NCBI GenBank assembly: GCA_947090525.1
Contig: CAMUON010000001.1
Span: 388,473-452,472 of the forward strand
DNA length: 64,000 nt
Direction: 5' to 3'
Origin: an uncultured Atopobium sp.
GTDB lineage: Bacteria > Actinomycetota > Coriobacteriia > Coriobacteriales > Atopobiaceae
Part shown: positions 1 to 64,000 of the stretch, piece by piece
How the letters are laid out: every line of letters begins with the position of its first letter
How positions within the stretch are numbered: position 1 is the stretch's first letter
The notes under the pieces: model-generated
The model's database searches: none
Told to the model about the DNA's origin: nothing
What the model saw: only the letters and a program-made list of their open reading frames with translations
Program-made: the position numbers and the translations under genes

Positions 1-370
1 CGAAAAGCAAATTTCCCAGGTGCTCATCGTCGCTCAACAAAGTGCCGATAAGCTTTTGGCCGATGCTCATGCCAATGCCGACGCCGTGCGTACCGAGGCA
101 GATCAAAAGGCGCGCGAAGTCATTCGTCAAGCCCTTGCTGAGAAGCAAAATGAGCTCGACGAAATCGACCGTCTCAAGCAATCGCAAGAGAATTTCCGCA
201 GCGCGTACAAAAAGATGTTGCAGCACTTTATGGATGACGCTGATTCTGTGCTTCCGCGCAAAGGTGCAAACGGTTCTAGCGATATTTCGCTTGCAAGTGC
301 CGAAAAAGAGCCTCAAAGCTCGGTAAGTGCAAGCGCACCCACGCTTGGAGATTTTTCTGATCTCGACTAA
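1..370 (+). CDS. DivIVA-like cell division protein, 5'-truncated at window edge (reading frame continues upstream of position 1)
   Basis: Frame is open from base 2. Coiled-coil sequence rich in A/E/Q/K/R (ADAHANADAVRTEADQKAREVIRQALAEKQNELDEIDRLK) typical of a DivIVA C-terminal region. Stop at 368-370. Confidence 0.5.
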   Translation, partial: EKQISQVLIVAQQSADKLLADAHANADAVRTEADQKAREVIRQALAEKQNELDEIDRLKQSQENFRSAYKKMLQHFMDDADSVLPRKGANGSSDISLASAEKEPQSSVSASAPTLGDFSDLD

Positions 371-527
371 GTACGGGCTTTGCGTACTACGCGTGGCTTT
401 GCTCAGTTGTGTCGCTTGAGTTTTGCTAATCCTCTTACAAGATTGACAGCTCACATGTTGGTAATCCTATGCCGCCTGCATAGCTTTATGCCGGCGGTAT
501 TTTATGCACATTAGTTTGGAGTAATGC

Positions 528-2180
528 ATGAATAGTTGGAATTCTTTGTATTCGCATCACAATGAGACGAAGGGAGACGGCGTGTGCGCGCAGCTTCGGT
601 TCTCTCGTCTGCCTAAATTGCTCATTCAGACGGCGCTTGTGAGCTCGTGTTTTGCCTTTGGCATGCAGCTAGCGCCTGCATCCGCAGAAACGCTTGTAGC
701 ACCTGCGGCTGCAAGCGTTACTCTTAAGTCTTCGTCTGCGCAGGACGCGCGTATATCTTCGCAAGATGTGCGCAAGCAGAGCGCAGCAGCTGCAAACTCG
801 GCAGCAGCGACATCCACGCCCACGTCCGCAAAACAGAGCGTGCCTGAGCACGTTCTTGTAAAAGCTACGGAAAAGAGCGCAGACGATGCAGCTGTTACTA
901 CCGCATCGTTCAATACTCCTGGCTGGGTGCAAAATAGCGACGGCAGCTTCTCCATCCGCTGTGCTGACGGCTCTTGGACTACGAGCTCATGGACAAAAGA
1001 CGCAGATGGTTGGCACTATTTCGACGAAACGGGCCGTGCGGTTAATGGCTGGTACAAAACTCCCAATGGCAAGTGGTTCTTCTTTGAAGCAAACGGTTTT
1101 CATCCTACGCTTAAGCTGGGCGTTTGTATGTCAAATGGCTATCCGTATTGGATCGATGAAAGCCAAGGCCTTCTCTACGACGGCTGGATCCAAAATCCGG
1201 ATGGTAGCTGGATGCATACCGATCAATGGGGCATCCTCGTAAGTGGTTGGTACCAGACCCCTAATGGCAAATGGTGGTATTTCTCTCCAAACGATCACAA
1301 ATTGGTGACAGGCGATTGCTTTGTCAACGGCTACCACTACTGGATCGATGTTGACCGTGGCCTCTATTACAGCGGCTGGATTCACAACCTGGACGGTAGC
1401 TGGATGCGCACCGATCAGTGGGGTATCCTTGCGAGTGGTTGGTACAGAACTCCCAACTATAAGTGGTTCTATTTCGATCCTCAGACGTTCAAAGCGGTTA
1501 TCGGCGCATGTGAAGTCGATGGCAAGACGTACTACATCGATGAATCCAAAGGTCTTGTGTACAACTGCACGGTGAACATCGATGGCCGCCGCGTGCATGT
1601 GAACGACCAGGGAATTATCACCGAAAATATTCAGCCGAGAAGCTACGTTAATCCCGCGCTTGATCCCAACGCGCAACAGCCAGCAAATCGACTTTTACGT
1701 GTCGCGACGGGCGAAATTGGTTACCGTGGCGACGATGATCCCGAGCCTGGTAGTAAGTATGGCCGTTGGATGGCAGATGTCACGGGCATCGATTGGTTAA
1801 GAGGTCCTTCTCGTGATATATGGTGGTGCGCAATCTTTGTATCCTGGTGCTTCGATCATGCGCAAGTGGATTGGAGTGCACTCCCAAGCTACAACTGCGA
1901 TCAGATTCTGAGCCGTGCACGTTCATACGGCGACGCAACCATTCTCGATAATCCTCACGACTGTCGCAAGGGTGATGTGGCGCTCTACGACTTCGATGGT
2001 AATGGATCGTGCGATCATATCGGTATTATTGAATCGAATAATGGGAACACGATCACAGCGATCGAAGGCAATACGCACCCAGATGACAACGGCTCTCAAA
2101 ACGCTGGTAATGGCGTGTGGAGAAGAGTCCGCGGATTTGATGTTATACGTGCGGTTATTCGCCCGAATTCGCTGAACTAG
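528..2180 (+). CDS. Secreted peptidoglycan hydrolase: N-terminal signal/TM, about 8 cell-wall-binding (choline/glucan-binding-type YG) repeats, C-terminal CHAP amidase/peptidase domain
   Basis: GGAG RBS upstream of the ATG. Repeated GWxxxxDGSW...WYKTPNGKWFYF motifs. C-terminal Cys...His CHAP-like block (WWCAIFVSWCF ... CDHIGII). Confidence 0.75.
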   Translation: MNSWNSLYSHHNETKGDGVCAQLRFSRLPKLLIQTALVSSCFAFGMQLAPASAETLVAPAAASVTLKSSSAQDARISSQDVRKQSAAAANSAAATSTPTSAKQSVPEHVLVKATEKSADDAAVTTASFNTPGWVQNSDGSFSIRCADGSWTTSSWTKDADGWHYFDETGRAVNGWYKTPNGKWFFFEANGFHPTLKLGVCMSNGYPYWIDESQGLLYDGWIQNPDGSWMHTDQWGILVSGWYQTPNGKWWYFSPNDHKLVTGDCFVNGYHYWIDVDRGLYYSGWIHNLDGSWMRTDQWGILASGWYRTPNYKWFYFDPQTFKAVIGACEVDGKTYYIDESKGLVYNCTVNIDGRRVHVNDQGIITENIQPRSYVNPALDPNAQQPANRLLRVATGEIGYRGDDDPEPGSKYGRWMADVTGIDWLRGPSRDIWWCAIFVSWCFDHAQVDWSALPSYNCDQILSRARSYGDATILDNPHDCRKGDVALYDFDGNGSCDHIGIIESNNGNTITAIEGNTHPDDNGSQNAGNGVWRRVRGFDVIRAVIRPNSLN

Positions 2181-2392
2181 CGCGTACGCGTGTAGCTTTT
2201 TGGTTTTGGCGCGCACGATAACTCAAGCGCTTTTGAATGGAATAGTGGAGCGCGGATGCGAAAGCGTCCGCGTTTTTTCGCTTCGCCTGAACGATTATTT
2301 GCAGGAAGAATTTGCGAAAGCTGATACGGGGAGTTTACGCGGAGAGAGTATCGAAAAGCGCACACGAAGCAGCCAAAAATGCTTGCACAAGA

Positions 2393-2752
2393 TTATGCAA
2401 AGCGAGCCTATAAGCCGGGTTCTGTCGTGGGCGACAATTTATCTAGGGCATATATTGCTATATGTCTCAAGCACGCTACCCGAGTGCAGATCGGGCCAAT
2501 CCTCAGCACTCCTATTTGCGCTTGCTCCAAATGGGGCTTGCCAAGCCACTCCATTGCTGGGGTGCTGGTAGTCTCTTACACTACCGTTTCAGCTTTTCTC
2601 TTACCGCGCATGCGGCAGCGGGAGTCTTCTTTTCTGCGGCGCTTTCCGTCGGGTTTCCCCGCCTGGCTGTTAGCCAGCATTTTGCCCTGTGGAGCCCGGA
2701 CTTTCCTCATGTCTTATAAAAGACCCGTAGCCGCCCGGCTCGCTTTGCAAGC
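2393..2752 (-). ncRNA. rnpB: RNase P RNA (bacterial type A)
   Basis: Minus strand contains GGAAAGTCCGGGCTCCACAGGGCA (P4 region) and the 3' P4 partner ACAGAACCCGGCTTAT. P1 helix GCAAAGCGAGCC / GGCTCGCTTTGC closes the molecule. Two plus-strand ORFs (2379-2816, 2462-2719) overlap it and are spurious. Confidence 0.85.
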
Positions 2753-2880
2753 ATTCATTGTAGCATTGAGCGCATACGTGTTTTGCTTTCGCGCGCACGC
2801 TCTCATAAAAAACTAGAAACGCATATTGTGCTATCCTCAAAAGTACATGTGGAAATACACGAAGATATCAAGGAGTAGCT

Positions 2881-3114
2881 ATGGCACGTTCGGACAACGC
2901 GCAGGTGAGCGCGTCTCAGGTGGATTCGTCTTTGGAGGAGCAAAAGGAGACATCTACTTCAAAGGCTCCCGCGCCTGACACTACTCATGATGATTCAAGT
3001 AGAATTTTTCGTATCAATATGATCGCATACGTTCTCCTCATGGTGGTCTTCTATGGCATTTTCATTGTATATGCTGTAATACCAGGTATTTCTTCTTGGC
3101 TTGCTACGCGCTAG
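2881..3114 (+). CDS. Small hypothetical protein with C-terminal transmembrane helix
   Basis: AGGAG RBS 7 nt upstream of the ATG. 77 aa, hydrophobic C-terminus (MIAYVLLMVVFYGIFIVYAVIPGI). Confidence 0.35.
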   Translation: MARSDNAQVSASQVDSSLEEQKETSTSKAPAPDTTHDDSSRIFRINMIAYVLLMVVFYGIFIVYAVIPGISSWLATR

Positions 3115-4093
3115 CGCACCCATATCCGCGCTTGTGAGCCCTCAATGTTCAACACGATACGAAAGTCACACTATGACAGATACCAGCTCATCATCACATA
3201 CACGTATGCAAGATTTTGCATCACATGCTGACCTACCCGTTGGCGCAGATATCCGTCTTGTGTTAAGCGATATCGATGGCACGCTCGTGGGCGCTGACCA
3301 TCATCCCATTCCCGCTTCAAAGCCCTATATTCATGAGCTTATGGAATACATGCCGCTTTGTCTGGTTTCTGCGCGCTCGCCCGAGGGTATCTTTTCGGTG
3401 CAAAAACCCCTGGATATCCATGGTGCTTATGCAGCATATTCTGGAGCCTATGTTGTAGATGCGTCTGGGCGCGAGCTATATAGCACAACGATTCCCTTGT
3501 CCGCAGCTCTGGCTATCAAAGAGTACCTGACGCGCGCGTTGCCAAACATTGCTGTGGGTACCTATGCCTTTAACACCTGGATTGTAGACGATGCACACAA
3601 CATCTATGTTGAGCGCGAAGCTCATTTTGTGCAGACTTCGCCTGCTGTATGCCGTGATCTCTCGAGCGCCTTTGATGAGCGCGGTATTCACAAGTTTTTG
3701 CTGATGGGGGAGCCAACAGATATTGCTCAAGCCGAGCAGACACTTGCTCTTCGCTATCCGGAGCTCTTCGTCGTTCGTTCAAACGATATCTTATGTGAAA
3801 TTATGAATAAGAACGCAAGCAAGAAAAAGGCCGCCGAATTATTATGCAAAGCTCATGGCGTGCTGCCCGAAAACGCTGCCGCTTTTGGTGATGGTCCCAA
3901 CGATCTTGATATGCTCGACGCTGTTTCGTATAGTTTTGCGATGAAAAATGCTGAGGACCAGGTGAAAGCTCGCGCTCACTTCCTTTGTCCCTGGACAAAC
4001 GAAGAATGCGGGGTTCCTCGTACGATTCTTGCGATTCATGCGTCCAACGCAGGTCATAACCCAGGTCATAACCCAGGCCAATGCAGCTCATAA
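3101..4093 (+). CDS. HAD-superfamily hydrolase, Cof-like (subfamily IIB); alternative start at 3173
   Basis: Motif I LSDIDGTLV and motif IV GDGPND...DML. C-terminus ends in an HNPGHNPG tandem repeat. Confidence 0.7.
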   Translation: MLRASAPISALVSPQCSTRYESHTMTDTSSSSHTRMQDFASHADLPVGADIRLVLSDIDGTLVGADHHPIPASKPYIHELMEYMPLCLVSARSPEGIFSVQKPLDIHGAYAAYSGAYVVDASGRELYSTTIPLSAALAIKEYLTRALPNIAVGTYAFNTWIVDDAHNIYVEREAHFVQTSPAVCRDLSSAFDERGIHKFLLMGEPTDIAQAEQTLALRYPELFVVRSNDILCEIMNKNASKKKAAELLCKAHGVLPENAAAFGDGPNDLDMLDAVSYSFAMKNAEDQVKARAHFLCPWTNEECGVPRTILAIHASNAGHNPGHNPGQCSS

Positions 4094-4339
4094 CGCAGGC
4101 CATACCACAGCTCATAGATGATTCGTGTGCGCGCGCAGATGCAGTAGCATTTTGTTTCCGGATGCCGTATCATGGTGATCAGAGTTTGATATGAGCCGTG
4201 CGTATACATACATCTGCGATGCATACACGTGCTCATACATGGGTTGAGTGTTAAAAGCGCTCCCTCATTCGTACTGAGCTATAGCTCAGCGCACCAACAT
4301 AGAGCTTGAATTTTGATATTTCTTGTTGAAGGAGAGGTT

Positions 4340-7300
4340 ATGGCAAGAAAATTCAAGTCGATGGATGGTAATGAGGCTTGCGCGTACGTTTCCTATGCAT
4401 ATACAGAAGTAGCTGGTATTTATCCCATTACCCCATCGAGCCCCATGGCCGATCATGTAGATATTTGGTCATCTCAGGGCAAGAAAAATATGTTTGGCAC
4501 GCGTGTACGTGTCATCGAGATGGAGTCTGAAGCAGGCGCTGCCGGCACCATTCACGGTGCTCTTGGCACGGGCGCCTTAGCTACAACGTATACCGCTTCG
4601 CAAGGCCTGTTGCTCATGATTCCCAACATGTACAAGATTGCGGCCGAGCAGCTCCCGTGTGTCTTTCATGTAGCTGCGCGTTCTATCGCTACGCACGCTC
4701 TCAGCATTTTTGGCGACCACTCCGATGTCATGGCCTGTAGGCAAACGGGTTTTGCTATGCTCGCCGAGACCAATCCGCAGGAAGTCATGGATCTCGCTCC
4801 TGTTGCGCACATGGCCGCGCTTGAGGGGAAGGTACCGTTCATCAATTTCTTTGATGGATTTAGGACCTCTCACGAAGTGCAAAAAGTCGCAGTCTGGGAC
4901 TACGCAGATCTCAAAGACATGTACGATTTCCAGGCGCTTCAGCGTTTTCGCTCCTCCGCGCTCAATCCGGAGCATCCGCACATGAGGGGATCCCACCAAA
5001 ATCCGGACATTTATTTCCAAAACCGAGAAGCCATAAATCCCGTATACAACGACCTCACGTCCACGATCGAGAGTTGCATGGCGCGCGTCAATGCAAAACT
5101 GCACACCAATTACGGTTTTTTCAATTACTACGGCGCCGCTGATGCGACACGCGTAATTGTGTGCATGGGGTCGTTTTGCGACACGATCGAAGAAGTCATC
5201 GACTACCTCAGAGCTCAAGGCGAAAAAGTTGGACTGATAAAAGTGCGTGTATATCGGCCGTTTTCGGTTGAACATTTTATGCGCATCTTGCCACGCACGT
5301 GCACAAAACTAGCTGTTCTCGATCGCACAAAAGAGCCCGGTGCCATCGGCGAGCCGCTTTATCAAGATGTGCTTGCAGCGCTTGTTGAAGGTGGGCGCGC
5401 GGGCGCGCAAGATATTCGCGTAATTGGCGGACGCTATGGTCTTGGCTCCAAAGACACGCCTCCTTCTTCGGCGTTTGCCGTATTTGAAGAGCTCAAAAAA
5501 GACGCGCCCAAGCGTGAATTTACCATAGGGATCGAAGATGACCTCACGCATCTATCGCTTGCAGAAGACGCTCACGCCCCCAATACCTCGGCTCCTTCTA
5601 CGATAGAATGCAAATTTTGGGGACTCGGCGGCGACGGTACGGTGGGCGCGAACAAAAATTCCATCAAGATTATCGGCGATCATAGCGACATGTTCGTCCA
5701 GGCCTATTTCCAGTACGACTCCAAAAAAACGGGCGGCGTAACTGTGTCGCACCTGCGCTTTGGCGCGCATCCCATAAAAAGTTCCTATTACGTGACCAAG
5801 GCGGATTTTGTGGCGTGCCACAATCCTTCCTACATCATTCAGGGCTTTAAGATGGTGCGCGATTGCAAGCCCAATGCAACCTTTTTGGTAAATTGCCAGT
5901 GGGACGAAGAAGAGTTTTCTAGGCATCTAAACGCCGAGGCAAAGCGCTATATTTATGCCAATCATATCAAGGTCTATCTCATCAACGCGATTGATATTGC
6001 GCGCGAGGTAGGTATGGGCAAGCGTACAAACACCGTGCTACAATCAGCCTTTTTCGCTCTTTCGCATGTGTTGCCTAAGGATGCGGCCATGCGCTATATG
6101 AAAGAATATGCGACCGCGAGCTACAGCAAAAAGGGCGAAGATATTGTGCGCGCAAATCACTTGGCAATTGATCGCGGCGCACACGCATTTACCCAGGTAC
6201 ATGTGCCTGAATCCTGGAAAGATGCGAAAGATACCCCGCATCATACAACCCTTAAGGGTCGCGCAGAAATCGTCTCGCAGGTACAAAAGCTCCTGCGGCC
6301 CATTAATCTCATGCAAGGCGATAGTATCCGCGTTTCGGCATTTAAAGACCATGCAAACGGAGAATTCGAGCTGGGGACCGCAGCATACGAAAAGCGCGGC
6401 GTGGCTACCATGGTGCCTCATTGGGACGAAAGCAAGTGCATACAATGCAACAACTGTGCCTACGTGTGCCCGCATGCAACCATACGCCCCGTTGCGCTGA
6501 CGCCGGAAGAAACGCTCGCAGCTCCTGAAAACATGCGCATGATCGATGCGGTGGGGAAGGGTGCAAAAGGCCTCAAGTTTTCGATTTCCGTATCGCCTCT
6601 GGATTGCATGGGATGCGCAAACTGCGTGTATGTGTGCCCCAAGGATTGCTTGACTATGGTTCCTTTAGAGCAAGAATTGCCTCAGCAAAAGGTATGGGAT
6701 TGGGCGTGCGATTTCGACAACGTTTCCGAAAAGCCCGAGCTAGAGAGCTTAAGCGTGAAAGGCTCTCAGTTCAAAAATCCCTATCTCGAGTTTTCGGGCG
6801 CGTGTGCAGGATGCGCAGAAACGGGATATGCCCGCGTTGTCACGCAGCTCTTTGGCGATCGACTCTTCATTTCAAACGCGACGGGCTGCTCATCCATCTG
6901 GGGAAACCCAAGTACCTGTTCGCCGTTTAGCTGCGATCGCAAAGGGCACGGCCCCGCGTGGAACAATTCGCTCTTTGAGGATAACGCCGAGCACGGACTT
7001 GGCATGGAGCTTGGCTACATGTCACAACAAGAGCGCCTGGTAGAAGAGACAAATGCACTTCTGGCGATGCCGGGGCTTGAGCCAAAGCTTAAGGACGCTG
7101 CGGAGGCTTGGCTTGATGCCCGTATGCGTCCTGGAGATTCCGAGGCATGTGCCCGCACCTACCTCGCGCTCCTCAAGGATGTAGATCTGCCTCAAGCTAG
7201 AGAAATCTTGCGCAATCGCGAGTTTTTGACGAAAAAGTCGTTTTGGATTTTTGGCGGTGACGGTTGGGCGTACGACATCGGTTTTGGCGGGCTTGATCAC

Positions 7301-7888
7301 GTGCTTGCCACGGGTGCAGACGTCAACGTCTTTGTGTTTGATACCGAAATGTATTCAAATACGGGCGGACAAGCCTCAAAGGCATCGAATCTAGGTCAGG
7401 TCGCGCAATTTTCGGCATCGGGCAAAGCTCAAGGAAAGAAGCCGCTTGCCGAGATTGCGATGAACTACGGAAATGTGTACGTCGCCCAGGTAGCGATGGG
7501 TGCAAATCCTGCGCAAACGCTTAAGGCCGTTGCTGAGGCTGAGGCCTATCCAGGTCCTTCTCTCATTATTGGATATTCGCCGTGCGAGATGCATGCGATC
7601 AAAGGCGGGATGGCAAACTGCCAAAACGAGATGAAACGCGCTGTTGATTGTGGGTATTGGAATCTGTTCCGTTTTAATCCTGCGTCTCCTAAGGGCAAAA
7701 AATTCCATCTCGATTCGCGCGAGCCCAAGGGAGGATATCGCGACTTTCTCATGAATGAGGCACGCTATTCACGCTTGGTGCGCGAGCATCCCGAGCATGC
7801 AGATGAGCTGCTCGAGAAGAATGAAGAGGCAGCACTTGCGCGCTATGAGTATCTGACAAAGCTTAAGACCCTGTATGCCGACGTGTAG
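4340..7888 (+). CDS. nifJ: Pyruvate:ferredoxin (flavodoxin) oxidoreductase
   Basis: About 1180 aa. Two 4Fe-4S ferredoxin motifs (CIQCNNCAYVCPHA, CMGCANCVYVCP), TPP-binding GDGW motif, GAGG RBS. The ORF begins at 4313 but the ATG at 4340 has the RBS. Confidence 0.9.
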   Translation: MARKFKSMDGNEACAYVSYAYTEVAGIYPITPSSPMADHVDIWSSQGKKNMFGTRVRVIEMESEAGAAGTIHGALGTGALATTYTASQGLLLMIPNMYKIAAEQLPCVFHVAARSIATHALSIFGDHSDVMACRQTGFAMLAETNPQEVMDLAPVAHMAALEGKVPFINFFDGFRTSHEVQKVAVWDYADLKDMYDFQALQRFRSSALNPEHPHMRGSHQNPDIYFQNREAINPVYNDLTSTIESCMARVNAKLHTNYGFFNYYGAADATRVIVCMGSFCDTIEEVIDYLRAQGEKVGLIKVRVYRPFSVEHFMRILPRTCTKLAVLDRTKEPGAIGEPLYQDVLAALVEGGRAGAQDIRVIGGRYGLGSKDTPPSSAFAVFEELKKDAPKREFTIGIEDDLTHLSLAEDAHAPNTSAPSTIECKFWGLGGDGTVGANKNSIKIIGDHSDMFVQAYFQYDSKKTGGVTVSHLRFGAHPIKSSYYVTKADFVACHNPSYIIQGFKMVRDCKPNATFLVNCQWDEEEFSRHLNAEAKRYIYANHIKVYLINAIDIAREVGMGKRTNTVLQSAFFALSHVLPKDAAMRYMKEYATASYSKKGEDIVRANHLAIDRGAHAFTQVHVPESWKDAKDTPHHTTLKGRAEIVSQVQKLLRPINLMQGDSIRVSAFKDHANGEFELGTAAYEKRGVATMVPHWDESKCIQCNNCAYVCPHATIRPVALTPEETLAAPENMRMIDAVGKGAKGLKFSISVSPLDCMGCANCVYVCPKDCLTMVPLEQELPQQKVWDWACDFDNVSEKPELESLSVKGSQFKNPYLEFSGACAGCAETGYARVVTQLFGDRLFISNATGCSSIWGNPSTCSPFSCDRKGHGPAWNNSLFEDNAEHGLGMELGYMSQQERLVEETNALLAMPGLEPKLKDAAEAWLDARMRPGDSEACARTYLALLKDVDLPQAREILRNREFLTKKSFWIFGGDGWAYDIGFGGLDHVLATGADVNVFVFDTEMYSNTGGQASKASNLGQVAQFSASGKAQGKKPLAEIAMNYGNVYVAQVAMGANPAQTLKAVAEAEAYPGPSLIIGYSPCEMHAIKGGMANCQNEMKRAVDCGYWNLFRFNPASPKGKKFHLDSREPKGGYRDFLMNEARYSRLVREHPEHADELLEKNEEAALARYEYLTKLKTLYADV

Positions 7889-7996
7889 ACGCACGCGGGC
7901 GGGCATGCTGATGCGCGGGGATGCGTTCTTTTCTTCGAGTGCGCGCCCGCACTTTCGAGCTGCTGCGTTTTCTAGCCGCGTTTGAGCACGTGCTTC

Positions 7997-10315
7997 CTAG
8001 GCTCGACTGATCGTTTTTCTATATGCGTCCAAGAGCTTTGAGAACGCTCCTTGCGACACGATGTCTACGTTTTGCGTTGCGCGCGAAATCGCCGTATAGA
8101 GCTCGCGCCTCGAGAGCGCTTCTGCCTGGGGATTGCTGGGGTATGAAGCTTCAGACGCGTCCGCCACGAGCACGCGATCAAATTCGAGCCCTTTTGCATG
8201 CTTAAGCGTGAGAATTACGATGCCCTCATGGGGAAGAATCTGATGTTTGTCAATGAGCTGAGGGGCGCGTGTACACCCGTGCTCGTTGCAATAGGAAATA
8301 AGCTGCTTTACCAGCCATTTTGCCAAGGGTTCATGATGACAGATGATTGCAGAAAGTCCCTCTTTTGTTTGCATATCGTATACCCAGCGCCCAATCGTAT
8401 TCACATACGCTGAGCTATCATCCTCGTCTACTTTCGTAAATCGGGGAAGCTCGCCTGCACGCTGCACTGAATGCAGAGCTGTATGACTCACATCTTCTTG
8501 ATCCTGAAAGAGGCTCCAAAACGTTTGCGTAATTTCTGGCGTCGAGCGATAACTTGTTTGCAAACGCGCCCGCCACACCTTCTTTCCTGCCTGCGTAAAC
8601 AGCTGCTCCATCTCGTTAAAATTGGTGGAGCCAGCGCGTATGGCCTGATGATCGTCTCCGAGTATCAGAAAATGTGCATGTTGAAAACACGCAATCAAGC
8701 ATTCAAGCTGTGCTGCCGTGAAGTCTTGTGCCTCATCAATCGCAAGATACAAGAAGGGTTTGGGCTCGTAGGAGCTCATGAGCGTATGCAGGTACAAAAT
8801 TTCTACCGAGCTTGGATTATCTTTTTGAAGCAGGCGTTTCGTGATTGCAGGATAGTTGCACCAGCGTTCATCTTCGATATCCTGGTGTGCGCTTCCAAAG
8901 AGTGCTTGAGCAAATTTTTTTGCGGCGCGCAGGATTTCTTCGTCATTTTTGGGGGCAATGACCTCGCCAAACACTTCCATTTGCTCTTCTACATCAAGCT
9001 CCATCATCTTGTCTTGGAGCCATTCTGCACGGGCAAGTTGCGCGATACGCGCGGAGAGCCGGGTGTGCAGCTCGTCTTTCATAAGTGCTATGAGTTTGGG
9101 CCCCACGGGGATGTCTTTGAACTTCTGGAGCGCGTTCTCGATTGCGGAAACTTTGACAAGTAGCTGGTCACCTTTTGCTATTGCACAAAGATCTGCAGGT
9201 AAAAGGCTTATTTTTGGCATATGCGCACGTATTGATGCAAGATCTTCTCGCGAGGTCTCGCGTCCCTCGCCCGCGCTCAAAAGCCCCTCCTCCGCGATAA
9301 AACTCTTCCAGGTGAAGGTCTTGGGGTTTTGCTCGCCGAGGCTGGGGAGCACCATATTGATGTAATGTTCAAAAATCGTATTCGGCGCAAAAAGTCCTAT
9401 CTGATCTGCACGTAAGCTTCCGCGCATGTCGCTTCGCTTTTGGTAGAGCAAATAAGCGATGCGCTGCAGCATTACCGACGTTTTTCCAGAACCCGCGATA
9501 CCTTCCACGAGCATCGCGTCCACATCTTCATGCCGGATGACCTCGTTTTGTTCGCGTTGTATTGTTGCGGTGATCGCCTTGAGCTTTTCGGTGTGGGTCT
9601 TGGACAGCACGTGCAAAAGCAGTGAATCTTCTATTGCGATGTCGGAATCAAAATAGCTCTTGAGCGTCTGTTCTTGTATGTCGAATTGGCGCCTGAGCAA
9701 AAGCTCGACTTCTCGTGTTTTGCCATCGACCATGTAACTTGTTTTTCCCATGCCCTGGTCGTAGTAGGTGCTCGCAACGGGGCTTCGCCAGTCGATGATG
9801 AGAGGCGCGCGCTTTTGGTCGGTGATGCCTACGCTTCCGATGTAGACCTCGCGCGGAGGTCTGTTCGGGCGCATCTGGAGGACAACTTTTGCGAAGTAGG
9901 GCTGCAAAAGGAGGGTGTCGATACGTTTTTGGCGTTCAGCATCGAAGTCGTGCTTTTGGTTGTACGAGTCGATGAGCTGGTTAAGGCCTTCGATTGCGGC
10001 GTAGCTTTCCATCTCCTCGTCGTCTGAACCGAGATTTGTGCGGACCTCGCTCGAAAGCGCAGCAAGGTCTTTTTTTGCCTGCTCGTGATCATGAGTCATG
10101 CGTTTGGCAAGAACATCGCGCTCGTCGAGAAGTTCCTGGTAGACCTTGGTGAGATGTGCCTGTTCCTGGGTAAAAACGGGGTCTTTTTGGGCGAGGGAGC
10201 TGGGATTGGGATTTGAGTTGGAGCTGGAGCAGGAGCTAGATTCGGGCTGCTCAGGCACTTGGCTTTGATTCTTGTTTTGCTCGTGTTCGCGCGCGTTTGG
10301 CGTGGCGTTAGTCAT
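7997..10315 (-). CDS. UvrD/HelD-like ATP-dependent DNA helicase (helicase IV family)
   Basis: Walker A GIAGSGKTSV, UvrD-like C-terminal domain (ILGDDHQAI ... GLEFDRVLV). Low-complexity S/N/P-rich N-terminus. Confidence 0.7.
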   Translation of the reverse strand: MTNATPNAREHEQNKNQSQVPEQPESSSCSSSNSNPNPSSLAQKDPVFTQEQAHLTKVYQELLDERDVLAKRMTHDHEQAKKDLAALSSEVRTNLGSDDEEMESYAAIEGLNQLIDSYNQKHDFDAERQKRIDTLLLQPYFAKVVLQMRPNRPPREVYIGSVGITDQKRAPLIIDWRSPVASTYYDQGMGKTSYMVDGKTREVELLLRRQFDIQEQTLKSYFDSDIAIEDSLLLHVLSKTHTEKLKAITATIQREQNEVIRHEDVDAMLVEGIAGSGKTSVMLQRIAYLLYQKRSDMRGSLRADQIGLFAPNTIFEHYINMVLPSLGEQNPKTFTWKSFIAEEGLLSAGEGRETSREDLASIRAHMPKISLLPADLCAIAKGDQLLVKVSAIENALQKFKDIPVGPKLIALMKDELHTRLSARIAQLARAEWLQDKMMELDVEEQMEVFGEVIAPKNDEEILRAAKKFAQALFGSAHQDIEDERWCNYPAITKRLLQKDNPSSVEILYLHTLMSSYEPKPFLYLAIDEAQDFTAAQLECLIACFQHAHFLILGDDHQAIRAGSTNFNEMEQLFTQAGKKVWRARLQTSYRSTPEITQTFWSLFQDQEDVSHTALHSVQRAGELPRFTKVDEDDSSAYVNTIGRWVYDMQTKEGLSAIICHHEPLAKWLVKQLISYCNEHGCTRAPQLIDKHQILPHEGIVILTLKHAKGLEFDRVLVADASEASYPSNPQAEALSRRELYTAISRATQNVDIVSQGAFSKLLDAYRKTISRA

Positions 10316-10898
10316 GATATACCTCGTGTTCTATCTTGCGTTTGAGTTCTTGGATGCCTTCTTTAGTCTCGCTCGAGGTAATGATCATCTGCTGCGGGGA
10401 GAGGCCAAAGGCTTGCGCGAGTTGCGCGCGTGCGCGCGTGCGCTTCGAGTGGGGGAGTTTGTCTGCTTTGGTGAGCGCTATGACAAAGGGAAGTTCTTCG
10501 TCTTTGACGAAATTGATCATGTCAATGTCGAGTTTCTGCGCGGGGATGCGTATATCAACGAGGCAAATGACCAGATTAAAGCTCCGATTTTGATCAAAAT
10601 AGCCGCTGATAAGATCGGCCCAGCGCTCGCGCTCAGCTTTTGAGACTTTTGCAAAACCGTATCCGGGAAGATCGACAAAGCGTACGCCGTCTGCGGTAAA
10701 GAAATTGATATTGGCCGTTTTACCTGGTTGACTACTGGTGCGTGCGAGCGCTTTGCGGGAGAAAAGGGCATTGATGAGGGACGATTTACCCACGTTTGAG
10801 CGCCCGCAAAAGACGATTTCGGGAGTTGTGGAGGGGGGAAGTTGCTCGGGCGTGCCATATGCTGCTTCAAATGCGACCTGTTCGTAGTGAAGGGCCAT
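10308..10898 (-). CDS. engB: Ribosome biogenesis GTP-binding protein YihA/YsxC
   Basis: G1 motif GRSNVGKSSLINAL, DLPGYG. About 196 aa. Overlaps the helicase start by 8 nt. Confidence 0.85.
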   Translation of the reverse strand: MALHYEQVAFEAAYGTPEQLPPSTTPEIVFCGRSNVGKSSLINALFSRKALARTSSQPGKTANINFFTADGVRFVDLPGYGFAKVSKAERERWADLISGYFDQNRSFNLVICLVDIRIPAQKLDIDMINFVKDEELPFVIALTKADKLPHSKRTRARAQLAQAFGLSPQQMIITSSETKEGIQELKRKIEHEVYHD

Positions 10899-11445
10899 GT
10901 CCTACTCCTTTGTGTAGAAATCGTGAATATTTCGGGTGTACGCGTGGGCCCTGCGTGTGCGGGCTCGTGTGCGGGTGCGCGCGGTTGCACATCCGCCGAG
11001 GCAAAAACGCATCATATAAGCTTACCACGCGTTATGCGCCGTCCACATTTTTTGGATAATCGAAGGGCGTATGAGTGACGTCGATAGTATGAGATTTGAA
11101 GAATGAAGGCAAAGCGGAATCGTGTGCGCGACGAAGAAACTGGGGTGACTGTATCAATTTTCGTGTTTCATACGCTGTGCGCGGGTGCTTATGTGGTCAA
11201 TTTGGCGATTTGTATGCGAGGTGTGAGTCCAGGTACTAATCAAATAGTTTGCACGCTTTATCAGCATCCGCGTGCTCATGCCGTGTGCGCGTCAAGGCGC
11301 CACAAAACACACCCGCGGGGTTTATGATTCTTTTTGGCATCGCTTCACAATTGTTGACACAGCTGCGTCTTCCTGTAAAAATAGACAAGGTAGCGAGCAC
11401 GGGGATTTGCACCGTCAAATTCGCCTGCGCGTCGTTTGCGGCAAT

Positions 11446-11521
11446 GGGGATGTAGCTCAGTTGGGAGAGCGCTGCCTCCGCAAGGCAGAGGCCGAGGGTT
11501 CGACTCCCTTCATCTCCACCA
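11446..11521 (+). tRNA. tRNA-Ala (anticodon CGC as parsed)
   Basis: Cloverleaf GGGGATG/CATCTCC acceptor with G3:U70 (Ala identity pair). Anticodon stem CTGCC/GGCAG, loop TCCGCAA, encoded CCA. Loop position 33 reads C, which is unusual and should be checked with tRNAscan-SE. Confidence 0.75.
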
Positions 11522-11650
11522 TTCTTTTTCTTATTAAATACCTCACTTTACCTGCACAAACCTAAATCAGCATGCATAAAAATATTTTCTTATTCGGTCA
11601 TAAATATTACGTGCGTTGTACATGTCTAGTCTGCCGTTTTGCGCCATGCG
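11495..11650 (+). repeat. Direct repeat, copy 1 (tRNA-Ala 3' end plus about 130 bp downstream); attL-like
   Basis: About 80% identical to 13245-13395, including a second copy of the tRNA T-arm/acceptor 3' half (GGTTCGGATCTCTTCATCCCCACCA). Confidence 0.6.
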
Positions 11651-11670
11651 CGGCGAGCGTATGAGCGTTT

Positions 11671-11886
11671 ACAAAACCCACACGCTCATATTAGAAAAAT
11701 ACCCCACTTTGTCACGTGTTCGGGCGCTGCACACGCGCGGGGCGGCCGAAACCGTTTTGCGTTTGCCCAGGTAATTTTCTTTTAGCATGTTGGTGCGGCT
11801 CTCAAAAGTGCCTACGAGGGCGATTTTCGGCTCCAGAACCCGTGACAAAGTGGGGTAAAGTTCTAATATCACTCATCACGTTTTGT
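11671..11886 (+). mobile_element. MITE-like 216-bp element, copy 1 (imperfect terminal inverted repeats of about 45 bp)
   Basis: Termini ACAAAAC...CATATTAGAAAAATACCCCACTTTGTCACGTG and CACGTGACAAAGTGGGGTAAAGTTCTAATATCACTCA..ACGTTTTGT are inverted copies of each other. A second, same-length copy is at 40513-40728. Confidence 0.55.
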
Positions 11887-12288
11887 TAGAGGCTAGCGCG
11901 CACATGTTTTGCGCCACATTTTAGTCTGCGCCCGCATCAGAGCCCGCCCGCACCCGTACTCGCGCTCCCGTCTGCACCCGCCCCCGCGCCCGTCTGCGTA
12001 CCCCCAGTCCTGCGCTCGCGTTCCTGCCAAACCTAGCGAATACGGAGAAGCAGGTAAATACGTAGATTTTACCGATAAGGATGGAGAACAAGCCACTGTA
12101 TTATCAATCGTATAGCACAAAGTGTCGGGGGGCGTCGCTTTTTTGGGTTTGCCCTGTGATACACTTTGAAGTAGCTCGCACCAAGCACAAGCGGTTGAAA
12201 TAGCGAAGAAGAACGAGGACTTGGCGTATAAAGTGAACTGGATGAGTTGTATCTTGTGAGCAGTATATCAACATAAGGAGAAACCCAC

Positions 12289-13134
12289 ATGAGTAACGTG
12301 AAAAAAGACACGCTCGATGCGAAAGGTTTTGCTATTCAAATTTATACTGAAGATTTTAAAAACGACTATATAAGTCTTACGGATATCGCAAGATATAAAA
12401 ATGTACATGAGCCTAAAGATGTTGTTAAAAACTGGTTAAGGATACGAGATACAATTGAATTCCTTGGTCTCTGGGAGACTATCCATAATCCAAATTTTAA
12501 AGGGGTCGAATTCGACTCCTTTAAAAAAGAGTCAGGAACTAATGCGTTTACCCTATCTCCCCAAAGATGGATTGAGAATACAAATGCGATTGGTATTGTT
12601 TCTAAGTCTGGTAGAGGAGGGGGAACGTTCGCCCATCATGATATAGCAATGGAATTTGCTTCATGGATTTCTGCTGAATTTAAGATGTATGTCATTCAGG
12701 ACTACAAAAGACTTAAGTCAGACGAGAACTCCAAGCTGTCATTAGGCTGGAATCTCAATCGTGAAATTTCTAAGATCAACTATAAAATTCATACAGCTGC
12801 AATCAAAGAGTATCTCTTAAAGGATCTTACCAACGAACAGCTATCTTATAAGTACTCAAGTTAAGCCGACATACTAAATGTGGCCCTGTTTAATAAAAGA
12901 GCAAAACAATGGCGTGAAGAAAACCCGCATCTAAAAGGCAATATGAGAGACTACGCAACCCTAAATGAATTACTGGTGCTTGCAAATATGGAAAGCTATA
13001 ATGCAATTCTTATCGGAAAAGGCATGAAGCAAAAAGAGCGAATGATAGAGCTTAGAAAGCTTGCGAGAACTCAGTTGTTGTCACTTGAAAAGCTAAACAA
13101 TGCAGGTATTAAGAGGCTAGAGACTAAGTCATAG
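12289..13134 (+). pseudogene. KilA-N domain (Bro-N-like) protein interrupted by an in-frame TAA at 12862-12864; AT-rich foreign DNA
   Basis: ORFs 12289-12864 and 12880-13134 are in the same frame, separated by one TAA. KilA-N-like N-terminus (GFAIQIY...ISLTDIARYKN). Local GC is far below the flanking DNA. Confidence 0.55.
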
Positions 13135-13244
13135 AAATAGAGAATGATGAAAACTAGGGAACAGAAATGGGAGACTTACTGATAGGTTGTTTGTCGTTTC
13201 TGCTGCTCGTAGGCCTATAATGCTGTTTTTAAGAAGCTCAATCT

Positions 13245-13395
13245 GTGGGTTCGGATCTCTTCATCCCCACCATTTTTCTGTATTAAATACCTTCTTTTAC
13301 CTGCGCAAACCTAAATCAGTATGCATAAAAATATTGCCTGCTTGGGGTATAAGTCCTACGCGCAGTGTGTACTTCTATCCTGCCGTTTTGCGTTG
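13245..13395 (+). repeat. Direct repeat, copy 2 (attR-like), containing a tRNA-Ala 3'-end fragment
   Basis: See 11495-11650. Confidence 0.6.
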
Positions 13396-13450
13396 TGCAT
13401 CCGCACCCGCCGTCCGCACCCGCCGCAGCGCCGACATACGTCTCGCATAA

Positions 13451-13472
13451 CTTTACCTAAATTTTACCTAAT
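13451..13472 (+). promoter_or_regulatory. Candidate Pho box: two 11-nt direct repeat units (cTTTACCTAAA tTTTACCTAAT) about 150 bp upstream of pstS
   Basis: An 11-nt direct-repeat periodicity is the binding geometry of PhoB/PhoP (OmpR-family) regulators. Located in the pstS promoter region. Confidence 0.3.
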
Positions 13473-13618
13473 GAATTCTTGCACTTTACATGTGCTTAGT
13501 AGCATGAAATTAAGCCCGCGCAACTCACACACGCGCCTTCTCGCCCACGCAATGGTGCGCGCTCGCGCTGCGCGGTGCTCTTTGCACCTCACAGCCGAAA
13601 CACGAAAAAGGAGAACGA

Positions 13619-14557
13619 ATGACACCATACATTACTCGTCGACATGCATGTCATCTGGGAGTCGGCCTACTCGCTAGTGCTGCTAGTTTGATAGTAGCAA
13701 GCTGCGCAAAGACGGATCAGGACAGCACGGGATCCTCTAGCTCGGATTCGCAAAATGCGCAAGATCCGCAAAACCTACAGGGAAAGATTTCCCTTGCCGG
13801 CAGCACCTCGATGGAAAAGATGTGCGAAGCGCTCAGCGAAGGCTTTATGAACGCATACCCCAACGTGCATGTTTCGGTGGAATACACAGGTTCAAGTGCC
13901 GGGATTGAATCGCTTCAACAAAACTTGTGTGACATTGCGAATAGCTCTCGTGAGCTTTCTGAAGCAGAAAAATCATCGGGTATTGTGGGCAATGTGGTCG
14001 CGCTCGACGGTATCGCCATTATCGTTAACAAGGAAAATAACTGCAAAAACCTTACAACAGACCAGCTCAAACAAATTTTTACACGATCGATAAGCTCTTG
14101 GAGTGATGTAGGTGGATCAAACGCTGCGATTGTGGTCATCGGTCGTGAAAACGCCTCGGGCACCCGCAGCGCGTTCGAGGAGCTTGTTGGCGTTAAAAAT
14201 GCTTGCGCATATGCACAGGAGCTTGACTCAACAGGAGCTGTGCTCGCAAAAGTTGCTTCAACGCCCGGCGCAATCGGATATATTTCGTTCGACGCCATTT
14301 CGGATGCGGTGCACGCGCTCGCACTTGACGGCGTAGACATAACAGAAGATGCAATAGCCTCACAGAAGTATCCGCTTGTACGCCCATTTATTATGGCTAC
14401 GAAAGGGGAAGTGTCTGCACAATCGTCGCTGGTACAGGCGTGGTTCTCGTATATAGCCTCAGACGAAGGCATACAGACTATAAAAAGTGCTGGTGTTTTG
14501 CCTGCGAGTGCAGCCCCGTCTGCTAAGTCATCCGCGGCGGCACAGCCAGCACAGTAG
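13619..14557 (+). CDS. pstS: Phosphate ABC transporter substrate-binding lipoprotein
   Basis: Lipobox (LIVASC). PBP-fold phosphate-binding motifs (GSTSMEK, SGTRSAFEE). GGAG RBS. Confidence 0.85.
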   Translation: MTPYITRRHACHLGVGLLASAASLIVASCAKTDQDSTGSSSSDSQNAQDPQNLQGKISLAGSTSMEKMCEALSEGFMNAYPNVHVSVEYTGSSAGIESLQQNLCDIANSSRELSEAEKSSGIVGNVVALDGIAIIVNKENNCKNLTTDQLKQIFTRSISSWSDVGGSNAAIVVIGRENASGTRSAFEELVGVKNACAYAQELDSTGAVLAKVASTPGAIGYISFDAISDAVHALALDGVDITEDAIASQKYPLVRPFIMATKGEVSAQSSLVQAWFSYIASDEGIQTIKSAGVLPASAAPSAKSSAAAQPAQ

Positions 14558-14567
14558 AAGGTGTCAC

Positions 14568-15479
14568 ATGCTTCTTCACAAACAACAAAGCGTGCAAGAA
14601 CGTATCGCACAAACGGTATGCGCCGCCGCAGCCTGTATTGCGGTACTCGCGGTGGCGTCCATGAGTATATACATTATATCAAGCGGCTTACCAGCGCTTA
14701 TGCAAATTGGCATTGGGAATATGATCTGTGGCACCCAGTGGAGCCCAACAACACATCCTCCCGTATTCGGCATCGGCTACATCATTCTTTCGTCCATTAT
14801 CGCAACAGTGGTAAGCGTTTGTATTGGATTACCTTTGAGTATATTCATGTCGATGTATATAACGGAGCTTGCTCCCAAGCGCGTGGCATCGATTGTAAGC
14901 AGCTTTATTGAGCTCTTGGCGGGCATCCCTTCTGTGATTTACGGTCTTGTGGGCATGGTGGTCTTGTGCCCGCTTTTGTATCGCATTGAGCTATTCGTAT
15001 ACAACGGCGATCCGTCGCATCAATACTCTGGCGGTTCCAATATGTGCGCCTGCGTATGCGTGCTTGCAATTATGGTGCTTCCCACCATGATAGGGATGAG
15101 CGTATCTGCGCTTCGCGCGGTGCCTTTGTCCCTTCGCGCTTCGTCGTATGCACTAGGAGCTACGCGCGTACAAACAATCATAAAAGTTGTTATCCCTGCA
15201 GCTAAATCGGGTATTTTCGCTGCAGTTGTGTTGGGTGTTGGTCGCGCTTTGGGAGAAGCTATGGCAATTAGCATGGTAGCTGGTGGGGGAGTGAATCTAC
15301 CGCTTCCGTTTGCATCGGTGCGCCTGCTTACAACCCAGCTCGTAAGCGAAATGAGCTATGCGCAAGGCCTTCATAAAGAAGCGCTGTTTGCGGTGGGGGT
15401 CGTTCTGTATGTATTTATTATCTGCATAAATAGTCTCGTGTTATTCACAAAACGAAAGAAGCGCTGCTATGGAAAATAA
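14568..15479 (+). CDS. pstC: Phosphate ABC transporter permease
   Basis: Multi-TM permease immediately after pstS. ATG at 14568 preceded by GAAGGTG. The longer ORF from 14487 overlaps pstS. Confidence 0.85.
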   Translation: MLLHKQQSVQERIAQTVCAAAACIAVLAVASMSIYIISSGLPALMQIGIGNMICGTQWSPTTHPPVFGIGYIILSSIIATVVSVCIGLPLSIFMSMYITELAPKRVASIVSSFIELLAGIPSVIYGLVGMVVLCPLLYRIELFVYNGDPSHQYSGGSNMCACVCVLAIMVLPTMIGMSVSALRAVPLSLRASSYALGATRVQTIIKVVIPAAKSGIFAAVVLGVGRALGEAMAISMVAGGGVNLPLPFASVRLLTTQLVSEMSYAQGLHKEALFAVGVVLYVFIICINSLVLFTKRKKRCYGK

Positions 15480-16482
15480 CGCTGCCTCTGCTGTTTCTGC
15501 TGCCTCTGCTGCCGCCGCAGCACCCGCACCTGCCCCCGCGCCTGCACGCGCATCCGGACCCCGCGCGCCGCACCCGCTCCGTGCAGCCGCTACAGCATCC
15601 GTGCCTCGCCTCAGTCACGACCTTTCGCGCGCGCTTGCAGATTTCTCAATATACACACTTGTGTATATATCTGCAGCATGTATCGTGCTTTTGCTGGTGG
15701 GCATTATTGCGTACGTGTGTGCAAAAGGATGGCCGGCTCTTAACCTCGAATTTTTCACCTGTAGCACCTCGCTTCGTAAAGGCACAATAGGCGTTGCGGG
15801 AAATATCATCAATACGCTCATCATCGTCGTAGTCACACTCGCAATCGCCATACCGATTGGCGTTGGCAGTGCCATTTACCTGCAAGAATACGCGCAGAAC
15901 AAACGACTTGTGCACGTGATAGATTTTGCAACCGATGTGCTTGCAGGCATTCCATCCATCATTTTTGGGCTCTTTGGGATGCTCTTTTTTGGGCATATGC
16001 TAAAACTTGGATACAGTCTTTTGTGCGGCGCGCTTACGCTTGCGCTCATGGTGCTTCCGCTCATTATTCGCAACACTCAAGAAGCACTTTCATGTGTGCC
16101 CCAAGGCTACAAGCTTGGCGCTTTTGGCTTAGGTGCAGGTACTTGGCATACCATCCGCACCATTTTGTTACCTGTAGCGGCGCCTTCTATCGTGACGGGT
16201 GTAATTTTGGCGCTTGGCCGTATCGTTGCCGAATCGGCAGCGCTTCTCTTTACCGCAGGAAGCGCGAAAGTGCTGCCGCATAGCATCGGTGCTTTGTTCT
16301 CAAAATTATTTACATCGGGCGGTACGCTTACGGTTCAGCTCTATCTTAGCGCTACGAGTCAGGGCGATTTTACTACTGCGTTTGGGATTGCATGCATACT
16401 TCTTGCATTTACCTTGCTCATAAACGGTGCAACTCATGCACTTATTGCGCTTACCAGCTCAAGAACGCTGCAACACGCATAG
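15469..16482 (+). CDS. pstA: Phosphate ABC transporter permease
   Basis: Multi-TM permease with an A/P-rich N-terminal extension. Overlaps the pstC stop. Confidence 0.85.
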   Translation: MENNAASAVSAASAAAAAPAPAPAPARASGPRAPHPLRAAATASVPRLSHDLSRALADFSIYTLVYISAACIVLLLVGIIAYVCAKGWPALNLEFFTCSTSLRKGTIGVAGNIINTLIIVVVTLAIAIPIGVGSAIYLQEYAQNKRLVHVIDFATDVLAGIPSIIFGLFGMLFFGHMLKLGYSLLCGALTLALMVLPLIIRNTQEALSCVPQGYKLGAFGLGAGTWHTIRTILLPVAAPSIVTGVILALGRIVAESAALLFTAGSAKVLPHSIGALFSKLFTSGGTLTVQLYLSATSQGDFTTAFGIACILLAFTLLINGATHALIALTSSRTLQHA

Positions 16483-16530
16483 TGATCGCAAGCTATAAGC
16501 CATCTACCTGCAAAAGAAAGGCAAACTCAT

Positions 16531-17412
16531 ATGACGTTAGTAAGAGAAGAAAACGCGCAAGCCGCGCAACCGAGCTCACAGCACGAACCCGCAGCCGTTA
16601 CGCCCGCGGCAGCGCCCGCACCCAAGACAGCGCCCACACCCGCAGCCCCCGCGCCTGCGTCCACCAAAATGCACATCTCGCACTTGAATGTATTCTACGG
16701 CAACACACAGGCCCTGGAAGATATTACGCTTGATATCTATGAACACAGTGTGCTTGCGCTGATTGGACCTTCGGGCTGCGGTAAGAGTACCTTTTTGCGC
16801 TGCCTCAACAGAATGAACGACACGCTCTCAACAGTACGTATCAGCGGAAACGTCCTTCTTGATGGCGAAGACATCTATGCTCCAACTAGTAATGTGATGC
16901 AGCTACGCAAGCGCGTCGGCATGGTGTTTCAGCAGCCAAACCCGTTTCCTATGAGCATTTATGATAATGTTGCGTATGGTCCGCGCGTGCACGGTATCAC
17001 AAAAAAGAGTAGCCTAGATGCGATTGTTACGCGTAGCTTACAAAGCGCCGCCATATATGACGAGGTCAAAGACCATCTACACGAGTCTGCGCTCAGTTTA
17101 TCGGGTGGCCAGCAACAGCGCTTATGCATTGCGCGCGCGTTAGCTGTTGAGCCAGAAGTTTTGCTTATGGATGAGCCGACGAGTGCGCTCGATCCTATTT
17201 CAACTGCTAAAATTGAAGAGCTTATCGTGCGTCTTAAACAGCACTATACTGTTGTTATTGTTACGCACAATATGCAGCAAGCCGCGCGCGTGTCCGATTA
17301 TACGGCGTTTTTCCTTTTGGGTGAGATGGTCGAAATCAATGCCACGTACCAGCTATTTCATGAGCCTCACGATGAGCGCTGCGCTGATTATGTCATGGGG
17401 CGCTTTGGTTAG
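16531..17412 (+). CDS. pstB: Phosphate ABC transporter ATP-binding protein
   Basis: Walker [13 protein letters not shown] signature LSGGQQQR, Walker [12 protein letters not shown]. Confidence 0.9.
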
Positions 17413-17537
17413 ACTGAAGGGATATACGATTAAGCGATTATCGCCCGCGCGAAAGGGCGAAGCAATAACTGCAAAGTTTTATCGCCCGCGCGTGTGAAGA
17501 CGCGATAACTACAAAGCGATAACGAGCATGGAGTGTA

Positions 17538-18245
17538 TTGATGGAGTGCATCTATGTTGTTGAAGACGATGTAAGTATTCAAGAAATCGAACTTATTGCG
17601 CTTAAAAATAGCAACTACGATGTAGAAGCGTTCTCGTGTGCTGCCGATTTTTTCGCCGCGCTCAAAACGCGCACCCCGCAGCTTATTTTGCTTGACATCA
17701 TGTTGCCCGATGCCGATGGCAACGACATTACCCGCACGCTTAGATCTCATGCCCAATGGTCGCATATCCCCATTATCATGCTCACGGCGAAAACTACCGA
17801 AATTGATATGATACGTGGGCTAGATAACGGGGCAGATGATTATATCCGAAAGCCGTTTTCTGTTATGGAGCTGCTCTCCCGTGTACGTGCGCTGTTGCGT
17901 AGGGCCCAAGCGCCCGCGCAGGTGCCTGTGAATAAGTATTCGCTCTGTCGTGTAGGCGCGATTACCCTCGATCCTGCCCGTCATTTTGTATGTGTGCACG
18001 ACAGTGCTATCAATCTCACGCACAAAGAGTACGATTTGCTCCACTATCTTATGCTGCACGAGGGGCTTGTATTTACACGCGATGTGCTTATGCAGGCAGT
18101 TTGGGGTTTTGATTTCGAAGGCGAAAGCAGAACGGTTGATATGCACATCAAGACCTTGCGACAAAAACTAGGGGACGCAGCGTGCTACATACAAACGATA
18201 CGCGGTGTAGGATATTGCATTAAATCAGATCAATCAACGGCGTAG
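17538..18245 (+). CDS. OmpR/PhoB-family two-component response regulator
   Basis: Receiver domain (VVEDD ... LLDIMLPDADG ... K) plus a winged-helix C-terminal domain. Adjacent to pst and a histidine kinase. Confidence 0.8.
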   Translation: MMECIYVVEDDVSIQEIELIALKNSNYDVEAFSCAADFFAALKTRTPQLILLDIMLPDADGNDITRTLRSHAQWSHIPIIMLTAKTTEIDMIRGLDNGADDYIRKPFSVMELLSRVRALLRRAQAPAQVPVNKYSLCRVGAITLDPARHFVCVHDSAINLTHKEYDLLHYLMLHEGLVFTRDVLMQAVWGFDFEGESRTVDMHIKTLRQKLGDAACYIQTIRGVGYCIKSDQSTA

Positions 18246-18254
18246 GGCAGTCTC

Positions 18255-19586
18255 ATGAAAAAGAAAATCAGCCTGCATTTGGCTATTATTTCTTGTTTAG
18301 CGCTCGTGCTTTGTTCGTGCGCGTTAACGGCTGTGTTCTATCGCATCTTTTTTGAACAAATCAAGCATGATATTCGAGTGAACGCCCAGATCATATGCAC
18401 CAACGAAGCGCTTGCGCGCACGCACGATCTCTCATCGATCGCGCGCGTGTATGGCTCGCTTGATACAAATAATTTGCGTATGACATGGATAGGTGCGGAT
18501 GGTCGCGTACTTTTTGATAATGATGTCGATGAGCGCTTAATGCCGAATCATCTGAATCGCCCCGAAATTCAGGACGCGCTTCGCAAAGGCCAAGGTGAAA
18601 GCACGCGTCACTCTGCAACTTCGCATCTTGATACGTACTATTATGCAGTGTTGCTGGATAATGGCACTATCGTCCGACTTTCCATGCACGTAAAAACCGT
18701 TGCCGATATATTTTTTGTCACGCTGCCTATAGTTGGTGCTATCGTCGTCGTGGTGTTTCTTATTTGCGTGGTCGTGGGAAGGTATCTTACAAAAGACCTG
18801 CTCAAACACCTAGATCTGCTTGCGAAAAATTATGACTCGCCTTCAAACACGCCGGTATACAAAGAACTCGAGCCCTTTATTCGCACGATGCGTGAGCAGC
18901 ACGAAAAAATTCTGCTTGCTGCAAAAAGCCGCCAAGATTTTACGGCAAATGTAACGCATGAGCTAAAAACGCCCATTACAGCTATCAGTGGCTATGCTGA
19001 ATTGATAGAGAATAAAATGGTTGATGCGGACGAAGCTGTGCATGTGGCTGCGCAAATTAGGGAAAATTCTCACCGTCTGCTCTCGCTTGTCTGCGACATT
19101 ATTCGCCTGTCGGAGCTCGATCATCCCGAGTTTCCGCGTACATTTGAAGAAGTTGACTTGCTTATGTTGGCGCGTAAAACTACGCAAGCATTGCAGCCGA
19201 TCGCAAACCAGCGGGGCTTAAGCCTCACCTGTAGCGGGGTTTCGGTGCGCGTGCAGGGGAATTATGCGCTTTTGCGCGAAATGCTCGAAAATTTGATCCA
19301 AAATGCCCTTACGTACAACAAAGAAGCTGGTAGCGTGCATGTGCGCGTGTTAATTGAGCATGCGCGGCCAACTATCGTGGTGCAAGATAGCGGCATTGGC
19401 ATTCCAGACGCTGAGCAGTCGCGCATCTTTGAGCGTTTTTATCGTGTTGACAAGTCGCACGCGCGTCAAACGGGAGGCACCGGCTTGGGGCTTGCGATTG
19501 TAAAACATATCGCCGATATCCATTCGGCAACAATTACGGTAAAGAGCGAGCTTGGTGTGGGTACAGAAATGCGGTTTGTGTTTTAG
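18255..19586 (+). CDS. Sensor histidine kinase (partner of 17538-18245)
   Basis: Two TM helices, HisKA H-box (NVTHELKTP) and HATPase_c N/G boxes (NALTYN, GTGLGLAIV). Confidence 0.8.
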   Translation: MKKKISLHLAIISCLALVLCSCALTAVFYRIFFEQIKHDIRVNAQIICTNEALARTHDLSSIARVYGSLDTNNLRMTWIGADGRVLFDNDVDERLMPNHLNRPEIQDALRKGQGESTRHSATSHLDTYYYAVLLDNGTIVRLSMHVKTVADIFFVTLPIVGAIVVVVFLICVVVGRYLTKDLLKHLDLLAKNYDSPSNTPVYKELEPFIRTMREQHEKILLAAKSRQDFTANVTHELKTPITAISGYAELIENKMVDADEAVHVAAQIRENSHRLLSLVCDIIRLSELDHPEFPRTFEEVDLLMLARKTTQALQPIANQRGLSLTCSGVSVRVQGNYALLREMLENLIQNALTYNKEAGSVHVRVLIEHARPTIVVQDSGIGIPDAEQSRIFERFYRVDKSHARQTGGTGLGLAIVKHIADIHSATITVKSELGVGTEMRFVF

Positions 19587-19726
19587 CGTCTGGTTTGTAC
19601 CGTCTGGTTTGTGCAGCTGCTCTGTGCTATGACTCTTGCGGCGGCGTGGTTATACTATTCATGAGGTCTGTTGCGTTGGATAAAACACGCAGGCTCTTGC
19701 ACAACTTGGATAGAAAGTGATTTTGT

Positions 19727-20548
19727 ATGACACATCGCGTCTGTATGTCTTCGGCGTTAGCGCCCGCGTCCGCGCCTGCATCCGCCCACGCTCCCGCGTC
19801 CGCCGCGCCAAAACCCACACCCGACCAGATCAAAGCAGTTATCTTCGACATGGATGGCCTCATGTTCGACACCGAACGCCTGGTCTACAAGATCTATCTC
19901 GAAGCGGCTCAGAAGTTTGGATTTTCTTTCACACCAGAGATTTTTTACTATTTAGCAGGCCGTAGCTCAGAATCGATCATTCAGGTTCTGCAGAACATGT
20001 ACGGCCCTACTCATAACGCCCGTAGCTGGAGAGAGTGGGTAATCGCGCGGCGTGTCGAAAAACTTACCCAGATCGACTACCGCGTGGACATAAAACCAGG
20101 CTTGAGAGATCTCATCTCTGCACTACAGCGACATCAGATCCCGTATTGTATAGCAAGCTCTTCTCGGCGTGAGGCTATCGAGCGCTATCTGAAGGCTACA
20201 GATCTAGCAGATGATTTTACGCGTATTATCTCGGTAGATGATGTTTCGCATGCAAAGCCCAACCCCGAGATTTTTCTCAAGGCGGCGGAGTGCTTACACG
20301 CAGAGCCTTCGTCTGTGCTCGTGCTCGAAGACAGTATGAATGGTCTTCGCGCAGCTCAGGCAGGTGGCTTGATCGCGGGTTTTGTCTACGATGATTTGAG
20401 CGATTTGCCGTCTTGCGAGCAAGGTTTTCCTGCAGATACAAGCTGTCTTTCGCTTGGCTATCCCAGCTTATGGGATTATTCCCGCGCGCTTGCCGACATC
20501 TCTTTTACGTCGCTCGCAGAGGTTGCGCGCTATCTTTGCGCTCGTTAA
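19727..20548 (+). CDS. HAD-IA family hydrolase (beta-phosphoglucomutase/phosphatase-like)
   Basis: Motif I IFDMDGLMFDTE. A/P-rich N-terminal extension. Confidence 0.7.
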   Translation: MTHRVCMSSALAPASAPASAHAPASAAPKPTPDQIKAVIFDMDGLMFDTERLVYKIYLEAAQKFGFSFTPEIFYYLAGRSSESIIQVLQNMYGPTHNARSWREWVIARRVEKLTQIDYRVDIKPGLRDLISALQRHQIPYCIASSSRREAIERYLKATDLADDFTRIISVDDVSHAKPNPEIFLKAAECLHAEPSSVLVLEDSMNGLRAAQAGGLIAGFVYDDLSDLPSCEQGFPADTSCLSLGYPSLWDYSRALADISFTSLAEVARYLCAR

Positions 20549-20720
20549 GTGCTTGTTTGGCTTCATTGCGCGCTTGCTTGTGCTTGCTCGCGCTTGCGTG
20601 TTGCCATTGCGCGCTTGGTTCTTTATGGCTCATACTCCGTGATAATGCAGTGGTTTTTGCGCCAGCTACGCCTGTGCTCACGCTTTTATTGCTAGAGTAA
20701 AGAGGCCTTTGCTTGGATGA

Positions 20721-21854
20721 GTGCTCGCGCGTATGTTTGTGCCCACGCATATCAAGCGGGCAGTTAGAGTTGTTTTGATGTGCAGGCTCTCGCGCCCGCG
20801 CTTACGCTTGCGAGGAAGTATGACCTTAGCTACCGTATCAGATGCCACGCGTAAAAGGACAGCGCCCGTGTGCGCCTCGGCAGCGCTTTCGTCTTCAGCA
20901 CATCAAACATACGCTTCCTACGAATCGTGCGAACTGTGCCCGCGCCGCTGCCACGCCAAAAGAAACACAGGTCGCGCCGGCTTTTGCGGCGCATCCAACA
21001 AACTCTACATCGCCCGCGCTGCCCTTCATTTTTGGGAAGAGCCGCCGATTTCTGGCACGGCCGGGTCAGGCGCAATTTTTTTCACGGGATGCCCGTTGCG
21101 CTGCGCGTTTTGCCAAAATTTTCGCATTTCTCAAGAGGGATTTGGCAAACAAATCACCGTTTCGCGCCTTGCGGAAATCATGCTTGAGCTGCAGGAACAA
21201 GGTGCACTCAATATCAATCTTGTCACGCCTTTGCACTATACACCGCAAGTGATTCAGGCGGTTGAAATGGCAAAAGCAGCAGGCTTGCAGCTGCCAATCG
21301 TGTGCAACACAAGCGGGTATGAGCGCCCGGAGACAATCGCGCGCGTTTCTGAGATTGTTGATATTTGGCTTCCCGATTTTAAATTTGCGTCCTCAAAACT
21401 TGCTAAAATGCTCACAGGTGCTGCCGATTATCCACACTTTGCGCTTGAAGCGCTCGCTCAGATGCTTGAGAGCTTGCGCGCTCGTGGGGGTCGCAAGGTT
21501 GAGGAGGACACGGGCCGTATGCTGCAAGGCATCATTGTCCGTCATCTCGTTATGCCTGGTCACACCGACGATTCATGCAAAGTCCTCGATAGGCTCTGGA
21601 AACTGTGTCACAATGAGATCGATATTTCGGTTATGAATCAGTATACGCCGAACCGAGTATGCAAAAAAGCGGGTGGAAATTTGAGCCATGGGCTTTCGAA
21701 CGAGGAGTACGAAATCGTTCTTGACCATGCTGACGACCTGGGATTTGATCGCATGTGGTGGCAGCAAGGCGGCACCGTTTCGGAGAGTTTTATTCCTGAG
21801 TTTGATGCAACAGGTGTTGAGGGGCCGGAGCTACATTTTAGTTTGCACAGCTAG
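20721..21854 (+). CDS. Radical SAM protein, PflX-like (COG1313, activase-like); start uncertain (alternative near 20819)
   Basis: N-terminal Cys cluster CELCPRRCHAKRNTGRAGFCG followed by ALHFWEEPPISG and the radical-SAM CxxxCxxC (GCPLRCAFCQN). Confidence 0.55.
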   Translation: MLARMFVPTHIKRAVRVVLMCRLSRPRLRLRGSMTLATVSDATRKRTAPVCASAALSSSAHQTYASYESCELCPRRCHAKRNTGRAGFCGASNKLYIARAALHFWEEPPISGTAGSGAIFFTGCPLRCAFCQNFRISQEGFGKQITVSRLAEIMLELQEQGALNINLVTPLHYTPQVIQAVEMAKAAGLQLPIVCNTSGYERPETIARVSEIVDIWLPDFKFASSKLAKMLTGAADYPHFALEALAQMLESLRARGGRKVEEDTGRMLQGIIVRHLVMPGHTDDSCKVLDRLWKLCHNEIDISVMNQYTPNRVCKKAGGNLSHGLSNEEYEIVLDHADDLGFDRMWWQQGGTVSESFIPEFDATGVEGPELHFSLHS

Positions 21855-21957
21855 GCTGAGCTCCTAGGCCCGCGGGATCAAAGGCCGCTCTCACAAGTGC
21901 TGTGCTTAGACAGTATGCACGAATAGGAATAGATAAGACGAGTACAAACACTAGGAA

Positions 21958-22260
21958 GTGAACGCAATGGATACAGTAAACGACCAGCAAAACAGCAGTT
22001 TAAGCGACGCTGAAAAGCAGGAACTTCTCGCCCTTCGCGCAGAAAAAGCTGCAGCCGAAGCCCACGCGCGCAAGCTTAAAGAAAAAAAGGAGCTCTTAGA
22101 ACTCAGAAAAGAAGCGCGTATCAAGGAACTGAAAGAAAAAAACGCCCAGGTCATGATGCCAGATGATGATCTGCACATGCCACTTGGTCAAAAGATCGTG
22201 CTTTTGGTGCTTGCTGTGTTTGTCGTTGCGGTTGTTTTGATTATGCGATTGAGTGCATAA
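21958..22260 (+). CDS. Small hypothetical protein, charged coiled-coil with C-terminal TM anchor
   Basis: 100 aa, K/E-rich helix, then LVLAVFVVAVVLIM. Confidence 0.4.
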   Translation: MNAMDTVNDQQNSSLSDAEKQELLALRAEKAAAEAHARKLKEKKELLELRKEARIKELKEKNAQVMMPDDDLHMPLGQKIVLLVLAVFVVAVVLIMRLSA

Positions 22261-22460
22261 GCGATCGGCCCGCATCTGCAGCTCGTGTCCTGCCTACAGT
22301 CCGTAGCGACTGCACGCGTGCCCGCACCCGCCTCAGCAGCTCATCCCAGCAGCCCAGCTCGCATTCGCAGCAAATCAATAATCTCAGCCTTGCGCCCTCG
22401 CTAACGTGCTACAGTGGAATAAGTATATAAATTTTTCTCCACCCATCAAAAGAGGTCATC

Positions 22461-23966
22461 ATGGCTCTGACAGACTCTACGCACCCAGGCGACGTCTCAC
22501 TCAATACCGATCTTTATGAGCTCACCATGGCTCAAGGTTTTTGGGATTCAGGACTTGCTGAGGCCCAAGGTTGCTTTACCGTGTTTTTTCGCTCTTATCC
22601 ATTTTCAGGCGGATATGCAATAGCATGCGGCATGGGGCAGATTGCAGATCTTGTTGAAAACTTTGCGTTCAGTCAAGAACACATTGATTACCTCGCGCAA
22701 CTCAAAGCTCCTGGTGGGGGAGCAATGTTCAAACAAGGCTTTTTGGACTATCTTAAGCACTTCAAAATGAATGTCGACATTTGGGCTCTTCCCGAAGGCG
22801 AGCTCGTCTTTTCGCGTGAGCCCATGGTAAGAGTCGAAGGTCCTTTGATTGATTGCCAACTTCTTGAAACAGCGCTGCTCAACACAGTTAATTTCCAAAC
22901 GCTTCTTGCGACTAAAACTGCCCGCGTTGTTTCCGCAGCTCAAGGCCATCCCATTTTTGAATTCGGACTGCGCCGCGCGCAAGGACCCGATGGGGGACTT
23001 ACTGCTGCGCGCGCAAGTTTTGTGGGCGGCGCCGCTGCAACTTCAAACCTTTTAGCAGGCAAAATATACGATATTCCCGTTTTTGGCACCCACGCGCATT
23101 CCTGGGTTATGTCGTTTGACACGCAGCTTGAAGCCTTCCGCGCGTTTGCGCATTCCATGCCCAACAACTGCGTGTTGTTGCTCGACACTTACGATGTCAC
23201 GCTCGGCGTTCAAGATGCGATTACCGTGGCCAAGGAGATGGAGGCACGAGGACAGCATCTCGCAGGTATACGCTTAGATTCGGGCGATTTGGCGAAGCTT
23301 TCCAAGATGGTGCGCAAAGCCTTCGACGATGAAGGACTTTCGTACGTAAAAATTTCTGCCTCAAATGACCTCGACGAATACACGATTCAGTCTTTGTATG
23401 CGCAAGGCGCGCCCATCGATTCCTTTGGTGTGGGTACTAAGCTTTCTACCTGCGATCCTCAGCCGGCGCTGGGCGGGGTATACAAGCTTTCCGCCATGCG
23501 CAAAAACAAAGACATGCCGTGGGAACCCACGATTAAAGTTTCCGAGATGGCGTATAAGAGAACGATTCCTGGTATTCAGCAGATTCTTCGTTTTTACAAT
23601 GCAAGTGGATCACCTGTAGGCGATATGATTTACGACGTAAACGAGGGTATTTCTTCGCGCACGACCATGCAAGATGTCCTCGACAATCTGGTGAGCTACG
23701 ATCTTTCGCAAGCCACAGGCAAAGAGATGCTTGAGCAAATCGTGCGTGATGGTCACTGCATCAAAGAGCCCGATTCGCTCGAAGTCTGCCGCACACGCGC
23801 AAAAGACGCGCTGGCAAAGCTCGATCCAGCGATCACACGCTTCCTCAATCCAGAGTTCTATCCTGTGGGTCTTGAGCTTCGACTTTCCGAGCTTCGCAGC
23901 CGCTTGACCACGCAAGAGCTCGAGCGTAATACGCATATCTGCAGTCACTCACCTGCACGACGATGA
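22461..23966 (+). CDS. pncB: Nicotinate phosphoribosyltransferase
   Basis: About 500 aa, NAPRTase family layout (LYELTMAQ..., GTHAHSW). Confidence 0.8.
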   Translation: MALTDSTHPGDVSLNTDLYELTMAQGFWDSGLAEAQGCFTVFFRSYPFSGGYAIACGMGQIADLVENFAFSQEHIDYLAQLKAPGGGAMFKQGFLDYLKHFKMNVDIWALPEGELVFSREPMVRVEGPLIDCQLLETALLNTVNFQTLLATKTARVVSAAQGHPIFEFGLRRAQGPDGGLTAARASFVGGAAATSNLLAGKIYDIPVFGTHAHSWVMSFDTQLEAFRAFAHSMPNNCVLLLDTYDVTLGVQDAITVAKEMEARGQHLAGIRLDSGDLAKLSKMVRKAFDDEGLSYVKISASNDLDEYTIQSLYAQGAPIDSFGVGTKLSTCDPQPALGGVYKLSAMRKNKDMPWEPTIKVSEMAYKRTIPGIQQILRFYNASGSPVGDMIYDVNEGISSRTTMQDVLDNLVSYDLSQATGKEMLEQIVRDGHCIKEPDSLEVCRTRAKDALAKLDPAITRFLNPEFYPVGLELRLSELRSRLTTQELERNTHICSHSPARR

Positions 23967-24110
23967 CGGCAGCTGTTGATCGGTAATGTCGGCAGCTGTT
24001 GATCAGTAGCCGGTGACGCCCGTAACGTCAGTAGCCGGTGACACCCGTAACGTCAGTAGCTGTTGACACCCGTAACATCCGTAGCTGTTGACAACGTCGA
24101 CATTGGCGAC
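23955..24110 (+). repeat. Tandem direct repeats of about 25-27 bp (5-6 units of CAGTAGCCGGTGACACCCGTAACGT-like) between pncB and argS
   Basis: Seen directly: GGCAGCTGTTGATC.., CAGTAGCCGGTGACGCCCGTAACGT, CAGTAGCCGGTGACACCCGTAACGT, CAGTAGCTGTTGACACCCGTAACATC, CGTAGCTGTTGACAACGTCGACATT. Confidence 0.7.
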
Positions 24111-24306
24111 ATAGGTATGCGCATTTTTTAGTACAATTATGTCTAGATGAACGTATACGCACCTGAGCTCACACTCAAGTAAACGTATACTCAAGTGCAC
24201 TCAAGAATGAGCGTCAAAGCATTAGAACCAGAATCAAAGAAGCAAAACTAAGCACACAACGCACCAGCATCTTCGCAGTTGTCTGCGTTAGCAAAAAGGA
24301 GAGCAC

Positions 24307-26154
24307 ATGCAAGAAACACTCGAACAACTCGTACTCGCTGCCATCAAAGAAGCGCAAGCAGCTCAGGAGCTTGCAGATTTTGAGGTCACCGACCTCGGTC
24401 TTGAGCGTCCTCAGGACACGACAAATGGCGATTGGTCCTCGACAATAGCCCTTCGATCCGCCCGCGCGTGCCGGATGGCCCCTGCAAAAATTGCTCAGAT
24501 CATTGTTTCTCACTTGCCGCAAACTTCTGCTGTATCCAAAGTCGAAATTGCTGGTCCTGGCTTCATCAATTTCTATTTGAGCACGGGTGCTTCGAATGAA
24601 GTGATCCAATCTGTGCGTAAAGCTGGTGCCGCTTGGGGTTCTTCCGATTTTGGCAAAGGCAAAAAGATCAATTACGAATTTATTTCCGCAAATCCTACCG
24701 GCCCTTTGCATGTAGGACATGGTCGTTGGGCAGCGCTTGGCGATTCTACCTGCAATGTTATGGAATTTTGTGGATATAAGGTCTTTCGTGAGTACTACAT
24801 CAACGATCACGGTTCGCAGATGGACGTATTTGGTGGTTCTGTTGCGACGCGCTATATGCAGCTTGCTGACGTTGCAGTCGCGCGCGGAATTTCTGCCGAA
24901 GAAGCAGCTCAAGTTCTTCTCGACGATCGTGAAGCTTATATCGAAGATGAAGAGGACGCTCACCCCGAAGCGCACCCGTATATGGACAAGTTTAACGAAA
25001 TCCTCGGCGGCAATTCCTATGGTGGCGACTACATTATCGATATCGCACGCGAGTTTTATGAGGCTGATGGAGACAAGTGGGTGAGTGTTTCTGCAGAAGA
25101 GCGTGCAGCTGCATTTCGTGAGCGTGCCTACCAGGCGATGCTTGCTCGTATTAAGAACACGTGTCATAGCGTACGTTGCGACTTCGACTTGTGGTTTTCT
25201 GAGCGTTCGCTCTATGAAAAGGATGAATCGGGCACGTCTAAGGTCGATCGTGCGTTTGCGCGCCTGGAAAAGATGGGGTATCTCTACAAAACAGACGATG
25301 GAGCGCTGTGGTTTAAGTCGACTGAGTTCGGCGATGACAAAGACCGCGTGCTCATCAAATCCAATGGTGAATACACCTATTTCGCTTCCGATGTAGCGTA
25401 TCACTGGGATAAATTCGACCGTGGTTGCGAAGTGTCCATCGACCTTTGGGGTGCTGATCACCACGGATACATTGCCCGTGTAACGAATGTCTGCGACGCG
25501 CTGGGCTACAAAGGACGTTTCATTGTAGACCTCGGTCAGTTTGTCAACCTGCTCAGAAAAGGTGAGCCTGTGAGGATGTCCAAGCGTCGCGGTACCATGG
25601 TATCGTTTGACGAGCTCATCGATGAAGTAGGGGTTGATGCCACGCGCTACACGCTTTTGAGCAAATCGTCTAATCAAACGATCGATTTTGATATCGAAGC
25701 GGTTAAGGAAAAATCGAACGCGAACCCCGTATTCTACGTGCAGTATGCGCACGCGCGTATCTGCTCGATCCTGCGGAATGCATGTCATGTAAGCGAGGCT
25801 GAAGCGAAAGAGCTCGGTATGGATTGCGTTGCTGCGCGCGCGATTGGAGATGCGGTAGATCTGTCGCTTCTCACGCATCCTCAGGAGCTTGCACTCACGC
25901 GTAAGTTGTCGGAGTTCCCGGAGCTTTGCGAGAGCTGCGCGCGTGACCGTGCGCCGTTCCGTCTGACGCACTTTGCTGAGGAGCTCGCGGGTGCATTCCA
26001 CGGCTTTTATGCTAACTGCCAGGTGCTTTCAAGCGCTGGTCGCGAAATCGATCCTGAACTTTCGCGCGCGCGTCTGGCGGCTTGTGATGCAGTGCGTATT
26101 AATCTGGAAGTCGTTTTGAAGCTTATCGGCGTGAGTGCGCCTGAGGTGATGTAG
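24307..26154 (+). CDS. argS: Arginine--tRNA ligase
   Basis: Class I HIGH motif (PTGPLHVGHGR), KMSKS (RMSKRRG), about 615 aa. AGGAG RBS. Confidence 0.9.
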   Translation: MQETLEQLVLAAIKEAQAAQELADFEVTDLGLERPQDTTNGDWSSTIALRSARACRMAPAKIAQIIVSHLPQTSAVSKVEIAGPGFINFYLSTGASNEVIQSVRKAGAAWGSSDFGKGKKINYEFISANPTGPLHVGHGRWAALGDSTCNVMEFCGYKVFREYYINDHGSQMDVFGGSVATRYMQLADVAVARGISAEEAAQVLLDDREAYIEDEEDAHPEAHPYMDKFNEILGGNSYGGDYIIDIAREFYEADGDKWVSVSAEERAAAFRERAYQAMLARIKNTCHSVRCDFDLWFSERSLYEKDESGTSKVDRAFARLEKMGYLYKTDDGALWFKSTEFGDDKDRVLIKSNGEYTYFASDVAYHWDKFDRGCEVSIDLWGADHHGYIARVTNVCDALGYKGRFIVDLGQFVNLLRKGEPVRMSKRRGTMVSFDELIDEVGVDATRYTLLSKSSNQTIDFDIEAVKEKSNANPVFYVQYAHARICSILRNACHVSEAEAKELGMDCVAARAIGDAVDLSLLTHPQELALTRKLSEFPELCESCARDRAPFRLTHFAEELAGAFHGFYANCQVLSSAGREIDPELSRARLAACDAVRINLEVVLKLIGVSAPEVM

Positions 26155-26709
26155 GCGTTTTTGCTTTTGAGGGCGCGTGTATGAACTTTTGGTTCTCGTG
26201 CGTGTCTGATCGCGCGTTTTTGATCGCGCGTGAGCAGCGGTTTTTATTGTTTTGAACGTAAGGGCGTGCGTGTGTGCGCCCTTTTTTGTAAACGAAATCT
26301 TTTTTGTAAGCGAGTCATCGTTCTTGAGGGCAATTCTTTTTTCGCCTTGCGTCTACGCGTGATTTCGGTGCATTTTTGATGTTTGCGCCTTTCGAAGCGC
26401 AACTTATTCACTAAAAGCTGGACAAGTTAGGCTTTATCACAAGTGCAAGTTTTTTTCGCGAAAAACAAAAAACGATAGAAAAAAGAAGCTTATAAAACCC
26501 ACTAAAAGCAGCGCAAACGCGCAAAATCGCGCAATAAAAATTACGAAAACTTTGTTTATCGCTCATAAAACCAATATAAAGGCTGAAATTTATTTAGTTT
26601 TTTTTGAGTATATTGTCGCGTCTGTGTACTACAATTTTTGTAAGTATTTTTTGTAAGCACGTTCCTTAAAACATCTGCGCAGCTCTCGCGCCTTTCTTCG
26701 TAGAATAGG

Positions 26710-27396
26710 GTGTGTTTCATGGATTTACGCGAATTTATTACGATACGAAAAAGCTTCAACCTTGCGCATCACAAGTCGGATCTTTCTGTGCGCTTGCCGT
26801 TTTCCGACGTGGCAATTCTTGCGCTTTTGCATGCAAATCCAGATGGTATCTGTACCTCTGAGCTTTCGGATTATCAACATTCGCTCCGTCCTACCACGAC
26901 ACACCGCACAAAGCGTCTGGAAAACATGGGCCTTATCACACGAGGCTCTCGTCCGGGGGATAAGCGCTGCATTTTGTGTTCAAAGACGGCGCTGGGTGAG
27001 CGCGTGTATCAGGAAACGCTGCACTTTAGCTGCAAATATTTCGCAATGGGGAAGCCGCTTGCGCATATTGTTCCTGCGCGTCTGCATTTTTACGTCGTCG
27101 CGATGGCGTCGTTTGAGCTGAGCTCTGCTGATCTCGTACTCCTTTCGCTGTATATGCGCGAGCAAGAGCAAATGACTATCACCGATATTGTGAGCATGGT
27201 AGGGCTTTTGCAGCCTACGGTGTCGATGTGCGTCGTTAACCTCGAGAAAGAGGGCCTTGTCCTGCGCGATCATACGCCGTACGCAACCGATTTTCGTTTG
27301 ACCGAAGAGGGACGCGCACGCGTCGATACGCTTAAAAATAATATTGAAGCCATGGTCGTGCGGAGAAAAGATCATCCTAAGAGGTCGCGCATCTAA
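26710..27396 (+). CDS. MarR-family transcriptional regulator with two tandem winged-helix domains
   Basis: Two MarR-like wHTH units. Preceded by a 550-bp AT-rich intergenic region. Confidence 0.6.
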   Translation: MCFMDLREFITIRKSFNLAHHKSDLSVRLPFSDVAILALLHANPDGICTSELSDYQHSLRPTTTHRTKRLENMGLITRGSRPGDKRCILCSKTALGERVYQETLHFSCKYFAMGKPLAHIVPARLHFYVVAMASFELSSADLVLLSLYMREQEQMTITDIVSMVGLLQPTVSMCVVNLEKEGLVLRDHTPYATDFRLTEEGRARVDTLKNNIEAMVVRRKDHPKRSRI

Positions 27397-27703
27397 GCTG
27401 GGGCGGTTGCATATGCTTTTGCGCGCGTTTCCTTTCCAGTAGATATGCATGTTTCATTCATCTGATGTTAGTGGTTGCGGGTATGGATGGTGCCCGCGCC
27501 ATTTTTTATGCAAAATGCTTGTGTAGTGCGTTCTCTTATGCTATTCTCTAATTATTCGGGTGCTTCGCCCACAATCATCAATTTTTTGGTATGTTGAGCT
27601 GCTTCTTCCTACGTTTTTTGTGTTTCTCATACCTATTAAAATTCTGTAGAGAACAATCCATGCGCTCATCGTTATTACTGTGTTAGAAAGGCATGCATAA
27701 ACT

Positions 27704-30043
27704 ATGACAAAAGTTGCTGAACCTTCTCTTCCTTTGTTTTCGAAAGGCGAGGGGGATGTGCCTTCGCAAAGCTTTGTCGATATGGCGCCAAGTGTGAGCG
27801 CCGCGGCCTCTGTAGCTGGGGGTACTTCGGCGGCTGCATCTGTAACAGCTGCGCCTCAGGCTGCAGCGCCTGTACCAGCGCCTGCTGCGCGTCCAGCGCG
27901 CCGTCGTGGCCGTCCACGGAAACATCCGCTCGTTGAGGCTGAAGCTACTGCTACGGCTGCTTCAACTCCTGCGCCTGCGTCAGCTTCTCATGCGAAACAA
28001 GCTTCGCAAAAAACGGGTGGCCAAGCCCTTGATGCATCACTTGATCATGAAACGTTGATTAAAGAAATCGAAGCAGGAACCTTGAGCTTAAGTGCAATGC
28101 CTAAGCGCCGTCGTGGTCGTCCGCGCAAAGCCGATGTAGAGGCGCGCGAAGCTGCTATCGCTGCAGCTCTTGAAGCCCAACGCCAATCTATGGCTGCGCA
28201 TGAGGAGTCGCGCGCAACTTCCACGCCCGCACCTGTGTCTGCACCCGCAGCTCCTGCAGCTGTGCCCGCACCTGTGTCTGTGCCTGCAGCTCCTGCAGCT
28301 GTAGCTTCTGCTTCTGTATCCGAGTCAGCTTCTGTACCCGCTTTTTCATCCTCACTGTCTCAAAACGATGCCTCTTCTGAACAGCAAACATCTTTGGTTG
28401 CTCGTGAAAGTCAAGCACTTACGCGCTTCGATCGCAAAATTCCGCGTGCTGAACGTGCTGAACGTGCCGAACGCACTGAGCGCCTTGAGCGCACAGAGCA
28501 TACCGAACGTGCTCAAAGAACGCCTGTTCAAGAGGTCCATGTATCTTTTTCTCACGATGCTCAAAAAGGGGAGTCTCAGCTTCTGACCACGCGTGCGCGT
28601 AGGCGTCACAATAGCGCGCAAAAAGCGCCCGCTGCTCCTTCCCGTGAGCAAGCTAATACGCATAAACAGCAAGAAGTTGCAAGCCAGCAGCGCTTTGTCA
28701 AGCAGCCAAGAAATCAGCGCCGCCGCAAGCAGGATCTCGCTCAAAATGCCGAGCCCACTCTTTCTCTCGAAGATTTGTCCTCGATGAAAGTTGCCGAGCT
28801 TCGTCTCAAGGCAGCTGAGCTCGGAGTTGAGTCTGCGCATGTGCGCAAGAAGGAGCTTGTGGAGGCTATTTACAAGGCGGCTGCTGCGTCTGAGGGCTTT
28901 TCCACTGTGTCCGGTGTTCTTGATATCCAACAAGAGGGGTATGCCTTCATTCGTACCGGCAATTATATGGGCGGCGATGATGATGCATTCGTGCATCAGC
29001 AGCTTATCCGCCAGTATCATCTGCGCCCGGGCGACTGGATCGAGGGTCGTGTGGCTCCCGGTCGATCAGGCAATAAGTTTCCTCCGCTGCACAAAATCAC
29101 AAGTATCAATGGCCGTCTTCCTGAGGAGCTCAAAAACCGTCCACGTTTCCGTGATTTGACGCCTATTTTCCCAGATGAACGCCTTGTTCAAGAAAATGGT
29201 CAGCAATCTATCACCGGTCGCGCGATCGATTTGGTAGCACCGATCGGCAAAGGGCAGCGTGGATTGATCGTGTCTCCTCCAAAGGCAGGAAAGACGACGA
29301 TTCTCAAGAAAATTTGTCAATCTATCACGGCAAATAATCCCGAAGTGCACCTGTTTTGCCTGCTTGTAGACGAGCGTCCCGAAGAGGTTACCGATATGCA
29401 GCGCTCCATCAAGGGCGTGGTTGTTGCCTCGACCTTTGATATGCCAGCAGAAAATCACACAGCAGTGTCGGAGCTTGTGATAGAGCATGCAAAACGCCTG
29501 GTAGAACTAGGCGAAGATGTTGTTGTGGTGCTCGATTCCATCACGCGCCTTGCCCGTGCGTACAACCTTGCGCAGCCGGCAAGCGGGCGTATTCTCTCGG
29601 GTGGTGTGGATTCTGCTGCGCTGTATCCCCCGAAGAAGTTCTTGGGTGCTGCGAGAAATATCGAGGGCGGAGGATCGCTCACTATTTTGGCGTCTGCGCT
29701 CATTGATACGGGATCCAAGATGGACGAGGTTATTTTTGAAGAGTTCAAGGGCACGGGCAATATGGAGCTTAAGCTTGATCGTGATCTTGCTGATCGTCGT
29801 ATTTTCCCTGCTATCGATCCTGTTGCTTCGGGCACGCGTAATGAGGACTTGCTTATCGACAAGGAACTGCAGCCCTTTATCTGGGGACTTCGTCGTGTTC
29901 TTGCGAATATGAATAATACTGAGCGCGCAGCGTCTGCGCTGGTTAAAGGCTTAAAAGAGACGACGGACAATAGGGACTTTTTGATTCGCTCGGCGCGCAA
30001 AGCTCAAGCGATTGATTACGTCGATTCGCCTTCTAAACTCTAG
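27704..30043 (+). CDS. rho: Transcription termination factor Rho with a long low-complexity N-terminal insertion
   Basis: C-terminal RecA-like ATPase (Walker A PPKAGKTT) and an OB-fold RNA-binding domain. Roughly 350 aa of A/P/S/E/R-rich N-terminal extension containing (A/T)ER repeats, as in actinobacterial Rho. Confidence 0.9.
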   Translation: MTKVAEPSLPLFSKGEGDVPSQSFVDMAPSVSAAASVAGGTSAAASVTAAPQAAAPVPAPAARPARRRGRPRKHPLVEAEATATAASTPAPASASHAKQASQKTGGQALDASLDHETLIKEIEAGTLSLSAMPKRRRGRPRKADVEAREAAIAAALEAQRQSMAAHEESRATSTPAPVSAPAAPAAVPAPVSVPAAPAAVASASVSESASVPAFSSSLSQNDASSEQQTSLVARESQALTRFDRKIPRAERAERAERTERLERTEHTERAQRTPVQEVHVSFSHDAQKGESQLLTTRARRRHNSAQKAPAAPSREQANTHKQQEVASQQRFVKQPRNQRRRKQDLAQNAEPTLSLEDLSSMKVAELRLKAAELGVESAHVRKKELVEAIYKAAAASEGFSTVSGVLDIQQEGYAFIRTGNYMGGDDDAFVHQQLIRQYHLRPGDWIEGRVAPGRSGNKFPPLHKITSINGRLPEELKNRPRFRDLTPIFPDERLVQENGQQSITGRAIDLVAPIGKGQRGLIVSPPKAGKTTILKKICQSITANNPEVHLFCLLVDERPEEVTDMQRSIKGVVVASTFDMPAENHTAVSELVIEHAKRLVELGEDVVVVLDSITRLARAYNLAQPASGRILSGGVDSAALYPPKKFLGAARNIEGGGSLTILASALIDTGSKMDEVIFEEFKGTGNMELKLDRDLADRRIFPAIDPVASGTRNEDLLIDKELQPFIWGLRRVLANMNNTERAASALVKGLKETTDNRDFLIRSARKAQAIDYVDSPSKL

Positions 30044-30114
30044 AATATTGGCCGCACCTACGCGCGCGGAAGCTGAAAACCTTTCCCTATGTAAATTCTC
30101 TTACGCTCACTACC

Positions 30115-30165
30115 GGATGTTTTGTGGATAGACCGAAGACATAACGGTCTACCACAAAACATCCT
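30115..30165 (+). repeat. Perfect 21-bp-stem / 9-nt-loop hairpin element, copy 1
   Basis: GGATGTTTTGTGGATAGACCG aagacataa CGGTCTACCACAAAACATCC. Recurs with about 75 bp of conserved flank at 63675-63725. Confidence 0.7.
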
Positions 30166-30572
30166 CCTCGTTCGCGTAAAAGTCCTACCAGGGTTTTCAT
30201 CTCGCGCGCGTAGCAGCAAGCCCGCGCGTGGGGAAACGGGTTTTAGCAGGAAAAGGCTTGCACGGGGCACTCACCAGCTTAAGCGCACATCCTGCGTGGG
30301 CATCTACCTGGGATTTCGGCTGACGTGCGCGTAGCAGCAAGCCCGCGCGTAAGGAAAGAGCTTAAACATGCAAAGGCTGGCGCAGATGCGTACCCAGCTT
30401 AAGCAAGCTCGTGCGCGCGCAAAAAGCCCCCGCGTGGGGGGCCTGGCTTAACATGAAAAATCTGGTGCAAACGCGCGCCCGCAGGCGATGAAAAGCCTGG
30501 TAGCAGACGTAAAGGAATTAGAAGTATTTTGTTGATGCAGGCGCGCCCCGGCTGAAGCTCACATGCAGGTAT

Positions 30573-31241
30573 TTAGAGTGCGTACGCCTGTTCTTTGAGC
30601 GCTTCTTCTGCATCCTCTGGATGAGCTTCAAGATAATCAGGATTTGCACTCAAAAATTCTGCGCGCGCGGGATCGGTCAACTTGCACGCTGCCAAAATCG
30701 CAGCTAGAGCGGTATCTATATCGTCGTGATTGTACTCAGCGCCCAGCGTCATCTGCTCACGTCCGCATCCTGCCGCAAACTTTTTGTTCTTAAACTTTTT
30801 CTTCAAACTCTTAAATTCAAGATCCTGCGGAGAATGAGAGGGTCTCAGGCGCGCACAGGCATCAATGAGCCCGCTCGTTTCGTCGCACATAAATAGGACG
30901 CACTCCATCTTGTGCTCTGGTTTTGGCAAATCGGGATTGAAGTCACTATTGTGCGTCTGAATGGCATGAATCAAACGCTCGCTCGCGCCCGCTTCTCTAA
31001 GCAATCTACCAGCGCAAATGGTGTGATCCTGGTCTCCATCGCAAACTTCCCAGTCAAGGTCGTGGAGCAGCCCCACTTGTCCCCAAAATTCAACGTGCTC
31101 AGCATCAAAATGCTCCGCAAAAAAGCGCATCAGCCGCTCGAGCGTTTGACCGTGGATGATATGAAATTCCTCTTGGTTGTAGCGCGTAAGGATCTCGAAC
31201 GCCTGCTCACGTGTAAGGTTTGTCGTCAGTTCGTCGCTCAT
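30573..31241 (-). CDS. HD-domain phosphohydrolase-family protein
   Basis: H...HD motif (LLHDLDWEV). AAAGGAG RBS. Confidence 0.55.
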   Translation of the reverse strand: MSDELTTNLTREQAFEILTRYNQEEFHIIHGQTLERLMRFFAEHFDAEHVEFWGQVGLLHDLDWEVCDGDQDHTICAGRLLREAGASERLIHAIQTHNSDFNPDLPKPEHKMECVLFMCDETSGLIDACARLRPSHSPQDLEFKSLKKKFKNKKFAAGCGREQMTLGAEYNHDDIDTALAAILAACKLTDPARAEFLSANPDYLEAHPEDAEEALKEQAYAL

Positions 31242-31373
31242 AGCTGCTCCTTTATCGCATGTTTTGCTATCACATATCGTATAGTCTTAACAATTTGGGT
31301 CAAGTCATAAAATTTGAAACATAGCTGCGCACGTATCTGCACGCAGGAGTGTTTGTCTCAAGAAAGCGCGCGA

Positions 31374-32486
31374 CTAGGTAATATCTCCACCGAGCTTTAC
31401 GTATCCTTGAATGACGCGTGTTCTGCGCTTGCTACCAGGGGGGCACGTTTTGTCAAACAACGGCATGATTCCGCGGAAAATTAAATCGGTTTTTGCGCTC
31501 CTAAATTGTCCCCGGAAGCTGTGCTGCGCGTGCTCGAGGCGCGCTTCCAATTCCTCCAAAAGCGCACTTCTATTGGCATATTCCCAAAAGTATACGCCAA
31601 AGTCGCAGTTCGGGTGATCCCAAGGGCGATCGTCTGGGCCGGCATAGTGAATGACGCCCGGATTTTTGCGCGCTTCTTCATACTTCTGGCGAATTTCGAG
31701 CGGGGCCTGCGCGATGATATGATCCCTTCTCAGCCCCTTCCAGTCCATCAGCGTGTTCCAGCGCATAGGCAAGCGCACATAGGACCCATCGGCGAGCATA
31801 TTGAGAATGTCCTGGTCAAGCCAGCGCCAAGTGCGTACGCAGGAAAGTTTTAGCATGTCTTCGATAGTAAAAATATGGCGGAATGCTTCGAGATTCATCA
31901 AAAGCACGCCCGCTTGGAAATAGCTATATGGATCGGAGAGGTTCAAATCCTGCAAAAGATAGGGGCCAACGGTGTTATCGTAGCCTTCAAGCTGGCCAAT
32001 TGTATCGGCGTCGGGCGTAGCCGCGAGAAGATAGCCGTCAACTGCTGTGTCGAAAAGCTTCGACAAATCATCGAGCACAACAAGATCGCTGTCCAAATAA
32101 ATTGCCTTTTTGCATTCGGGCAGGATCCAGGGGGCTAATAAGCGGAAATAGGTTTCGGGGCGAAAATGTCCGTGGTAGGGAAGAACGACCCCCGCAAGCG
32201 CGCTCGTAACATCCAAAAAGCCCAGGTGAACCTGGGGATGACGTGTGTTTTCTACAATTTGATTGATTGTTTGCTGCTTGATATCGCGCGTGAGCACAAT
32301 AATGTCGAAATGCCTATCACTCGTAATGTTTTCAACAATCGAGCGCACAGCGACAGCCATGTAAGGGGCGAAAAATTCGTTGCTTGCCAGCAGAATGACC
32401 ACATCGGAAAAATCCATGCCCAGCCCGCGCGCGTCTTGCGCAAGGCGCGTGGTAGTCGTAACTCCTGTGGGGGATGGTGTCGTCAT
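31374..32486 (-). CDS. Glycosyltransferase family 8 (LPS galactosyl/glucosyltransferase-like)
   Basis: GT8 DxD region (YLDSDLVVLDD). ATG at 32486 has an AAGGAG RBS. The ORF extends to 32528. Confidence 0.65.
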   Translation of the reverse strand: MTTPSPTGVTTTTRLAQDARGLGMDFSDVVILLASNEFFAPYMAVAVRSIVENITSDRHFDIIVLTRDIKQQTINQIVENTRHPQVHLGFLDVTSALAGVVLPYHGHFRPETYFRLLAPWILPECKKAIYLDSDLVVLDDLSKLFDTAVDGYLLAATPDADTIGQLEGYDNTVGPYLLQDLNLSDPYSYFQAGVLLMNLEAFRHIFTIEDMLKLSCVRTWRWLDQDILNMLADGSYVRLPMRWNTLMDWKGLRRDHIIAQAPLEIRQKYEEARKNPGVIHYAGPDDRPWDHPNCDFGVYFWEYANRSALLEELEARLEHAQHSFRGQFRSAKTDLIFRGIMPLFDKTCPPGSKRRTRVIQGYVKLGGDIT

Positions 32487-32550
32487 GAGTGTCTCCTTAT
32501 GAGCTTGGACGTACGCCCGCGCTCTCATGTGTTTTGGGTTTAAGCTTACG

Positions 32551-32659
32551 CTGAACCTTAAACGTTAACCTTAAAGCTAATGTTTACGTTAACTTTAATG
32601 TTTACCTTGATGTTAACGTTAAGGTTAACGTTAACATTAACGCTAACGCTAACGTTAAA
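32551..32659 (+). repeat. Hexanucleotide tandem repeat (GTTAAC/GTTAAG/GCTAAC variants, about 18 units)
   Basis: Seen directly. Lies between the maf stop and the GT8 start on the minus strand, that is, in the GT8 upstream region. Confidence 0.8.
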
Positions 32660-32734
32660 GTGAAGCTTAGTTCACGCTTTTGTTCTGGCACTATTGTATC
32701 AAAGCGCCTGCGCGTATGCCGCGCCCGCACGCGT

Positions 32735-33496
32735 CTATTTTGGGCAATTTCCCTCTTGCCAAAGCTTACGTATTGCGCGCACCGTGTGCGCGAGAGGAAG
32801 TCCCACAACGTTTTCATAATTGCCCGAAATTTTTTCAACAAAAAGCGCGGCCCCGCCTTGAATCCCGTAGGCGCCCGCCTTGTCCATGGGGTCTTTGCTT
32901 AGCACATAGGCTTCTATTTCTTGCGCTGAGAGGGGATAGAACCACACATCGGTTGTCTCGATGAGGCTGCGTGAAATGCCCTGGTAGCGCATGTATACAG
33001 CGGTAGAGACATGGTGCTTCGCATCCGAAAGGAGCGATAGCTTGCGCTTCGCATCTGCCGCATCTTTGGGCTTTCCGAGCACCTGGCCCGCTTCTGTCCA
33101 CACGATGGTGTCGGCAGCTAGGAAGAAATTCTTGTCCGGATTTGAAGAAAGCTGCGCGCGCAGAGCTGTTTCGGTTTCTGTTTGTTCGTTTGCTGCCAAG
33201 AGGGCGGAAAAATGGTCGTACACATAGAGAAGCTTTTCGCGAGCCAGGCGTTCTACCAGTGCTTTTGGCGACTCCTGCACATGCTTCGTCTCGTTTATAT
33301 GAGATGGAATGCAGTAGGTCGAAATACCCGCGCGCAGAAGCAGCTCCTTTCGCCTCGGTGACTGCGATGCGAGAACGATGAGAGAGGGTAGCTCGGTTTG
33401 AGATGGGGGAAGGGTATTGATTGTGGTTGCTTGAGGTATTTGAGGTGCTTGAGCTGCTTGAGCTGCTTGAGTTTCTGGGTTCATAACTTTACTCAC
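32735..33496 (-). CDS. maf: Maf-like nucleoside triphosphate pyrophosphatase / septum-formation protein
   Basis: LVLASQSPRRKELL and DTIV motifs. N-terminus has a QAA-repeat extension, so the start is uncertain. Confidence 0.8.
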   Translation of the reverse strand: MSKVMNPETQAAQAAQAPQIPQATTINTLPPSQTELPSLIVLASQSPRRKELLLRAGISTYCIPSHINETKHVQESPKALVERLAREKLLYVYDHFSALLAANEQTETETALRAQLSSNPDKNFFLAADTIVWTEAGQVLGKPKDAADAKRKLSLLSDAKHHVSTAVYMRYQGISRSLIETTDVWFYPLSAQEIEAYVLSKDPMDKAGAYGIQGGAALFVEKISGNYENVVGLPLAHTVRAIRKLWQEGNCPK

Positions 33497-33846
33497 TTTC
33501 AGATAAGCATGTCTGCTTGTACGTTGAAGCTGCGTTGTTCGGGCCGCTCATTCCGACTGCCGCACATGGGTGTTGGCTCATGCCGTTGCCCAGCACACGC
33601 CCGGCCACACGCCCGGCCACACTGCCCACGCATTCTTAGTTTTTTCTCTTGAATTTTTTATCAAATATCGTAGTATTATTGAGTATATATCATATGTTAT
33701 CGGGCAAACGGTAAACGCAGACTAAACAAACCACGCCGCCTGCCGCCGTCGCAGCGCTTCGCCGCTGCGACCAGCATTTATGTACTGCACTAAGCGGCTT
33801 TGAGCTTTTGTTTATATGCGCTTTACTATCTTGGAAGGGTGCAAGG

Positions 33847-35469
33847 ATGAAAGGCTCAATAAGCTCGCATGCAGTTGTTTGTGGTCTTGTGTGCGCTAGC
33901 ACAGTTGTATTTCCTCCCTTGGCGTGTGCACAGGCGCCCGCGCAAGGCAATCCCTCCCTTCTTTTGAGCGAAGCATACATGAATTTTGGCCTGGGCTTTT
34001 TGGCCGGCGTTGGCATAAGTGGCCTTATTACAACCATTGGTATCATGATTTACGCGCATAGGCTCGAAGTGCGTGCGGCGGAAGATATCGAGTTCGAGAC
34101 CTGCGTATTTACGCCCTCGCGCGCGACTTCGGCTGCGTCTGCGGATGTTTCTACAAATGGATATGCGTCCGCGCCTACGTCTAAAAATGCGTTCGTAGCT
34201 GCGACTAGCCCCGCGGCTACGACTAGCTCCGCGGCTGCATCTGCATCTACATCTACTCCCGCATCGGCTCCAGCGCCCTCAGGGCCAGAGTCTTGCGGTG
34301 TTCTTTCACAGGCGTCTTCTTCCGCCAATTCTCTACGCGCGCGCCTTTCTCAGATTCCCCAGGTAGATGCCCCAATAGCTTCGCACCCAGATACGCCAAA
34401 AGCTTCGCAAAAAGCTTCACAAAAATCAGAGCAACAAGCTTCGCAAAAAGCTTCACATCTCACCAATAGTCTTGAGGATTTTGCCGAGCATTATGCGCAG
34501 CATGAGAGTTTCAAAGAGCGCATGATGACGCGCGCGCAAGGTGTGAGAGAGATCCTTTCGAGTCGTTTGTCGAAAAATCGATATAGCGATATTCCGGTTA
34601 TCGAGCGCGCAGATGGTTCCGTAGGCGATGTGGGCGAGACCTGGTGGAGCGCTTGCGTCGACGAAGAATTGCAAAAAACTGGCAAACTAGCAGGATCGCA
34701 AGTGGCTCAAGTTACGGGGAGTGTGTCTGCTGTCGCAGCCTCCGCACCCGCGCCTGCAGCTTCAGTGCCCGCACCCGCGCCTCAAGCACTCGCGTCCGCG
34801 CCTGCAGCTGCCGCTCCAGCTTCTAAAAAACCTGCAGCGTATCCTCAGCTTTCGCAGGGTCAACGCATTGCGCGATCAATTGCCGAGGTAGACGAGGGTA
34901 TATATCCCATGCGTCGTGAGGTTGAGGATCTTGAGAAGAAGGATCTCTTCGAGGAAGCGCTTCGTGCGATGGGCGATGCTATGCCCGCTGATCAGGCAAA
35001 AGCTCCTATTTTTGCTGATTCCATAGGTGGAAGTTCAACTATCGATGAGGTTGACGATATCGAGGCTGCAACTGCGTTTATACCCTTTAAGGTGCCGCCC
35101 GCGCATCCAGAGATTCATGACACGAAGAGCTACATCGATTACCTGGTAGAAGACGAGTTTAGGCGGAGCAAGCAGCAAAAGCATCGCGCTCACACGCGCT
35201 CGAATGCGCCTGCGCCCCATGCTCCTATGCTTCGCGTGATTGAGGGCGGTAGCCAAGCGCTGCCTAAATTAGCTACTGGCGTCTGGAGTATGAGTGCATC
35301 TAATGGTCGGAAAAACCCGAGCTCAGATGTGCGGTCTCATACGCCTAAACATATGAGGCTAGAAAGCGAGAATGCGCCAGCCTCTGCGTCCTCGCTCATG
35401 CCCGCAGCTTCGCGTACAGTCTCTCACGCGCCCAAGCATTTTACTCTTTCTCCTGTCAAGGAAGCGTAA
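33847..35469 (+). CDS. Hypothetical secreted/membrane-anchored low-complexity (A/S/P-rich) protein
   Basis: Signal peptide ending AQA, one TM helix, long A/S/P/Q-rich tracts. ORF begins 33808; ATG 33847 chosen. Confidence 0.4.
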   Translation: MKGSISSHAVVCGLVCASTVVFPPLACAQAPAQGNPSLLLSEAYMNFGLGFLAGVGISGLITTIGIMIYAHRLEVRAAEDIEFETCVFTPSRATSAASADVSTNGYASAPTSKNAFVAATSPAATTSSAAASASTSTPASAPAPSGPESCGVLSQASSSANSLRARLSQIPQVDAPIASHPDTPKASQKASQKSEQQASQKASHLTNSLEDFAEHYAQHESFKERMMTRAQGVREILSSRLSKNRYSDIPVIERADGSVGDVGETWWSACVDEELQKTGKLAGSQVAQVTGSVSAVAASAPAPAASVPAPAPQALASAPAAAAPASKKPAAYPQLSQGQRIARSIAEVDEGIYPMRREVEDLEKKDLFEEALRAMGDAMPADQAKAPIFADSIGGSSTIDEVDDIEAATAFIPFKVPPAHPEIHDTKSYIDYLVEDEFRRSKQQKHRAHTRSNAPAPHAPMLRVIEGGSQALPKLATGVWSMSASNGRKNPSSDVRSHTPKHMRLESENAPASASSLMPAASRTVSHAPKHFTLSPVKEA

Positions 35470-35755
35470 ATCCTGCGCCTTAAGTAATTGGCATACAATC
35501 CGCACCTTCTGCGCAGGAATATATATTGTATGCAATAGAGGGTTTATGTATGACGTTCGTATAATCGTACATAAGCCCTCTAATCATCTCTATACCTATG
35601 TGATAGCTGGCAACACCCAATATACCAAGAGCTATAGCCCTATACCAACGTAAAACTTTCTAGACTTATCGGCAAACTTATGTGATACTTAAAATACTGT
35701 ACACAATATACAACCACCATCATATCGTGGCGCGCTGTAACTGATAGGAGTAGGT

Positions 35756-38056
35756 ATGAAACAGGTATCGCATGGCACAGGCGTACGGCATTCGCTTACT
35801 AAGATAGCCGTCGCATCCGTTCTCTCGACTACACTTGGAGTGGGGGGGGGGGTAGCTCTTTCTACGACCTCATATGCGCAGTCGCAAAGCGTAGATCAAT
35901 CTACTGATACTGAGCGGACATGGACTGAACACACTGCACAGTGGAGCGATGCATACGGACAACACCAGCCTTTTTCAAAGATTAATACACAAGGCAACTT
36001 AGAGGGCGTTTTTTGTAATCGTTCTGAAAGTTCGGGTGGTCAAACCAAAGTTTGGACTTCAGCAAAATACACCTTTTATCGAAGCGACCATGATGGGTAC
36101 AAAAAAGGCGACCTCGTTATCGAACCTATTAATGCCTCTGGCGTGATTAAAGCTGGTCCATCTAATAATGATTACAGGGTATGGCTAGAAGATAAAGAAA
36201 TTTATAAGAACGTAAAGCGTATTATCTTTAAGCAAGCGACGATCGCAGGCAACAAGGTTGGGTGCACCCTAAAACTAAACCAATGGAGTTATTCTCAGTT
36301 GTTTAATGGCATGCCTGCTGTCGAGCTCATAGATTTTCGGGGACTTACGTTCCAAACCGAAGCGGGTTCTTATCCAATTGCCTGGCGTATGTTTGAGAGC
36401 TCCCCTAAGCTCAGAACGATACTTTTTAATGCAAATATTAAAAAGCAATTTAGTGATATAGCATATTTTAACTATATGTTTGCAAAGTGTTACAATTTGA
36501 GACACATTCTGGCAAAAAGCCCAGATGAAGTGGTTGATGAAAGCACGTTACCTGCTTGTGATCTAAGCGGCCTTAGTGTCTTTGATACACAAAATGCAAA
36601 ATCCATGAAAGCCATGTTTGAATTTTGCCGTTCGATGACTGATTTTAAGTTTAAGGATTACACCAATTTTAAGACGAGCAAAGTTCAAGATTTTTCTTAT
36701 ATGTTTTCTGGCCTCCCTACGACATCCGCGCAGGATAAGCTTGAGAATGACTGGGAACCGGACACGTTTACCGTAGCAGAGGGCGAGTTCAAGGATATGA
36801 AGGGCATGTTTGAGCTAAAAAAGCTCGATCTGTCTTCGTTCGATACATCTTCCGCAAAGACCATGTACCGCATGCTGATTGGGCAAGAAGGCCTCACCGA
36901 GCTTGATCTTTCGGGTTCGTTTAAGATGTCGGAAAATACTTCTACAAACGAGATGCTACGGGGCGTGCATGCGCTGCAAAAGTTGAAGGTCAACAAGAAC
37001 ATAGTCTTTACGAACAGCATGATGCTAAATGAACCGAATGACAACATTTATAAAGAATATATCCGACCAACGTTTGATAGAAAGAACACAAAAACTTATT
37101 CGGGCAAATGGATACAAGAAGGTAAAGTTGACACAGCATATACTACAAAAGACTTTTGGTATACAAGCAAGATTAGTGAGCTCAAGAAACCCCTGGCAGA
37201 CAATGGTTCTCTTACGTTTGTTTGGCAAGAGAAAGATTCATCTGTGCCCTCTACGAACCAGCAAAACAAGCAAATTACGATCGTAACTAATGAAGGTTTG
37301 TTTGACAATAACGCTTTTGTAAAGTCTCTTACAACAGACAATAACGGCAAATTGAACGCTACTGACCTCCCAACAAAAACGAAGGAAGGTAGAAAGATTA
37401 CTGGCTGGTACAAATTAGGCGATCCCGCGAAAACGCCCGTTTCGCTGGATACCACAGAATTTAAAGAGAATACTACGCTTGTAGCACTCTTGGAAGCAGC
37501 TACACCGGGTGGCGCTGGTGATCAGGGCGGATCTGGCTCTGGCACGGGCAGTGGCGCTGGCACGGGTAGTGGCTCTGGTAGCGGTGTCGGCGGTTCATTA
37601 GGATTTGTGCCTCAGACTGGGGATACAGGCGCCGCGAGTGAACTTGTTGCGATGTATCGTCTGTATAATTCTTGGACAGGAGAGCATCTCTTTACGATTG
37701 ATAAGAGCGAGTATGATACCCTTGTTTCTGCAGGTTGGAAGGGTGAAGGCAGGATCAATAGTGTCGCCACGAAGGAAGGGGAGAGTGTATACCGCCTGTA
37801 TAATCCCTGGACGCATGAACACCACTATACAACCGATAAAGACGAGCTCGCTTCGTGCGTAGCCGCTGGTTGGAAGAACGAAGGCGTGCAGTTCCACAGT
37901 GTAAAGAATGGCGCGGTAGCTGTGTACAGCATGTATAATCCGTATGAAACGTCGTTCTACCACCACTACACGTCCGACCTCAATGAGATTAGCCGGATGG
38001 AGAAAGACGGTTGGATAAAAGAGGGCATCAAGTGGTACGCCGCGGCTAATTATTAG
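35756..38056 (+). CDS. Surface protein: signal peptide, DUF285-like (BspA/Mycoplasma-type 26-residue) repeats, G/S/T linker, three C-terminal YRLYNPxTxEHxYT...GWKxEG repeats; contains G11 tract at 35842-35852 (in frame, ON)
   Basis: N-terminal signal sequence. Motifs DLSxFDTSxAKxMxxMF. GSGSGTGSGAGTGSGSG linker. Three tandem repeats of about 45 aa. Confidence 0.65.
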   Translation: MKQVSHGTGVRHSLTKIAVASVLSTTLGVGGGVALSTTSYAQSQSVDQSTDTERTWTEHTAQWSDAYGQHQPFSKINTQGNLEGVFCNRSESSGGQTKVWTSAKYTFYRSDHDGYKKGDLVIEPINASGVIKAGPSNNDYRVWLEDKEIYKNVKRIIFKQATIAGNKVGCTLKLNQWSYSQLFNGMPAVELIDFRGLTFQTEAGSYPIAWRMFESSPKLRTILFNANIKKQFSDIAYFNYMFAKCYNLRHILAKSPDEVVDESTLPACDLSGLSVFDTQNAKSMKAMFEFCRSMTDFKFKDYTNFKTSKVQDFSYMFSGLPTTSAQDKLENDWEPDTFTVAEGEFKDMKGMFELKKLDLSSFDTSSAKTMYRMLIGQEGLTELDLSGSFKMSENTSTNEMLRGVHALQKLKVNKNIVFTNSMMLNEPNDNIYKEYIRPTFDRKNTKTYSGKWIQEGKVDTAYTTKDFWYTSKISELKKPLADNGSLTFVWQEKDSSVPSTNQQNKQITIVTNEGLFDNNAFVKSLTTDNNGKLNATDLPTKTKEGRKITGWYKLGDPAKTPVSLDTTEFKENTTLVALLEAATPGGAGDQGGSGSGTGSGAGTGSGSGSGVGGSLGFVPQTGDTGAASELVAMYRLYNSWTGEHLFTIDKSEYDTLVSAGWKGEGRINSVATKEGESVYRLYNPWTHEHHYTTDKDELASCVAAGWKNEGVQFHSVKNGAVAVYSMYNPYETSFYHHYTSDLNEISRMEKDGWIKEGIKWYAAANY
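35842..35852 (+). other. Homopolymeric G11 tract inside the signal-peptide region of surface protein 35756-38056
   Basis: Counted directly (encodes VGGGV). A change of one G would shift the frame. Confidence 0.8.
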
Positions 38057-38207
38057 ACTATAAGATGCGTTTATAAGCGCTTTATAAGCGCTGATGTTTA
38101 AACGCGCTGGTCTATAACAGCCGGTAGCTGTTGTTCTGCTTAAACGAAGCGCGGCACGAGCAAAAGCTTGTGTCGCGCTTGTGCTTACCCTAATTTAAAG
38201 CGTGCGT

Positions 38208-40205
38208 TTAGTCGATCATCTCATTGATATCCCAGGTAAACGGTGCTGCTTTGCCATTGTATGCCTCATATGCAGCTTTCACTGCTCCTGTGAGCTTGGC
38301 GTCTTTCGGATTGTTCATCCACTTGACATACGCGTCAACATAGGCGTTGTAGTTTTTCTTTACTTCTTCTTTTGCATCTGCCTTGGGCGCTTCAGAGCCA
38401 AGAACACTACTCTGCAATCTGATAAGAAGCCCATAGCGCACATACTCGGGATCGGATGTGTAAGAAACGCGATTCATGCCCGCATACTCTCTATGTGGAT
38501 TTATCAGATATGCAGCTGCTTCGATAGCGTCTTTACGTGCTTTGAGCTTTGCTTCATCAGTTTTCGCAGTACTGTATTCAAGCTCTGCTTTCTTGAGCTT
38601 ATATATACACAGCTGTACATCGGGGTTCTTCGCGGGCACATCTGCTTCTTGTTTGAATGCCTTCCACTGTTCATTAAGCGCTTTTTTGGTCGCTTGAGTA
38701 TAGCCTTCAGTTTCCACGAACTCGCGGGTGACTTGGGTTGTGCGATAGGACGGCAGCTTCAGATAGGGTGATTGCGCGCGCGTATCTTTTGTAATTGCTG
38801 CAATCTTTTTATCCAAGTCGCCTACTTTGTCTGTTGTTGTTGCGTGATAGGCACTTGTATCTTTCGCGCAGAGCGTCATGTTCAGCTCTGGCAAGCCGCT
38901 TGGAGCATGTTCATCCTTCGCAAGCGCTGGTACCTGGTAGTTGTGGGCCTTGGGAGTGGCGTCAGCATCATCATATGCTGTAAATGTAACGTCGTAGGCT
39001 TTGGTTTCTGCATTATAGCGTACACGGCGAAGCTGGAGTTTGTCTCCACTTTGCACTTTATGTGTATCGTTAACCACGTCCAAAACTGCAGCTGCTTCTG
39101 TATAGCGAGCGCTTGCGGTTTTTGTTACTGCCTCTTCGCTTTTGCCATACATTTGCGATGCAATGCATTTGTATACGGTGACCTGCGTGTCTTTAAGTGT
39201 TGTGGTGCCTTTCGGGTCGTTGGTAAAGTGGAGCGTATAAGTAACGGGAACCACTTTCTTTTCGTCGGTTTCTACGGCTGTTTTTGCTTCATTAAAGGCT
39301 TTTTTAGCGGTATCATCATTTGGTTTCTTGTCCAGCTCAGCCTTTTTCTGTGCAAGCTCATTTAGGTTTTTCGCATACTCTGCGTCAAATTCTTTTTCTT
39401 TTTGAATAAGGGCAGCTGTAGCAGCTTGAGCTTTTACTTCCTCGCTGGCACTGGCCTCTTTTGCTTTCTTTGCGAGGTCTTCTGCTTTAGTTTTAGCAGC
39501 AGTAGCGCGCGTGGTTAGCTCTGTAACGGCCTCTGCACCTGTAAGTGTTTTACCAACAGCAGTTGTAACAGTTGTTGCGGCTTTACGTGTTGCGTCAACA
39601 AGGTCCTTAACAGACTCTTTTGCCTTGTTGAGAACAGCTTTCTGCTCTTTGCTTAACTCTTTGCTTAAGCTAGGCGTAGATGATTCGCTTGAGCTCGAAG
39701 GGTTGGAGCCGGTGCCGGTGCCCACACCGATAATAACATCGCTTGTGCCTGCTGCAGGAGCTTCCGCAGGAGTTTCTGCGGGCTTTCCAGGTACGAACCA
39801 TTGTTCATGCTCGTCTTTCCAGCCGCGAGCTACGCTATCGCTCACTTCAGACGGATTTGTAGTAAAGAAGTGTGTATGTTCTTGTTCGTAGGGATTAAAG
39901 AGACGATATACCGGCTGATTTGCAACCTCAGATTTTGCTGCAAAACCATATGCCTCAAATTTGTCGTCGAGTTTCATACCACGTGCAAGACACTCGTCTT
40001 TTTCTTGAGCATTTGTGGTATAGAGGTGATCGTCTCCCCAAGGATTATAGAGACGATAAATAGTTTCGACACCTTGTGTGCCTTTTACAGGGCTGTACCA
40101 GCCAATTCCTTCTTCATTCCAACCAACTGCACGAAGGCTTGCAGCTTCTTCTTCGCTTGGTGTATAGAGATGTTCATACGTATACGGATTATAGAAGCGA
40201 AGCAT
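38208..40205 (-). CDS. Secreted repeat protein (body): N-terminal YRLYNP-type repeats (3 or more), A/K/E-rich helical region, C-terminal domain; currently separated from its signal peptide by a frameshift at a C9/G9 tract
   Basis: Same repeat family as the C-terminus of 35756-38056. Upstream ORF 40226-40423 (minus strand) encodes the signal peptide in the -1 frame. Confidence 0.65.
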   Translation of the reverse strand: MLRFYNPYTYEHLYTPSEEEAASLRAVGWNEEGIGWYSPVKGTQGVETIYRLYNPWGDDHLYTTNAQEKDECLARGMKLDDKFEAYGFAAKSEVANQPVYRLFNPYEQEHTHFFTTNPSEVSDSVARGWKDEHEQWFVPGKPAETPAEAPAAGTSDVIIGVGTGTGSNPSSSSESSTPSLSKELSKEQKAVLNKAKESVKDLVDATRKAATTVTTAVGKTLTGAEAVTELTTRATAAKTKAEDLAKKAKEASASEEVKAQAATAALIQKEKEFDAEYAKNLNELAQKKAELDKKPNDDTAKKAFNEAKTAVETDEKKVVPVTYTLHFTNDPKGTTTLKDTQVTVYKCIASQMYGKSEEAVTKTASARYTEAAAVLDVVNDTHKVQSGDKLQLRRVRYNAETKAYDVTFTAYDDADATPKAHNYQVPALAKDEHAPSGLPELNMTLCAKDTSAYHATTTDKVGDLDKKIAAITKDTRAQSPYLKLPSYRTTQVTREFVETEGYTQATKKALNEQWKAFKQEADVPAKNPDVQLCIYKLKKAELEYSTAKTDEAKLKARKDAIEAAAYLINPHREYAGMNRVSYTSDPEYVRYGLLIRLQSSVLGSEAPKADAKEEVKKNYNAYVDAYVKWMNNPKDAKLTGAVKAAYEAYNGKAAPFTWDINEMID

Positions 40206-40225
40206 CTTTTGGCATGTAACGCCAT

Positions 40226-40423
40226 TTACCGTTTCTGTTGGGGGGGGGTGACTTCAGCAGCTTCAGCTTTAACACCCATGCCAAGGGTGCATACAAGTGC
40301 TGCTGTCATGCTGGCAAGTCCCAGCGCTTTTTTAGTAGACAACATACCCAAATCCTTTCTATTGGATGGTATACGAACAGACAACACATAAATACGCCTC
40401 AAGTATAAGCCTCTATAATGCAT
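40226..40423 (-). CDS. Signal-peptide-encoding 5' fragment of surface protein 38208-40205 (out of frame with the body at the current G9 tract)
   Basis: MLSTKKALGLASMTAALVCTLGMGVKAEAA is a classic signal peptide. Inserting one G into the G9 tract (40240-40248) fuses it in frame to the MLRFYNPYTYEH body. Confidence 0.55.
   Translation of the reverse strand: MHYRGLYLRRIYVLSVRIPSNRKDLGMLSTKKALGLASMTAALVCTLGMGVKAEAAEVTPPQQKR
40240..40248 (-). other. Homopolymeric G9 (C9 on the coding strand) tract; candidate slipped-strand phase-variation switch
   Basis: Counted directly. Frame analysis shows 10 G gives the full-length secreted protein; 9 G gives the signal peptide and body in different frames. 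Confidence 0.7.
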
Positions 40424-40512
40424 GATTCAAGCTAGAATGCTGTCGTCTGAGGTTACTTTTTATCCATTCGTATACAAAGCTATAGCGCATGCGGCTCAGC
40501 AGACATGCGTTT

Positions 40513-40728
40513 ACAAAACGCAGGCGCTCATATTAGAAAAATACCCCACTTTGTCACGTGTTGGAATGGCGACTGCTCGCAGGGCGAAGAAAGCTGTTTT
40601 GTGTTTCTCCAGGTAGTTTCGTTGCAGCTTGTTGATTGTGCTCTAAAAACTAGCCCGACGGACAATATTCGGCTCCCAAACACGTGACAAAGTGGGGTAA
40701 AGTTCTAATATCACTCAATACGTTTTGT
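40513..40728 (+). mobile_element. MITE-like 216-bp element, copy 2
   Basis: Same termini and same length as 11671-11886. The internal segment is diverged but collinear. Confidence 0.55.
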
Positions 40729-41179
40729 GAGAGGTGGAGCGCACAGGTGTTTGACCAGGTGCTTGACCCAGCACGCGCCCGCATTAGTCTGACGTGTAAG
40801 GCCCTCGCGCCCGCGTCATAAGCTACGCGTAATATTCAATAGCCAAGCTGCTGATATATCCAACGCACCCTTATTATCCTGCACTTTGTATAAATCTCCC
40901 AAAATCGCGCGCGAGAGAAATGTATAAAACACCCGAAATCGCTCAAAAATATAATATAAAACGCGCAAAAACAGCCTGACTGATTAGTTTTCTTTGGTTA
41001 ACACGTACGCAACAAAATGATTAAAAATAGGGGAATAAGCCCCAAGTTTGAATAGAAACGTTAACATTTGATGTCCAAATGAGAAAGTAGCCGCGCCTTT
41101 GGAGCTTTTTGGCTATTGTCTTGTGTAACAAAAAGAGCAAGTACGCGCTCTTCCGTATTCGATTTTTAAGGAGGATAAG

Positions 41180-42385
41180 ATGAAGACCAATCTCACCAGA
41201 CGAGACTTCGTCTCATTAGGTGCCGTTTCTGTTGCTACTATGGGAGGTTTGTCTATTATTGCAGGCTGTAATAATAACGCTCAATCCTCCGCTGCTTCTT
41301 CGACACTCAAGGTTGGCCTGATGGGCCCCTACACGGGACAGGTTGCTCAGTACGGTCTTGCAATCCGCAACGGTGCTGAACTCTACACCAAGCAGTTCAA
41401 CGAAAAGGGCGGCGCTAACGGCAAGACCATCGAGCTTATGATCGAGGACGAAAAGGGCGACTCGACCGAAGCAAAGAACGTCTACGAAAAGATGCTCGAT
41501 GCTGGTTGTGTTGCCATTCTTGGTGACGTTACCTCTACGCCTTCCGTTGCGGTTGCTCAGATCTCCGCAAACGACAACATGCCGCTCGTAAGTGCGTCCG
41601 CGACCGTTCCGAGCTTTACCACCTACGGCAAAAACGCCTTCCGCGCGACCATGACCGACGAGTTCCAGGCAAAGGTTATGGCTAAGTTTACACAGAAGCA
41701 AGGCTACAAAACAGTCGCTACCATTTACAACTCAGGTGGAGACTATGAAGCCGGCGTCAACAAAATGTATGTTGCTGAGTGCAAACAGCTCGGCGTTAAT
41801 GTTGCTACTGAGCAGGCGTTTGCTGAAGGCGACGTAGACTTTAACGCCCAGCTCACCTCCATCATGGGTACCAATCCAGACGCCGTATTCTGCCCCAACT
41901 ACTACCAGGACGCTGGTAAGATCCTCGCGCAGGCGCGCCAGCTCGGGTGCAAGGTTCCGTTCCTCGGAGGAGACGGTTGGGCCAACATGATCGACGGCGA
42001 AGATAAGTATGCATCCAATGAGGATCTTGAAGGTTGCTTCTACAATGCCCCCTTCATTGTTGAAAACACAAACGATGAGGTCAAAGCATTCGTCGACGCA
42101 TATAAGGCTGAGTATGGCAAAGTTCCTACGAACTTCTGCGCACTCGGTTACGACGCAGCGATGCTTCTCTTTACCGCTCTTGCACAAGTTGAGTCGTCCA
42201 ATCCTCCTAAGGCAGGAAGCGACGAATACCGTCAAGCCGTTATCGACGCTATTGCAAGCGGCAAGGTAGACGGCGTTACGGGCGAGATTTCCTTCAAGGG
42301 CACAGGCGATCCTGTGAAATCTACGCTTATCGTTACCTTCGAAAAAGGTGCTCAAAAGGTATTTGAAGTCGTTAAGCCCGACTAA
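41180..42385 (+). CDS. Branched-chain amino acid ABC transporter substrate-binding lipoprotein (LivK/LivJ family)
   Basis: Lipobox (IIAGCNNN), type I periplasmic-binding-protein fold. AAGGAGG RBS. Confidence 0.8.
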   Translation: MKTNLTRRDFVSLGAVSVATMGGLSIIAGCNNNAQSSAASSTLKVGLMGPYTGQVAQYGLAIRNGAELYTKQFNEKGGANGKTIELMIEDEKGDSTEAKNVYEKMLDAGCVAILGDVTSTPSVAVAQISANDNMPLVSASATVPSFTTYGKNAFRATMTDEFQAKVMAKFTQKQGYKTVATIYNSGGDYEAGVNKMYVAECKQLGVNVATEQAFAEGDVDFNAQLTSIMGTNPDAVFCPNYYQDAGKILAQARQLGCKVPFLGGDGWANMIDGEDKYASNEDLEGCFYNAPFIVENTNDEVKAFVDAYKAEYGKVPTNFCALGYDAAMLLFTALAQVESSNPPKAGSDEYRQAVIDAIASGKVDGVTGEISFKGTGDPVKSTLIVTFEKGAQKVFEVVKPD

Positions 42386-42646
42386 TCTTTGTATGCAATA
42401 AGCCTCTTACGCGGGTGGTGGAAATTTCGCGATGCCGCCATGCGCAAGAGGCTTTTTCTATGCATCGTGTGCGTATGAGCTCGCGCGTATTTTTGCGGGC
42501 GCGTTTTTGAACTGCGTTTATATGCGTTCGTGAACTGCGCGTATGCACTGGTGTGCTCTTCGCATCCGTTTTTGCGTATGCACGTTGTTAGCAATTTTTA
42601 GCCTTTTACTCAGGTTTTTGTGTATTTGAAAGGAGAGTGCTTGGCT

Positions 42647-43519
42647 ATGATCGGTATGCAGATACTCAATGGCTTGCAAGTGGGAAGCATTTACGCCCTT
42701 GTTGCCCTGGGTTATACCATGGTGTACGGCATCATTTTGCTTCTGAATTTTGCCCATGGCGACATTATTATGGTAGGTGCTTATATTTCTTGGGTCGTTA
42801 TGGTTCAACTTGGTCTTCACCCCGTTGTCGCAGTACTCGCGACGGTCGTGGGATGCGCCTGCCTTGGTGTCCTTATCGATAAAATAGCGTATGCACCTCT
42901 TCGTCAAGCTCCGCGTTTGTCGATTCTGATTACTGCAATCGGTGTGTCCTACTTTTTGGAAAACACGTTTCAGCTGGTATATGGTGCTGATGCAAAGGTT
43001 CTTCCGAATTTTATTACGGTCAACACGGTTGATATCGCAGGCGTTCCCGTTTCTTGCGTCGCACTGATTACAGTTGTTGTTACGGCTATTTCTTGCGCGC
43101 TTCTGACCTTGCTTGTCCAAAAAACCAAGCTAGGAGCTGCGATGCGTGCTGTATCCGAAGACATGTCGGCCGCGCGCCTCATGGGCATCAACGTGAACAC
43201 CGTCATTTCGTTTACCTTCGCGAGCGGTTGTGTTTTGGCTGGTATTGGATCTGTTCTTTACAGTATGGCCTATGCGCAAGCAAGTCCAACGATGGGTATT
43301 ATGCTGGGCACCAAGGCTTTTGTAGCTGCGGTTTTGGGCGGCATTGGTTCCATTCCCGGTGCTGTGATCGGTGGCTTGTTGGTTGGTTTTGCCGAAGTTT
43401 TGGTGTCGGCGATTGGTCTTTCTGTCTGGAAAGACGCGGTCGTGTTCCTGCTGCTCATTGTGGTACTTGTAGTTAAACCTACCGGTATTTTGGGCAAGCC
43501 CATCAATGAGAAAGTGTAG
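42647..43519 (+). CDS. Branched-chain amino acid ABC transporter permease (LivH-like)
   Basis: Multi-TM permease. ATG 42647 with AAAGGAGAG RBS (the ORF track begins at a GTG at 42620). Confidence 0.8.
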   Translation: MIGMQILNGLQVGSIYALVALGYTMVYGIILLLNFAHGDIIMVGAYISWVVMVQLGLHPVVAVLATVVGCACLGVLIDKIAYAPLRQAPRLSILITAIGVSYFLENTFQLVYGADAKVLPNFITVNTVDIAGVPVSCVALITVVVTAISCALLTLLVQKTKLGAAMRAVSEDMSAARLMGINVNTVISFTFASGCVLAGIGSVLYSMAYAQASPTMGIMLGTKAFVAAVLGGIGSIPGAVIGGLLVGFAEVLVSAIGLSVWKDAVVFLLLIVVLVVKPTGILGKPINEKV

Positions 43520-43527
43520 GATATAGT

Positions 43528-44667
43528 ATGAAATCACAAACTGAAACACATACAGATTCGCGTATAGAATCCAACGCATCCAATGCATCTGCGTCCACAT
43601 CGAAAAACGCGTCCACATCGCGTAAGGCGTTTCACTTTAGTACCCTTCAGGCATACGCCCTCAATACGGTGCTTATCTTGGTCGCGCTCTTTGTTGGTCA
43701 AGCGCTCATCAGCGCATCACTAATTTCTCGCTATCAAATTTCTGTACTCGAACAGATCGGCATCTATATTATTTTGGCCGTATCTCTTAACCTTGTTACC
43801 GGTAATTTGGGCCAGCTGCCTTTGGGACATGCAGGCTTTATGTCTGTTGGTGGCTACTCGGGTGCTATTTTTATTATGCACATGGCTACGGCTTTGCACT
43901 TATCGGGGCGCGCATTTGTGACGGGTCAGCCGCTGGCTGTCCTCGTATTTTTGGGAGGCCTTGTGGTAGGGGCTATAGCTGCGGGATTATGTGGTCTTAT
44001 CATCGGTATTCCAGCTCTTAGGCTCAAGGGCGACTATCTTGCCATCATTACGCTCGGTTTTGCGGAAATCATCCGCGTGGTCATGCTCAATATTGATACC
44101 ACGTTTAATATCACACTCACCGGCGGTGCTAAAGGTTTGAGCGGCATACCTGCATTTACAAACTATCTCAATACGTTTTGCGTGGTCGTCTTTACGCTTT
44201 TCGTCATTCACACGATGATGAAATCGCGTTGGGGGCGTGCGATTTATGCCATCCGCGACAACGAAATCGCTGCTGAGGCATCAGGTGTGCATATCACACG
44301 CTACAAGACGGTTGCTTTTGTCCTTTCTGCCGCATTTGCCGGCGTAGCTGGTGTTTTGTATGCAGGGTGTATTGGTGTTATGGCGCCTGCAAAGTTCGGT
44401 TTTATGAAGTCGGTCGAGATTCTCGTTATGGTTGTTTTGGGCGGCATGGGTTCTATGCTGGGATCTGTGATTTCTGCTACCACCTTGACCGTTCTACCCG
44501 AGGTTTTGAGAAGCTTTGCTGATCTTCGTATGATTGCGTACTCGGTCGTTCTTGTTCTCGTGATGATCTTTAGACCAAAGGGCCTGCTTGGTTCCTATGA
44601 TTTCTCGCTCACACGTTCGCTTGAGTCGCTCATCAACCGCATTTTTGGCGCGAAAGAGGTGAAATAA
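43528..44667 (+). CDS. Branched-chain amino acid ABC transporter permease (LivM-like)
   Basis: Multi-TM permease with S/N/A-rich N-terminal extension. Same operon as LivH. Confidence 0.8.
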   Translation: MKSQTETHTDSRIESNASNASASTSKNASTSRKAFHFSTLQAYALNTVLILVALFVGQALISASLISRYQISVLEQIGIYIILAVSLNLVTGNLGQLPLGHAGFMSVGGYSGAIFIMHMATALHLSGRAFVTGQPLAVLVFLGGLVVGAIAAGLCGLIIGIPALRLKGDYLAIITLGFAEIIRVVMLNIDTTFNITLTGGAKGLSGIPAFTNYLNTFCVVVFTLFVIHTMMKSRWGRAIYAIRDNEIAAEASGVHITRYKTVAFVLSAAFAGVAGVLYAGCIGVMAPAKFGFMKSVEILVMVVLGGMGSMLGSVISATTLTVLPEVLRSFADLRMIAYSVVLVLVMIFRPKGLLGSYDFSLTRSLESLINRIFGAKEVK

Positions 44668-44668
44668 G

Positions 44669-45769
44669 ATGTCGTTGAAACAAGAATCGCAAGTAGAAAC
44701 ATCTACGAACACTACTACTCCCGCTCCTGCTTCTGAACCCGCTTCTTGCGCGTTTGCGCCTGCGTCTGCATCTGAAGCTGACAAGGCTGCAGCTTCTGCA
44801 GCAGCTGAAGCATCCACAGCGCCCGCATCCGAAGCACCTGCGCCTGATGCATCAGCATCTGAAGCATCAGCACCTGCGCCAGCGTCTAAGGAAGAAAAGC
44901 ATCACCAAAAGCCGCTCTTTGACTTTTCAAAGCGCATTCGCTCTGTCCTCGTCCCTATTCAATCGCCTAACCTGCTTCCTGAGCGCGATTTGGGCAGCAT
45001 GCCTGTTCTTGAGGCCAAGCACCTCGGCATCGATTTTGGCGGTTTGACTGCGGTAGATGACTTTAATATCGCACTCGGTAAAACAGAAATTTCCGGTTTG
45101 ATCGGCCCTAATGGTGCAGGTAAAACCACCATTTTCAACCTCCTTACCAGTGTATACCAGCCTACGCGCGGAACTGTTCTTGTGGACGGCTACGATATTG
45201 CGGGAAAAACGATTACCCAGGTAAACGAGATGGGAGTCGCCCGTACCTTCCAAAACATCAGGCTCTTTAATGAGCTTACTGTGTTGGAAAACGTGCTGGT
45301 TGGTTTTACCAGTTCCATGAAAACAGGCTTTCTCGCCGATGTGTTTCGCCTGCCTTCTCACTGGAAGCAAGAGAAGGAGTTTAAGGAAAAAGCCTTCGAT
45401 TTGCTGAAGATTTTTGATATGGAGCACGTCGCGTATCAGAAGGCAGGAAATCTTGCCTATGGTCAGCAGCGCTGTCTCGAAATCTTGCGTGCCCTTGCCA
45501 CCCAGCCCAAGGTACTTCTTCTCGATGAGCCGGCAGCCGGTATGAATCCTTCCGAAACTGCGCAGCTCACCGAGGATATTCAGCGCATCCGCGATACGTT
45601 CAAGATCGCTATTTTGCTCATTGAGCACGACATGAACCTGGTTTGCGGTGTGTGCGAGTGCGTGGGTGTTCTGGATTATGGACGCATCATTGCAAAAGGT
45701 ACTGCAAGCGAAATCCAAAATGACCCCCGCGTTATCGAGGCGTATTTGGGCAAGCAGGAGGCGATATAA
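44669..45769 (+). CDS. ABC transporter ATP-binding protein (LivG-like) with A/P/S-rich N-terminal extension
   Basis: Walker A GPNGAGKTT, signature YGQQRCLEI, Walker B LLLDEPAAG. Confidence 0.85.
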   Translation: MSLKQESQVETSTNTTTPAPASEPASCAFAPASASEADKAAASAAAEASTAPASEAPAPDASASEASAPAPASKEEKHHQKPLFDFSKRIRSVLVPIQSPNLLPERDLGSMPVLEAKHLGIDFGGLTAVDDFNIALGKTEISGLIGPNGAGKTTIFNLLTSVYQPTRGTVLVDGYDIAGKTITQVNEMGVARTFQNIRLFNELTVLENVLVGFTSSMKTGFLADVFRLPSHWKQEKEFKEKAFDLLKIFDMEHVAYQKAGNLAYGQQRCLEILRALATQPKVLLLDEPAAGMNPSETAQLTEDIQRIRDTFKIAILLIEHDMNLVCGVCECVGVLDYGRIIAKGTASEIQNDPRVIEAYLGKQEAI

Positions 45770-45770
45770 G

Positions 45771-46493
45771 ATGAGCCAAACTCTGTTGAAGGTCAATGAC
45801 CTCTATGTTAATTACGGCATGATCAAGGCTGTTCGAGGCATATCATTTGAGATTCATGAGGGCGAGATTGTTACCCTCATCGGCGCTAACGGTGCTGGTA
45901 AATCTACTACGCTTAATACGCTTGCTGGACTATTGAAGCCGAGAAAAGGTACGATCGAATTTCTTGGCGCCTCGCTTGTTGATAAAAAACCGCATCAGAT
46001 CGTGCGCGAAGGTCTTGCGCTCTGCCCTGAAGGCCGTCATGTGTTTACCGGTATGACTGTTGCCGAGAATTTGGCTATGGGCGGCTTTACGCAAAAGGAG
46101 AGTTCATGTGCGGAAACGCTGAAAAAAATCTATCAGCATTTCCCGCGCCTTCAAGAACGCATCAACCAATCTGCTGGTACCATGAGCGGCGGCGAGCAGC
46201 AGATGCTTGCTATGGGCCGCGCGCTCATGAGTAGGCCTAAGCTCCTCATGCTTGATGAGCCATCGATGGGTCTCGCTCCTATTTTGGTGAAGGAAATCTT
46301 TGCGATTATCAAGGAACTCAATGCATTAGGCACCACGGTTCTTCTCGTTGAGCAGAATGCTTCGATGGCGCTTTCCATCGCTGATCGTGGCTATGTTCTC
46401 GAGACCGGAACGATTACCAAAACGGGCTCCGGTAAAGACCTGCTTAATGATGGTGACGTTGCGCGTGCATATCTGGGTGGATCTAAGTCGTAG
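45771..46493 (+). CDS. ABC transporter ATP-binding protein (LivF-like)
   Basis: Walker A GANGAGKST, signature SGGEQQMLA. ATG 45771 right after the LivG stop (ORF track starts at 45648 inside LivG). Confidence 0.85.
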   Translation: MSQTLLKVNDLYVNYGMIKAVRGISFEIHEGEIVTLIGANGAGKSTTLNTLAGLLKPRKGTIEFLGASLVDKKPHQIVREGLALCPEGRHVFTGMTVAENLAMGGFTQKESSCAETLKKIYQHFPRLQERINQSAGTMSGGEQQMLAMGRALMSRPKLLMLDEPSMGLAPILVKEIFAIIKELNALGTTVLLVEQNASMALSIADRGYVLETGTITKTGSGKDLLNDGDVARAYLGGSKS

Positions 46494-46581
46494 AGCGCGC
46501 CCGCGCAGGGCATGCTTGGTTTGTGTACTACGGTTGGTATGCGCTTGTGTGTCTTGCCTGCATTATGTTTGTCGCTTAAAA

Positions 46582-46611
46582 GGGATGAGCGCTTGAGCTC
46601 ATCCCTTTTTA
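46582..46611. terminator. Rho-independent terminator hairpin (GGGATGAGC...GCTCATCCC then TTTTT), potentially bidirectional between convergent genes
   Basis: 9-bp GC-rich stem followed by a T5 run, between the liv operon end and the minus-strand adhesin gene end. Confidence 0.6.
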
Positions 46612-46655
46612 TGTGCTCGGGCTCCAGATGCGCCTTCGTTAGAGGCGGCCTTTTG

Positions 46656-49600
46656 CTAGAGACGCTTTTTTCTGCGGTAGCTGCGTTCTACAAAGCGCTT
46701 ACGTTTGATATAGCCAAAGGCTATGCTCATAATGCCTGCTCCCAAAGCCGATGCGCATCCCACAGAAAGGGGAGAGTGGAGGAAGAGATCTGCTGTTTGC
46801 GCAAGGCGAGATGATCCTTCGTGTTGAGAGTGCTCCTCCTCGCTTGGGTTGTTCGTATGCTCATCGTTAGTTGCGCGCCCGTGTGCATCGTCTTCATCAG
46901 TGTCTGCTGTATCGTCTCCGCGCTGCTTATCGATGACATTTTCGTCGTCACGTCCTTCTTTGATGCCTTTTTTATTTGCATCCTTTTTGTCGTCTTCTAC
47001 CTCGGTATCCTCATCGTCTTGTGAAGTCTTGTCATTACGCGCGTGTTTTGACTTCTTTGACGTTCCTTTGTTCTTCTTGCGCGCATGTTTCGTGTCCGCG
47101 CTTGCTTGTTCATTGTCTTCGAGCTCGTCGCTCTCGTCGTTGTTGTCGAGCGCTCCCTTCTTTTCGCCTGTTTCGCTCTTCTGATCAAGCTCATTGGACG
47201 AATTGTGCCTACGTGTTCTATGCGCATTTCGCTTTGCTTCAAGGTCTTCGAGTGCTTTTGCGAGTGCGCGTGAAAGGGAAGCATCAAAGCCAGCGTTTGT
47301 GTTTTGTTCCTGCGGTTTTAGCTGGCTGGGATCGTTTTTGCCTTCGTTTGGTTTTTGCGCGGGCGTGTTTTCTGCTCCTGAGGGCGTTTGAGTTTGATCG
47401 TTTCCTTTCGGTTTAGATGGATCCGTTGTTGTATCCGGCTTTTTCTGCGAAGGATCCGCTTGAGAACTGTGCGTGTTGTCGCCTTTAGTAGATGCTGGAT
47501 CTGCAGGGTATGCATGCTTTTTGTCGTCGGTTTCAAAGAACATTTTGAGCGCTTTTTGCACGCGCGCAAGAAATACGCTTGCGTCCTGCCAAATCGTGGG
47601 CTTATCGTTCGTATGGGGTTTGGGCTCTTCCTTGGATTCGGGTTGAGTCTCTATCGTGCCCGATGGGTTGGTGTTTGGCGTGGTATGAGGATCCTTTTTG
47701 TCGGAGGAACCAGGTGTTGCACCAGGGATTACGCTGGGATCAGTCTTACCACCCGTTCCAGGTTTCTCACCCGGTGTCGAATCTGGCTTTGTACCAGGGG
47801 CTACGCTGGGATCAGCCTTGCCGCCTGTACCAGGAGTCGTGCCGGTACCTGTACCGGGAGTTGTGCCGGTACCTGTACCTGGAACTGTGCCGGTACCCGG
47901 GGTTGTCTCGGGTTTTTTACCAGGATTTGAACCCGGATCAGTCTTGCCACCGGCTCCAGGTGTTGCACCAGGGGTTACGCTGGGATCAGTCTTCCCGCCG
48001 GCTCCAGGTTTCTCACCTGGGGTTGTGCTTGAGTCGGGAGTTGTACCAGTACCCGTACTTGCGCCCGTGCCAGGAGTTGTGCCTGTACCAGCGCCAGTAC
48101 CTGGAGTTGTGCCAGGGGTCGTACCAGTGCCGGGAGTTGTGCCCGTGCCGGGAGTTGTGCCCGTGCTCGTACCTGCGCCGCTTCCGCCATCATTTGGCTT
48201 TGTTTGCTGCGTATCCACGAAGTCCCGATGTACTTTCAATGCGTCTACAGCTTCCGTTACCCCTTCGCGTGTGATTTCAAATTTGTACGAAACGGCCTTT
48301 GCTTTTTTATGTTCAATATTGATTTCCGTGAGCTTATATTTACCAAAAACCAGAGCTCCTTTAGCATCGTCTGCGCGCGTTTGCGTATCGCGGCCGCTAA
48401 ACCAGCATCCGAAGGGCTTTTGCGATGCATCCATCCGTGGAATTTGTGCCTGATTGAGCAGATAGTCAAGTGTATTCGTCGATTCAGAGTGCGCAACTAT
48501 GTTCGAAGAAGTATCGATAATCCCAGCTTCTGAGGACATGACCACATGACTTTCGTGCGTTTTTTCGTCTTGCAAGACAAACGTCTTCTTGCTAAGCACG
48601 CCTTTGCCTTCAAGGTCCAAAAGCCGCGCGCGGAAATCGCCGCGTATCACTTCGCAGCGCGGAATTGCGTGCTCCGGGAGCTCATAGCTAATATCGTCTT
48701 TGTTAACCACTACACTATAGTTCCATTTCTTGAGCGCATCGCTCATTTTGTAGCCCGTACCTACTGAGTGAAGTGAAAGCGTGTATTTCCCCTTGGGAAG
48801 CAGGTGCTTAGAAGTTTGTGCGCGCCCTTCAGCATTTGTTTTGATTGTCGTGATGAGTTCGCCTTTTTTATAGCTTTTGCCGCTTTTGCCGCCTATGGTA
48901 ATTGCATCTTCTCCAGCATTTTTTATCTCAAATTCAGCGCCTGCAAGACTTGCCGCGCCAAGTGGGTTTTCATTGCCCTCTTTATCGAGGATGCGTGCGC
49001 AAATTTGTGCTCCTTTGAATTGTTCCGGCTTTCGCTGCGTGCCGGCGTTTGGATTGACCACAACCAGCGCATTTGAACCCGTGATGGTGAAGTCTTGTGC
49101 ATAGAGAACGCGGGCTTTTTCGTCCTTCGCATAGCTGAGTTCTAGCGTATAGGAACCTATAGGCAACGTTCTTCCTGTTGTTTGCGCAGCTAAACCGTCT
49201 TTTGCATCACTTGCGCCCACGACATGTGGATGCACCACCAAGCATGCCTCATCCTTTTTGTGCGTTCTACCTTCGACGACGACGTCTTGGGTATTCTTAG
49301 ACCGAATGGTGTAGTTGACATCGTCCATCTGCGCTTCTTGGGGAATGCCCAGCTCATTGAGGTCATGTTTGTTGCTCACGACACGGATATCTCCGCTTAT
49401 GACAGAAAGTGCAATAGTGTTCTTGGGTATATCGTTGCCGCCCGAACTTGCGGGTTTTTCGCTTAGTGTATGCGTGCTTTCAAAGTTTTGGCTGCTATAG
49501 CCTTTGGAGCTTTGTTTATGGCTGATTTTTATGCTGCCAAGGGGGAGTGCAGCTGCCCCGTCCAAACTTGGAAAAAGAAGCTTACTATCATTCGTATCTT

Positions 49601-51596
49601 TGAGATGTGCAGCGTCCAGGCTTACATGCCCGTTCGCGTCAGTTATGAGCATGTAGCTGCGGTCGGCTTTTGCTTCTTTATTCTCTGCTCCCTTGGTATC
49701 TGTGAAAAAGTCGAGCTGAATTTCGTTATGCTCAAGCGTCGCACTGCCTTGCGCCTTGTTTGTTTTGAGGCCTGAGTCCATGTATTCTATGATGTCTTTT
49801 GTGCGATAGTACTGCGGCGTTTTGATGAGGGAAAGCTCTGCAGTCTTGTCCTTTTCGATGCTGACTTCATATATGGTTTTGTCTGCCACGTAGCCTTTTG
49901 AGCGTTTGAGCTCTTTTACGAAGTAGTGCCCGCGCTTGAGGCTTACCGCATCGATGCTTCCGTCTGGCCGACTCGTGAGTTCACAGACTTTGTAGGTGCA
50001 TTCTTTATCGGTATATACGCCGTGCGTGCTTTCTGCAAAGCTGTAATTGGGATTTTTGTCGCTTAGGGCCGGTACTTTTGAGACCATTTTTGCTGCGAGC
50101 GCGCCTTTTTCAAGATTGATGGCGTCATATTTGATGGTGCCCGTGGTATTTGAAAGTACCTCAAAGCCTGATTTGTCGCAGGAACCTACCCACACTTTAT
50201 ATATATTTTTATCTTGTTTAGCGCTATCCGCTTCCTTCACTTCTGGGAATTGTTTGAGGTAGTAATACCTATTTCCATGGAGATATTCACTTTGGCAGCG
50301 ACCATTTTTATCTGTTGTAATATCTTTTGCCGCGACATAGTTCTTGTTGTATGCAGATGCTTGTTTGGTGCATTCCTCATCCGAATAGATTCGATACGTG
50401 GTATTTGCATGCATGGTGCCCAAAGCTTCCGTATTCAGAATGAGGTATCCGCGCGGACGCAGGTAGTAGTAGGGGCCCATGCGATGTCTATTGAGTATGC
50501 CGCGGTAGGCGATGATATCTTTTGGTAATTCTTTACTGATGATTTGTCTGAATACGCTTGTGTCGCAACGTGTATCGCCTTCGTTACATATTCCGATAAT
50601 ATTTCTACCCATCCAGTCGTGTACGATACCCTTCATGCCGAGGCGGTTGGCATTATCTGTTCCGTAGTAATCCTTTGACGCGTGTTCTGCGATCATCAGA
50701 TAGGTGCACACATAGTAGACATCATCGGTAAGGGGCTCGCCATTCCAGTCGGTTTTTGGCCACATACTCTTGTCGAAACCAGGGCCACCGAATCCGTAAT
50801 ACATGATTTTGAATGGAATATCGTAATCGGGATAGCGGCGGTCCATATCGTTGTCTCGGTCGCAAAGACACACCGCAAGACCAGGTTCTGGATCTTCCGA
50901 GGCAGTCCAGCCATAATATGCAACATCATCACCAACATAGTATTTAGGGGTAGAAGCGCGCGGGCGATCAGAGGAAAATTTATATGGTTTGCGCTCAATA
51001 CGAAGGCCCGAAAAATCGATAATGCTTGATGGGCTATAGCGGACATACTGGTTGGCACCGACAAAATCCTCAGCGAGTGTGTAGAGCGGCGAGAGAACGT
51101 AAGATGATGTCATGGCAGCAATTACAACAAGAGCGAGGCTACACCTGACTGCGCGTGAATACACGAGGTCAAAGAGCGTATGTGGCGTATTCAATGCGTA
51201 CTTTTTTGAAGGTCTCCAGATGCGTGCCTGCATTTTTTTGTGCACGAGCGTGCGCATGCTTTGGAGTATGGGTTTTTTTATGTGATTGTGTATCTTTTTT
51301 TGTAGCTGTTTATGTACCTGCTTGCTTATCTGTTGCATGCGTTTTCTCATGCGCCGCGCACAGGTATGAATGCCTATGCGTAAGGAGCTCATCGGAAAGT
51401 GCTGGCGATACCGTCTCATGGCTAACTCCTTGTGTGTACTCGACGATCCTGGGATAGCGCGGGCAAGCGTGTGAGCGCTGGCGACGTATGGGCTGTTGTG
51501 TGTCCGCCCATGCAATTCCACGTGTTTGCGCGTGGTTAGGATCCATTTGTCTCCTAAAATTCGTTTCCCAAAATCTGATGGAAAGGTGGCACACAT
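46656..51596 (-). CDS. Very large cell-surface adhesin (up to 1646 aa; probable true start near 51257): N-terminal globular domain, multiple Cna-B/SpaA-type beta-sandwich repeats, P/T/G-rich stalk, K/E/D-rich region, C-terminal sorting-signal-like LAQTA plus hydrophobic segment plus KRKR
   Basis: Signal-peptide-like segment at MRTLVHKK...ALVVIAAMT. Repeated GxYxxxEL...GY...Y.V motifs. Stalk encoded by TPGTG repeats. Hydrophobic anchor with basic tail at the C-terminus. Confidence 0.6.
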   Translation of the reverse strand: MCATFPSDFGKRILGDKWILTTRKHVELHGRTHNSPYVASAHTLARAIPGSSSTHKELAMRRYRQHFPMSSLRIGIHTCARRMRKRMQQISKQVHKQLQKKIHNHIKKPILQSMRTLVHKKMQARIWRPSKKYALNTPHTLFDLVYSRAVRCSLALVVIAAMTSSYVLSPLYTLAEDFVGANQYVRYSPSSIIDFSGLRIERKPYKFSSDRPRASTPKYYVGDDVAYYGWTASEDPEPGLAVCLCDRDNDMDRRYPDYDIPFKIMYYGFGGPGFDKSMWPKTDWNGEPLTDDVYYVCTYLMIAEHASKDYYGTDNANRLGMKGIVHDWMGRNIIGICNEGDTRCDTSVFRQIISKELPKDIIAYRGILNRHRMGPYYYLRPRGYLILNTEALGTMHANTTYRIYSDEECTKQASAYNKNYVAAKDITTDKNGRCQSEYLHGNRYYYLKQFPEVKEADSAKQDKNIYKVWVGSCDKSGFEVLSNTTGTIKYDAINLEKGALAAKMVSKVPALSDKNPNYSFAESTHGVYTDKECTYKVCELTSRPDGSIDAVSLKRGHYFVKELKRSKGYVADKTIYEVSIEKDKTAELSLIKTPQYYRTKDIIEYMDSGLKTNKAQGSATLEHNEIQLDFFTDTKGAENKEAKADRSYMLITDANGHVSLDAAHLKDTNDSKLLFPSLDGAAALPLGSIKISHKQSSKGYSSQNFESTHTLSEKPASSGGNDIPKNTIALSVISGDIRVVSNKHDLNELGIPQEAQMDDVNYTIRSKNTQDVVVEGRTHKKDEACLVVHPHVVGASDAKDGLAAQTTGRTLPIGSYTLELSYAKDEKARVLYAQDFTITGSNALVVVNPNAGTQRKPEQFKGAQICARILDKEGNENPLGAASLAGAEFEIKNAGEDAITIGGKSGKSYKKGELITTIKTNAEGRAQTSKHLLPKGKYTLSLHSVGTGYKMSDALKKWNYSVVVNKDDISYELPEHAIPRCEVIRGDFRARLLDLEGKGVLSKKTFVLQDEKTHESHVVMSSEAGIIDTSSNIVAHSESTNTLDYLLNQAQIPRMDASQKPFGCWFSGRDTQTRADDAKGALVFGKYKLTEINIEHKKAKAVSYKFEITREGVTEAVDALKVHRDFVDTQQTKPNDGGSGAGTSTGTTPGTGTTPGTGTTPGTTPGTGAGTGTTPGTGASTGTGTTPDSSTTPGEKPGAGGKTDPSVTPGATPGAGGKTDPGSNPGKKPETTPGTGTVPGTGTGTTPGTGTGTTPGTGGKADPSVAPGTKPDSTPGEKPGTGGKTDPSVIPGATPGSSDKKDPHTTPNTNPSGTIETQPESKEEPKPHTNDKPTIWQDASVFLARVQKALKMFFETDDKKHAYPADPASTKGDNTHSSQADPSQKKPDTTTDPSKPKGNDQTQTPSGAENTPAQKPNEGKNDPSQLKPQEQNTNAGFDASLSRALAKALEDLEAKRNAHRTRRHNSSNELDQKSETGEKKGALDNNDESDELEDNEQASADTKHARKKNKGTSKKSKHARNDKTSQDDEDTEVEDDKKDANKKGIKEGRDDENVIDKQRGDDTADTDEDDAHGRATNDEHTNNPSEEEHSQHEGSSRLAQTADLFLHSPLSVGCASALGAGIMSIAFGYIKRKRFVERSYRRKKRL

Positions 51597-52207
51597 TATG
51601 GAGGGTGAAGCGTATTGGGAAACTGAGAATTTTGGAAAAATTAGGCATTTCGGCGAAAAAAATTAGGGCTTTGAGCTGCGCTTGCATAAAACTTGCAGTA
51701 AGCTAGCGGATAATGCCGGTTTGGCAAGTTTGTGCGCGATTCAGATTTTGATATGGCATGTGCGAGCGGGTGCTTGAGGCGTTTTGCGCGCGAAGTTTGT
51801 GGTGCTTTTGTGCGCGGAGTCGCTACGGCTTTGTGCGGATGCATATACCACGGCCTTGTAGCCTGTACTCTTTTAAGACGATAACTTTTTGCACACATAC
51901 GCTTCGCGTCGTACTGCAGCTTTCCGCACTACAGTTTCGCGACGCAGGTTCGTACTGCAGCTTTCCGCATTAGGGGAGAGATATTCATGTATATGTGGTT
52001 TTATGCGTGCCATTACGTGAAACGTTGGTGGAGCTTTTTTTATGTTTACAAGCGGTTTATACTTTTGAACTGCGATTTTCTAGGAGCTGTGCGCTAGTTG
52101 TGAGTAATTCAAAATTTTTTGAGATTTGGTCTTGCACTTTCACCCAAAATTAGTCATGATTATCAAGCACGTTATTTGCGCGGCCACACGCGGCCTTGCG
52201 CGCCTAT

Positions 52208-52284
52208 GGTGGGTGTAGCTCAGTTGGGAGAGCGCCGGACCGTGGCTCCGGAGGTCGAGGGTTCGAGACCCTCTACCCACCCCA
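52208..52284 (+). tRNA. tRNA-His (anticodon GTG) with encoded G-1 and C73
   Basis: G-1:C73 extra pair (His identity element). Anticodon stem CCGGA/TCCGG, loop CCGTGGC, encoded CCA. Position 33 reads C (unusual); verify with tRNAscan-SE. Confidence 0.75.
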
Positions 52285-52314
52285 TGTTGCTTGTCAATGC
52301 GTGCGTTTTGGAAT

Positions 52315-52390
52315 GGGTCGTTAGCTCAGTTGGTAGAGCAGGGGACTCTTAATCCCAAGGTCGAGGGTTCGACCCCCTCACGACCCACCA
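52315..52390 (+). tRNA. tRNA-Lys (anticodon CTT)
   Basis: First 27 nt match the textbook bacterial tRNA-Lys (GGGTCGTTAGCTCAGTTGGTAGAGCAG). Loop CTCTTAA, encoded CCA. Confidence 0.85.
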
Positions 52391-52435
52391 TTCTTTTTTG
52401 ATTCCAGTCACCATATGTACTACGCGTGAGAAAGC

Positions 52436-52680
52436 GCGCGTGCGCGCCTGCTTAAGCTGGGTATGCATTGGCGCCAGTCTTTTTACGTACAAACCTTTTC
52501 TCCACACGGGGGCTTTTTGCTGCGCATGCGGGCTGGAAACCCCTAGTAGACTGTCCACGCGAACAATTCTTTACGACGTGCCGCACGAGCGAGGAAGCTG
52601 TTTTGTGGGAACGCGTTGCGGGTTTCCGCGTTCGCCGCAAAACCGTTAGCGAGCGCAGATGATTATGGAGCTTGTGGCCT
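52436..52680 (+). repeat. Island-flanking direct repeat, left copy (about 75% identical to 63228-63430)
   Basis: GCGCGCCTGCTTAAGCTGG...GGGGCTTTTTGCTGCGC...GCGCAGATGATT shared with the right copy. Confidence 0.55.
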
Positions 52681-52681
52681 T

Positions 52682-52878
52682 CCGCGCGAGCGTAGAAAAA
52701 AACGGGTTTTTATCTACCGTTTTGACCCGATTTTGACCAAAATCGAGCTCCTCCCGCACCGCCCAAAAAATCCCCGACGCGTTTACCTGCGTATATAAGA
52801 ATTTTAACTAATAAAAATAGTTGAATTATTGATATTTTGGTAGATAACAACCTGATTTTTTCTACGCTCTCCCGCGCG
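52682..52878 (+). mobile_element. 190-bp TIR element B, copy 1 (termini CCGCGCGAGCGTAGAAAAAAACGGG / GATTTTTTCTACGCTCTCCCGCGCGG)
   Basis: Terminal inverted repeats. Its AT-rich interior is the reverse complement of the interior of the copy at 63434-63626. Confidence 0.5.
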
Positions 52879-53112
52879 GTATATACCCCGATATATATGG
52901 AAACGCTGTGGTGTGGTCAGAGCTACATCACAGCGATTCCTATCCCTATACAACAGAATAACTCATTTACACGCTTTTGGTTCTATAGCCCTAATATCCC
53001 AATTTTTCCTTAAAAATCGCCGTTGGCCGAAATGCCGATGAGTTTCAAAATAACAGAAGTATACTTCCCTTATACTATTTGAGCTTTTGTAAAGAGATAT
53101 GGTATTCGAGAT

Positions 53113-53252
53113 AGACAAAAGCCCCTCAGATGAGGGGCTTGCATATTGCAAGATTGGTACCTACGTACCGCCATACAAAACGTAATGGCTTTTAAGGTTA
53201 AACCTTTATTTTGACTTGCAGTGTCACTTTGACTGGAATCAAAGCAAGGCCA
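53113..53252 (-). ncRNA. Predicted tracrRNA (antisense, upstream of cas9)
   Basis: The plus strand at 53207-53250 carries a degenerate repeat-like sequence (TTTTGACTTGCAGTGTCACTTTGACTGG-AATCAAAGC versus repeat TTTTGGAGCAGTGTCATTTTGACTGGTAATCAAAC), so a minus-strand transcript carries an anti-repeat. Minus-strand terminator GCAAGCCCCTCATCTGAGGGGC plus TTTTGT at 53113-53140. Confidence 0.55.
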
Positions 53253-53281
53253 TTGTAATACATTTAGGAGCGTGTAACAAG

Positions 53282-56200
53282 ATGAATTTACGTAAAGCCT
53301 CTGATTATAGTGTAGGACTTGACCTCGGGACTGGTTCGGTAGGTTGGTGTGCTGTAGATAACAATGGCTATCTTTATTCATTTAAGCGCAAGCCTACTTG
53401 GGGAAGTAGGGTTTATGATAGCGCAGCACCCGCAGCCGATGCACGTCAGTTTCGCAGCCTGCGCAGACGTTATGACAGAAGACGTCAGAGGATAAATCTA
53501 TTACAAGGGCTGTTTTCAGAGGAAATGAAACATGTAGACCCTGATTTTTTCATCCGCTTGAATCAATCGCAATTACTCAAAGAAGACAGAGATGAGACTT
53601 GTAAGGAATATGCATGTCCACTTTTTAAAACTGTTGCGGATGAAAAAGAGTATTACAAAACGTATCCAACGATTTACCATCTTCGCGCAGCTCTTATGCA
53701 TGCAAACCAGAAAATGGATTTGCGGTTAGTTTATCTAGCACTGCATAACATTGTTAAATATCGCGGTAACTTTTTGTATCAGGAATACGCTCATCTATCT
53801 GCAAAAGACGCAGGCTTATCCGAGCAATCTAGCAACTTTCTTACGAGTATTGAACATTTTGAAGACGATCGTTGTATAAGTTTTACTTATGATACCGCAG
53901 AAATTATTCATTTCCTGAATAATTTAAAGCCAACACGAGCACAAAATCGTGATGAATGGCAAAAGCTGTTTGTGTGTGAGGCAAGCGACGACATTCCTGG
54001 AAAACAGGCAAAAGACATCACTAAATGCATTGCTCAAGCAATATTCGGATATCAAGCTGATTTCTCAGCGCTATTTGGAACTGAAAAAGAAAAATCAAAG
54101 TTTACGTTATCTCAAGATGAAAAGGTTATGGCGTTCGAAGAGCTATGCCCCACAGAATTTCTGCCCTTATTTAACGCGCTTAAAGCAATGTATTCTGCAT
54201 ATCTTCTAACAACCATCATAAGAGGCTCCAATGGCGGCACAATTTCAAACGCAAAAATTGCTCAATATAATGCATATCACGATGACCTCGCAAAGCTTAA
54301 GAAGCTTGTGAAACGCATACTAGGCAAGGATGAGTACGATACATTCTTTCAGGGTGTATATTACAAGAATACCAAGTTGTACAACAAGCAAAAAGCAGAA
54401 GGATACACCGCTTACAACTTGGGCAAACTAAGCTACGATGAGTTCAAAAAAGACCTTAAAAAGTTGATTGAAAAACTCGAAAAAAGCGGGGTTTTGAGCG
54501 CTGAAGATGATGCGTGGGTACAGCAGATTCCTACTCGTGTGGACAACGAAGAATTTCTAAGACGGCTGAGAACGAGTGATAACGGTAGTATTCCTTATCA
54601 GTTACATCTTGAGGAAATGGACGCGATCATTAAAAACCAAGGCAAATACTATCCGTTCTTACTCAAAGAAAAAGACAAAATTGAGTCGCTTATAACGTTT
54701 AGGATTCCTTACTATGTAGGACCTCTTACTCTAAAAAATGCTGCACGCGATGCTTATGGTAAGACTCGCTTTGCATGGATACAAAAGAAAGAGGGCGCCG
54801 AAAAAACACGGATACTACCATGGAACTGGGAGGATGTTGTCGATAAACATGCAACGGCCGAAGCGTTTATTAGAAGAATGACTGGTAAATGTACTTATTT
54901 GTATGCTGAAGATGTACTTCCAAAGTGTTCACTTTTATATCAGAAGTTTTGTGCATATAACGAGCTAAATGGTATGCGCTGGACAACAGATAATGACCAG
55001 TATAATCGCTTTAGTGCCGACTACAGAGAGGGTGTTTATAACGATCTTTTTGTTAGGAGTAACGGAAAAGTTACGTACAAAAAGATAGAACACTGGCTCG
55101 AACAGCAAGGTGAATTGCACCCTCATGTAAAAGGCGGTCAGGGAGAAAACGGGCTTGAAAGCAGGCTTTCATCGTACCATTTCTTTAAAGATTTGCTCGA
55201 GTTTGATGTTCTTACAGCTCGGCAAGAAAAAGAAATCGAAAAGATTATTTTATGGAGCACCATCTTTGAAGATCGAACCATTTTGAAAGAAAAGCTCAAG
55301 GCTCAGTCGTTTCAAACTGAATTTACATCTGCGTTTAGTCGTGTTTTAACCGCAGAACAGATACAAAAAATTTGTAAAAAACGATTTACCGGCTGGGGCA
55401 AGCTTTCTAAAAAGCTGCTTACTGGTTTGTCTGTAGATATAGATGGTGAACGTCTTAACATTCTCGATTTGCTGATACACGGTGATGTAACAGATGGTCG
55501 TGCTGGCCGCGCGCTTATTTTTCAAGAGATTGTGACCATGAAGCAATTTAAGGAAGCAATATCAAAAACAAACGAAGAAGCGCTTTCGAAATGCATAATT
55601 GATATAGACGACCTACCTTGCTCACCAGCAGATAAACGCACGGTCAACCAGGCACTTCGCGTGGTAGATGAAATTGCGTCTATTGCTAGTTGCGCGCCCT
55701 CACGAATTTTTATTGAGGTCACACGAGAGGAGGATACAAAAAATAAAGGCAAACGTACAGACAAGCGCACTTCAAAGCTCGAAATGGGGCTCAAAAAGCT
55801 TCGTGACAGCGAGGACACCAAGGCCATTCTCGCAGAACTTTCTGCTCATAAAAATCTAGATGAAAAACTCACGCTATACTTTGCACAAAATGGAAAATCA
55901 CTGTATTCGGGCACGCCACTAGATATTAACGAGCTTTCGCATTATCAGGTAGATCATATAATTCCACAATCATATATAAAAGACGACAGCATAGACAACA
56001 AGGCACTTGTACTTGCAAGCGAAAACCAGCGTAAGAGTGACAGCTTACTCCTAGATGATAGTATTCGCAGAAAGATGAGCAATACTTGGACCGCGCTATT
56101 TAAGGCGGGTCTTATGAGCGAAAAGAAATTCAATAATTTGAAGTGCTCAAGCATTACAGATCGTCGGCTAAAATCGTTCATCAATCGGCAGCTGGTAGAA

Positions 56201-57484
56201 ACGAGCCAAATTTGTAAGTATGCCATGCAACTATTTAAAGCAAAGTACCCACATTGCGAGGTTATACCAGTTAAGGCGGGCATATCTTCTGGTATTCGCC
56301 ATACATGGAACATTGCTAAGTGCCGTGAGGCAAATGATTACCACCATGCGCACGATGCATATTTAGCGTGTGAGGTAGGGCGTTTTATACAGCTTCATTA
56401 TCCAAAAATTTATAGCAACCCAACGGCATACAACAAAGAAGTGCGTGGTCTTATACAGTCAAATATTGTACACAGCGCTAGTGAGGGGAATGGCAGATAT
56501 AGACTGCCGGGTGACTCAGGGTGGCTTACCTATAGTTTTGCGCATAAAAAGACCTCTGCGTGGGATTGTGATGCTGAGCGAGATCGTCTGCTAAAGTATG
56601 TTGACTACCCTGACTGCCATATCACGCGCATGGCATATATAGAAACGGGTGCATTTTGGGATCAGACACTTTATTCGCCTCATGCTGGGAAAAAAGATCT
56701 TATACCTCTCAAGAAACATCTTGACACTCATAAGTACGGCGGGTATTCAAGTAAAAAATACGCACTATTTTTCGTATATTCTTTGCAGAAGAAAAAAGGC
56801 AACAAGGAATATTGTTTATCCGGCTTACCCATAGCTACACTTGCGGAAGCCACTCATAACACAACAGGTAAAATCGATATGGATCGACTCATTCAACTTG
56901 AAGAACAATCTATTCAACTTGAAAAGCAACTTATCACAACTCATCATGCGCCTATCCAGATAGTACAGCCAATCGTGTATAAAAATCAGCTTATCGAATT
57001 TAAAGGGAGACGAGAAATAATTACAGGTAAAAAGGAACGAAGAAATGCTCGGGAACTTGCATTTAAGCAGCAGCATATGCGTTTGCTCAAGATGTGGGAT
57101 GGTGATCTTAAAGGGAAGTATCGTGAGAAAAAAGAAGGCGTTGACGAAGATTGTCTACTCAACGAGATGTTCGATTTGATATTAGAAAAGACGTCTCACT
57201 ATGCACCTATGTTGCATAAAAGACTACTAGACATCGTAAATGCAAACGCGAATGACTATTCACGTATCGAAATGATCTTTGCTGCAATTAAAGATCAAAA
57301 TGATAAAAAAGCTGTCTTGTTTAACATCATTAGCAATGCAAATGCAAATAAAAACATGATTGACTTGACGGCTATTGGGGGAAGTGCAAATTTCGGAGCA
57401 ATTAAAGATCAGCCTAAACAATTTGACATTATTGAACAATCAGTAACAGGTATGTTTGAGAAAAGGATTCACATTGGGATTTAG
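53282..57484 (+). CDS. cas9: Type II-A CRISPR-associated endonuclease Cas9 (about 1400 aa)
   Basis: RuvC-I (YSVGLDLGTGSVGWCAV), Arg-rich bridge helix (RRRYDRRRQRI), HNH (YQVDHIIPQS...N...S). Local GC about 40% versus the higher-GC flanks. Confidence 0.9.
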   Translation: MNLRKASDYSVGLDLGTGSVGWCAVDNNGYLYSFKRKPTWGSRVYDSAAPAADARQFRSLRRRYDRRRQRINLLQGLFSEEMKHVDPDFFIRLNQSQLLKEDRDETCKEYACPLFKTVADEKEYYKTYPTIYHLRAALMHANQKMDLRLVYLALHNIVKYRGNFLYQEYAHLSAKDAGLSEQSSNFLTSIEHFEDDRCISFTYDTAEIIHFLNNLKPTRAQNRDEWQKLFVCEASDDIPGKQAKDITKCIAQAIFGYQADFSALFGTEKEKSKFTLSQDEKVMAFEELCPTEFLPLFNALKAMYSAYLLTTIIRGSNGGTISNAKIAQYNAYHDDLAKLKKLVKRILGKDEYDTFFQGVYYKNTKLYNKQKAEGYTAYNLGKLSYDEFKKDLKKLIEKLEKSGVLSAEDDAWVQQIPTRVDNEEFLRRLRTSDNGSIPYQLHLEEMDAIIKNQGKYYPFLLKEKDKIESLITFRIPYYVGPLTLKNAARDAYGKTRFAWIQKKEGAEKTRILPWNWEDVVDKHATAEAFIRRMTGKCTYLYAEDVLPKCSLLYQKFCAYNELNGMRWTTDNDQYNRFSADYREGVYNDLFVRSNGKVTYKKIEHWLEQQGELHPHVKGGQGENGLESRLSSYHFFKDLLEFDVLTARQEKEIEKIILWSTIFEDRTILKEKLKAQSFQTEFTSAFSRVLTAEQIQKICKKRFTGWGKLSKKLLTGLSVDIDGERLNILDLLIHGDVTDGRAGRALIFQEIVTMKQFKEAISKTNEEALSKCIIDIDDLPCSPADKRTVNQALRVVDEIASIASCAPSRIFIEVTREEDTKNKGKRTDKRTSKLEMGLKKLRDSEDTKAILAELSAHKNLDEKLTLYFAQNGKSLYSGTPLDINELSHYQVDHIIPQSYIKDDSIDNKALVLASENQRKSDSLLLDDSIRRKMSNTWTALFKAGLMSEKKFNNLKCSSITDRRLKSFINRQLVETSQICKYAMQLFKAKYPHCEVIPVKAGISSGIRHTWNIAKCREANDYHHAHDAYLACEVGRFIQLHYPKIYSNPTAYNKEVRGLIQSNIVHSASEGNGRYRLPGDSGWLTYSFAHKKTSAWDCDAERDRLLKYVDYPDCHITRMAYIETGAFWDQTLYSPHAGKKDLIPLKKHLDTHKYGGYSSKKYALFFVYSLQKKKGNKEYCLSGLPIATLAEATHNTTGKIDMDRLIQLEEQSIQLEKQLITTHHAPIQIVQPIVYKNQLIEFKGRREIITGKKERRNARELAFKQQHMRLLKMWDGDLKGKYREKKEGVDEDCLLNEMFDLILEKTSHYAPMLHKRLLDIVNANANDYSRIEMIFAAIKDQNDKKAVLFNIISNANANKNMIDLTAIGGSANFGAIKDQPKQFDIIEQSVTGMFEKRIHIGI

Positions 57485-58355
57485 AACTGTCATCCTCAAT
57501 ACTCCCTGTCGATGCACCTATCAAGGTGGGTACCTGGTTGTTCGTCAAGAGGACAAGCAGCCGCGGGTTCACCTTGGTGAGATTTCATCTATTATGCTTG
57601 GTACCGAGCAGATATTCCTAAGTGCGTATTTGCTTGCTGAGCTCGCAAAACTTAAAATTCCTGTAATTGTTACTGACGAAAAGCATAACCCCGTGGGTGA
57701 ATACTTACCCCTCTATGGCGCGCATAACTGCTCAAAATGTATGCTTGAGCAGCTCGCATGGGGCGAAGTGATAAAAAAACAAGTATGGCGCAGCATTGTT
57801 CAACACAAAATACTGCAACAGAGTTCCATGCTCGCTTATCTTGGCTACTCGGATGCAGCGAAAACATTGGAAGAATATGCCTCAAAAACAAAATCCGGCG
57901 ATACTACCAAAAGAGAAGCCGTGGCCGCTCGACTGTATTTCCTGACACTGTTTGGATCTGAGTTTACAAGAGATCAAAACACTCCTTTGAATGCCTGTTT
58001 GAACTATGGATATGCCATTCTATTGGCGCATGCAAACAGAGAAATTGTGTCTCACGGATATCTCACGCAACTCGGTATTTTTCACCGCAGCGAATTTAAT
58101 CACTTTAATTTGGCGTGTGACCTTATAGAGCCGTTCCGGCCGCTTATCGATAAAATTGTATGTGAACATTTTGCACAGAATTTCGATAATGATATACGAC
58201 ATGCGCTTTGTGGTTTCGTGGATTATCAGCTGTTCTATATGAACGGTAGATACAAAGCGGCGTCTGTAATTAAGTCGTACATATCAGACTGTTTAGCTGC
58301 ACTCAACAAAGAGAAACTTCCTGCCGAAATTAAGCCATTTGGGTTCATACTATGA
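57456..58355 (+). CDS. cas1: CRISPR-associated integrase Cas1 (type II); possible TTG start at about 57474 giving MGFRTV
   Basis: Collinear with streptococcal type II-A Cas1 (GFRTVILN...YLPLYG...LNYGYAILLA...IEPFRPLIDK). Confidence 0.85.
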   Translation: MRKGFTLGFRTVILNTPCRCTYQGGYLVVRQEDKQPRVHLGEISSIMLGTEQIFLSAYLLAELAKLKIPVIVTDEKHNPVGEYLPLYGAHNCSKCMLEQLAWGEVIKKQVWRSIVQHKILQQSSMLAYLGYSDAAKTLEEYASKTKSGDTTKREAVAARLYFLTLFGSEFTRDQNTPLNACLNYGYAILLAHANREIVSHGYLTQLGIFHRSEFNHFNLACDLIEPFRPLIDKIVCEHFAQNFDNDIRHALCGFVDYQLFYMNGRYKAASVIKSYISDCLAALNKEKLPAEIKPFGFIL

Positions 58356-58684
58356 ATACGACAAGGATACGGTTTATGAGGTTGATAGTATTTTTTGATC
58401 TACCCATGGAGACCCATGCTCAGAAAAAGTCTTACACGGATTTTAGGAGATTTTTATTGCATGATGGCTATCTCATGATGCAAAAGTCTGTTTATGTCAA
58501 GCTCATTATCAATGAGCAAAATGCTTCGGCAGTCATTGCGCGCTTAAAACTTCATAAGCCGCAGTATGGCTTGGTTCAGTTACTGAAGGTGACCGAAAAG
58601 CAATACGCCAACATAGAATATGTTTGCGGTAACTCTAGCTCACAAAATATGGTTGAAACTCTGGAAAGCTTACTTATATTATGA
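58352..58684 (+). CDS. cas2: CRISPR-associated endoribonuclease Cas2
   Basis: IRFMRLIVFFDLPMET...KSYTDFRRFLLHDGYLMMQKSVY matches the canonical Cas2 N-terminus. Overlaps the cas1 stop. Confidence 0.85.
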   Translation: MNTTRIRFMRLIVFFDLPMETHAQKKSYTDFRRFLLHDGYLMMQKSVYVKLIINEQNASAVIARLKLHKPQYGLVQLLKVTEKQYANIEYVCGNSSSQNMVETLESLLIL

Positions 58685-59364
58685 ACATACGTTTTAGTGG
58701 CTTATCGAAAATAATTGACCTGAAGAAAGGGCATCCATTTTTTGTCTGTGTTGAGAACCGCCATCTTTATGCCAGATTTATATATTCACTTTTATCTGCA
58801 GCAGGAGAAGAGTCGCCTGAGCCATATACCTTGTGGAACGATAATGATGAAAAGCTCCAGCCCAAAAATCACTTTCTGTGGGTGACCGATCCCTTTCATC
58901 TGCCTTTCGAAAACAAGCTTCTAATGGGTGAAGTACTCAACGGAATTGCAAGCAGCATTGATGATGGCTTTGAAACCCAGGAAGAGTTTAAAGATATAAC
59001 GAGACAGTTATACAAGCTTTTTCTGTTGGAAACGTATCAGTATAAAGGTAATTATGCTATTTCACCTGATGTTGACATTCACAAGATTCTCAAGCTCATG
59101 AGTTTTTCTCCAGACACGTCCCGGGACAATAATTTTCTAGATGAGCTAATCAACTTTATACATATTGCCAGAGACGCATCTCTGATTCAGCCAATCGTTT
59201 TTGTGGGAATTTGTTCTTTTTTGACTGTTAAAGAGATAGAATTATTGCTAGAAGAGATAAAAAATTCTTGTTTATGCGTGCTGTTTTTTGAAAATCGAAT
59301 TCCCTGTGATGCTGTTTATGAAGAAGAGCATATACTACTTGACCTGGATTTTCTTGAGAGTTAA
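58681..59364 (+). CDS. csn2: Csn2 (type II-A signature protein)
   Basis: 227 aa immediately after cas2 and before the array. Architecture like the short-form Csn2. Confidence 0.75.
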   Translation: MNIRFSGLSKIIDLKKGHPFFVCVENRHLYARFIYSLLSAAGEESPEPYTLWNDNDEKLQPKNHFLWVTDPFHLPFENKLLMGEVLNGIASSIDDGFETQEEFKDITRQLYKLFLLETYQYKGNYAISPDVDIHKILKLMSFSPDTSRDNNFLDELINFIHIARDASLIQPIVFVGICSFLTVKEIELLLEEIKNSCLCVLFFENRIPCDAVYEEEHILLDLDFLES

Positions 59365-59419
59365 GTAGGAAAAACCAGCTAAGATGGCCGTTCCCTCGCA
59401 GTGGGAAATTTGTTTCAAG

Positions 59420-60639
59420 GTTTTGGAGCAGTGTCATTTTGACTGGTAATCAAACTCTTGGGCTTACTATTACATTTAAGGCTGTGTTTTGGAGCAGTGT
59501 CATTTTGACTGGTAATCAAACGTGCTGCTTCTTTTTAAGCGAACTTATACCGTTTTGGAGCAGTGTCATTTTGACTGGTAATCAAACTATTGATTCTGAG
59601 GGTATGATTCATGTTGCGTTTTGGAGCAGTGTCATTTTGACTGGTAATCAAACTTAGTGTAAACTACGCCAGTGGTGTCGTTAGTTTTGGAGCAGTGTCA
59701 TTTTGACTGGTAATCAAACCAACGCTTATAGCGTAGTATGTAATGTGTGTTTTGGAGCAGTGTCATTTTGACTGGTAATCAAACAAGAAGCAGCACAACG
59801 ACACGAACGCGCTCGTTTTGGAGCAGTGTCATTTTGACTGGTAATCAAACATATTGCTACGAGGTATTATACGGTCGCGAGTTTTGGAGCAGTGTCATTT
59901 TGACTGGTAATCAAACCATCAACGCTATCTTTGGAGTGAACGTTACGTTTTGGAGCAGTGTCATTTTGACTGGTAATCAAACTGCGTTCGACGTGATCGA
60001 TTCGCTCGGGTTGTTTTGGAGCAGTGTCATTTTGACTGGTAATCAAACTATAAAGTGCATTATCAAGCCATTCACCTTGTTTTGGAGCAGTGTCATTTTG
60101 ACTGGTAATCAAACAGAATGTACCACGACGAGGAGAACGCGCAGTTTTGGAGCAGTGTCATTTTGACTGGTAATCAAACGCGAGGCCGTAGACCTTGAGG
60201 AAGCGACGGTTTTGGAGCAGTGTCATTTTGACTGGTAATCAAACCAGCGGACCTGATTTTATTCGGCTTATAGTGTTTTGGAGCAGTGTCATTTTGACTG
60301 GTAATCAAACCCGTCGGGTTGGCATACGATACCGAGTTCAGTTTTGGAGCAGTGTCATTTTGACTGGTAATCAAACGCGAGGCCGTAGACCTTGAGGAAG
60401 CGACGGTTTTGGAGCAGTGTCATTTTGACTGGTAATCAAACCAGCGGACCTGATTTTATTCGGCTTATAGTGTTTTGGAGCAGTGTCATTTTGACTGGTA
60501 ATCAAACCCGTCGGGTTGGCATACGATACCGAGTTCAGTTTTGGAGCAGTGTCATTTTGACTGGTAATCAAACTCTTGGTGCAAAATGTCTTTGAATGTG
60601 GTTGTTTTGGAGCAGTGTCATTTTGACTGGGGAATATCC
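59420..60639 (+). CRISPR. CRISPR array: 19 copies of the 36-bp repeat GTTTTGGAGCAGTGTCATTTTGACTGGTAATCAAAC, 18 spacers (29-31 bp), terminal repeat degenerate/truncated; leader 59365-59419
   Basis: Repeat starts at 59420, 59486, 59552, 59618, 59684, 59749, 59815, 59881, 59947, 60013, 60079, 60144, 60209, 60275, 60341, 60406, 60472, 60538 and 60604. Spacers 12-14 are exactly duplicated as 15-17. Confidence 0.95.
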
Positions 60640-60709
60640 ATTGACCTTATCATATATAACGAAGGTTATCATAATATATAACAACAACCTGAAACCAAAA
60701 GAGCCGGAT

Positions 60710-60796
60710 ATGGATCAGGTTGTTGTAATGTTTTTTATCAGCTTCTTATCAAATTTTTTAGCGGTAGTGTTAGCTGATGCAATCCGCAAGAAATAA
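60710..60796 (+). CDS. Small hydrophobic peptide (28 aa, MDQVVVMFFISFLSNFLAVVLADAIRKK); paralogue of 61527-61622
   Basis: Single predicted TM helix with C-terminal RKK. Same overall architecture as peptide B. Confidence 0.3.
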   Translation: MDQVVVMFFISFLSNFLAVVLADAIRKK

Positions 60797-60977
60797 AGAC
60801 AAGCTGATAGTATAGGTGAGGCGTGTTGACAGCGCGCCTTATTCTCATCCTACCAGATTAGGGGATGAGAATTGTAGAGCTCATAGGAATTTTGTTGGAC
60901 ACTCTCACGAGCTATAGAGCTTACCATTGGCAGGCTTGTTATGTATGGTTTTACCACAAAAGGAAGGAGCATGAGAC

Positions 60978-61166
60978 ATGGCGACAGAAGCAAGACTAAG
61001 AGCAAATAATAACTACGTTAAACACAACGTAAAGAAAGTATCAATAGCGTTTTATCCAAAAGACAAAGAAATGTATGCATGGGTCGCGCAACACCCTAGC
61101 AAGGCTGGTTATATTCGCGAGCTCATAGTAAAAGACATGCAGGCGAAAAGAGACAGCCAACATTAA
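60978..61166 (+). CDS. Ribbon-helix-helix (CopG/Arc/MetJ-like) small protein, paralogue 1 (62 aa)
   Basis: AAGGAAGGAG RBS. KKVSIAFYPKDKEMYAWV...YIRELIVKDM fits the RHH strand-helix-helix pattern. Paralogous to 61622-61819. Confidence 0.5.
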   Translation: MATEARLRANNNYVKHNVKKVSIAFYPKDKEMYAWVAQHPSKAGYIRELIVKDMQAKRDSQH

Positions 61167-61211
61167 AAAAGCTTGTATAAGCGTACAGCATGCATAACAA
61201 GTTTATAGAGA

Positions 61212-61246
61212 GGGCGGACGGTCATAATACGTTCGCCCTTTTTGTT
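61212..61246 (+). terminator. Rho-independent terminator (GGGCGGAC...GTTCGCCC plus T-run) after RHH paralogue 1
   Basis: GC stem followed by TTTTTGTTT. Confidence 0.55.
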
Positions 61247-61328
61247 TGTGTGTGCATTAACGTGCATACACTGGTACGATATAGAGTAGGTAGTATAATA
61301 ATAAGCAGCAAGAAAGGAGGTGGTTAAA

Positions 61329-61466
61329 TTGGACACCGAAGCACTCTTGCTGAACCTTTTATGCTCGGTTCTTGGTGGTTTGATTATTGAGCTACTGAAA
61401 TTGGGTATAAAAGAAGCTCCAAAGCTTAAGCTAGGGAAAGCAAAGAAAGCAAAGGAGCGAAAGTAA
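61329..61466 (+). CDS. Small peptide A (45 aa, TTG start): hydrophobic helix plus Lys-rich tail (…LGKAKKAKERK)
   Basis: Strong AAAGGAGG RBS 8 nt upstream of the TTG. Confidence 0.3.
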   Translation: MDTEALLLNLLCSVLGGLIIELLKLGIKEAPKLKLGKAKKAKERK

Positions 61467-61526
61467 CAAAGATGCTGGGGAGTTCGCTCCTCAGCGTCTT
61501 ACGTACAGTATAAAGGGGTGATTGCC

Positions 61527-61622
61527 ATGGAGCAATACATTTACATGATTATCACAAGCGCTTTGGGGTACCTTGTAGCGCACTATATCGTGAGGGTAAT
61601 AGAGGCTCTAAGAAAGAAGTAA
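61527..61622 (+). CDS. Small hydrophobic peptide B (31 aa, MEQYIYMIITSALGYLVAHYIVRVIEALRKK), translationally coupled (TAATG) to RHH paralogue 2
   Basis: AAAGGGG RBS. TM helix plus RKK tail. Its stop overlaps the next ATG. Confidence 0.35.
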   Translation: MEQYIYMIITSALGYLVAHYIVRVIEALRKK

Positions 61623-61819
61623 TGAAGATGGTTTCAGATGCACAGAAGCGCGCAAACGCTAACTATAAAAGGAGAAGCACTAAAACAAAGCAGATAGTGT
61701 TCTTTCCCGATGATATGGACTTGTTCGAGTGGGTAGGCACGCAGCCGAAACAAAATGCGTATCTAAAAGACCTCATCAGAAAGGATATGCAAGCTCACAA
61801 ACAAAATGAGCAGCAATGA
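61622..61819 (+). CDS. Ribbon-helix-helix small protein, paralogue 2 (65 aa)
   Basis: KQIVFFPDDMDLFEWV...YLKDLIRKDM. Paralogous to 60978-61166. Confidence 0.5.
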   Translation: MKMVSDAQKRANANYKRRSTKTKQIVFFPDDMDLFEWVGTQPKQNAYLKDLIRKDMQAHKQNEQQ

Positions 61820-61865
61820 GCAGCAATGAGCAAGAGTGAGCAGCTTTGAGCAGCAATGAGCAGCG
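61805..61865 (+). repeat. 10-bp tandem repeat (ATGAGCAGCA x6, with variants) at the 3' end of RHH paralogue 2
   Basis: Seen directly. The period is not a multiple of 3. Confidence 0.7.
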
Positions 61866-62037
61866 CTTATAGCGTAGTATGGAATTGTGAAGCCGTAGGG
61901 GAAACCTTGCGGCTTTTTAATAGGCGGGGGGTATCCTTTCTGAATACGCGCACCGCTCGACGCCATTCAAGAAAAGATGCTTGAGTGGTATTGCCTCGAG
62001 GATGCAAAAGAAGACGAACAGGACGACTTAATACGCG

Positions 62038-62904
62038 TTGACGCACGATCTTGGAGACGATGAATTCATGCGGCTCCTGGCGGAAGATGTAGGTTGCGAA
62101 GTCTATCACCATGCCAACCGTACAACAAAGCATAATGCCGCGAAAAACAGTGTCCGTTATGCGCGCGTGCCCTTTGGTAACTCATGTGCATTTTGCTTGA
62201 TGTTAAGTACCCGCGGCTTCGTGTACCTCTCAAGGACGTCAGCAGGTGAAGACAAGGGGCACTATCACGCACATTGCCATTGCAAAATCGTGGCAAGTAA
62301 GAAAGGTACCACGATCGACGGTTACGATCCTGAGGGGCTCGACTACCGCATACATCAAGTTGCTCAAGAGCTCGGCATTTCCGATTTTAATTGGCAGGAT
62401 TATATGCGCAATCCTGCTATGCAAGCTATGCTGCAAAAAGAAATACGTCTGCGTGACAAAGACTGGTTGCTTACAGGCATGCCGTCTGAGGTAGATTATG
62501 AAAATGAACTTGCTGAGAAGAACGCGCATGCCCATGAAATCGAGCAAGCTAAACGTTTGGCGCAGCACGGCATTAAGTGCACCTTTCAGGTTGATTATGA
62601 GGTTGATGAGAAGACAAAGGGCACAGCAAGACAGAAGACCATTGGCAAGACAGACCTCGCTAATGGTATTGAGCTTAAGAGCTTGGGACACACGACAAAC
62701 CTAAGAAAGAGGATAGAGAAAGAACTCAGGAACTCAAGAGATAAAAAGGGCTTTAAATCGTGTCATTTCGATGCATATGATACGGACTTTGATGAAATAG
62801 AAATATCAAAGGCTTTGAAGGACAAAATGAAACAAGTGCACATTAGGCGAAGTTCTTTTATAGACTCTGATGGGCAATATCACGTCGTTCAGGTAAATAA
62901 ATAA
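62038..62904 (+). CDS. Hypothetical protein with N-terminal Cys/His cluster (C-x2-C ... H-x-H-C-H-C), K/E-rich C-terminal half; AT-rich, probably of mobile-element origin
   Basis: GNSCAFC...GHYHAHCHC suggests a Zn-binding or HUH-like site. No confident family assignment. Confidence 0.4.
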   Translation: MTHDLGDDEFMRLLAEDVGCEVYHHANRTTKHNAAKNSVRYARVPFGNSCAFCLMLSTRGFVYLSRTSAGEDKGHYHAHCHCKIVASKKGTTIDGYDPEGLDYRIHQVAQELGISDFNWQDYMRNPAMQAMLQKEIRLRDKDWLLTGMPSEVDYENELAEKNAHAHEIEQAKRLAQHGIKCTFQVDYEVDEKTKGTARQKTIGKTDLANGIELKSLGHTTNLRKRIEKELRNSRDKKGFKSCHFDAYDTDFDEIEISKALKDKMKQVHIRRSSFIDSDGQYHVVQVNK

Positions 62905-63037
62905 AAAAGAGACTACGACAGGGTAACCCCCGAAGCAGCCTCTCTTATTACAGCCACTATACCACATCAACATCGTTAATCAAAGAGCCTGCATAGGCTC
63001 TTTTTTTATACATCCGCACGGATAGGAAGGACACATC

Positions 63038-63244
63038 ATGGCTAAAGATGATGTACAGCAAGTACAGGACGTCGAAGCGACAGACGCGCACGCAGAAGCT
63101 GCAGAAACCGATTGGAAAGCACAGGCGCGCAAATGGGAAAAACGCGCTAAAGAGAACAGCGCGGCAGCAGATGAGCTCGCCAAGCTTAAGGAGTCGCAGA
63201 TGACAGAGCTCGAACGCATTCAAGCGCGCATGCGCGCCTGCTGA
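63038..63244 (+). CDS. Small acidic/coiled-coil hypothetical protein (68 aa)
   Basis: ORF with an upstream GGAAGGA RBS-like sequence. Its 3' end runs into the right flanking repeat. Confidence 0.3.
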   Translation: MAKDDVQQVQDVEATDAHAEAAETDWKAQARKWEKRAKENSAAADELAKLKESQMTELERIQARMRAC

Positions 63245-63430
63245 AGCTGGTGAGTGCTCCGCATCAGCCTTTTCATGTACAAATTCGTTTCCTCACGCTG
63301 GGGCTTTTTGCTGCGCGTGAACAGAAAACCATGGTAGCAGGCGCAGATGATTTACAAGCATGCTGGTAGCTCGTGCAATAGACTTGCCATCAAGAATTTC
63401 TTGAGAACTTTCTTCTGCCGAGATTTTTAG
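63228..63430 (+). repeat. Island-flanking direct repeat, right copy
   Basis: See 52436-52680. Confidence 0.55.
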
Positions 63431-63433
63431 CCC

Positions 63434-63626
63434 CCGCGCGAGCGTAGAAAAAAACGGGTTTTTATCTACCAAAATATCAAAATTTCAACTAAATTCGATA
63501 GTTTAATTTCTTATATGCGCAGCTACGCGCTTTGGGCGATTTTTTGAGGTGCCGCGGGGGCCTCGAATTTGGCCAAAATCAGGCAAAAACGGTAGACAAA
63601 AAGGCCTTTTTTTCTACGCGCGAGAG
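63434..63626 (-). mobile_element. 190-bp TIR element B, copy 2 (inverted relative to copy 1)
   Basis: Same termini (CGCGCGAGCGTAGAAAAAAACGGGTTTTTATCTACC). The interior is the reverse complement of copy 1. Confidence 0.5.
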
Positions 63627-63674
63627 TGGGGGCAGAAAAGCCTGCCTTGTATATATTCATGTGCGCTCACTATC

Positions 63675-63725
63675 GGATGTTTTGTGGATAGACCGAAGAC
63701 CTAACGGTCTACCACAAAACATCCT
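63675..63725 (+). repeat. Perfect 21-bp-stem hairpin element, copy 2
   Basis: Identical stem to 30115-30165; loop aagacctaa. Conserved flanks GCTCACTA(C/T)C and ATCCTCCTCGTTCGC, plus about 60 bp of similar downstream sequence. Confidence 0.7.
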
Positions 63726-63854
63726 CCTCGTTCGCACGGATCTCCTACCAGGCTTTTCAGCGGCCGCGTGTGCGTAGCAAAAAACCAAGCGTGAGGAACG
63801 AGTGCAAGCTCGCTAACGCCTTCGCGGAAGCTTTTTCCTGCAGAAACCCTTCAC

Positions 63855-63921
63855 CCCACACAAAAGCCTCCAGCACCCACACAAAAGCCTCCCCGCACAC
63901 ACAAAAGCCACCCCGCACCCG
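63855..63921 (+). repeat. Three tandem 21-22-bp repeats (CACACAAAAGCCTCC(A/C)(G/C)CAC-like)
   Basis: Seen directly. Confidence 0.6.
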
Positions 63922-64000
63922 CGTGCCATCTACCTGCAGCGATACAAAACCCAAGCGTATCTGTGCAATTTCTCCACTCACGAAAAAAAATTCTTTTTTG

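Follow-up and report, generated by a model that had tools for sequence, protein, structure and literature searches.

The BOX elements of Streptococcus pneumoniae appear, by analogy, to be the described system that is closest in behaviour to the repeat reported here. They are composites of the form boxA-boxB(n)-boxC with a variable number of boxB units, they are restricted to one species, and they are clustered with other repeat families (PMC3049150). REP sequences are palindromes of 20-40 bp that are tagged with GTAG or CGTC (PMC3733652, PMC3337134), and the criteria for MITEs are terminal inverted repeats, a base-paired structure, a target-site duplication (TSD), AT-richness and a related IS (PMC3049150). 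A MITE that contains a minisatellite is reported for Porphyromonas gingivalis (PMC4596501). The hairpin found downstream of rho in this study very probably forms the conserved core of a repeat family that is dispersed, mosaic and non-coding and belongs to an uncultured Atopobiaceae-like member of the Coriobacteriia. The best reading is that this family is new and restricted to its lineage, and that it is of a well-known kind (REP/BIME, BOX, MITE).

The window, meaning the whole stretch of 64,000 nucleotides that was analysed, comes from an uncultured Atopobiaceae-like member of the Coriobacteriia, a gut or oral bacterium. The first-pass annotation had identified the ORF upstream of the first hairpin as rho, and the domains found in its product confirm this (Table 1). 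The C-terminal part of Rho was 77% identical to that of 'Jeddahella massiliensis' OL-1 and 73% identical to that of Collinsella, and the product of the convergent HD-domain hydrolase gene was 61% identical to its Olegusella massiliensis homologue; these three are the nearest relatives with a name. The spacer between the two genes is 529 nt long (30044-30572) and contains the hairpin of the first copy, H1, together with an array of R units. All copies in the window of the three modules H, R and M were found within three spacers (30044-30572, 52388-52900 and 63224-64000), and the positions of these copies are collected in Table 1 along with those of a fourth family, Q.

Table 1. Genes and repeat modules of the window, with positions counted from its first nucleotide
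Feature	Position	Strand	Remarks
Q, fourth family	11668-11889 and 40510-40731		About 225 nt; classical-looking MITE
rho ORF	27704-30043	+	Rho_N, Rho_RNA_bind and ATPase domains; 779 aa, long N-terminal extension
Module H, copy H1 (type 1)	30058-30213	+	15 nt 3' of the rho stop; inverted repeats, fold with three stacked stems, HMM and CM matches
Inner hairpin of H1	30115-30164	+	13 bp, bulged A, 7 bp; loop AAGACATAA; near-invariant core 30104-30175
R unit 1	30185-30306	+	Opens with J (CTACCAGGGTTTTCA), then GCGCGTAGCAGCAAGCCCGCGCGT...CCAGCTTAAGC
R unit 2	30307-30409	+	Varies between strains
R unit 3	30410-30503	+	Ends in inverted J motif, 30489-30503
HD-domain hydrolase gene	30573-31241	-	Convergent with rho
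R unit 4	52443-52549	-	Immediately downstream of two tRNA genes
Module H, copy H3 (type 2)	52502-52666	-	Hairpin GTTTTGCGGCGAACGCG / CGCGTTCCCACAAAAC at 52600-52643; HMM and CM matches
M, first copy	52687-52871	-	185 nt; terminal inverted repeats GCGTAGAAAAAAACGGGTTTTTATCTACC
R unit 5	63233-63337	-	Truncates a 68-aa phage-scaffold-like ORF
M, second copy	63438-63622	+	Right terminal repeat abuts H2
Module H, copy H2 (type 1)	63616-63775	+	Hairpin 63675-63724, loop variant AAGACCTAA; HMM and CM matches
R unit 6 (degenerate)	63745-63849	+	Followed by a 20-nt tandem repeat at 63857-63918

The window contains exactly two occurrences of the 21-mer GGATGTTTTGTGGATAGACCG that forms the 5' arm of the hairpin (30115 and 63675), against none expected from shuffled sequences, and the 72-nt blocks that surround these two sites (30104-30175 and 63664-63735) are 97% identical. 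It had been proposed that the window contains two copies of a 51-nt hairpin with a perfect 21-bp stem. Both sites do carry a hairpin, but it is 50 nt long with arms of 21 nt (5') and 20 nt (3') and a closing loop of 9 nt, the stem is interrupted by a bulge, and the count has to be raised because a third, diverged copy is present on the minus strand (52600-52643). The 131-nt segment around the H1 hairpin was predicted to fold with -46.3 kcal/mol on the plus strand (z = -6.4 against shuffles) and with -56.9 kcal/mol on the minus strand (z = -6.8). No T-tract was found 3' of the hairpin, as had been noted from the start; the 11 nt that follow the stem are TCCTCGTTCGC, so that the hairpin does not fit the definition of an intrinsic terminator.

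When the five paralogous type-1 copies were compared, pairwise identity was 98.4% over the 50-nt hairpin, 100% over the 11 nt 3' of it (TCCTCGTTCGC), 81% over the 11 nt 5' of it and 62-66% in the distal flanks. The earlier estimate of about 25 conserved nucleotides on each side was thus too generous, as near-identity spans only about 11 nt per side and is replaced beyond that by patchy identity of 62-66%. In decaying MITEs the termini are usually the best-kept part of the element. The centre of H is better conserved than its ends, which is the reverse of that pattern, and an invariant core with divergent flanks argues for either a sequence-specific constraint on the core or a recent homogenisation of it. 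It should be noted that a near-invariant hairpin would also fit a function selected by the host, such as a protein-binding site or an RNA. Two near-identical 72-nt blocks within one 64-kb window could also have arisen by a simple segmental duplication within the genome that has no wider significance, and the first-pass annotation had named such a duplication, with no conservation elsewhere, as grounds for refutation. This is not what was observed: the element was found at at least nine distinct loci, in two subtypes and in several assemblies. Moreover, as soon as the core is left identity falls to about 64%, which is not the pattern of a recent block duplication. There is hardly any probability left for this explanation.

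The hairpin is the centre of a larger structure, module H, which is an imperfect palindrome of about 155 nt made up of the 20-bp hairpin, a second stem and an outer inverted repeat. In H1 the outer repeat consists of CTACGCGCGCG (30058-30068) and CGCGCGCGTAG (30203-30213), which are complementary at 11 of 11 positions, and the extended arms are 79-84% complementary. The second stem of 5-9 bp lies across an internal loop, between the outer repeat and the inner hairpin, and differs in sequence from copy to copy (TTACGC/GCGTAA in H1, GTGCG/CGCAC in H2, CTCTTACGC/GCGTAGGAG in the copy downstream of ftsH, L125, and GCACGAGC/GCTCGTGC in type 2). A 15-nt junction motif, J (CTACCAGGSTTTTCA), closes the 3' arm of H and opens the R unit that follows. 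All seven full copies of H folded alike. The GC content of the H core matches was 0.47-0.62, compared with about 0.50 for the window.

The copies fall into two hairpin subtypes. Type 1 has the form GGATGTTTTGTGG-A-TAGACCG ... CGGTCTA-CCACAAAACATCC and type 2 the form AGCTGTTTTGTGG-C-GAACGCG ... CGCGTTC-CCACAAAACAGCT, with the central lower stem and the position of the bulge in common. The subtypes differ in four of the seven upper-stem pairs and in two basal pairs, and every one of these differences is compensated; type 2 has in addition a segment of 26 nt, and its loop is sometimes 2 nt longer. In the seven-copy alignment standard pairs were present in 96% of cells, compared with 32-50% when the partner columns were slid, and eight pairs had changes on both sides. 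All of the compensatory changes fall on the single split between type 1 and type 2, which means that they represent one or two events, and they could have come from intrastrand template switching in a DNA palindrome without selection. As far as a comparison of sequences goes, the compensated subtypes demonstrate that the hairpin has been maintained; they do not demonstrate that it functions as RNA. Copy H3, which is located between two tRNA genes and cas9, has the 26-nt extra segment 3' of a type-2 hairpin and a 5' flank that resembles type 1, so it looks like a hybrid and the subtypes appear to recombine. A link to the nearby CRISPR array or its tracrRNA was rejected, as the 36-nt CRISPR repeat does not resemble the hairpin and is not complementary to it.

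Conserved structure with compensated changes would also be expected if the copies were genes for small regulatory RNAs, or sRNAs derived from 3' UTRs, in which a conserved, unpaired CU-rich segment next to the hairpin (UCCUCC / UUCCYC) would pair with Shine-Dalgarno sequences. Two features are consistent with this explanation, namely the invariance of the 11 nt that follow the hairpin and, in type-1 copies, a hexamer resembling TANNNT (TAAATT, TATATT or TAAGTT) about 25 nt before it. However, no sigma-70-like promoter and no terminator belong to the module, type 2 has TCAAAT in place of the -10-like hexamer, and the outer inverted repeat encloses the putative promoter, an arrangement that suits a DNA palindrome better than a transcription unit. 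Furthermore, the asymmetry between G-U and A-C pairs gave no consistent strand, there was no match in Rfam, and the element is absent from related species. An sRNA family is decidedly unlikely on these grounds. A coding function was considered as well. An open frame crosses H1 and also H2, in a common register, but the indels of 2 nt and 26 nt in type 2 break it, which rules out a conserved reading frame. On the minus strand there is an ATG that is not conserved.

The DNA downstream of H1 had been described as a complex repeat block of about 350 bp. It is indeed repetitive, but it really consists of three tandem copies of a 90-120-nt unit, R, that recurs elsewhere in the window. The individual repeats that had been listed were all recovered: GCGCGTAGCAGCAAGCCCGCGCGT is present twice (30206 and 30327), CCAGCTTAAGC is present twice, and CTACCAGG forms an inverted pair at 30185 and 30489-30503. 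R units are arranged in tandem, with one to three of them 3' of H and joined to it through J. Some R units carry a small terminator-like hairpin and a T-run on the opposite strand. In R3 the minus strand has three such terminator-like sites, including the hairpin CCCCCACGCGGGGG followed by CTTTTTG (30440-30427), which faces the convergent HD-hydrolase gene. The third module, M, is a MITE-like element of 185 nt that often adjoins H; its terminal inverted repeats of about 29 nt are each palindromic themselves, and three of six copies have a direct repeat of 3-4 nt. Q elements adjoin R in two metagenome contigs.

A scan of metagenomes with a 19-nt degenerate pattern returned 45 stretches, of which those with both the hairpin and the flanks were taken as genuine. 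There were six of these, all from assembly ODUA01, and the remaining matches had no hairpin and no flanks. Together with the window and the contigs that were fetched through neighbouring proteins, this gives about ten known loci in approximately 160 kb of DNA from this lineage, and copy number and orientation bias were judged from these. Elements were located downstream of rho and of ftsH, between divergent genes for an RNase D-like protein and a NUDIX protein, upstream of an MBOAT gene, upstream of the RNase J gene, beside tRNA genes and in the region upstream of gap-pgk-tpi, and their orientation relative to the neighbouring genes was mixed over these loci. The element is therefore dispersed to unrelated housekeeping loci, in both orientations, and both upstream and downstream of genes.

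Searches outside of this set returned no further members. The exact lower-stem pattern had no match in 185,579 species-representative genomes, a result that says little about absence, given that the contigs of MAGs often end inside repeats of this family. Neither HMM nor CM searches detected a member when applied to 80 rho loci from other Actinomycetota and to five loci from closer relatives (L138-L142). At the gathering threshold of Rfam 15 only RNase P and three tRNAs were matched in the window, and at permissive E-values the best sub-threshold matches near H had E-values of 5.9-6.8, none of them relevant. Blastn against plasmids and phages gave no match, a scan of viral contigs gave two matches that were both unrelated chance hairpins, and keyword searching of the open-access literature found no such repeat family for Atopobiaceae or Coriobacteriia.

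The fact that one copy follows rho had led to the suggestion of a Rho-dependent attenuator, or an autoregulatory site specific to rho. In characterised bacteria the autoregulation of rho acts in the 5' leader and not in the 3' region. The same element is found beside ftsH, RNase J, the gap operon and tRNA genes, so the copies adjoin unrelated genes, and they do so in both orientations. In the sister species L140, the HD protein of which is 87% identical, rho and the HD gene are likewise convergent, but the 344-nt spacer between them has no H, R or M module, and the element is also missing after rho in the 80 other rho loci. This distribution contradicts an attenuator specific to rho, which is highly improbable, and the repeat family has no bearing on rho regulation. 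The L140 locus also shows that the element is not ancestral at rho. In more distant relatives the HD gene sits between lysS and clpB. Of the metagenome contigs retrieved with the HD gene on them (L002-L010), most stop within about 420 nt beyond the gene, in the repeat-filled spacer, which is expected because the repeats break assemblies.

A different possibility, though a doubtful one, is that rho transcripts have H1 as their 3'-end hairpin and that the R units are weak terminators for the HD gene. H1 would then either terminate transcription despite having no U-tract or stop exonucleases that attack from the 3' end. The H1 hairpin is 72 nt past the rho stop, the copy in L125 begins 41 nt past the ftsH stop, and both are co-oriented with the gene. 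Collinsella, 'Jeddahella' and other Coriobacteriia carry a strong GC hairpin with a T-tract 30-90 nt past rho. A scan of 29900-30700 found no canonical terminator on the plus strand between rho and the HD gene, and the three minus-strand sites in R3 are in agreement with a role for R as terminator. However, the U-tract is absent, the copies in L092, L110 and L120 precede genes or separate divergent ones, strains differ at the gap locus by an inversion of the H-R pair, and the sister species has a rho locus without the element. In addition, a purely structural function does not explain a core identity of 98-100%. A 3'-end role of H1 could nevertheless coexist with the repeat-family reading, as a local function acquired by exaptation. 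Where a copy of H is inside a transcript, as H1 may be in the 3' region of rho, it would form a 20-bp RNA duplex, and such a duplex could stop 3' exonucleases, make RNA polymerase pause or terminate, or be cleaved by RNase III. The long RNA duplex of Correia elements is a substrate of RNase III. Any effect of this kind on rho would be a by-product of the position of H1 and not the reason that the element exists.

Comparison of strains at the same loci showed that the family is variable within the species. The window and L003 have the 87-nt R2, which L001, L002, L005 and L008 lack, so the copy number of R varies. At the rho locus of L002 a type-2 hairpin with the 26-nt segment was found where the window has type 1, with the distal flank otherwise the same. 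At the locus upstream of gap, L143 and L145 match the window with 100% identity as far as approximately 63590, inside the right terminal repeat of M. Beyond this point identity is about 74%, and the R and type-1 H of these strains face the other way. L145 has in addition a truncated type-2 H in place of R5, with J-like motifs at the borders of the exchanged segment. Gain and loss of R, replacement of the hairpin subtype, and inversion or replacement of the H-R pair have thus all taken place within the species.

We infer that the elements spread and reshuffle as DNA. A trans-acting enzyme that recognises the invariant hairpin core could drive this, or the copies could undergo ectopic recombination and gene conversion with one another. 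The idea of a protein-binding or recombination site, which was among the candidates in the first-pass annotation, is a live sub-hypothesis within the repeat-family reading, to which the invariant core, the swaps between strains and the inversion would all be suited. A more specific version is that the core of about 61-72 nt (the bulged 20-bp hairpin and TCCTCGTTCGC) is the site for a putative hairpin or single-stranded DNA enzyme that inserts, inverts or swaps hairpin cassettes between scaffolds bounded by J (CTACCAGGSTTTTCA). This version would account for the replacement of subtypes at a fixed locus, for an inversion that breaks at a palindrome, and for a centre that is better conserved than the ends. 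We consider it improbable, but if it were true the cassette-exchange enzyme would represent a new kind of mobile system in Atopobiaceae rather than a passive, decaying MITE.

The repeat family matters for work on this lineage irrespective of how it moves. The repeats break metagenome assemblies and cause strain-level structural variation beside essential genes (rho, ftsH, RNase J and the gap operon), and they are also present on both flanks of a type II-A CRISPR-Cas island. This would make them useful typing markers, and it means that binning and annotation of the lineage must account for them. The combination of an invariant centre, variable ends and two compensated subtypes is unusual for MITEs and hints at a mechanism of recognition or homogenisation.

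When H is compared with the described kinds of repeats, it has both the terminal inverted repeats and the highly base-paired structure of MITEs. It is not AT-rich, no direct repeat that would represent a target-site duplication flanks the H copies, the boundaries of which merge into R and M, and no clean pair of an empty and a filled site with such a duplication was found for H. No transposase or IS was seen in the lineage DNA examined, where the ORFs beside the copies are housekeeping genes. The Correia/NEMIS elements of Neisseria, the ERIC/IRU elements of enterobacteria and RUP resemble H in being imperfect palindromes of 100-200 nt that have terminal inverted repeats and are scattered through intergenic DNA, and their co-transcription with neighbouring genes is a further likeness. 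H differs from them in that its centre rather than its termini is best conserved, in that no TSD was found and no parent IS is known for it, and in not being AT-rich. In contrast to H, both M and Q resemble classical MITEs. Integron attC sites were also considered and rejected, as by inspection the arms of the hairpin do not fit the core sites RYYYAAC / GTTRRRY. Compared with the MITE reported for P. gingivalis, the family is alike in being a non-autonomous element that carries an internal tandem-repeat array, though sequence, host and structure appear unrelated.

The first-pass description of a REP/BIME-like element was right in kind, as the family is dispersed, mosaic, intergenic, structured and variable between strains, but not in the formal sense of REP. 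Like REP and BIME sequences, H is an extragenic palindrome that occurs in mosaics with other short motifs, often between convergent genes, and it may likewise protect mRNA 3' ends. However, the hairpin of 50 nt within a palindrome of about 155 nt is larger than the 20-40 nt of REP, and the stems are not G+C-rich. In both subtypes CTAC precedes the stem, with 1 nt in between (CTACC-GGATG and CTACC-AGCTG), which places GTAG 3' of the palindrome on the other strand, opposite to the polarity of REP; GTAG/CTAC was 2.4-fold enriched in the repeat regions. A tblastn search of 163 kb for a RAYT/Y1 transposase gave no match, though this was a weak test as the IS608 TnpA query sequence was approximate.

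BOX elements differ from the H/R family in their host, which belongs to another phylum, and the likeness between the two is one of architecture; homology of sequence would not be expected across phyla. The conserved part of H is a single bulged hairpin of 20 bp in two compensated subtypes, and R units of 90-120 nt are longer than the 45 nt of boxB. Nevertheless, the H/R composite is like BOX in that a structured end module is joined to a tandem module with a copy number that varies between strains. The family is also like BOX in being restricted to one species or its close relatives and nested among other repeats (M and Q), and the H/R element, like BOX, is predicted to fold extensively if it is transcribed.

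The CRISPR-Cas island in the window is a complete type II-A locus, in which cas9, cas1, cas2 and csn2 are accompanied by an array, and its GC content is 40-44% versus about 50% elsewhere. The cas9 product is 1422 aa long as called here from a TTG start, and 1394-1401 aa in other strains. Both flanks of the island carry the same module order, with the tandem unit R on the minus strand followed by the 185-nt element M, and repeat modules start about 45 nt past the last tRNA gene. The island may have been acquired or rearranged via these flanking R and M repeats.

Directly upstream of the cas9 start, or overlapping it, lies the repeat-like sequence ATTTTGACTTGCAGTGTCACTTTGACTGGAATCAAAGC, and a terminator-like hairpin, AAGCCCCTCATCTGAGGGGCTTTT, occupies roughly 53118-53140 of the minus strand. 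Taken as a pair, the two elements look like the tracrRNA gene, which would be transcribed from the minus strand.

Phage remnants come after the island and adjoin the CRISPR array (62038-63244). The R unit R5 truncates the second of them, a short ORF similar to the N-terminal part of a phage scaffolding protein. Further on, the tandem repeat that follows H2-R6, a palindrome copy paired with a degenerate R unit, is missing in strain L143, where the segment is inverted or replaced.

Features in the window and copies of two repeat families in compared contigs
Feature	Position	Strand	Remarks
RNase P RNA, class A	2395-2746	-	297.8 bits
tRNA genes (3)	11446-11518; 52209-52281; 52315-52387
Q	11668-11889; 40510-40731; L092 6358-6590; L120 392-627		about 225 nt
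KilA-N domain protein	12289-12864
HD-hydrolase gene	30573-31241	-
DUF5648-domain protein	35756-38056	+	large, convergent with next
DUF5648-domain protein	38208-40205	-	large
1646-aa protein	46656-51596	-	internal tandem repeats
M	52687-52871; 63438-63622; also L110, L118, L120, L145		185 nt
Putative tracrRNA gene	53100-53245	- (predicted)
CRISPR-Cas locus	53216-60630		type II-A
CRISPR array	59420-60630		about 18 repeats, 36-nt unit GTTTTGGAGCAGTGTCATTTTGACTGGTAATCAAAC
VG15-family protein	62038-62904		phage remnant
68-aa ORF	63038-63244		phage remnant
Tandem repeat	63857-63918		3 copies, 20-nt unit CACACAAAAGCCTCCCCGCA

GC content also drops, to 44-47%, across the DUF5648 gene pair, one product of which additionally contains DUF285. 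These two proteins and the 1646-aa protein are probably surface proteins. The HD-hydrolase gene lies beside rho in the window species and in its sister, whose protein is 87% identical, and between lysS and clpB in the more distant relatives L138 and L142 (72-74% identical); it has moved to the rho neighbourhood in the former two. Several database entries annotate a fused or adjacent ORF at this gene as 'lysyl-tRNA synthetase class 2'.

Each terminal repeat of M is itself palindromic, with GTAGA...TCTAC ends, and in three of the six copies a 3-4-nt direct repeat (GCGA, CAA, CGA) flanks both ends, which may be a target-site duplication. Q, the fourth repeat family, adjoins R in contigs of the metagenome assembly ODUA01, and its centre, CCCAGGTAG, is the reverse complement of J, the 15-nt junction motif between palindrome H and R. 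The terminal inverted repeats of Q are close to perfect and about 33 nt long (ATATTAGAAAAATACCCCACTTTGTCACGTGTT / AACACGTGACAAAGTGGGGTAAAGTTCTAATAT). The family looks like a classical MITE.

What the first reader, a model, noticed from the sequence alone, without database searches (positions are those of the whole stretch)
35756..40423. Convergent pair of surface-protein genes sharing a YRLYNP-type repeat module, each with a 5' poly-G tract; one is currently split from its signal peptide (G9) - likely phase variation
Gene 35756-38056 (plus strand) has a G11 run inside its signal-peptide coding region and is in frame. The convergent minus-strand gene 38208-40205 has its signal peptide (40226-40423) in a different frame from the body, separated exactly at a C9/G9 run (40240-40248). 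Adding one G restores one continuous secreted protein (…AEVTPPPTETVNGVTCQKMLRFYNPYTYEH…). Both proteins carry three or more copies of the same 45-aa repeat (YRLYNPWTxEHxYTTDxxE...GWKxEG), C-terminal in one and N-terminal in the other. The plus-strand protein also has DUF285/BspA-like surface repeats. Homopolymer-driven ON/OFF switching of surface adhesins is well known in other phyla; it looks the same here.
Basis: partly seen in the sequence, partly recalled or inferred. Interest (0 to 1): 0.75.

Follow-up and report, generated by a model that had tools for sequence, protein, structure and literature searches.

The report
Two phase-variable surface protein genes
Two neighbouring genes for secreted sugar-binding surface proteins in an unnamed human-associated Atopobiaceae bacterium each carry a run of 9-11 G's just after their start, whose length differs between otherwise identical strains and flips the genes on or off; this switch is well known in other bacteria and is reported here in a group where I found no earlier report.

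Summary
G11 (35842-35852) lies in the signal-peptide region of an intact 766-aa gene. G9 (40240-40248) separates a 39-aa signal-peptide ORF from a 665-aa body on the minus strand, and C10, C7 or C13 fuses them. These are the only G/C runs of 7 or more in the 64 kb. Both proteins carry one DUF5648 domain, a three-bladed putative glycan-binding module. Gene A also has DUF285/BspA-type repeats.

In 25 related loci the tracts measure 8-13 (gene B) and 9-12 (gene A). The signal-peptide ORF and the body ORF are intact in every locus that holds the gene. Three pairs of contigs (10.7, 6.1 and 2.5 kb) are identical except for tract length. The gene A body is identical between the window and another strain, yet the tract is G11 versus G9.

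The same split-at-a-G9 layout occurs in a DUF5648 gene of Thermophilibacter provencensis. The best explanation is slipped-strand phase variation: gene A is ON and gene B is OFF in this genome. The closest known case is the Bifidobacterium breve pilin G-tract. I rate it a new member of a known kind, of moderate interest. Within-clone switching and protein expression remain untested.

The parts
35746..35750 (+). Shine-Dalgarno-like AGGAG, 5 nt upstream of the gene A start
   Evidence: Read directly from the sequence.
35756..38056 (+). Gene A: 766-aa secreted protein, in frame (ON) in this genome. Layout: signal peptide, N-terminal beta domain, DUF285/BspA-type repeats, beta domain, Gly/Ser linker, C-terminal DUF5648.
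   Evidence: ORF; Pfam; AF2 model with pLDDT 66.6; no LPXTG motif.
35756..35878 (+). Gene A signal-peptide coding region (residues 1-41, MKQVSHGTGVRHSLTKIAVASVLSTTLGVGGGVALSTTSYA|QSQ)
   Evidence: n-, h- and c-regions read by eye. Hydrophobic maximum (Kyte-Doolittle) 1.92 at residues 17-27 and no other hydrophobic segment. No dedicated predictor was run.
35842..35852 (+). G11 tract of gene A (encodes V-G-G-G-V in the hydrophobic core of the signal peptide). ON at 11 (also 8 or 14); OFF at 9, 10, 12.
   Evidence: Lengths in other strains: 9, 10, 12 (OFF) and 10 with changed flanks (ON).
36572..36727 (+). Best DUF285 (PF03382) stretch of gene A (residues 273-324). The repeat region extends over roughly residues 140-420.
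37649..38041 (+). DUF5648 domain of gene A (residues 632-762)
   Evidence: Pfam E 2.6e-37. 36% identical to the module of gene B.
38057..38207 (.). 151-nt spacer between the convergent genes, with an 11-bp-stem hairpin at 38067-38091
   Evidence: Terminator-like scan. This is a consensus match only.
38208..40205 (-). Gene B body as read from the internal ATG (665 aa plus stop): DUF5648, disordered linker, helix/beta domain, C-terminal helical bundles
   Evidence: ORF; Pfam; AF2 model of the restored protein with pLDDT 79.3.
39792..40205 (-). DUF5648 domain of gene B (restored residues 48-185). The model places its first strands at residues 37-53, so they start upstream of the internal Met.
40206..40239 (-). 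Segment between the tract and the internal ATG, coding in the body frame (..TETVNGVTCQK)
   Evidence: Conserved as protein in the body frame across species: 3 synonymous and 1 non-synonymous changed codons. The other two frames contain stops.
40240..40248 (-). C9 tract of gene B (G9 on the + strand), 3 codons after the predicted signal-peptide cleavage site. OFF at 9; ON at 10, 13 or 7.
   Evidence: Lengths elsewhere: 8, 9, 10, 11, 13.
40226..40345 (-). Signal-peptide ORF of gene B as it reads in this genome (MLSTKKALGLASMTAALVCTLGMGVKAEA|AEVTPPQQKR*, 39 aa)
   Evidence: Intact in all 19 loci examined (17, L022 and L023). Between species, 10 synonymous and 6 non-synonymous changed codons. Hydrophobic maximum 2.05 at residues 15-25.
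40353..40359 (-). Shine-Dalgarno-like GAAAGGA upstream of the ATG at 40345
   Evidence: Read directly from the sequence.

Best explanation
Genes A and B are two independent contingency loci, that is, simple-repeat phase-variable genes. Each encodes a Sec-exported protein built around one DUF5648 three-bladed module that probably binds a glycan (the cell's own wall polymer or a host or other microbial glycan). Each has a poly-G/C tract within the first ~105 nt of coding sequence: inside the signal peptide in A, and three codons after the predicted cleavage site in B. Slipped-strand mispairing during replication adds or removes G:C pairs. Only one length in three keeps the signal peptide in frame with the body. 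In this genome A (G11) is ON. B (C9) is OFF: translation from the ATG at 40345 stops after 39 codons, and the body lacks its own ribosome-binding site, its signal peptide and the start of its first domain. A single +1 (or -2) slip turns B on, and a single slip turns A off, so a clone can present four surface states. SHOWN here: the tracts, the frames, the domain content, tract-length polymorphism with intact flanking ORFs, hypermutability of the tract relative to its flanks, and conservation of the layout across species and in a second genus. INFERRED: the replication-slippage mechanism, reversibility within a clone, loss of protein in the OFF state, surface location, and glycan binding.
For: (1) These are the only two G/C runs of 7 or more in 64 kb, against 0.04 G9-mers expected by chance. 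Both lie in the first ~105 nt of their genes; my own estimate for random placement is p about 0.002.
(2) Gene B tracts in loci of the window's species read 9, 9, 9, 9, 9, 9 (OFF), 10, 10, 13 (ON) and 11 (OFF). In the sister species they read 8, 9, 9, 11, 11 (OFF) and one ON allele. Gene A tracts read 11 (ON), 9, 9, 10, 10, 12 (OFF) and 10 with altered flanks (ON).
(3) The signal-peptide ORF and the 660-767-aa body ORF are intact in every locus. Pairwise dN/dS is 0.3-0.7 within each species and 0.10-0.15 between the two species, so these are not decaying pseudogenes.
(4) L008 and L009 are identical over 10,751 bp except C10 versus C11. L023 and L013 are identical over 6,113 bp except C9 versus C11. 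L019 and L018 are identical over 2,531 bp except C9 versus C8. The window and L001 have 0 substitutions in 733 codons of gene A, yet G11 versus G9.
(5) Both the signal-peptide ORF and the segment between the tract and the internal Met evolve mainly by synonymous changes, each in its own frame. The AF2 model puts the first DUF5648 strands upstream of the internal Met.
(6) Every G/C run of 9 or more in about 212 kb of related Atopobiaceae DNA sits in or just upstream of a DUF5648 gene. This includes a signal-peptide ORF split from a body of more than 940 codons at a G9 in Thermophilibacter provencensis.
(7) A more distant orthologue (33% identity) encodes the same region without any homopolymer and is always in frame.
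(8) Genes A and B are more diverged between strains (88-92% DNA identity) than their flanks (95-98%), as expected for exposed antigens.
(9) There are experimental precedents with the same layout in Actinomycetota: B. breve bbr_0113a/b and bbr_1889a/b (PMC9187656), Gardnerella surface proteins (PMC11287997) and C. acnes PPA2127 (PMC3224659).
Against: No read-level data were available, so length heterogeneity within one population, reversibility and switching rate are not shown. Contig pairs that differ only at the tract could partly be re-assemblies of the same or related samples, so the difference might reflect assembler choice at a mixed or error-prone site. ON alleles are rarer than the one-in-three expected for random lengths: about 4 of 31 distinct gene B protein variants in the window's species. 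This may reflect selection, mutational bias toward C9, or some expression from 'OFF' alleles. No expression or localisation data exist. No signal-peptide predictor was run.
Confidence: 0.85

Rival explanations
1. Sequencing or assembly error: the true tract lengths are fixed and in frame, and the apparent frameshift in gene B (and the differences between assemblies) are homopolymer miscalls.
For: Homopolymers of 9-13 are error-prone on all platforms. The only differences between some contig pairs are at the tract, which is also what pure error would produce. The Gardnerella authors warn about this (PMC11287997).
Against: C9 in gene B recurs in independent assemblies from different projects and assemblers (window, L001, L010, L011, L025, L022; in the sister species L019-L021 and L023). 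Lengths span 8-13 and include 2- and 3-nt differences. Alleles with substituted flanks keep the frame (L011, L012). Consensus assemblies report the majority length.
Confidence: 0.04
2. Gene B is simply a pseudogene in this strain, made by a one-off frameshift with no switching role.
For: It is out of frame here and in most assemblies.
Against: In all 19 loci the only lesion is the tract length. The signal-peptide ORF and the 660-767-aa body have no other stops despite up to 60% protein divergence. dN/dS is below 1. ON alleles exist in the same lineages (L003, L008, L024). The tract is kept uninterrupted across two species.
Confidence: 0.03
3. Recoding rather than DNA switching: RNA polymerase slippage on the C/G run, or +1 ribosomal frameshifting on CCC-C proline codons, gives steady low-level full-length protein from 'OFF' alleles. 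Tract length then tunes the amount made rather than switching it on or off.
For: OFF-length alleles dominate (about 27 of 31 gene B variants), which would be less costly if they were leaky. Long homopolymers and CCC-C sites are known slippage and frameshift-prone sequences (own knowledge; review cited as ref. 44 in PMC9187656).
Against: OFF alleles need different corrections (+1 for C9, -1 for C11, +2 for C8), so no single programmed event fits. No stimulatory structure was looked for or seen. In the closest studied case, expression was attributed to replication slippage (PMC9187656). This can coexist with DNA-level phase variation and does not replace it.
Confidence: 0.07
4. The body of gene B is translated from the internal ATG (40205) as a cytoplasmic 665-aa protein, and the upstream ORF is unrelated.
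For: Gene callers annotate it this way in most assemblies.
Against: There is no Shine-Dalgarno-like sequence before that ATG. The 11 codons upstream of it are conserved in the body frame across species. The model places the first strands of the DUF5648 fold upstream of Met48. In-frame alleles fuse it to a conserved signal peptide. DUF5648 is otherwise found in secreted proteins.
Confidence: 0.01

Closest known systems
Bifidobacterium breve UCC2003 pilin genes bbr_0113a/b and bbr_1889a/b (intragenic G-tract; Penno et al. 2022, PMC9187656)
   Same: Same phylum (Actinomycetota). A short upstream ORF carrying the start codon, ribosome-binding site and Sec signal (65 aa for bbr_1889a) is split from a large surface-protein body by a poly-G tract. 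The annotated 'start' of the body lacks a ribosome-binding site and a signal peptide. Placing the two ORFs in frame restores the product. OFF is the usual state in assemblies.
   Different: Those are LPXTG sortase-dependent pilins heading pilus operons. Genes A and B have no LPXTG and no sortase or pilus context, carry DUF5648 instead, and are monocistronic and convergent. The organism belongs to class Coriobacteriia, not Bifidobacteriales. Switching was measured there and only inferred here.
Gardnerella spp. homopolymer-tract surface protein genes (PMC11287997)
   Same: Human-associated Actinomycetota. G/C tracts of 8 or more lie in or upstream of ORFs for surface proteins, and a 9-versus-10 length difference between sister colonies was shown by Sanger sequencing.
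   Different: Different protein families (Rib, GA, FIVAR, LPXTG). About 20 G/C tracts per genome, mostly upstream of ORFs. Here only two tracts are seen in 64 kb, both intragenic.
Cutibacterium (Propionibacterium) acnes PPA2127/PPA1880 putative adhesins (PMC3224659)
   Same: A poly-C tract in the 5' end of an adhesin gene, or a poly-G tract in its promoter, with strain-dependent length and matching presence or absence of the secreted protein.
   Different: Those are PT-repeat, dermatan-sulphate-binding proteins, in another class of Actinomycetota.
Classical contingency loci of Gram-negative mucosal bacteria (Neisseria opa CTCTT repeats in the signal-peptide region; poly-G genes of Campylobacter, Haemophilus, Helicobacter; PMC8355987, PMC5084427)
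   Same: A repeat in the 5' coding region toggles translation of a surface component by slipped-strand mispairing. Several loci switch independently and give combinatorial surface states.
   Different: Different phyla, envelope type and proteins. Those genomes have dozens of such loci, whereas the genome-wide number here is unknown.

Membership tests
Simple-sequence-repeat contingency locus (phase-variable gene) | Homopolymer or short repeat of mutable length (about 8 or more) in the 5' coding region or promoter | tested here: met
   G11 at 35842-35852 and G9 at 40240-40248, both in the first ~105 nt of coding sequence.
Simple-sequence-repeat contingency locus (phase-variable gene) | Length changes toggle the reading frame between intact ORFs | tested here: met
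   In-silico length series. The signal-peptide and body ORFs are intact in all loci, with ON and OFF lengths both observed.
Simple-sequence-repeat contingency locus (phase-variable gene) | The tract mutates much faster than the surrounding DNA | tested here: met
   Three contig pairs (10.7, 6.1 and 2.5 kb) have 0 mismatches and differ only in tract length. Gene A has 0 substitutions in 733 codons but G11 versus G9. Caveat: the independence of the samples is unknown.
Simple-sequence-repeat contingency locus (phase-variable gene) | Reversible, high-frequency switching within a clonal population | not testable with these tools
   Needs reads or colony sequencing.
Simple-sequence-repeat contingency locus (phase-variable gene) | Protein present in ON cells and absent in OFF cells | not testable with these tools
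   Needs proteomics or immunoblotting.
DUF5648 (PF18885) three-bladed beta-alpha propeller | Pfam HMM match above the gathering score | tested here: met
   A scores 128.5 bits and B 112.9 bits against a cut-off of 25.
DUF5648 (PF18885) three-bladed beta-alpha propeller | Three beta-beta-alpha-beta sub-domains | tested here: met
   The AF2 secondary structure of B residues 43-185 and A residues 634-762 shows three strand-strand-helix-strand units. This matches the description in PMC11299179 and bioRxiv 10.1101/2025.01.06.631476.
DUF5648 (PF18885) three-bladed beta-alpha propeller | Glycan or cell-wall binding | not testable with these tools
   Only suggested in the literature (O-antigen-targeting BSAP toxins, GH70 auxiliary domain, endolysin C-terminal domain). 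No solved structure was found by sequence.
BspA-like / DUF285 repeat surface protein (gene A) | PF03382 match above the gathering score | tested here: met
   35.7 bits against a cut-off of 25. Homologues are annotated 'BspA family leucine-rich repeat surface protein'. The NCBIfam PARCEL repeat scored below its cut-off.
Sortase-dependent pilin with G-tract (B. breve type) | C-terminal LPXTG sorting signal and adjacent sortase or pilus genes | tested here: not met
   No LPXTG in A or B. The neighbours are Maf, a glycosyltransferase, an ABC transporter and a 553-aa unknown protein. It works like that system but is not a member of it.
Sec signal peptide | Basic n-region, hydrophobic h-region, AxA-type cleavage site | tested here: inconclusive
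   Present by inspection and hydropathy and conserved, but no dedicated predictor was available.

The most novel reading that the evidence does not exclude
Poly-G/C tracts placed at or just after the signal peptide may be a lineage-wide device in Atopobiaceae, used specifically on the DUF5648 family of wall- or glycan-binding surface proteins. It is seen here in two species and in Thermophilibacter, both inside genes and in a 5' leader. It shows a strong bias toward the OFF length next to ON (C9). That bias could reflect host-driven selection or leaky recoding (transcriptional slippage or +1 frameshifting at CCC-C), so that tract length grades expression rather than simply switching it.
Probability: 0.2. 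Interest if true: 0.55.

Novelty: new member of a known kind. Interest (0 to 1): 0.4.

Why it matters
It gives a concrete, testable pair of switchable surface antigens in a poorly studied, apparently uncultured or unnamed human-associated Atopobiaceae species. It extends homopolymer phase variation from Bifidobacteriales and Propionibacteriales to class Coriobacteriia. It flags that automated annotation systematically truncates these genes: most database entries start at the internal Met or at a TTG inside the tract. It also links the uncharacterised DUF5648 module to variable surface display. For metagenomics, it marks positions where strain-level 'frameshifts' should not be read as pseudogenes.

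Tried and rejected
(1) The genome-contig scan with a gene B alignment found only distant DUF5648 relatives (Thermophilibacter, Ca. Olsenella pullicola) and not the window's species. The organism could only be placed as an unnamed Atopobiaceae from its ArgRS: 98% identity to an unnamed cluster, 77% to Olsenella urininfantis.
(2) The metagenome contigs pattern scan gave only two further loci.
(4) Invertible-promoter idea for the 50-nt inverted repeat upstream of gene B (40513-40728): set aside. It is a dispersed element with a second copy at about 11.7 kb, and the window and L001 have it in the same orientation. It remains untested where short-read contigs break inside it.
(5) Recombination or gene conversion between the two DUF5648 modules: rejected, because they are only 36% identical in protein.
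(6) Functional coupling of the convergent pair: rejected. The sister species has the gene B orthologue elsewhere, next to a 2,590-aa glycosidase. In L003 gene A is replaced by a different LRR-DUF5648 gene.
(7) Rfam: no RNA family in or near the locus.
(8) Literature searches for SSR phase variation in Atopobiaceae or Coriobacteriia found nothing specific.
Full report
OBSERVATION. The window (48.6% G+C) holds exactly two G/C homopolymers of 7 or more. These are G11 at 35842-35852 and G9 at 40240-40248; the next longest run is 6. A G9-mer is expected 0.04 times in dinucleotide-preserving shuffles.

G11 lies in codons 29-33 of the intact ORF 35756-38056 (+, 766 aa), here called gene A. The G9 reads as C9 on the minus strand. 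Upstream of it an ORF encodes MLSTKKALGLASMTAALVCTLGMGVKAEAAEVTPP and stops four codons later. Downstream, another frame is open for a further 676 codons to 38208; this is gene B.

Changing the tract in silico shows that C10 or C7 yields one continuous protein, while C8, C9 and C11 do not. Gene A is in frame only at G11 within the range 9-13. The one correction is the start of gene B. The ATG at 40345 (GAAAGGA 8 nt upstream) is more likely than 40423, because full-length homologues and gene calls on related contigs begin at MLSTKK.

WHAT THE PROTEINS ARE. Pfam places one DUF5648 domain at the C-terminus of A (residues 632-762, E 2.6e-37) and at the N-terminus of restored B (residues 48-185, E 1.7e-32). 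It also finds DUF285 repeats in A. The two DUF5648 modules are only 36% identical, so they are old paralogues and not a recombination substrate.

The 'three 45-aa YRLYNP repeats' are the three blades of this one domain. The AlphaFold2 models show three strand-strand-helix-strand units. This matches the published description of DUF5648 as a (beta3-alpha)3 three-bladed propeller. That fold is suspected to bind glycans. It occurs as a GH70 auxiliary domain (PMC11299179), as the receptor-binding domain of O-antigen-targeting Bacteroidales toxins (bioRxiv 10.1101/2025.01.06.631476), and as a putative wall-binding domain of an enterococcal endolysin (bioRxiv 10.64898/2026.04.26.720912).

Neither protein has LPXTG or a second hydrophobic segment. 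Relatives of A are annotated as BspA-family surface proteins. The rest of B is a disordered linker, a helix/beta domain and helical bundles (mean pLDDT 79 for the whole model). It has no informative match by sequence or fold. 'Secreted, glycan-binding surface protein' is thus a reasonable inference. 'Adhesin' is not shown.

ORGANISM. The window is chromosomal. It carries PFOR, ArgRS, Rho, RNase P RNA, tRNAs and a Cas9 gene. ArgRS is 98% identical to an unnamed cluster and 74-77% identical to Olsenella, Olegusella and Atopobium proteins. The source is therefore an unnamed member of the Atopobiaceae (Coriobacteriia, Actinomycetota). Related contigs come from human microbiome assemblies, including HMP samples.

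COMPARATIVE TEST OF PHASE VARIATION. Most database homologues of B begin at the internal Met (MLRFYNP or MFRFYNP). A minority are full length and read AEVTPPPTET or AEVTPPPPTET. Most homologues of A begin at a TTG inside the tract (MEWGGVALS), and a few are full length. I fetched the DNA for 25 related loci.

In the window's species, the gene B tract is C9 in the window, L001/L002, L010, L011, L025 and L022 (all OFF). It is C10 in L003 and L008 (ON), C11 in L009 (OFF) and C13 in L024 (ON). In a sister species (40-50% protein identity, different genomic neighbourhood) it is C8 in L018, C9 in L019-L021 and L023, and C11 in L004 and L013-L015 (all OFF). L012 has C11 with a flank substitution that restores the frame (ON).

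The gene A tract is G11 in the window (ON), G9 in L001/L002 and L008/L009, G10 in L010 and L024, and G12 in L025 (all OFF). L011 has G10 with changed flanks (ON).

In every locus that holds the gene, the signal-peptide ORF and the long body ORF are intact. Pairwise dN/dS of the bodies is 0.3-0.7 within each species and 0.10-0.15 between the two species. Between species the signal-peptide ORF shows 10 synonymous and 6 non-synonymous changed codons in its own frame. The 11 codons between the tract and the internal Met show 3 synonymous and 1 non-synonymous in the body frame, while the other frames contain stops. Both halves are thus kept as coding sequence in different frames. That makes sense only if they are joined when the tract length allows.

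HYPERMUTABILITY. L008 and L009 come from neighbouring run accessions. They are identical over 10,751 bp except C10 versus C11 in gene B. L023 and L013/L014 are identical over 6,113 bp except C9 versus C11. L019 and L018 are identical over 2,531 bp except C9 versus C8. The window and L001 have no substitution in 733 codons of gene A, yet G11 versus G9.

Caveat: I cannot tell whether some of these contigs are re-assemblies of the same or related samples. If they are, the difference reflects within-sample heterogeneity or assembler choice rather than divergence between strains. Differences of 2-3 nt, and the recurrence of the same lengths in independent projects, argue against simple miscalls.

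BREADTH. Every G/C run of 9 or more in about 212 kb of non-redundant related DNA sits in or just upstream of a DUF5648 gene. Two further cases were found:
- In the sister species, a G10 lies 75 nt upstream of the ATG of an LRR/Flg_new/DUF5648 gene.
- In Thermophilibacter provencensis, a signal-peptide ORF (…AAALADPGINEGGGSLK*) is split at a G9 from an open frame of more than 940 codons that ends in DUF5648.

A more distant orthologue of B (33% identity) encodes AEAPAAPTET without any homopolymer and is always in frame. Genes A and B are more diverged between strains (88-92% identity) than their flanks (95-98%). The gene A slot can hold a different LRR-G5-DUF5648 gene. This points to a variable surface-protein island in which DUF5648 is the shared module.

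MECHANISM. The best-supported reading is slipped-strand mispairing at two independent contingency loci. Gene A is ON and gene B is OFF in this genome, and one slip changes either state.

In the OFF state of B, translation ends after 39 codons. The downstream ATG has no ribosome-binding site, and the model shows that the first strands of the DUF5648 fold begin before it. A functional internal-start product is therefore unlikely.

The layout matches Bifidobacterium breve UCC2003 bbr_0113a/b and bbr_1889a/b. There a short signal-peptide ORF (65 aa for bbr_1889a) is split from a pilin body at a G-tract, and tract-length variants were measured and placing the ORFs in frame restored pili (PMC9187656). 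Gardnerella (PMC11287997) and C. acnes (PMC3224659) give further precedents in Actinomycetota. NucS-type mismatch repair does not correct indels (PMC8228993). I did not check whether this lineage uses NucS or MutS/MutL.

RIVALS.
- Sequencing error is unlikely as the whole explanation, for the reasons given above (probability about 0.04).
- Pseudogenisation is contradicted by the intact ORFs across species (about 0.03).
- An internal-start cytoplasmic protein is contradicted by conservation upstream of the Met and by the fold (about 0.01).
- Leaky recoding by transcriptional slippage or +1 frameshifting at CCC-C cannot be excluded as an added layer (about 0.07). It could help explain why OFF lengths dominate, at about 27 of 31 distinct gene B variants. 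It cannot replace DNA-level switching, because different OFF alleles need different corrections.

NOVELTY AND SCORE. I found no report of simple-repeat phase variation in Atopobiaceae or Coriobacteriia in the searchable library, and none that ties it to DUF5648 proteins. The mechanism and even the exact gene layout are well known elsewhere, so this is a new member of a known kind. The interest is moderate (0.4). It is a clean and unusually well-supported comparative case. It has practical value for annotation and for the biology of an unstudied human commensal, but it would not surprise a specialist.

Noticed in passing
window 40513-40728 and window ~11700-11857: A dispersed ~220-250-nt element with ~50-nt terminal inverted repeats (exact 21-nt core AACACGTGACAAAGTGGGGTA in both arms) and 116 nt between the arms. 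Two copies in the window align at about 75-80% in the same orientation. One copy lies about 170 nt upstream of gene B, the other next to a tRNA gene. Each arm contains an outward-facing promoter-like GTGACA-N16-TAATAT. There is no Rfam family. Short-read contigs from many samples break inside the arm nearest gene B, so it is probably multi-copy (MITE-like or a shared promoter module)..
   Followed up: partly
L008 76-213 (upstream of gene B): This strain carries an extra ~138-nt GC-rich insert between the inverted-repeat arm and gene B, relative to the window.
   Followed up: no
L003 2588-6003: In this strain the slot of gene A is occupied by a different 877-aa protein (LRR_4/LRR_8 repeats, weak G5, C-terminal DUF5648) with no homopolymer tract, next to a serine recombinase (resolvase) gene. 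This suggests cassette-like replacement of surface protein genes.
   Followed up: partly
L004 5207-5216: In the sister species a G10 tract lies 75 nt upstream of the ATG of a 587-aa LRR_5/Flg_new/DUF5648 protein that has its own signal peptide. The tract is therefore in the 5' leader or promoter rather than the coding region.
   Followed up: partly
L005 3590-6420 (Thermophilibacter provencensis NZ_JAUDEA010000014.1): A signal-peptide ORF ends just after a G9 tract (3694-3702), and another frame is open for more than 940 codons to the contig end, finishing in DUF5648. This is the same split layout in another genus.
   Followed up: partly
L016 1-5566: Next to the tract-less distant orthologue of gene B lies a type I restriction-modification locus with three hsdS genes and a tyrosine recombinase. 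This is the usual layout of an invertible, phase-variable specificity system.
   Followed up: no
window 53216-58355 (and the low-GC stretch 52-62 kb): A Cas9 gene (1,422 aa; REC, HNH, RuvC and PI domains) followed by further ORFs, in a region of 40-43% G+C against about 50% elsewhere. tRNA genes lie at 52209-52387. The CRISPR array was not examined.
   Followed up: no
window 46656-51596 (-): A 1,645-aa ORF with SpaA/prealbumin-like fold domains, probably another large surface protein. It has no G/C run of 7 or more.
   Followed up: no
window 33808-35469 (+): A 553-aa Ala/Ser/Pro-rich ORF directly upstream of gene A, with hydrophobic N-terminal segments and internal short tandem repeats. It has no Pfam or NCBIfam family and is conserved in position in related strains (539-577 aa).
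   Followed up: no
window 35756-40345 versus flanks: Genes A and B are markedly more diverged between strains (88-92% DNA identity) than the flanking housekeeping genes (95-98%). The C-terminal half of gene B exists in several very different allelic forms in the sister species (674, 680, 760 and 767 aa).
   Followed up: partly

Follow-up and report, generated by a model that had tools for sequence, protein, structure and literature searches.

Loci of the CRISPR1-cas type in Enterococcus faecalis and the streptococcal type II-A loci are strain-variable chromosomal loci that occupy fixed sites between conserved genes. Mosaic intergenic repeat families are also familiar from bacterial chromosomes, e.g. 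REP/BIME of E. coli, BOX/RUP of the pneumococcus and the Correia elements of Neisseria. The type II-A CRISPR-Cas system of Streptococcus agalactiae has been described (PMC4466440), and the type I-E system on the island GI-24 in Vibrio is an example of a CRISPR-Cas locus carried on a tRNA-associated or excisable island (PMC6360697). Here, we analyzed 64,000 nucleotides of DNA (the window) from an uncultured Atopobiaceae species, in which a type II-A CRISPR locus, two small ORFs and a 1.18-kb siphovirus fragment make up a 10.95-kb accessory segment between tRNA-Lys(CTT) and gap.

The type II-A locus is complete in the window, with a tracrRNA, cas9, cas1, cas2, csn2 and an array of 18 spacers. 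The product of cas9 (53282..57484, + strand; 1400 aa) contains all of the RuvC, HNH, REC and PI domains according to Pfam (Cas9_REC, 3e-124; Cas9_PI, 2e-35; HNH_4; Cas9_RuvC), along with the bridge helix (Cas9-BH), and 3' of it, on the same strand, lie cas1 (57456..58355; Cas_Cas1, 2.5e-26), cas2 (58352..58684; CRISPR_Cas2, 6.6e-14) and the II-A subtype marker csn2 (58681..59364; Cas_Csn2, 1.1e-14). A putative tracrRNA on the − strand, with predicted transcript ends at 53112 and 53248, is marked by an anti-repeat (53205-53248), a promoter-like site (53280-53252) and a terminator (53140-53119) followed by a T-run. The repeat-spacer array (59420..60639, +) consists of 19 copies of a 36-nt repeat (GTTTTGGAGCAGTGTCATTTTGACTGGTAATCAAAC), of which the last is degenerate, and 18 spacers, with spacers 15-17 being a duplicate of spacers 12-14. 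Spacer 5 of the locus's own array has a protospacer at 61861..61888 (+) that is mutated: the match at this position is 29/29 in L001, L002, L003, L006, L124 and L125, and the copy in the window carries two substitutions and a 1-nt deletion. This self-targeting spacer, with its mutated genomic target, offers a starting point for studies of PAM and interference or for anti-CRISPR searches. Cas9 proteins of the same clade are 83-95% identical, and the next relatives, at most 48% identical, all come from Coriobacteriia (Slackia, Eggerthella, Hugonella and Olsenella).

Beyond the array are two paralogous small ORFs on the + strand, of 62 aa (60978..61166; PHROG 4223, 4.5e-6) and 65 aa (61622..61819; PHROG 4223, 2.5e-4). 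A homologue of the former accompanies the cas locus in a sister lineage (L131 8622-8789; 90% identity, inverted), and the region of the latter (61720-61406) is matched by L132 9009-9315. The sequence that follows (62041..63216, +) is of phage origin, from a siphovirus head module: it shows 79% DNA identity to an internal piece of such a module (L137 4315-5481) and matches Pfam VG15 (1.2e-31), PHROG 13257 (8e-30) and PHROG 9857 (9e-15). What is left of a VG15/MuF-like minor capsid or head-protease gene is its 3' two-thirds (ORF 62038-62904; full-length homologues have ~390 aa), and of a scaffold gene the initial 68 codons remain (63038-63244).

When the tRNA locus was compared across related strains, the segment 52398..63349 (10,952 bp) proved to be missing from a conspecific contig, L088, in which the order is liv genes, surface protein, tRNA-His, tRNA-Lys, 148 bp, and then the repeat modules Y, TIR_B and X' (described below) and gap. 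The alignment places the breakpoints exactly (L088 17832 = window 52397; L088 17981 = window 63350), and the flanks are 97.5-100% identical to those in the window. The proposal of the sequence-only reading that the CRISPR-Cas system was acquired or can be lost as a unit is supported insofar as a single block, precisely 52398-63349, is absent from L088. The 148 bp that stand in its place are unrelated to it and have no match in any other fetched sequence, which makes it less likely that the assembly collapsed across repeats; given this filler, the empty allele represents a replacement, neither a clean insertion nor a clean deletion. All comparators are metagenome assemblies. The empty site was found in one contig (L088), and at least six contigs of the species carry the island at this site (the window, L001, L006/L135, L120, L134 and L124/125).

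The composition of the segment is uneven. Backbone genes have a GC content of 0.507 ± 0.021 and a GC3 of 0.517 ± 0.042, the respective values for cas9 are 0.403 and 0.370, and the GC content of cas1 and csn2 is 0.430 and 0.376. The part 52398-61750 has a GC content of 0.412, compared to about 0.50 for the backbone, and the part 61751-63349, with small ORFs and the phage fragment, is at 0.474, near the backbone. Accordingly, the earlier description of the whole interval as AT-rich applies to the CRISPR part (cas genes at 0.38-0.43) but not to 61751-63349. The CRISPR-Cas locus is compositionally foreign (0.41 vs. 0.50) and, as in a genomic island, this goes together with presence or absence among strains (L088 being empty).

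The explanation that we favor, with a probability of roughly 0.6, is that of an accessory locus in a repeat-rich recombination hotspot, one that does not have the repeats as its ends and is probably turned over, through exchange or loss, by homologous or illegitimate recombination. As to how, and in which direction, the site has changed, and as to the phage history, we infer that the segment would be gained, replaced or lost via homologous recombination in conserved flanks once DNA has been exchanged with relatives, the recombining flanks probably being tRNA-Lys on the left and the gap-proximal repeat and promoter region on the right. Illegitimate deletion would be an alternative route of loss, a dedicated integrase or transposase would be unnecessary, and the site was probably opened by an old phage integration at tRNA-Lys. 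The low GC content of the cas genes (0.38-0.43) fits an exchange with sister lineages of lower GC content (about 0.44).

Among the alternatives, the best surviving, albeit unlikely, one is an ancestral resident locus that is inherited vertically, was lost by illegitimate deletion in L088 only and was never acquired as a unit. The excess of at least six occupied sites over one empty site is in line with this account, and the many diverged Cas9 alleles (83-95%) are suggestive of long residence. However, the alleles of the island are mosaic between strains, with about 75-100% identity depending on the segment: relative to L001, csn2 has 100% identity, cas1 88.9% (75.7% relative to L006) and the first third of cas9 88.5%, TIR_A (see below) has 99-99.5%, and the flanks are 98-100% identical to L088. 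Such segment-wise identity, spanning 75.7-100%, speaks against this account, as does a GC3 of 0.37 next to a backbone of 0.52. Furthermore, three different left flanks lead, at tRNA-Lys, into a near-identical island, and in strains whose upstream flanks differ, homology resumes at tRNA-Lys. In the sister lineage (the clade with 85-86% Cas9 identity; L127 and L131-133), the cas locus occupies another site, after rlmD, without the tRNA or any of the DR, X and TIR modules, and shares with the window only 53157-59851 and the small ORFs; in L118, also of a sister lineage, rsmD-coaD-yceD are located upstream of gap. A plain deletion, moreover, does not account for the 148-bp filler.

Somewhat less probable still is an integrase-made tRNA-Lys island: a phage-like integrative element, with CRISPR-Cas on board or picked up afterwards, would have entered the 3' end of tRNA-Lys and, with the decay of its integrase and most of its other sequence, would have left att scars and be no longer mobile. 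As read from the sequence alone, the locus adjoins tRNA-His(GTG) (52209..52284, +; ARAGORN; Rfam tRNA, 59.5 bits) and tRNA-Lys(CTT) (52315..52390, +; ARAGORN and Rfam), which anchors the variable region on its left; both tRNAs were found, and CRISPR-Cas lies directly against the tRNA-Lys 3' end. The left breakpoint lies 7 nt beyond tRNA-Lys, as when DNA is inserted at a tRNA 3' end, and such a position is also expected of an integrase-made island. The candidate scars are an imperfect direct repeat of 33 nt on the + strand, with a left copy at 52374..52406 (the 3' end of tRNA-Lys and 16 nt of flank) and a right copy at 63974-64006, ~250 nt upstream of gap, which the window cuts at 64000 and which goes on as TTTCCA in L088 (the motif upstream of gap being CTCACGA...TTCTTTTTTG). 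The two copies match at 26 of the 33 positions, compared to 22 for the best of 500 Markov-1 nulls. The siphovirus head fragment within the segment, in an orientation that fits an integrase-proximal tRNA, as well as the GC deviation and the presence/absence polymorphism, would also agree with such an island. However, the right copy lies 625 bp outside the varying segment and is present in the empty-site strain; it is absent from L001/L006-type alleles, in which a solo TIR end replaces it, and its T-rich half is ancestral gap-upstream sequence that occurs also in a related species, L008, where there is no tRNA. No repeat is present at 63349/63350, and no att pair was found where the variable segment begins and ends. 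In agreement with the sequence-only reading, which saw no integrase, no integrase or recombinase was detected in 52398-63349 or within ~10 kb on either side, where the left flank holds the liv genes and a surface protein, and the right flank gap-pgk-tpi-secG-opp. The cas locus of the sister lineage is, finally, away from any tRNA.

The repeats around the locus had been taken for imperfect direct repeats and inverted copies of a TIR element that bracket an island. The direct repeat (DR) exists, with a left module at 52432..52560 (+) and a right module at 63222..63349 (+), which truncates the scaffold gene and forms the final part of the variable segment, but it is shorter than the 245 nt at 75% identity that had been claimed (52436-52680 vs. 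63228-63430 are 58% identical). Its core (52432-52528 vs. 63222-63319) is 78.8% identical over 99 nt (E = 4e-15) and the longer pair, over the full modules, is 72% identical (alignment score 50.5; shuffle maximum 12), i.e. a repeat of ~100-130 nt at 72-79%, whereas the remainder (52561-52680 vs. 63350-63433) is 41% identical, which does not exceed shuffles. The left DR is followed by a hairpin-forming module, X (52581..52654, +; hairpin 52594-52646, −14.8 kcal/mol, z = −2.4), with inverted matches at 63703-63739 and 63808-63827, and then by TIR_A (52680..52876, +; ~197 bp; nhmmer E = 6e-58), within the variable segment. On the right, beyond the segment and on the − strand, are a spacer module, Y (63350-63431), TIR_B (63432-63630; nhmmer E = 3e-65) and, at 63632..63860, a hairpin module, X' (−17.4 kcal/mol, z = −8.5), with an inverted DR-like module after it, this stretch being 83.6% identical to window 30072-30199. 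Two elements of ~190 bp in opposite orientation had been noted, and TIR_A and TIR_B answer to this description: their bodies are mutually inverted and their arms (219 nt) are 74% complementary, with the outer 37 nt (52682-52718 and 63434-63470) 100% identical in direct orientation. With no more than 3 mismatches allowed, the window holds three occurrences of a 29-nt end motif, vs. 0 expected; the remaining TIR end, on the right of TIR_B, is more diverged than the other three. Copy A is in + orientation in the window and in 10 fetched loci (11 sequences, 10 of them independent) and copy B is in − orientation in the window and in 7 fetched loci (8 sequences, 7 of them independent), L006 and L135 being cuts of a single contig. 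The TIR element was also considered as an inverton, i.e. an invertible promoter switch, and rejected as such, each copy having a single orientation, with no invertase seen and no convincing internal promoter.

DR, X and TIR constitute a dispersed mosaic family of intergenic repeats, previously undescribed. The DR modules, ~115-130 nt long, have more copies at 30185-30420, within a third repeat cluster (30058..30510) that lies between convergent genes and consists of two or three DR modules and one X, whose hairpin has −18.5 kcal/mol (z = −8.1). In a relative, full-length TIR copies were found in ODUA01 contigs L101, L104, L108, L109 and L116 (two in the latter), i.e. at least six on five contigs, in unrelated housekeeping contexts (RNase D-like, NUDIX and RNase J genes). 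Five arrangements of the modules were observed: DR-X-TIR and DR-Y-TIR-X'-DR on the left and right of the locus, X-DR-DR in the 30-kb cluster, DR-X-Y-TIR in L109 and TIR-DR-X in L108. As in REP/BIME, the modules are intergenic, variable in order and orientation, and include stable palindromic units, namely the X hairpins (z of about −8, and −2.4), the TIR hairpins being weak. Like a MITE, the TIR element is non-coding, 190-200 bp long, with TIRs of 36-46 nt, and is present in multiple dispersed copies (2 in the window, at least 6 in the relative), but no direct repeats that could be target-site duplications adjoin TIR_A or TIR_B, and no autonomous partner with the same TIRs and a transposase was seen in the fetched loci. 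The family had no matches in the GTDB representative genomes, the plasmid and phage collections or Rfam, and a single-end match in IMG/VR was taken as chance. Thus, what the sequence-only reading itself had named as evidence against an island, flanks that belong to a widespread intergenic repeat family, is what the cluster at 30058-30510 and the copies in the relative reveal. Nor do the repeats bracket the segment: both DRs and TIR_A are inside it, and TIR_B is kept in L088 and missing, as is the right DR, from the island-bearing L120. They are bystanders, at most substrates for recombination, and not the termini of a mobile element. There is no DR copy in the empty site, so recombination between the two DRs did not make it.

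Several of these observations bear on a third alternative, namely that TIR, DR and X are active sites for a recombinase encoded elsewhere and CRISPR is the cargo of a composite element. TIR_A is positioned at the start of the segment interior and DR_right at its end; the right breakpoint (63349/63350) is a boundary of repeat modules, DR-X adjoining Y-TIR at the equivalent point in L109, so that the modules may be more active than bystanders. To these can be added the perfect 37-nt direct identity between the TIR copies, the conservation of TIR_A (99-99.5%, vs. 88-90% for neighboring sequence; about 98.5-99.5% between strains overall), and the part to the right of TIR_B, the X'-DR block 63632-63860, which is inverted and only ~82% identical in L001/L006/L124-type alleles. 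In L116, two inverted TIR copies surround one ORF of 421 aa, but their orientation is opposite to that of the copies in the window and the ORF has no match in Pfam or PHROG; its C-terminus looks by eye more like a DUF559-type nuclease domain than a transposase. This alternative is improbable given that TIR_B remains in the empty site and is absent from the island-bearing L120, that TIR_A and TIR_B have constant orientations in every assembly, that no target-site duplications were seen, that the cas locus of the sister lineage is without such repeats, and that the hairpins at the TIR ends are thermodynamically unremarkable (z from −0.5 to −1.2). The right breakpoint at a junction, the 37-nt identity, the conservation of TIR_A and the three left flanks hint at a bolder scenario, to which we assign a very low probability, in which TIR, DR and X would be the joints at which a recombinase acting in trans swaps defense cassettes at tRNA-Lys, across lineages of different GC content.

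In terms of the favored explanation, recombination in conserved flanks, the Cas9 system of these uncultured gut or oral Atopobiaceae is accessory and recombining, which bears on the turnover of defense loci in Coriobacteriia. A more general lesson is that repeats flanking a locus can mimic the termini of an island while being ordinary dispersed intergenic repeats. The analysis yields the mosaic repeat family, the mutated self-target and the exact breakpoints, but no new principle.

The repeats resemble REP/BIME, BOX/RUP and Correia elements in being short, non-coding, intergenic, multicopy and modular in order and orientation, with strong hairpins in some modules and terminal inverted repeats in one, but they share no sequence similarity with these families, and neither a target-site duplication nor a RAYT/IS partner was found. 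Similarly to CRISPR-bearing tRNA islands such as GI-24, the locus is adjacent to a tRNA, deviant in composition, sporadic among strains and accompanied by phage-derived DNA; unlike them, it has no integrase, no att pair was found at either end of the segment, and its subtype is II-A, not I-E or I-F. From E. faecalis CRISPR1-cas and the streptococcal type II-A loci, it differs in its host, an uncultured member of Atopobiaceae (Coriobacteriia), in its tRNA-Lys/gap site with mosaic repeats and a phage fragment, and in an empty allele with an unrelated 148-bp filler. It is like them in its set of components (tracrRNA, cas9, cas1, cas2, csn2 and array), in its presence or absence among strains at one site, without mobility genes, and in the likely mechanism, homologous recombination in the flanks.

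Downstream of tRNA-His(GTG) (52209-52284) and tRNA-Lys(CTT) (52315-52390; both called by ARAGORN), the type II-A CRISPR-Cas locus is complete: Pfam identifies cas9 (53282-57484), cas1 (57456-58355), cas2 (58352-58684) and csn2 (58681-59364), and the array (59420-60639) comprises 18 spacers and 19 repeats of 36 nt, the last of which is degenerate. An anti-repeat (53205-53248), together with a promoter-like site (53280-53252) and a terminator (53140-53119) on the minus strand, is consistent with a putative divergently transcribed tracrRNA. When base composition was compared, backbone genes had a GC content of 0.507 ± 0.021 (GC3 0.517 ± 0.042), as against 0.403 (GC3 0.370) in cas9, 0.430 (0.417) in cas1 and 0.376 (0.368) in csn2. 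The claim that everything between the flanking repeats is AT-rich thus holds for the cas genes (GC 0.376-0.430) but not for 61751-63349, where GC is 0.474, close to that of the backbone, so that AT-richness is not a property of all the DNA between the repeats.

In related genera, no tRNA is present within 10 kb upstream of gap, the GAPDH gene to the right of the locus, and the comparison was therefore made within the species. The window ends inside the intergenic region, and gap-pgk-tpi-secG-opp lies ~250 nt further on, as seen in the same-species contigs L006 and L088. The best GTDB match of GAPDH, from a MAG named "uncultured Atopobium sp.", shows 99% protein but only 83% DNA identity, and that MAG is therefore a related species rather than the same one; other relatives are Collinsella, Olegusella and Lancefieldella, and the host is accordingly an uncultured member of the Atopobiaceae.

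The sequence-only reading had suggested that the CRISPR-Cas system was acquired or can be lost as a unit, and had proposed comparing the tRNA-His/tRNA-Lys locus in related strains. This comparison was made, and the CRISPR segment is absent from L088, a 149-kb contig found by exact-protein look-up with the window's LivG. In L088, the order is liv genes, surface protein, tRNA-His, tRNA-Lys, 148 bp, Y-TIR_B-X' (intergenic repeat modules) and gap; the breakpoints relative to the window, located with BLAST, are 52397|52398 and 63349|63350, whereby 148 bp stand in place of the window's 10,952 bp between flanks that are 97.5-100% identical. The 148-bp filler has no match among all other loci compared, and this novelty argues against assembly collapse across repeats. 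Another contig, L120, has the same flanks, a Cas9 94% identical to that of the window, and the island with TIR_A, and lacks the right direct repeat, Y, TIR_B and part of X'. It also carries an AAA_14/DUF4143 ATPase gene (23788-24203) after tpi, where other strains have secG (L006 14598-14846), and this is another insertion that differs among strains, a few kb rightward of the CRISPR locus. The surface protein beside tRNA-His, a 1646-aa SpaA-domain protein (46656-51596, minus strand) whose gene contains internal repeats around 47.7-48.1 kb, varies in length among strains, the calls in L001, L088, L089, L120 and L134 being of 1567 aa, of 1498 + 129 aa, or of 295 aa (truncated).

The best supported reading of these observations, to which we assign a probability of roughly 0.6, is that the interval from tRNA-Lys to gap is a repeat-rich hotspot and the CRISPR-Cas locus an accessory element within it, which would be lost or exchanged through homologous recombination in the conserved flanks or through illegitimate recombination. 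A rival reading, an ancestral locus that underwent a single deletion in L088, is considered rather unlikely. Divergence from other strains is mosaic, with the identity to the window changing from segment to segment: against L001, csn2 is 100% identical, cas1 88.9% and the first third of cas9 88.5%; cas1 is 75.7% identical to that of L006, and TIR_A is 99-99.5% identical to its counterparts in other strains. The private clade to which Cas9 belongs comprises more than 20 clusters (83-95% identity), and the next relatives, all from Coriobacteriia, are at most 48% identical. In a clade with 85-86% Cas9 identity (L127 and L131-133; flank GC 0.44), the locus follows rlmD and is accompanied by neither a tRNA nor DR, X or TIR, and only 53157-59851 and two small ORFs are common to this clade and the window. 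Upstream of gap, the sister lineage L118, whose GAPDH is 95% identical, carries rsmD-coaD-yceD and does not share synteny. Furthermore, two different left flanks adjoin, at tRNA-Lys, islands ~99% identical to that of L001, namely prfB-secA and further genes (L124 1-8868; GC 0.438) with a different tRNA-His, and a choline-binding-repeat protein gene (L002 1-1353; GC 0.372), compared with a GC of 0.499 in the window backbone. The tRNA-His genes and the spacers differ too, and the right flank of L124 is 99% identical to L088. The three left flanks at tRNA-Lys reflect either inter-lineage transfer or chimeric metagenome contigs that cross a shared island.

The right part of the island derives from a phage. 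The ORF at 62038-62904 matches Pfam VG15 (1e-31) and PHROG 13257, "head maturation protease" (8e-30), the full-length homologues of which are about 390 aa, and the ORF at 63038-63244 matches the scaffold PHROG 9857 (9e-15). The closest homologue (78% identical) forms part of a siphovirus head module that comprises terminase, portal, VG15, scaffold, major capsid and tail genes, and window 62041-63216 shares 79% DNA identity with an internal stretch of 1.17 kb of this module; the scaffold gene breaks off exactly at the start of the right direct repeat. In IMG/VR, no relative of the phage protein was found with peptide patterns. A second copy of the last 17 nt of tRNA-Lys and the adjoining 16 nt (52374-52406) is present at 63974-64006, with 26 of 33 positions matching, compared with 22 in the best of 500 Markov-1 nulls. 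The remains of the prophage point to a former phage attachment region at this site, and the 33-nt repeat pair is a lead for old integration, not proof; an attP matching CTCACGACCCACCATTCTTTTTTG in an intact L137-type phage would support such integration at tRNA-Lys. That the island itself is a decayed integrase-made one, with the 33-nt repeats as its ends, is unlikely: the right copy is 625 bp away from the variable segment and is present in the empty-site L088, the T-rich half of this copy belongs to the ancestral sequence upstream of gap and occurs in L008 too, and alleles of the L001/L006 type have a solo TIR end instead.

As for the longer repeats around the locus, the direct repeat (DR) is real over ~100-130 nt (52432-52528 vs. 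63222-63319, 78.8% identity, E 4e-15; 72% for the longer pair 52432-52560 vs. 63222-63349), whereas the originally claimed span (52436-52680 vs. 63228-63430) is 58% identical, not 75%, and the rest of it shows identity no better than shuffled sequence. The two ~190-bp TIR copies were borne out, A at 52680-52876 and B at 63432-63630, with mutually inverted bodies (74% over 219 nt). Their outermost 37 nt (52682-52718 and 63434-63470) are 100% identical in direct orientation and are of the "right-end" type in the TIR family alignment, so that TIR_A has two right-type ends. Beyond these repeats, a hairpin module, X (52581-52654), follows the left DR and recurs inverted to the right of TIR_B (63632-63759), with an inverted DR-like module after it; X folds into strong hairpins (−17.4 and −18.5 kcal/mol, z about −8). 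The proposal that each TIR end forms a stable hairpin was rejected (z only −0.5 to −1.2), and so was the idea that the TIR element contains a structured RNA: RNAalifold gives a covariation term of −0.25 kcal/mol, the TIR pairs are invariant, and the few compensatory changes are confined to one small internal hairpin. Rfam (E <= 1, 51.5-64 kb) detected only the two tRNAs. In alleles of the L001/L006/L124 type, the X'/DR block beyond TIR_B (window 63607-63793; L006 10714-10894, L001 14720-14900) is inverted and only ~82% identical, with neighbouring sequence at 97-99%, and L006 has an additional DR copy and a solo TIR end beside the gap promoter.

These repeats do not bracket the variable segment as had been thought: both DR copies and TIR_A lie inside it, and TIR_B lies outside and is kept at the empty site. 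Nor are they the signature of an island, since TIR, DR and X form a dispersed mosaic family. A third cluster, between convergent genes at 30058-30510, contains one X (83.6% identity to 63632-63759) and two or three DR modules, and when JGI metagenomes were scanned with the TIR-end pattern, five contigs of a single assembly (ODUA01), belonging to a related organism, proved to carry full-length TIR elements, six in all (nhmmer E 1e-53 to 1e-65). Their neighbours include RNase D-like, NUDIX and RNase J genes, and DR, X and Y modules, differently ordered, are often adjacent to them; in L109, DR-X immediately abuts Y-TIR. In L116 (1-2092), two inverted TIR copies surround one 421-aa ORF that matches neither Pfam nor PHROG and the C-terminus of which resembles, by eye, a DUF559/Vsr-like nuclease domain. 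A composite transposon was rejected because TIR_B persists at the empty site and is missing from L120, and because the L116 copies face the opposite way to the window's pair; an inverton, because TIR orientation is the same across all assemblies compared; and DR x DR deletion as the source of the empty site, because L088 has no DR copy. That the repeat modules are active recombination sites is very improbable; no target-site duplication or transposase was seen at the TIR-family repeat loci examined. The degenerate TIR-end pattern has no match among GTDB representative genomes, in which the genome representing the species is evidently absent or too fragmented, and one single-end match in IMG/VR, taken as chance; the TIR element has none in phage and plasmid collections. 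The repeat family is new. A second, unrelated dispersed repeat of ~230-250 bp (72-79% identity) occurs at 11665-11910, just downstream of tRNA-Ala (11446-11521), at 40507-40731, upstream of the liv operon, and in L109 (392-627).

Spacer 5 of the array (59720-59748) matches, at 29 of 29 positions, a site within the island of six other strains, just past a 65-aa ORF (L006 8828-8856, L001 12778-12806, L124 17728-17756), with GAAGCCG directly following the intact protospacer. In the window (61861-61888) and in L120, this site carries two substitutions and a 1-nt deletion near its 3' end; judged by sequence, spacer 5 is an apparent self-targeting spacer, the target of which has probably escaped by mutation. 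Immediately 5' of the mutated protospacer, at the 3' end of the 65-aa ORF, a 10-nt unit (TGAGCAGCAA) is present in six or seven tandem copies (61797-61872). Within the array, spacers 12-14 (60180-60340) are exactly copied as spacers 15-17 (60377-60537), an internal duplication of 197 bp. None of the 51 distinct spacers from all arrays of the compared loci matches the related phage contigs L137-139. The 65-aa ORF (61622-61819) has a 62-aa paralogue (60978-61166); both show weak matches to PHROG 4223 and end in ...YI(R/K)ELI.KDM, and their region has no match in phage and plasmid collections. In a sister lineage, small ORFs still accompany the locus, one on each side in inverted orientation (L131 8597-8788; L132 9009-9315), and they could be regulators or anti-CRISPR-associated genes.

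Overall, the sequence-only reading is confirmed in part as to its observations and supported in part as to its interpretation, and the new repeat family and the self-targeting spacer are by-products of the analysis. CRISPR-Cas loci that are accessory and lie at hotspots and on islands are already well known, for example, in Vibrio (PMC6360697).

Follow-up and report, generated by a model that had tools for sequence, protein, structure and literature searches.

Does the DNA immediately upstream of cas9 in a CRISPR-Cas locus of an uncultured member of the Atopobiaceae (Coriobacteriia) encode the tracrRNA with which that Cas9 would work? The initial annotation of the 64,000-nt stretch analysed here (the window) had predicted such a gene, antisense to cas9. 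We examined the locus, its repeat and the corresponding region of related loci.

The type II-A locus and its anti-repeat

The window contains a complete type II-A locus, in which cas9, cas1, cas2 and csn2 adjoin an array of 36-nt repeats. The NCBIfam models for all four cas genes matched well over their cut-offs.

52209-52281 and 52315-52387: two tRNA genes, from an Rfam scan
53266-53270, plus strand: ribosome-binding site of cas9, AGGAG
53282-57484, plus strand: cas9, 1400 aa (TIGR01865, 810.9 bits, residues 9-1391)
57456-58355, plus strand: cas1 (TIGR03639)
58352-58684, plus strand: cas2 (TIGR01573)
58681-59364, plus strand: csn2 (TIGR01866)
59420-60639, plus strand: CRISPR array of 19 repeats, 18 of them identical 36-nt copies of GTTTTGGAGCAGTGTCATTTTGACTGGTAATCAAAC and the terminal one (60604-60639) degenerate

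We rejected the start listed for the cas9 open reading frame, a TTG at 53216, in favor of the ATG at 53282. From this ATG the frame encodes 1400 aa, in agreement with the length of about 1400 aa first proposed for the protein. The invariant columns of a ten-sequence Cas9 alignment include D14, E812, H892, N915, H1021-H1024 and D1025, which we take to be the equivalents of the SpCas9 catalytic residues.

The spacers of the array are 29-30 nt long, and transcription on the plus strand would fit both the degenerate last repeat and a csn2-proximal leader. Three repeat-spacer units (60144-60340) are exactly duplicated at 60341-60537; the segment from 60144 to 60537 is a tandem duplication within the array, not three independent acquisitions. 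Looking for protospacers that would inform on the PAM and on array orientation, we compared the whole array with the INPHARED phages and obtained no matches, and spacers 1-3 had no exact match in IMG/VR.

In the region 52000-60700, the CRISPR-cas island begins about 700 nt past the two tRNA genes and has a GC content of about 41%, compared to about 50% in the rest of the window. In relatives the same cas module lies in varied neighborhoods, next to a phosphoketolase gene in locus L017 and to HisKA/RsfS genes in L009 and L018. The differing neighborhoods and the GC offset together suggest horizontal transfer of the cas module. Elsewhere in the window, the C-terminal 425 aa of Rho are 88% identical to those of Fannyhessea vaginae and 82-85% identical to those of Olsenella, on which basis we assign the host to the Atopobiaceae. 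Choline-binding-type repeats are present in the protein encoded at 528-2177. Four large open reading frames had no NCBIfam match at E <= 1e-10: 33808-35466 (plus, 553 aa), 35756-38053 (plus, 766 aa), 38211-40205 (minus, 665 aa) and 46656-51596 (minus, 1646 aa).

With the array masked, we aligned the repeat locally against both strands of the window. The plus strand at 53218-53243 corresponds to repeat positions 9-35 except for a single mismatch and a 1-nt deletion, scoring 42, compared to 23 for the runner-up outside the array on either strand. The initial annotation had drawn this repeat-like site at 53207-53250; the site itself is real, but its extent has to be revised, the anti-repeat occupying 53208-53243. 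In RNA form, the repeat and the anti-repeat form a predicted duplex of -44.5 kcal/mol, against a background of -15.8 +/- 3.1 kcal/mol in 6264 other 60-nt windows from both strands and about -32 kcal/mol for the best unrelated one. This bears out the suggestion that the minus strand encodes an anti-repeat able to pair with the repeats with bulges, which in the predicted duplex are a tracrRNA AAG facing crRNA A8 and a bulged crRNA U28. An anti-repeat elsewhere in the window had been named as evidence that would count against the prediction. Using alignment, duplex energy and a covariance model, we found no second anti-repeat in the 64 kb on either strand, so this objection falls away.

Structure and covariation of the predicted RNA

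The minus strand from the cas9 start to the terminator is predicted to be organized as follows, with the 5' end of the RNA placed from the -10 box and its 3' end from the terminator.

53275-53280, minus strand: -35-like hexamer TTGTTA, ending 2 nt before the cas9 ATG
53252-53257, minus strand: -10 hexamer TACAAT, with a predicted transcription start near 53245
53115-53245, minus strand: predicted primary tracrRNA of about 131 nt, GCUUUGAUUCCAGUCAAAGUGACACUGCAAGUCAAAAUAAAGGUUUAACCUUAAAAGCCAUUACGUUUUGUAUGGCGGUACGUAGGUACCAAUCUUGCAAUAUGCAAGCCCCUCAUCUGAGGGGCUUUUGU
53244-53250, minus strand: 5' leader and promoter-proximal sequence, outside the anti-repeat
53208-53243, minus strand: anti-repeat, 36 nt including the lower-stem strand, beginning 39 nt upstream of cas9
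53243-53237, minus strand: anti-repeat segment pairing with repeat nt 29-35 (7 pairs)
53236-53218, minus strand: anti-repeat segment pairing with repeat nt 9-27, the upper stem of 19 bp including one U.G
53217-53215, minus strand: AAG bulge
53214-53208, minus strand: UCAAAAU, pairing with repeat nt 1-7 (GUUUUGG) in a 7-bp lower stem with two G.U pairs
53194-53206, minus strand: nexus hairpin AAGGU-UUA-ACCUU, a single nucleotide separating it from the lower stem
53170-53189, minus strand: hairpin 1, GCCAUUACGUUUUGUAUGGC, 20 nt, of variable length among relatives
53156-53169, minus strand: hairpin 2, GGUAC-GUAG-GUACC, with the conserved loop context CGUAGG
53138-53152, minus strand: weak hairpin 3, CUUGCAAUAUGCAAG, whose G53138 is common to the terminator stem
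53115-53140, minus strand: intrinsic terminator, a stem-loop at 53140-53119 followed by UUUUGU at 53120-53115

All of the guide-RNA modules (lower stem, bulge, upper stem, nexus and 3' hairpins) are present. The 3' 100 nt of the RNA have a minimum free energy of -35.4 kcal/mol (z = -5.1 versus shuffles), and AAAA separates the nexus from hairpin 1. Hairpin 3 has only 4 bp in the predicted fold and was found only in the window's sub-clade, being absent from L009, L012, L017 and every distant relative, so that comparison lends it no support.

To ask whether this architecture is maintained, we collected related loci through a protein search, contig look-ups and a metagenome scan (80 metagenomic loci), which supplied the close and intermediate relatives; searching the representative genomes of GTDB with this one Cas9 as query gave only relatives of 28-32% identity. 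The Cas9 homologues fall into two groups, a metagenomic clade at 82-95% identity and a Coriobacteriia group at about 43-48% that includes Slackia exigua, Eggerthella sp. YY7918, Olsenella and Hugonella. Our comparative set consists of 47 distinct sequences from related loci whose Cas9 proteins are 37-95% identical to that of the window. In loci for which both the cas9 start and the array were available, the best repeat-like sequence outside the array lies on the plus strand about 100 nt upstream of cas9, the exceptions being extra or degenerate repeats beside arrays. In one Olsenella sp. locus (L024), the best repeat-like match outside the main array, with a score of 62, is on the other strand (approximately 4351-4420), some 650 nt ahead of cas9; this is probably a second, inverted array or an orphan repeat set. 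All members share one order of elements on the minus strand: -10 box, anti-repeat, an invariant AGUCAAAAUA, nexus, hairpin 1, hairpin 2 and terminator. Among the relatives we counted 15 nexus variants, all of which preserve the stem (GGC:GCC, GGU:ACC, GAC:GUC, GAU:AUC).

For the 41 loci with a known repeat, we then linked the candidate RNA to the repeat of the same locus and tallied the pairs. In the duplex and hairpins 1 and 2, 96.8% of cells hold standard pairs, compared to 31-43% when the columns are slid by 1-3 positions, and 19 of the 34 pairs have changed on both sides. None of 500 shuffles equaled the observed percentage paired, the pairs or cells changed on both sides, or the covariation score. 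The upper stem between repeat and anti-repeat is 95% paired, with both-side changes in 12 of its 19 pairs; the lower stem never varies and is therefore uninformative. Consistent with this, an alignment-free comparison gave -40.2 kcal/mol for anti-repeats with their cognate repeats against -33.3 kcal/mol for non-cognate combinations (permutation p ~2e-4), as expected if the two sequences evolve together. Wobble cells also identify the partners: G.U outnumbers A.C by 119 to 21, an excess indicating that the RNAs that pair are the plus-strand repeat and the minus-strand anti-repeat. Within the scaffold, hairpin 2 carries compensatory changes in all five pairs (97.5-97.9% of cells paired), and the outer pairs of hairpin 1 covary. 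At repeat position 20, opposite anti-repeat column 56, 16 of the 41 relatives have a non-standard pair, C.A in the sequences read, where the window has U-A; this mismatch may be tolerated or functional.

RNAalifold applied to a plain MAFFT alignment recovered hairpins 1 and 2 only, along with a spurious 4-bp helix within the anti-repeat; it missed the nexus and terminator because MAFFT had mis-registered both. Realignment used a structure given by hand and a covariance model, which we built from 41 relatives, leaving out the window and its close clade. In the window this model matches 53248-53111 at 83.3 bits (E ~6e-21), spanning model positions 1-128 of 128, and every other match there is an antisense CRISPR repeat at 16-25 bits. 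When 56 matches were realigned to the model, in an alignment that leans towards the structure because it was fitted to it, 97.3% of cells were paired and all 20 modelled pairs, which make up the nexus, hairpin 1, hairpin 2 and the terminator, showed compensatory changes, including 3 of 3 in the nexus and 9 of 9 in the terminator.

The model also matches at 36-52 bits upstream of cas9 in nine more loci (L068, L073, L076, L081, L082, L084, L087, L094 and L104). These loci are low in GC (25-37%), their Cas9 proteins are 33-35% identical to that of the window, and their repeats are of the GTTTTAGA... type. Their matches indicate that the RNA scaffold family extends beyond the Coriobacteriia.

The Coriobacteriia relatives (L022-L092) carry a further conserved 3' element, UUUGACUYGC, about 60-75 nt after AGUCAAAAUA (for example on the minus strand of L064 at 1620-1635). 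It is complementary to GCRAGUCAAA, the lower-stem and bulge strand of the tracrRNA, with 84% of cells paired compared to 13-43% when slid; the helix lacks covariation because its 5' strand is invariant. This pairing could be a self-pairing state of the free tracrRNA. Most of the unpaired cells in this comparison come from the window's clade, in which the element does not follow hairpin 2; the window has AAUCUUGCAAUAUGCAAG at that place. We rejected the long-range helix for the window RNA, given the lack of covariation and the absence of the element. Without UUUGACUYGC, the window RNA looks like a diverged sub-type of the Coriobacteriia-type family.

Promoter, terminator and alternative readings of the site

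On the minus strand, a sigma-70-like site, TTGTTA-17-TACAAT, runs from 53280 to 53252; the initial annotation did not include it. The consensus match alone is at the level of chance, with 1 site found in the 900-nt region compared to 1.5 expected in shuffles. In relatives, each of the 39 distinct segments taken from upstream has a TAnnnT hexamer between -44 and -40 relative to AGUCAAAAUA. An extended -10 (TGn) accompanies it in 30 of the 39, and the window's clade lacks the TGn.

This promoter overlaps the translation start of cas9, whose ribosome-binding site lies within the promoter spacer. The arrangement is not peculiar to the window, as in nearly all loci about 60-70 nt separate the start of the anchor motif from that of cas9 and the spacing is conserved family-wide. 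We therefore considered whether the repeat-like sequence acts mainly or additionally on the plus strand, as a cas9 5' UTR or promoter that tunes cas9 expression. Here the tracrRNA would be cis-antisense to the cas9 mRNA, or the two promoters would be mutually exclusive, in addition to the tracrRNA role. Beyond the overlap itself, a scan of 52600-53500 gave no plus-strand promoter-like site for cas9, which implies that the cas9 promoter must either share sequence with the tracrRNA gene or be located past it. The best plus-strand candidate, TTGACT-17-TGGAAT, was found by eye within the repeat-like sequence, but TGGAAT does not have the A that is conserved as the second base of a -10 hexamer, and its counterpart in relatives is no better. 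The argument is, moreover, purely geometric, and pairing with the repeat fully explains why the anti-repeat is conserved. We consider a plus-strand role of this kind unlikely. Similarly, there is a small chance that expression of the two genes is coupled, either because the repeat-like DNA carries the cas9 promoter or because a cas9 mRNA started upstream is antisense to the tracrRNA. Such coupling, if true, would operate by promoter occlusion or by RNase III cleavage of a duplex between the tracrRNA and the cas9 leader, and would amount to a built-in autoregulatory circuit. Repression by tracr-L and Cas9 has been described in S. pyogenes, and this circuit would be distinct from it.

Returning to the tracrRNA itself, the initial annotation had placed a strong minus-strand terminator ending near 53113. 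Our scan found it, and that end was correct to within about 2 nt. Its stem has 9 pairs, 6 of them G-C, around a core of GCCCCUCAUCUGAGGGGC at 53138-53121. At the equivalent place and on the same strand, all 47 distinct relatives have a terminator hairpin (-11.5 to -25.4 kcal/mol) with a T-run behind it.

Within the close Cas9 clade, similarity between tracrRNA genes ends directly after hairpin 2. Three unrelated hairpins occupy the same terminator position there: GCCCCUCAUCUGAGGGGC in the window (53115-53155), AAGAAGUUCUCGUCUGAGAACUUCUU in L009 (4833-4870) and AAGAAGCUCAUGUGGGCUUCUU in L017 (4833-4870). Three non-homologous terminators at one position in sub-clades argue for selection for termination at that point. 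Termination after hairpin 2 thus appears to be under selection, and its sequence replaceable.

These features bear on a second alternative, in which the site is an inert relic, a decayed orphan repeat without a functional transcript, and the real tracrRNA is elsewhere or missing. Such an origin has precedent, in that degenerate repeats are considered the likely source of the anti-repeats of tracrRNAs (Chylinski et al. 2013, PMC3737331), and the site has no Rfam match: a scan of 50000-64000 at E <= 1 returned the two tRNAs and chance matches, with none at 53100-53260. The missing match indicates that the window RNA is too diverged for any curated model in the library; it shows a limit of library coverage, an Rfam match being no defining feature of a tracrRNA. 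In a relic, compensatory pairing with the cognate repeat would not be expected to last, and neither would the nexus, the two hairpins that covary, the terminators of 47 of 47 relatives or the -10 boxes of 39 of 39. The selection implied by three non-homologous terminators and the lack of any further anti-repeat in the 64 kb on either strand point the same way, making this reading very improbable.

Finally, we rejected the idea that the minus strand encodes a small protein instead of an RNA, to which we give next to no credence: the 103-aa open reading frame at 53381-53070 is present in the mechanical list, but it runs antisense through the cas9 start, suffers 1-nt frameshifting indels among close relatives (CCAATCTTGC in the window, CCATCTCTTGC in L006), includes hairpin 1 length changes that are not multiples of 3, and has paired substitutions, as an RNA predicts, with no sign of a conserved frame or of substitution biased towards synonymous changes.

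In silico, a tracrRNA has been recognized by four features: its anti-repeat is part of the locus, it is intergenic, its pairing is validated, and it has a predicted promoter and Rho-independent terminator (Chylinski et al. 2013, PMC3737331). The window site has all four at the level of sequence. It is intergenic, lying between the tRNA genes (52209-52387) and cas9, with overlapping open reading frames that are mechanical and are disrupted by indels in relatives, and its promoter and terminator are on the anti-repeat strand. Most II-A loci characteristically have the gene ahead of cas9 and on the other strand (Chylinski et al. 2013, PMC3737331), and the placement divergent from cas9, for which S. 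pyogenes had been cited as the model, agrees with this. Taken together, the unique anti-repeat, promoter, terminator, covariation and homology to the tracrRNA of Eggerthella sp. YY7918 support the original prediction, and we conclude that the site is very probably the tracrRNA gene of this type II-A locus.

Comparison with characterized tracrRNAs

Searching the literature for tracrRNAs by Coriobacteriia genus names gave nothing directly relevant, the data being in the supplement of Gasiunas et al. 2020. That study lists Esp1, the Cas9 of Eggerthella sp. YY7918 (1380 aa), with its tracrRNA, the PAM NAAAG and cut-site data (Gasiunas et al. 2020, PMC7606464). It also includes Cgl, the Cas9 of Coriobacterium glomerans PW2 (1384 aa); both belong to its clade III, and the repeat, tracrRNA and PAM of each are given in Supplementary Data 2 (Gasiunas et al. 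2020, PMC7606464). One row of our alignment, the minus strand of L023 at 4839-4943, is the published Esp1 tracrRNA letter for letter. Its place within the alignment makes the window RNA homologous to a tracrRNA that is listed together with cleavage data.

The likeness extends to the whole locus. Relative to cas9, the tracrRNA of L023 is placed and oriented as it is in the window, and the repeats of Esp1, Cgl and the window belong to one family, GUUUUGGAGCAGUG...CUGACUGGUA..CAAAC. In all three RNAs the invariant ACUGC-R-AGUCAAAAUA leads straight into a nexus; hairpin 1, hairpin 2 in its CGUAGG loop context and a terminator are shared as well. The Cas9 proteins are similar in size, 1400 aa in the window compared to 1380-1384 aa, and that of the window is 47% identical to that of Eggerthella sp. 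YY7918. There are also differences. The window RNA is only about 50% identical to the Esp1 tracrRNA. The nexus is AAGGU-UUA-ACCUU in the window compared to CGGC...GCC in Esp1 and Cgl, hairpin 1 is longer in the window, and the window duplex has the bulged crRNA U28. A weak clade-specific hairpin takes the place of the UUUGACUYGC of relatives, and the promoter combines a -35 box with a -10 that is not of the extended form seen in most relatives. At this level of identity, and lacking the 3' element, the window RNA is one whose function with the window Cas9 we infer from its sequence.

The S. pyogenes tracrRNA, reportedly described by Deltcheva in 2011 and Jinek in 2012, with the guide-RNA modules said to come from Briner in 2014, offers a more distant comparison. 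Its gene belongs to a csn2-containing II-A locus and is found ahead of cas9, on the other strand and with a separate intergenic region, and the RNA has a 6-bp lower stem and two stem-loops after the nexus. The window gene has the same position and orientation, and its repeat likewise begins GUUUU. Both RNAs continue from the lower stem, bulge and upper stem into GCAAGU(U/C)AAAAUAAGG, a short nexus and 3' hairpins that end in a U-tract. The window RNA differs in its 7-bp lower stem with two G.U pairs and in the number of stem-loops past the nexus, which is four: two conserved ones, a weak one and the terminator. Its promoter overlaps the cas9 translation start, in contrast to the separate intergenic region of S. 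pyogenes, and there is no sign of the second upstream promoter that produces a long form in that species.

By analogy with S. pyogenes, a sigma-70-type promoter would start the minus-strand RNA near 53245 and the intrinsic terminator would end it near 53115. The 5' 36 nt of the RNA would pair with each repeat of a plus-strand pre-crRNA, and host RNase III together with Cas9 would cut the resulting duplex, again as in S. pyogenes. Mature crRNA and the tracrRNA scaffold, predicted to consist of the lower stem, bulge, nexus, hairpins 1 and 2 and the terminator hairpin, would then load Cas9 for DNA cleavage in the S. pyogenes manner. Following the scheme of Gasiunas et al., we designed an sgRNA in which a 20-nt spacer precedes GUUUUGGAGCAGUGUC-GAAA-GACACUGCAAGUCAAAAUAAAGGUUUAACCUUAAAAGCCAUUACGUUUUGUAUGGCGGUACGUAGGUACCAAUCUUGCAAUAUGCAAGCCCCUCAUCUGAGGGGCUUUU, and its predicted fold is as designed.

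The tracrRNA predicted here is an ordinary component of a II-A system and, for CRISPR biology, an expected and unsurprising one. It provides a guide-RNA scaffold for an uncharacterized lineage of 1400-aa Cas9 proteins, of which the window member is about 45-48% identical to its nearest named orthologues, the characterized Esp1 among them, so that sgRNA design and assays of PAM and activity become possible. The 47 sequences and the covariance model define a Coriobacteriia-type tracrRNA core composed of ACUGC-R-AGUCAAAAUA, the nexus and hairpin 2 with its CGUAGG context, and the comparative set shows which 3' parts of the tracrRNA are dispensable or replaceable.
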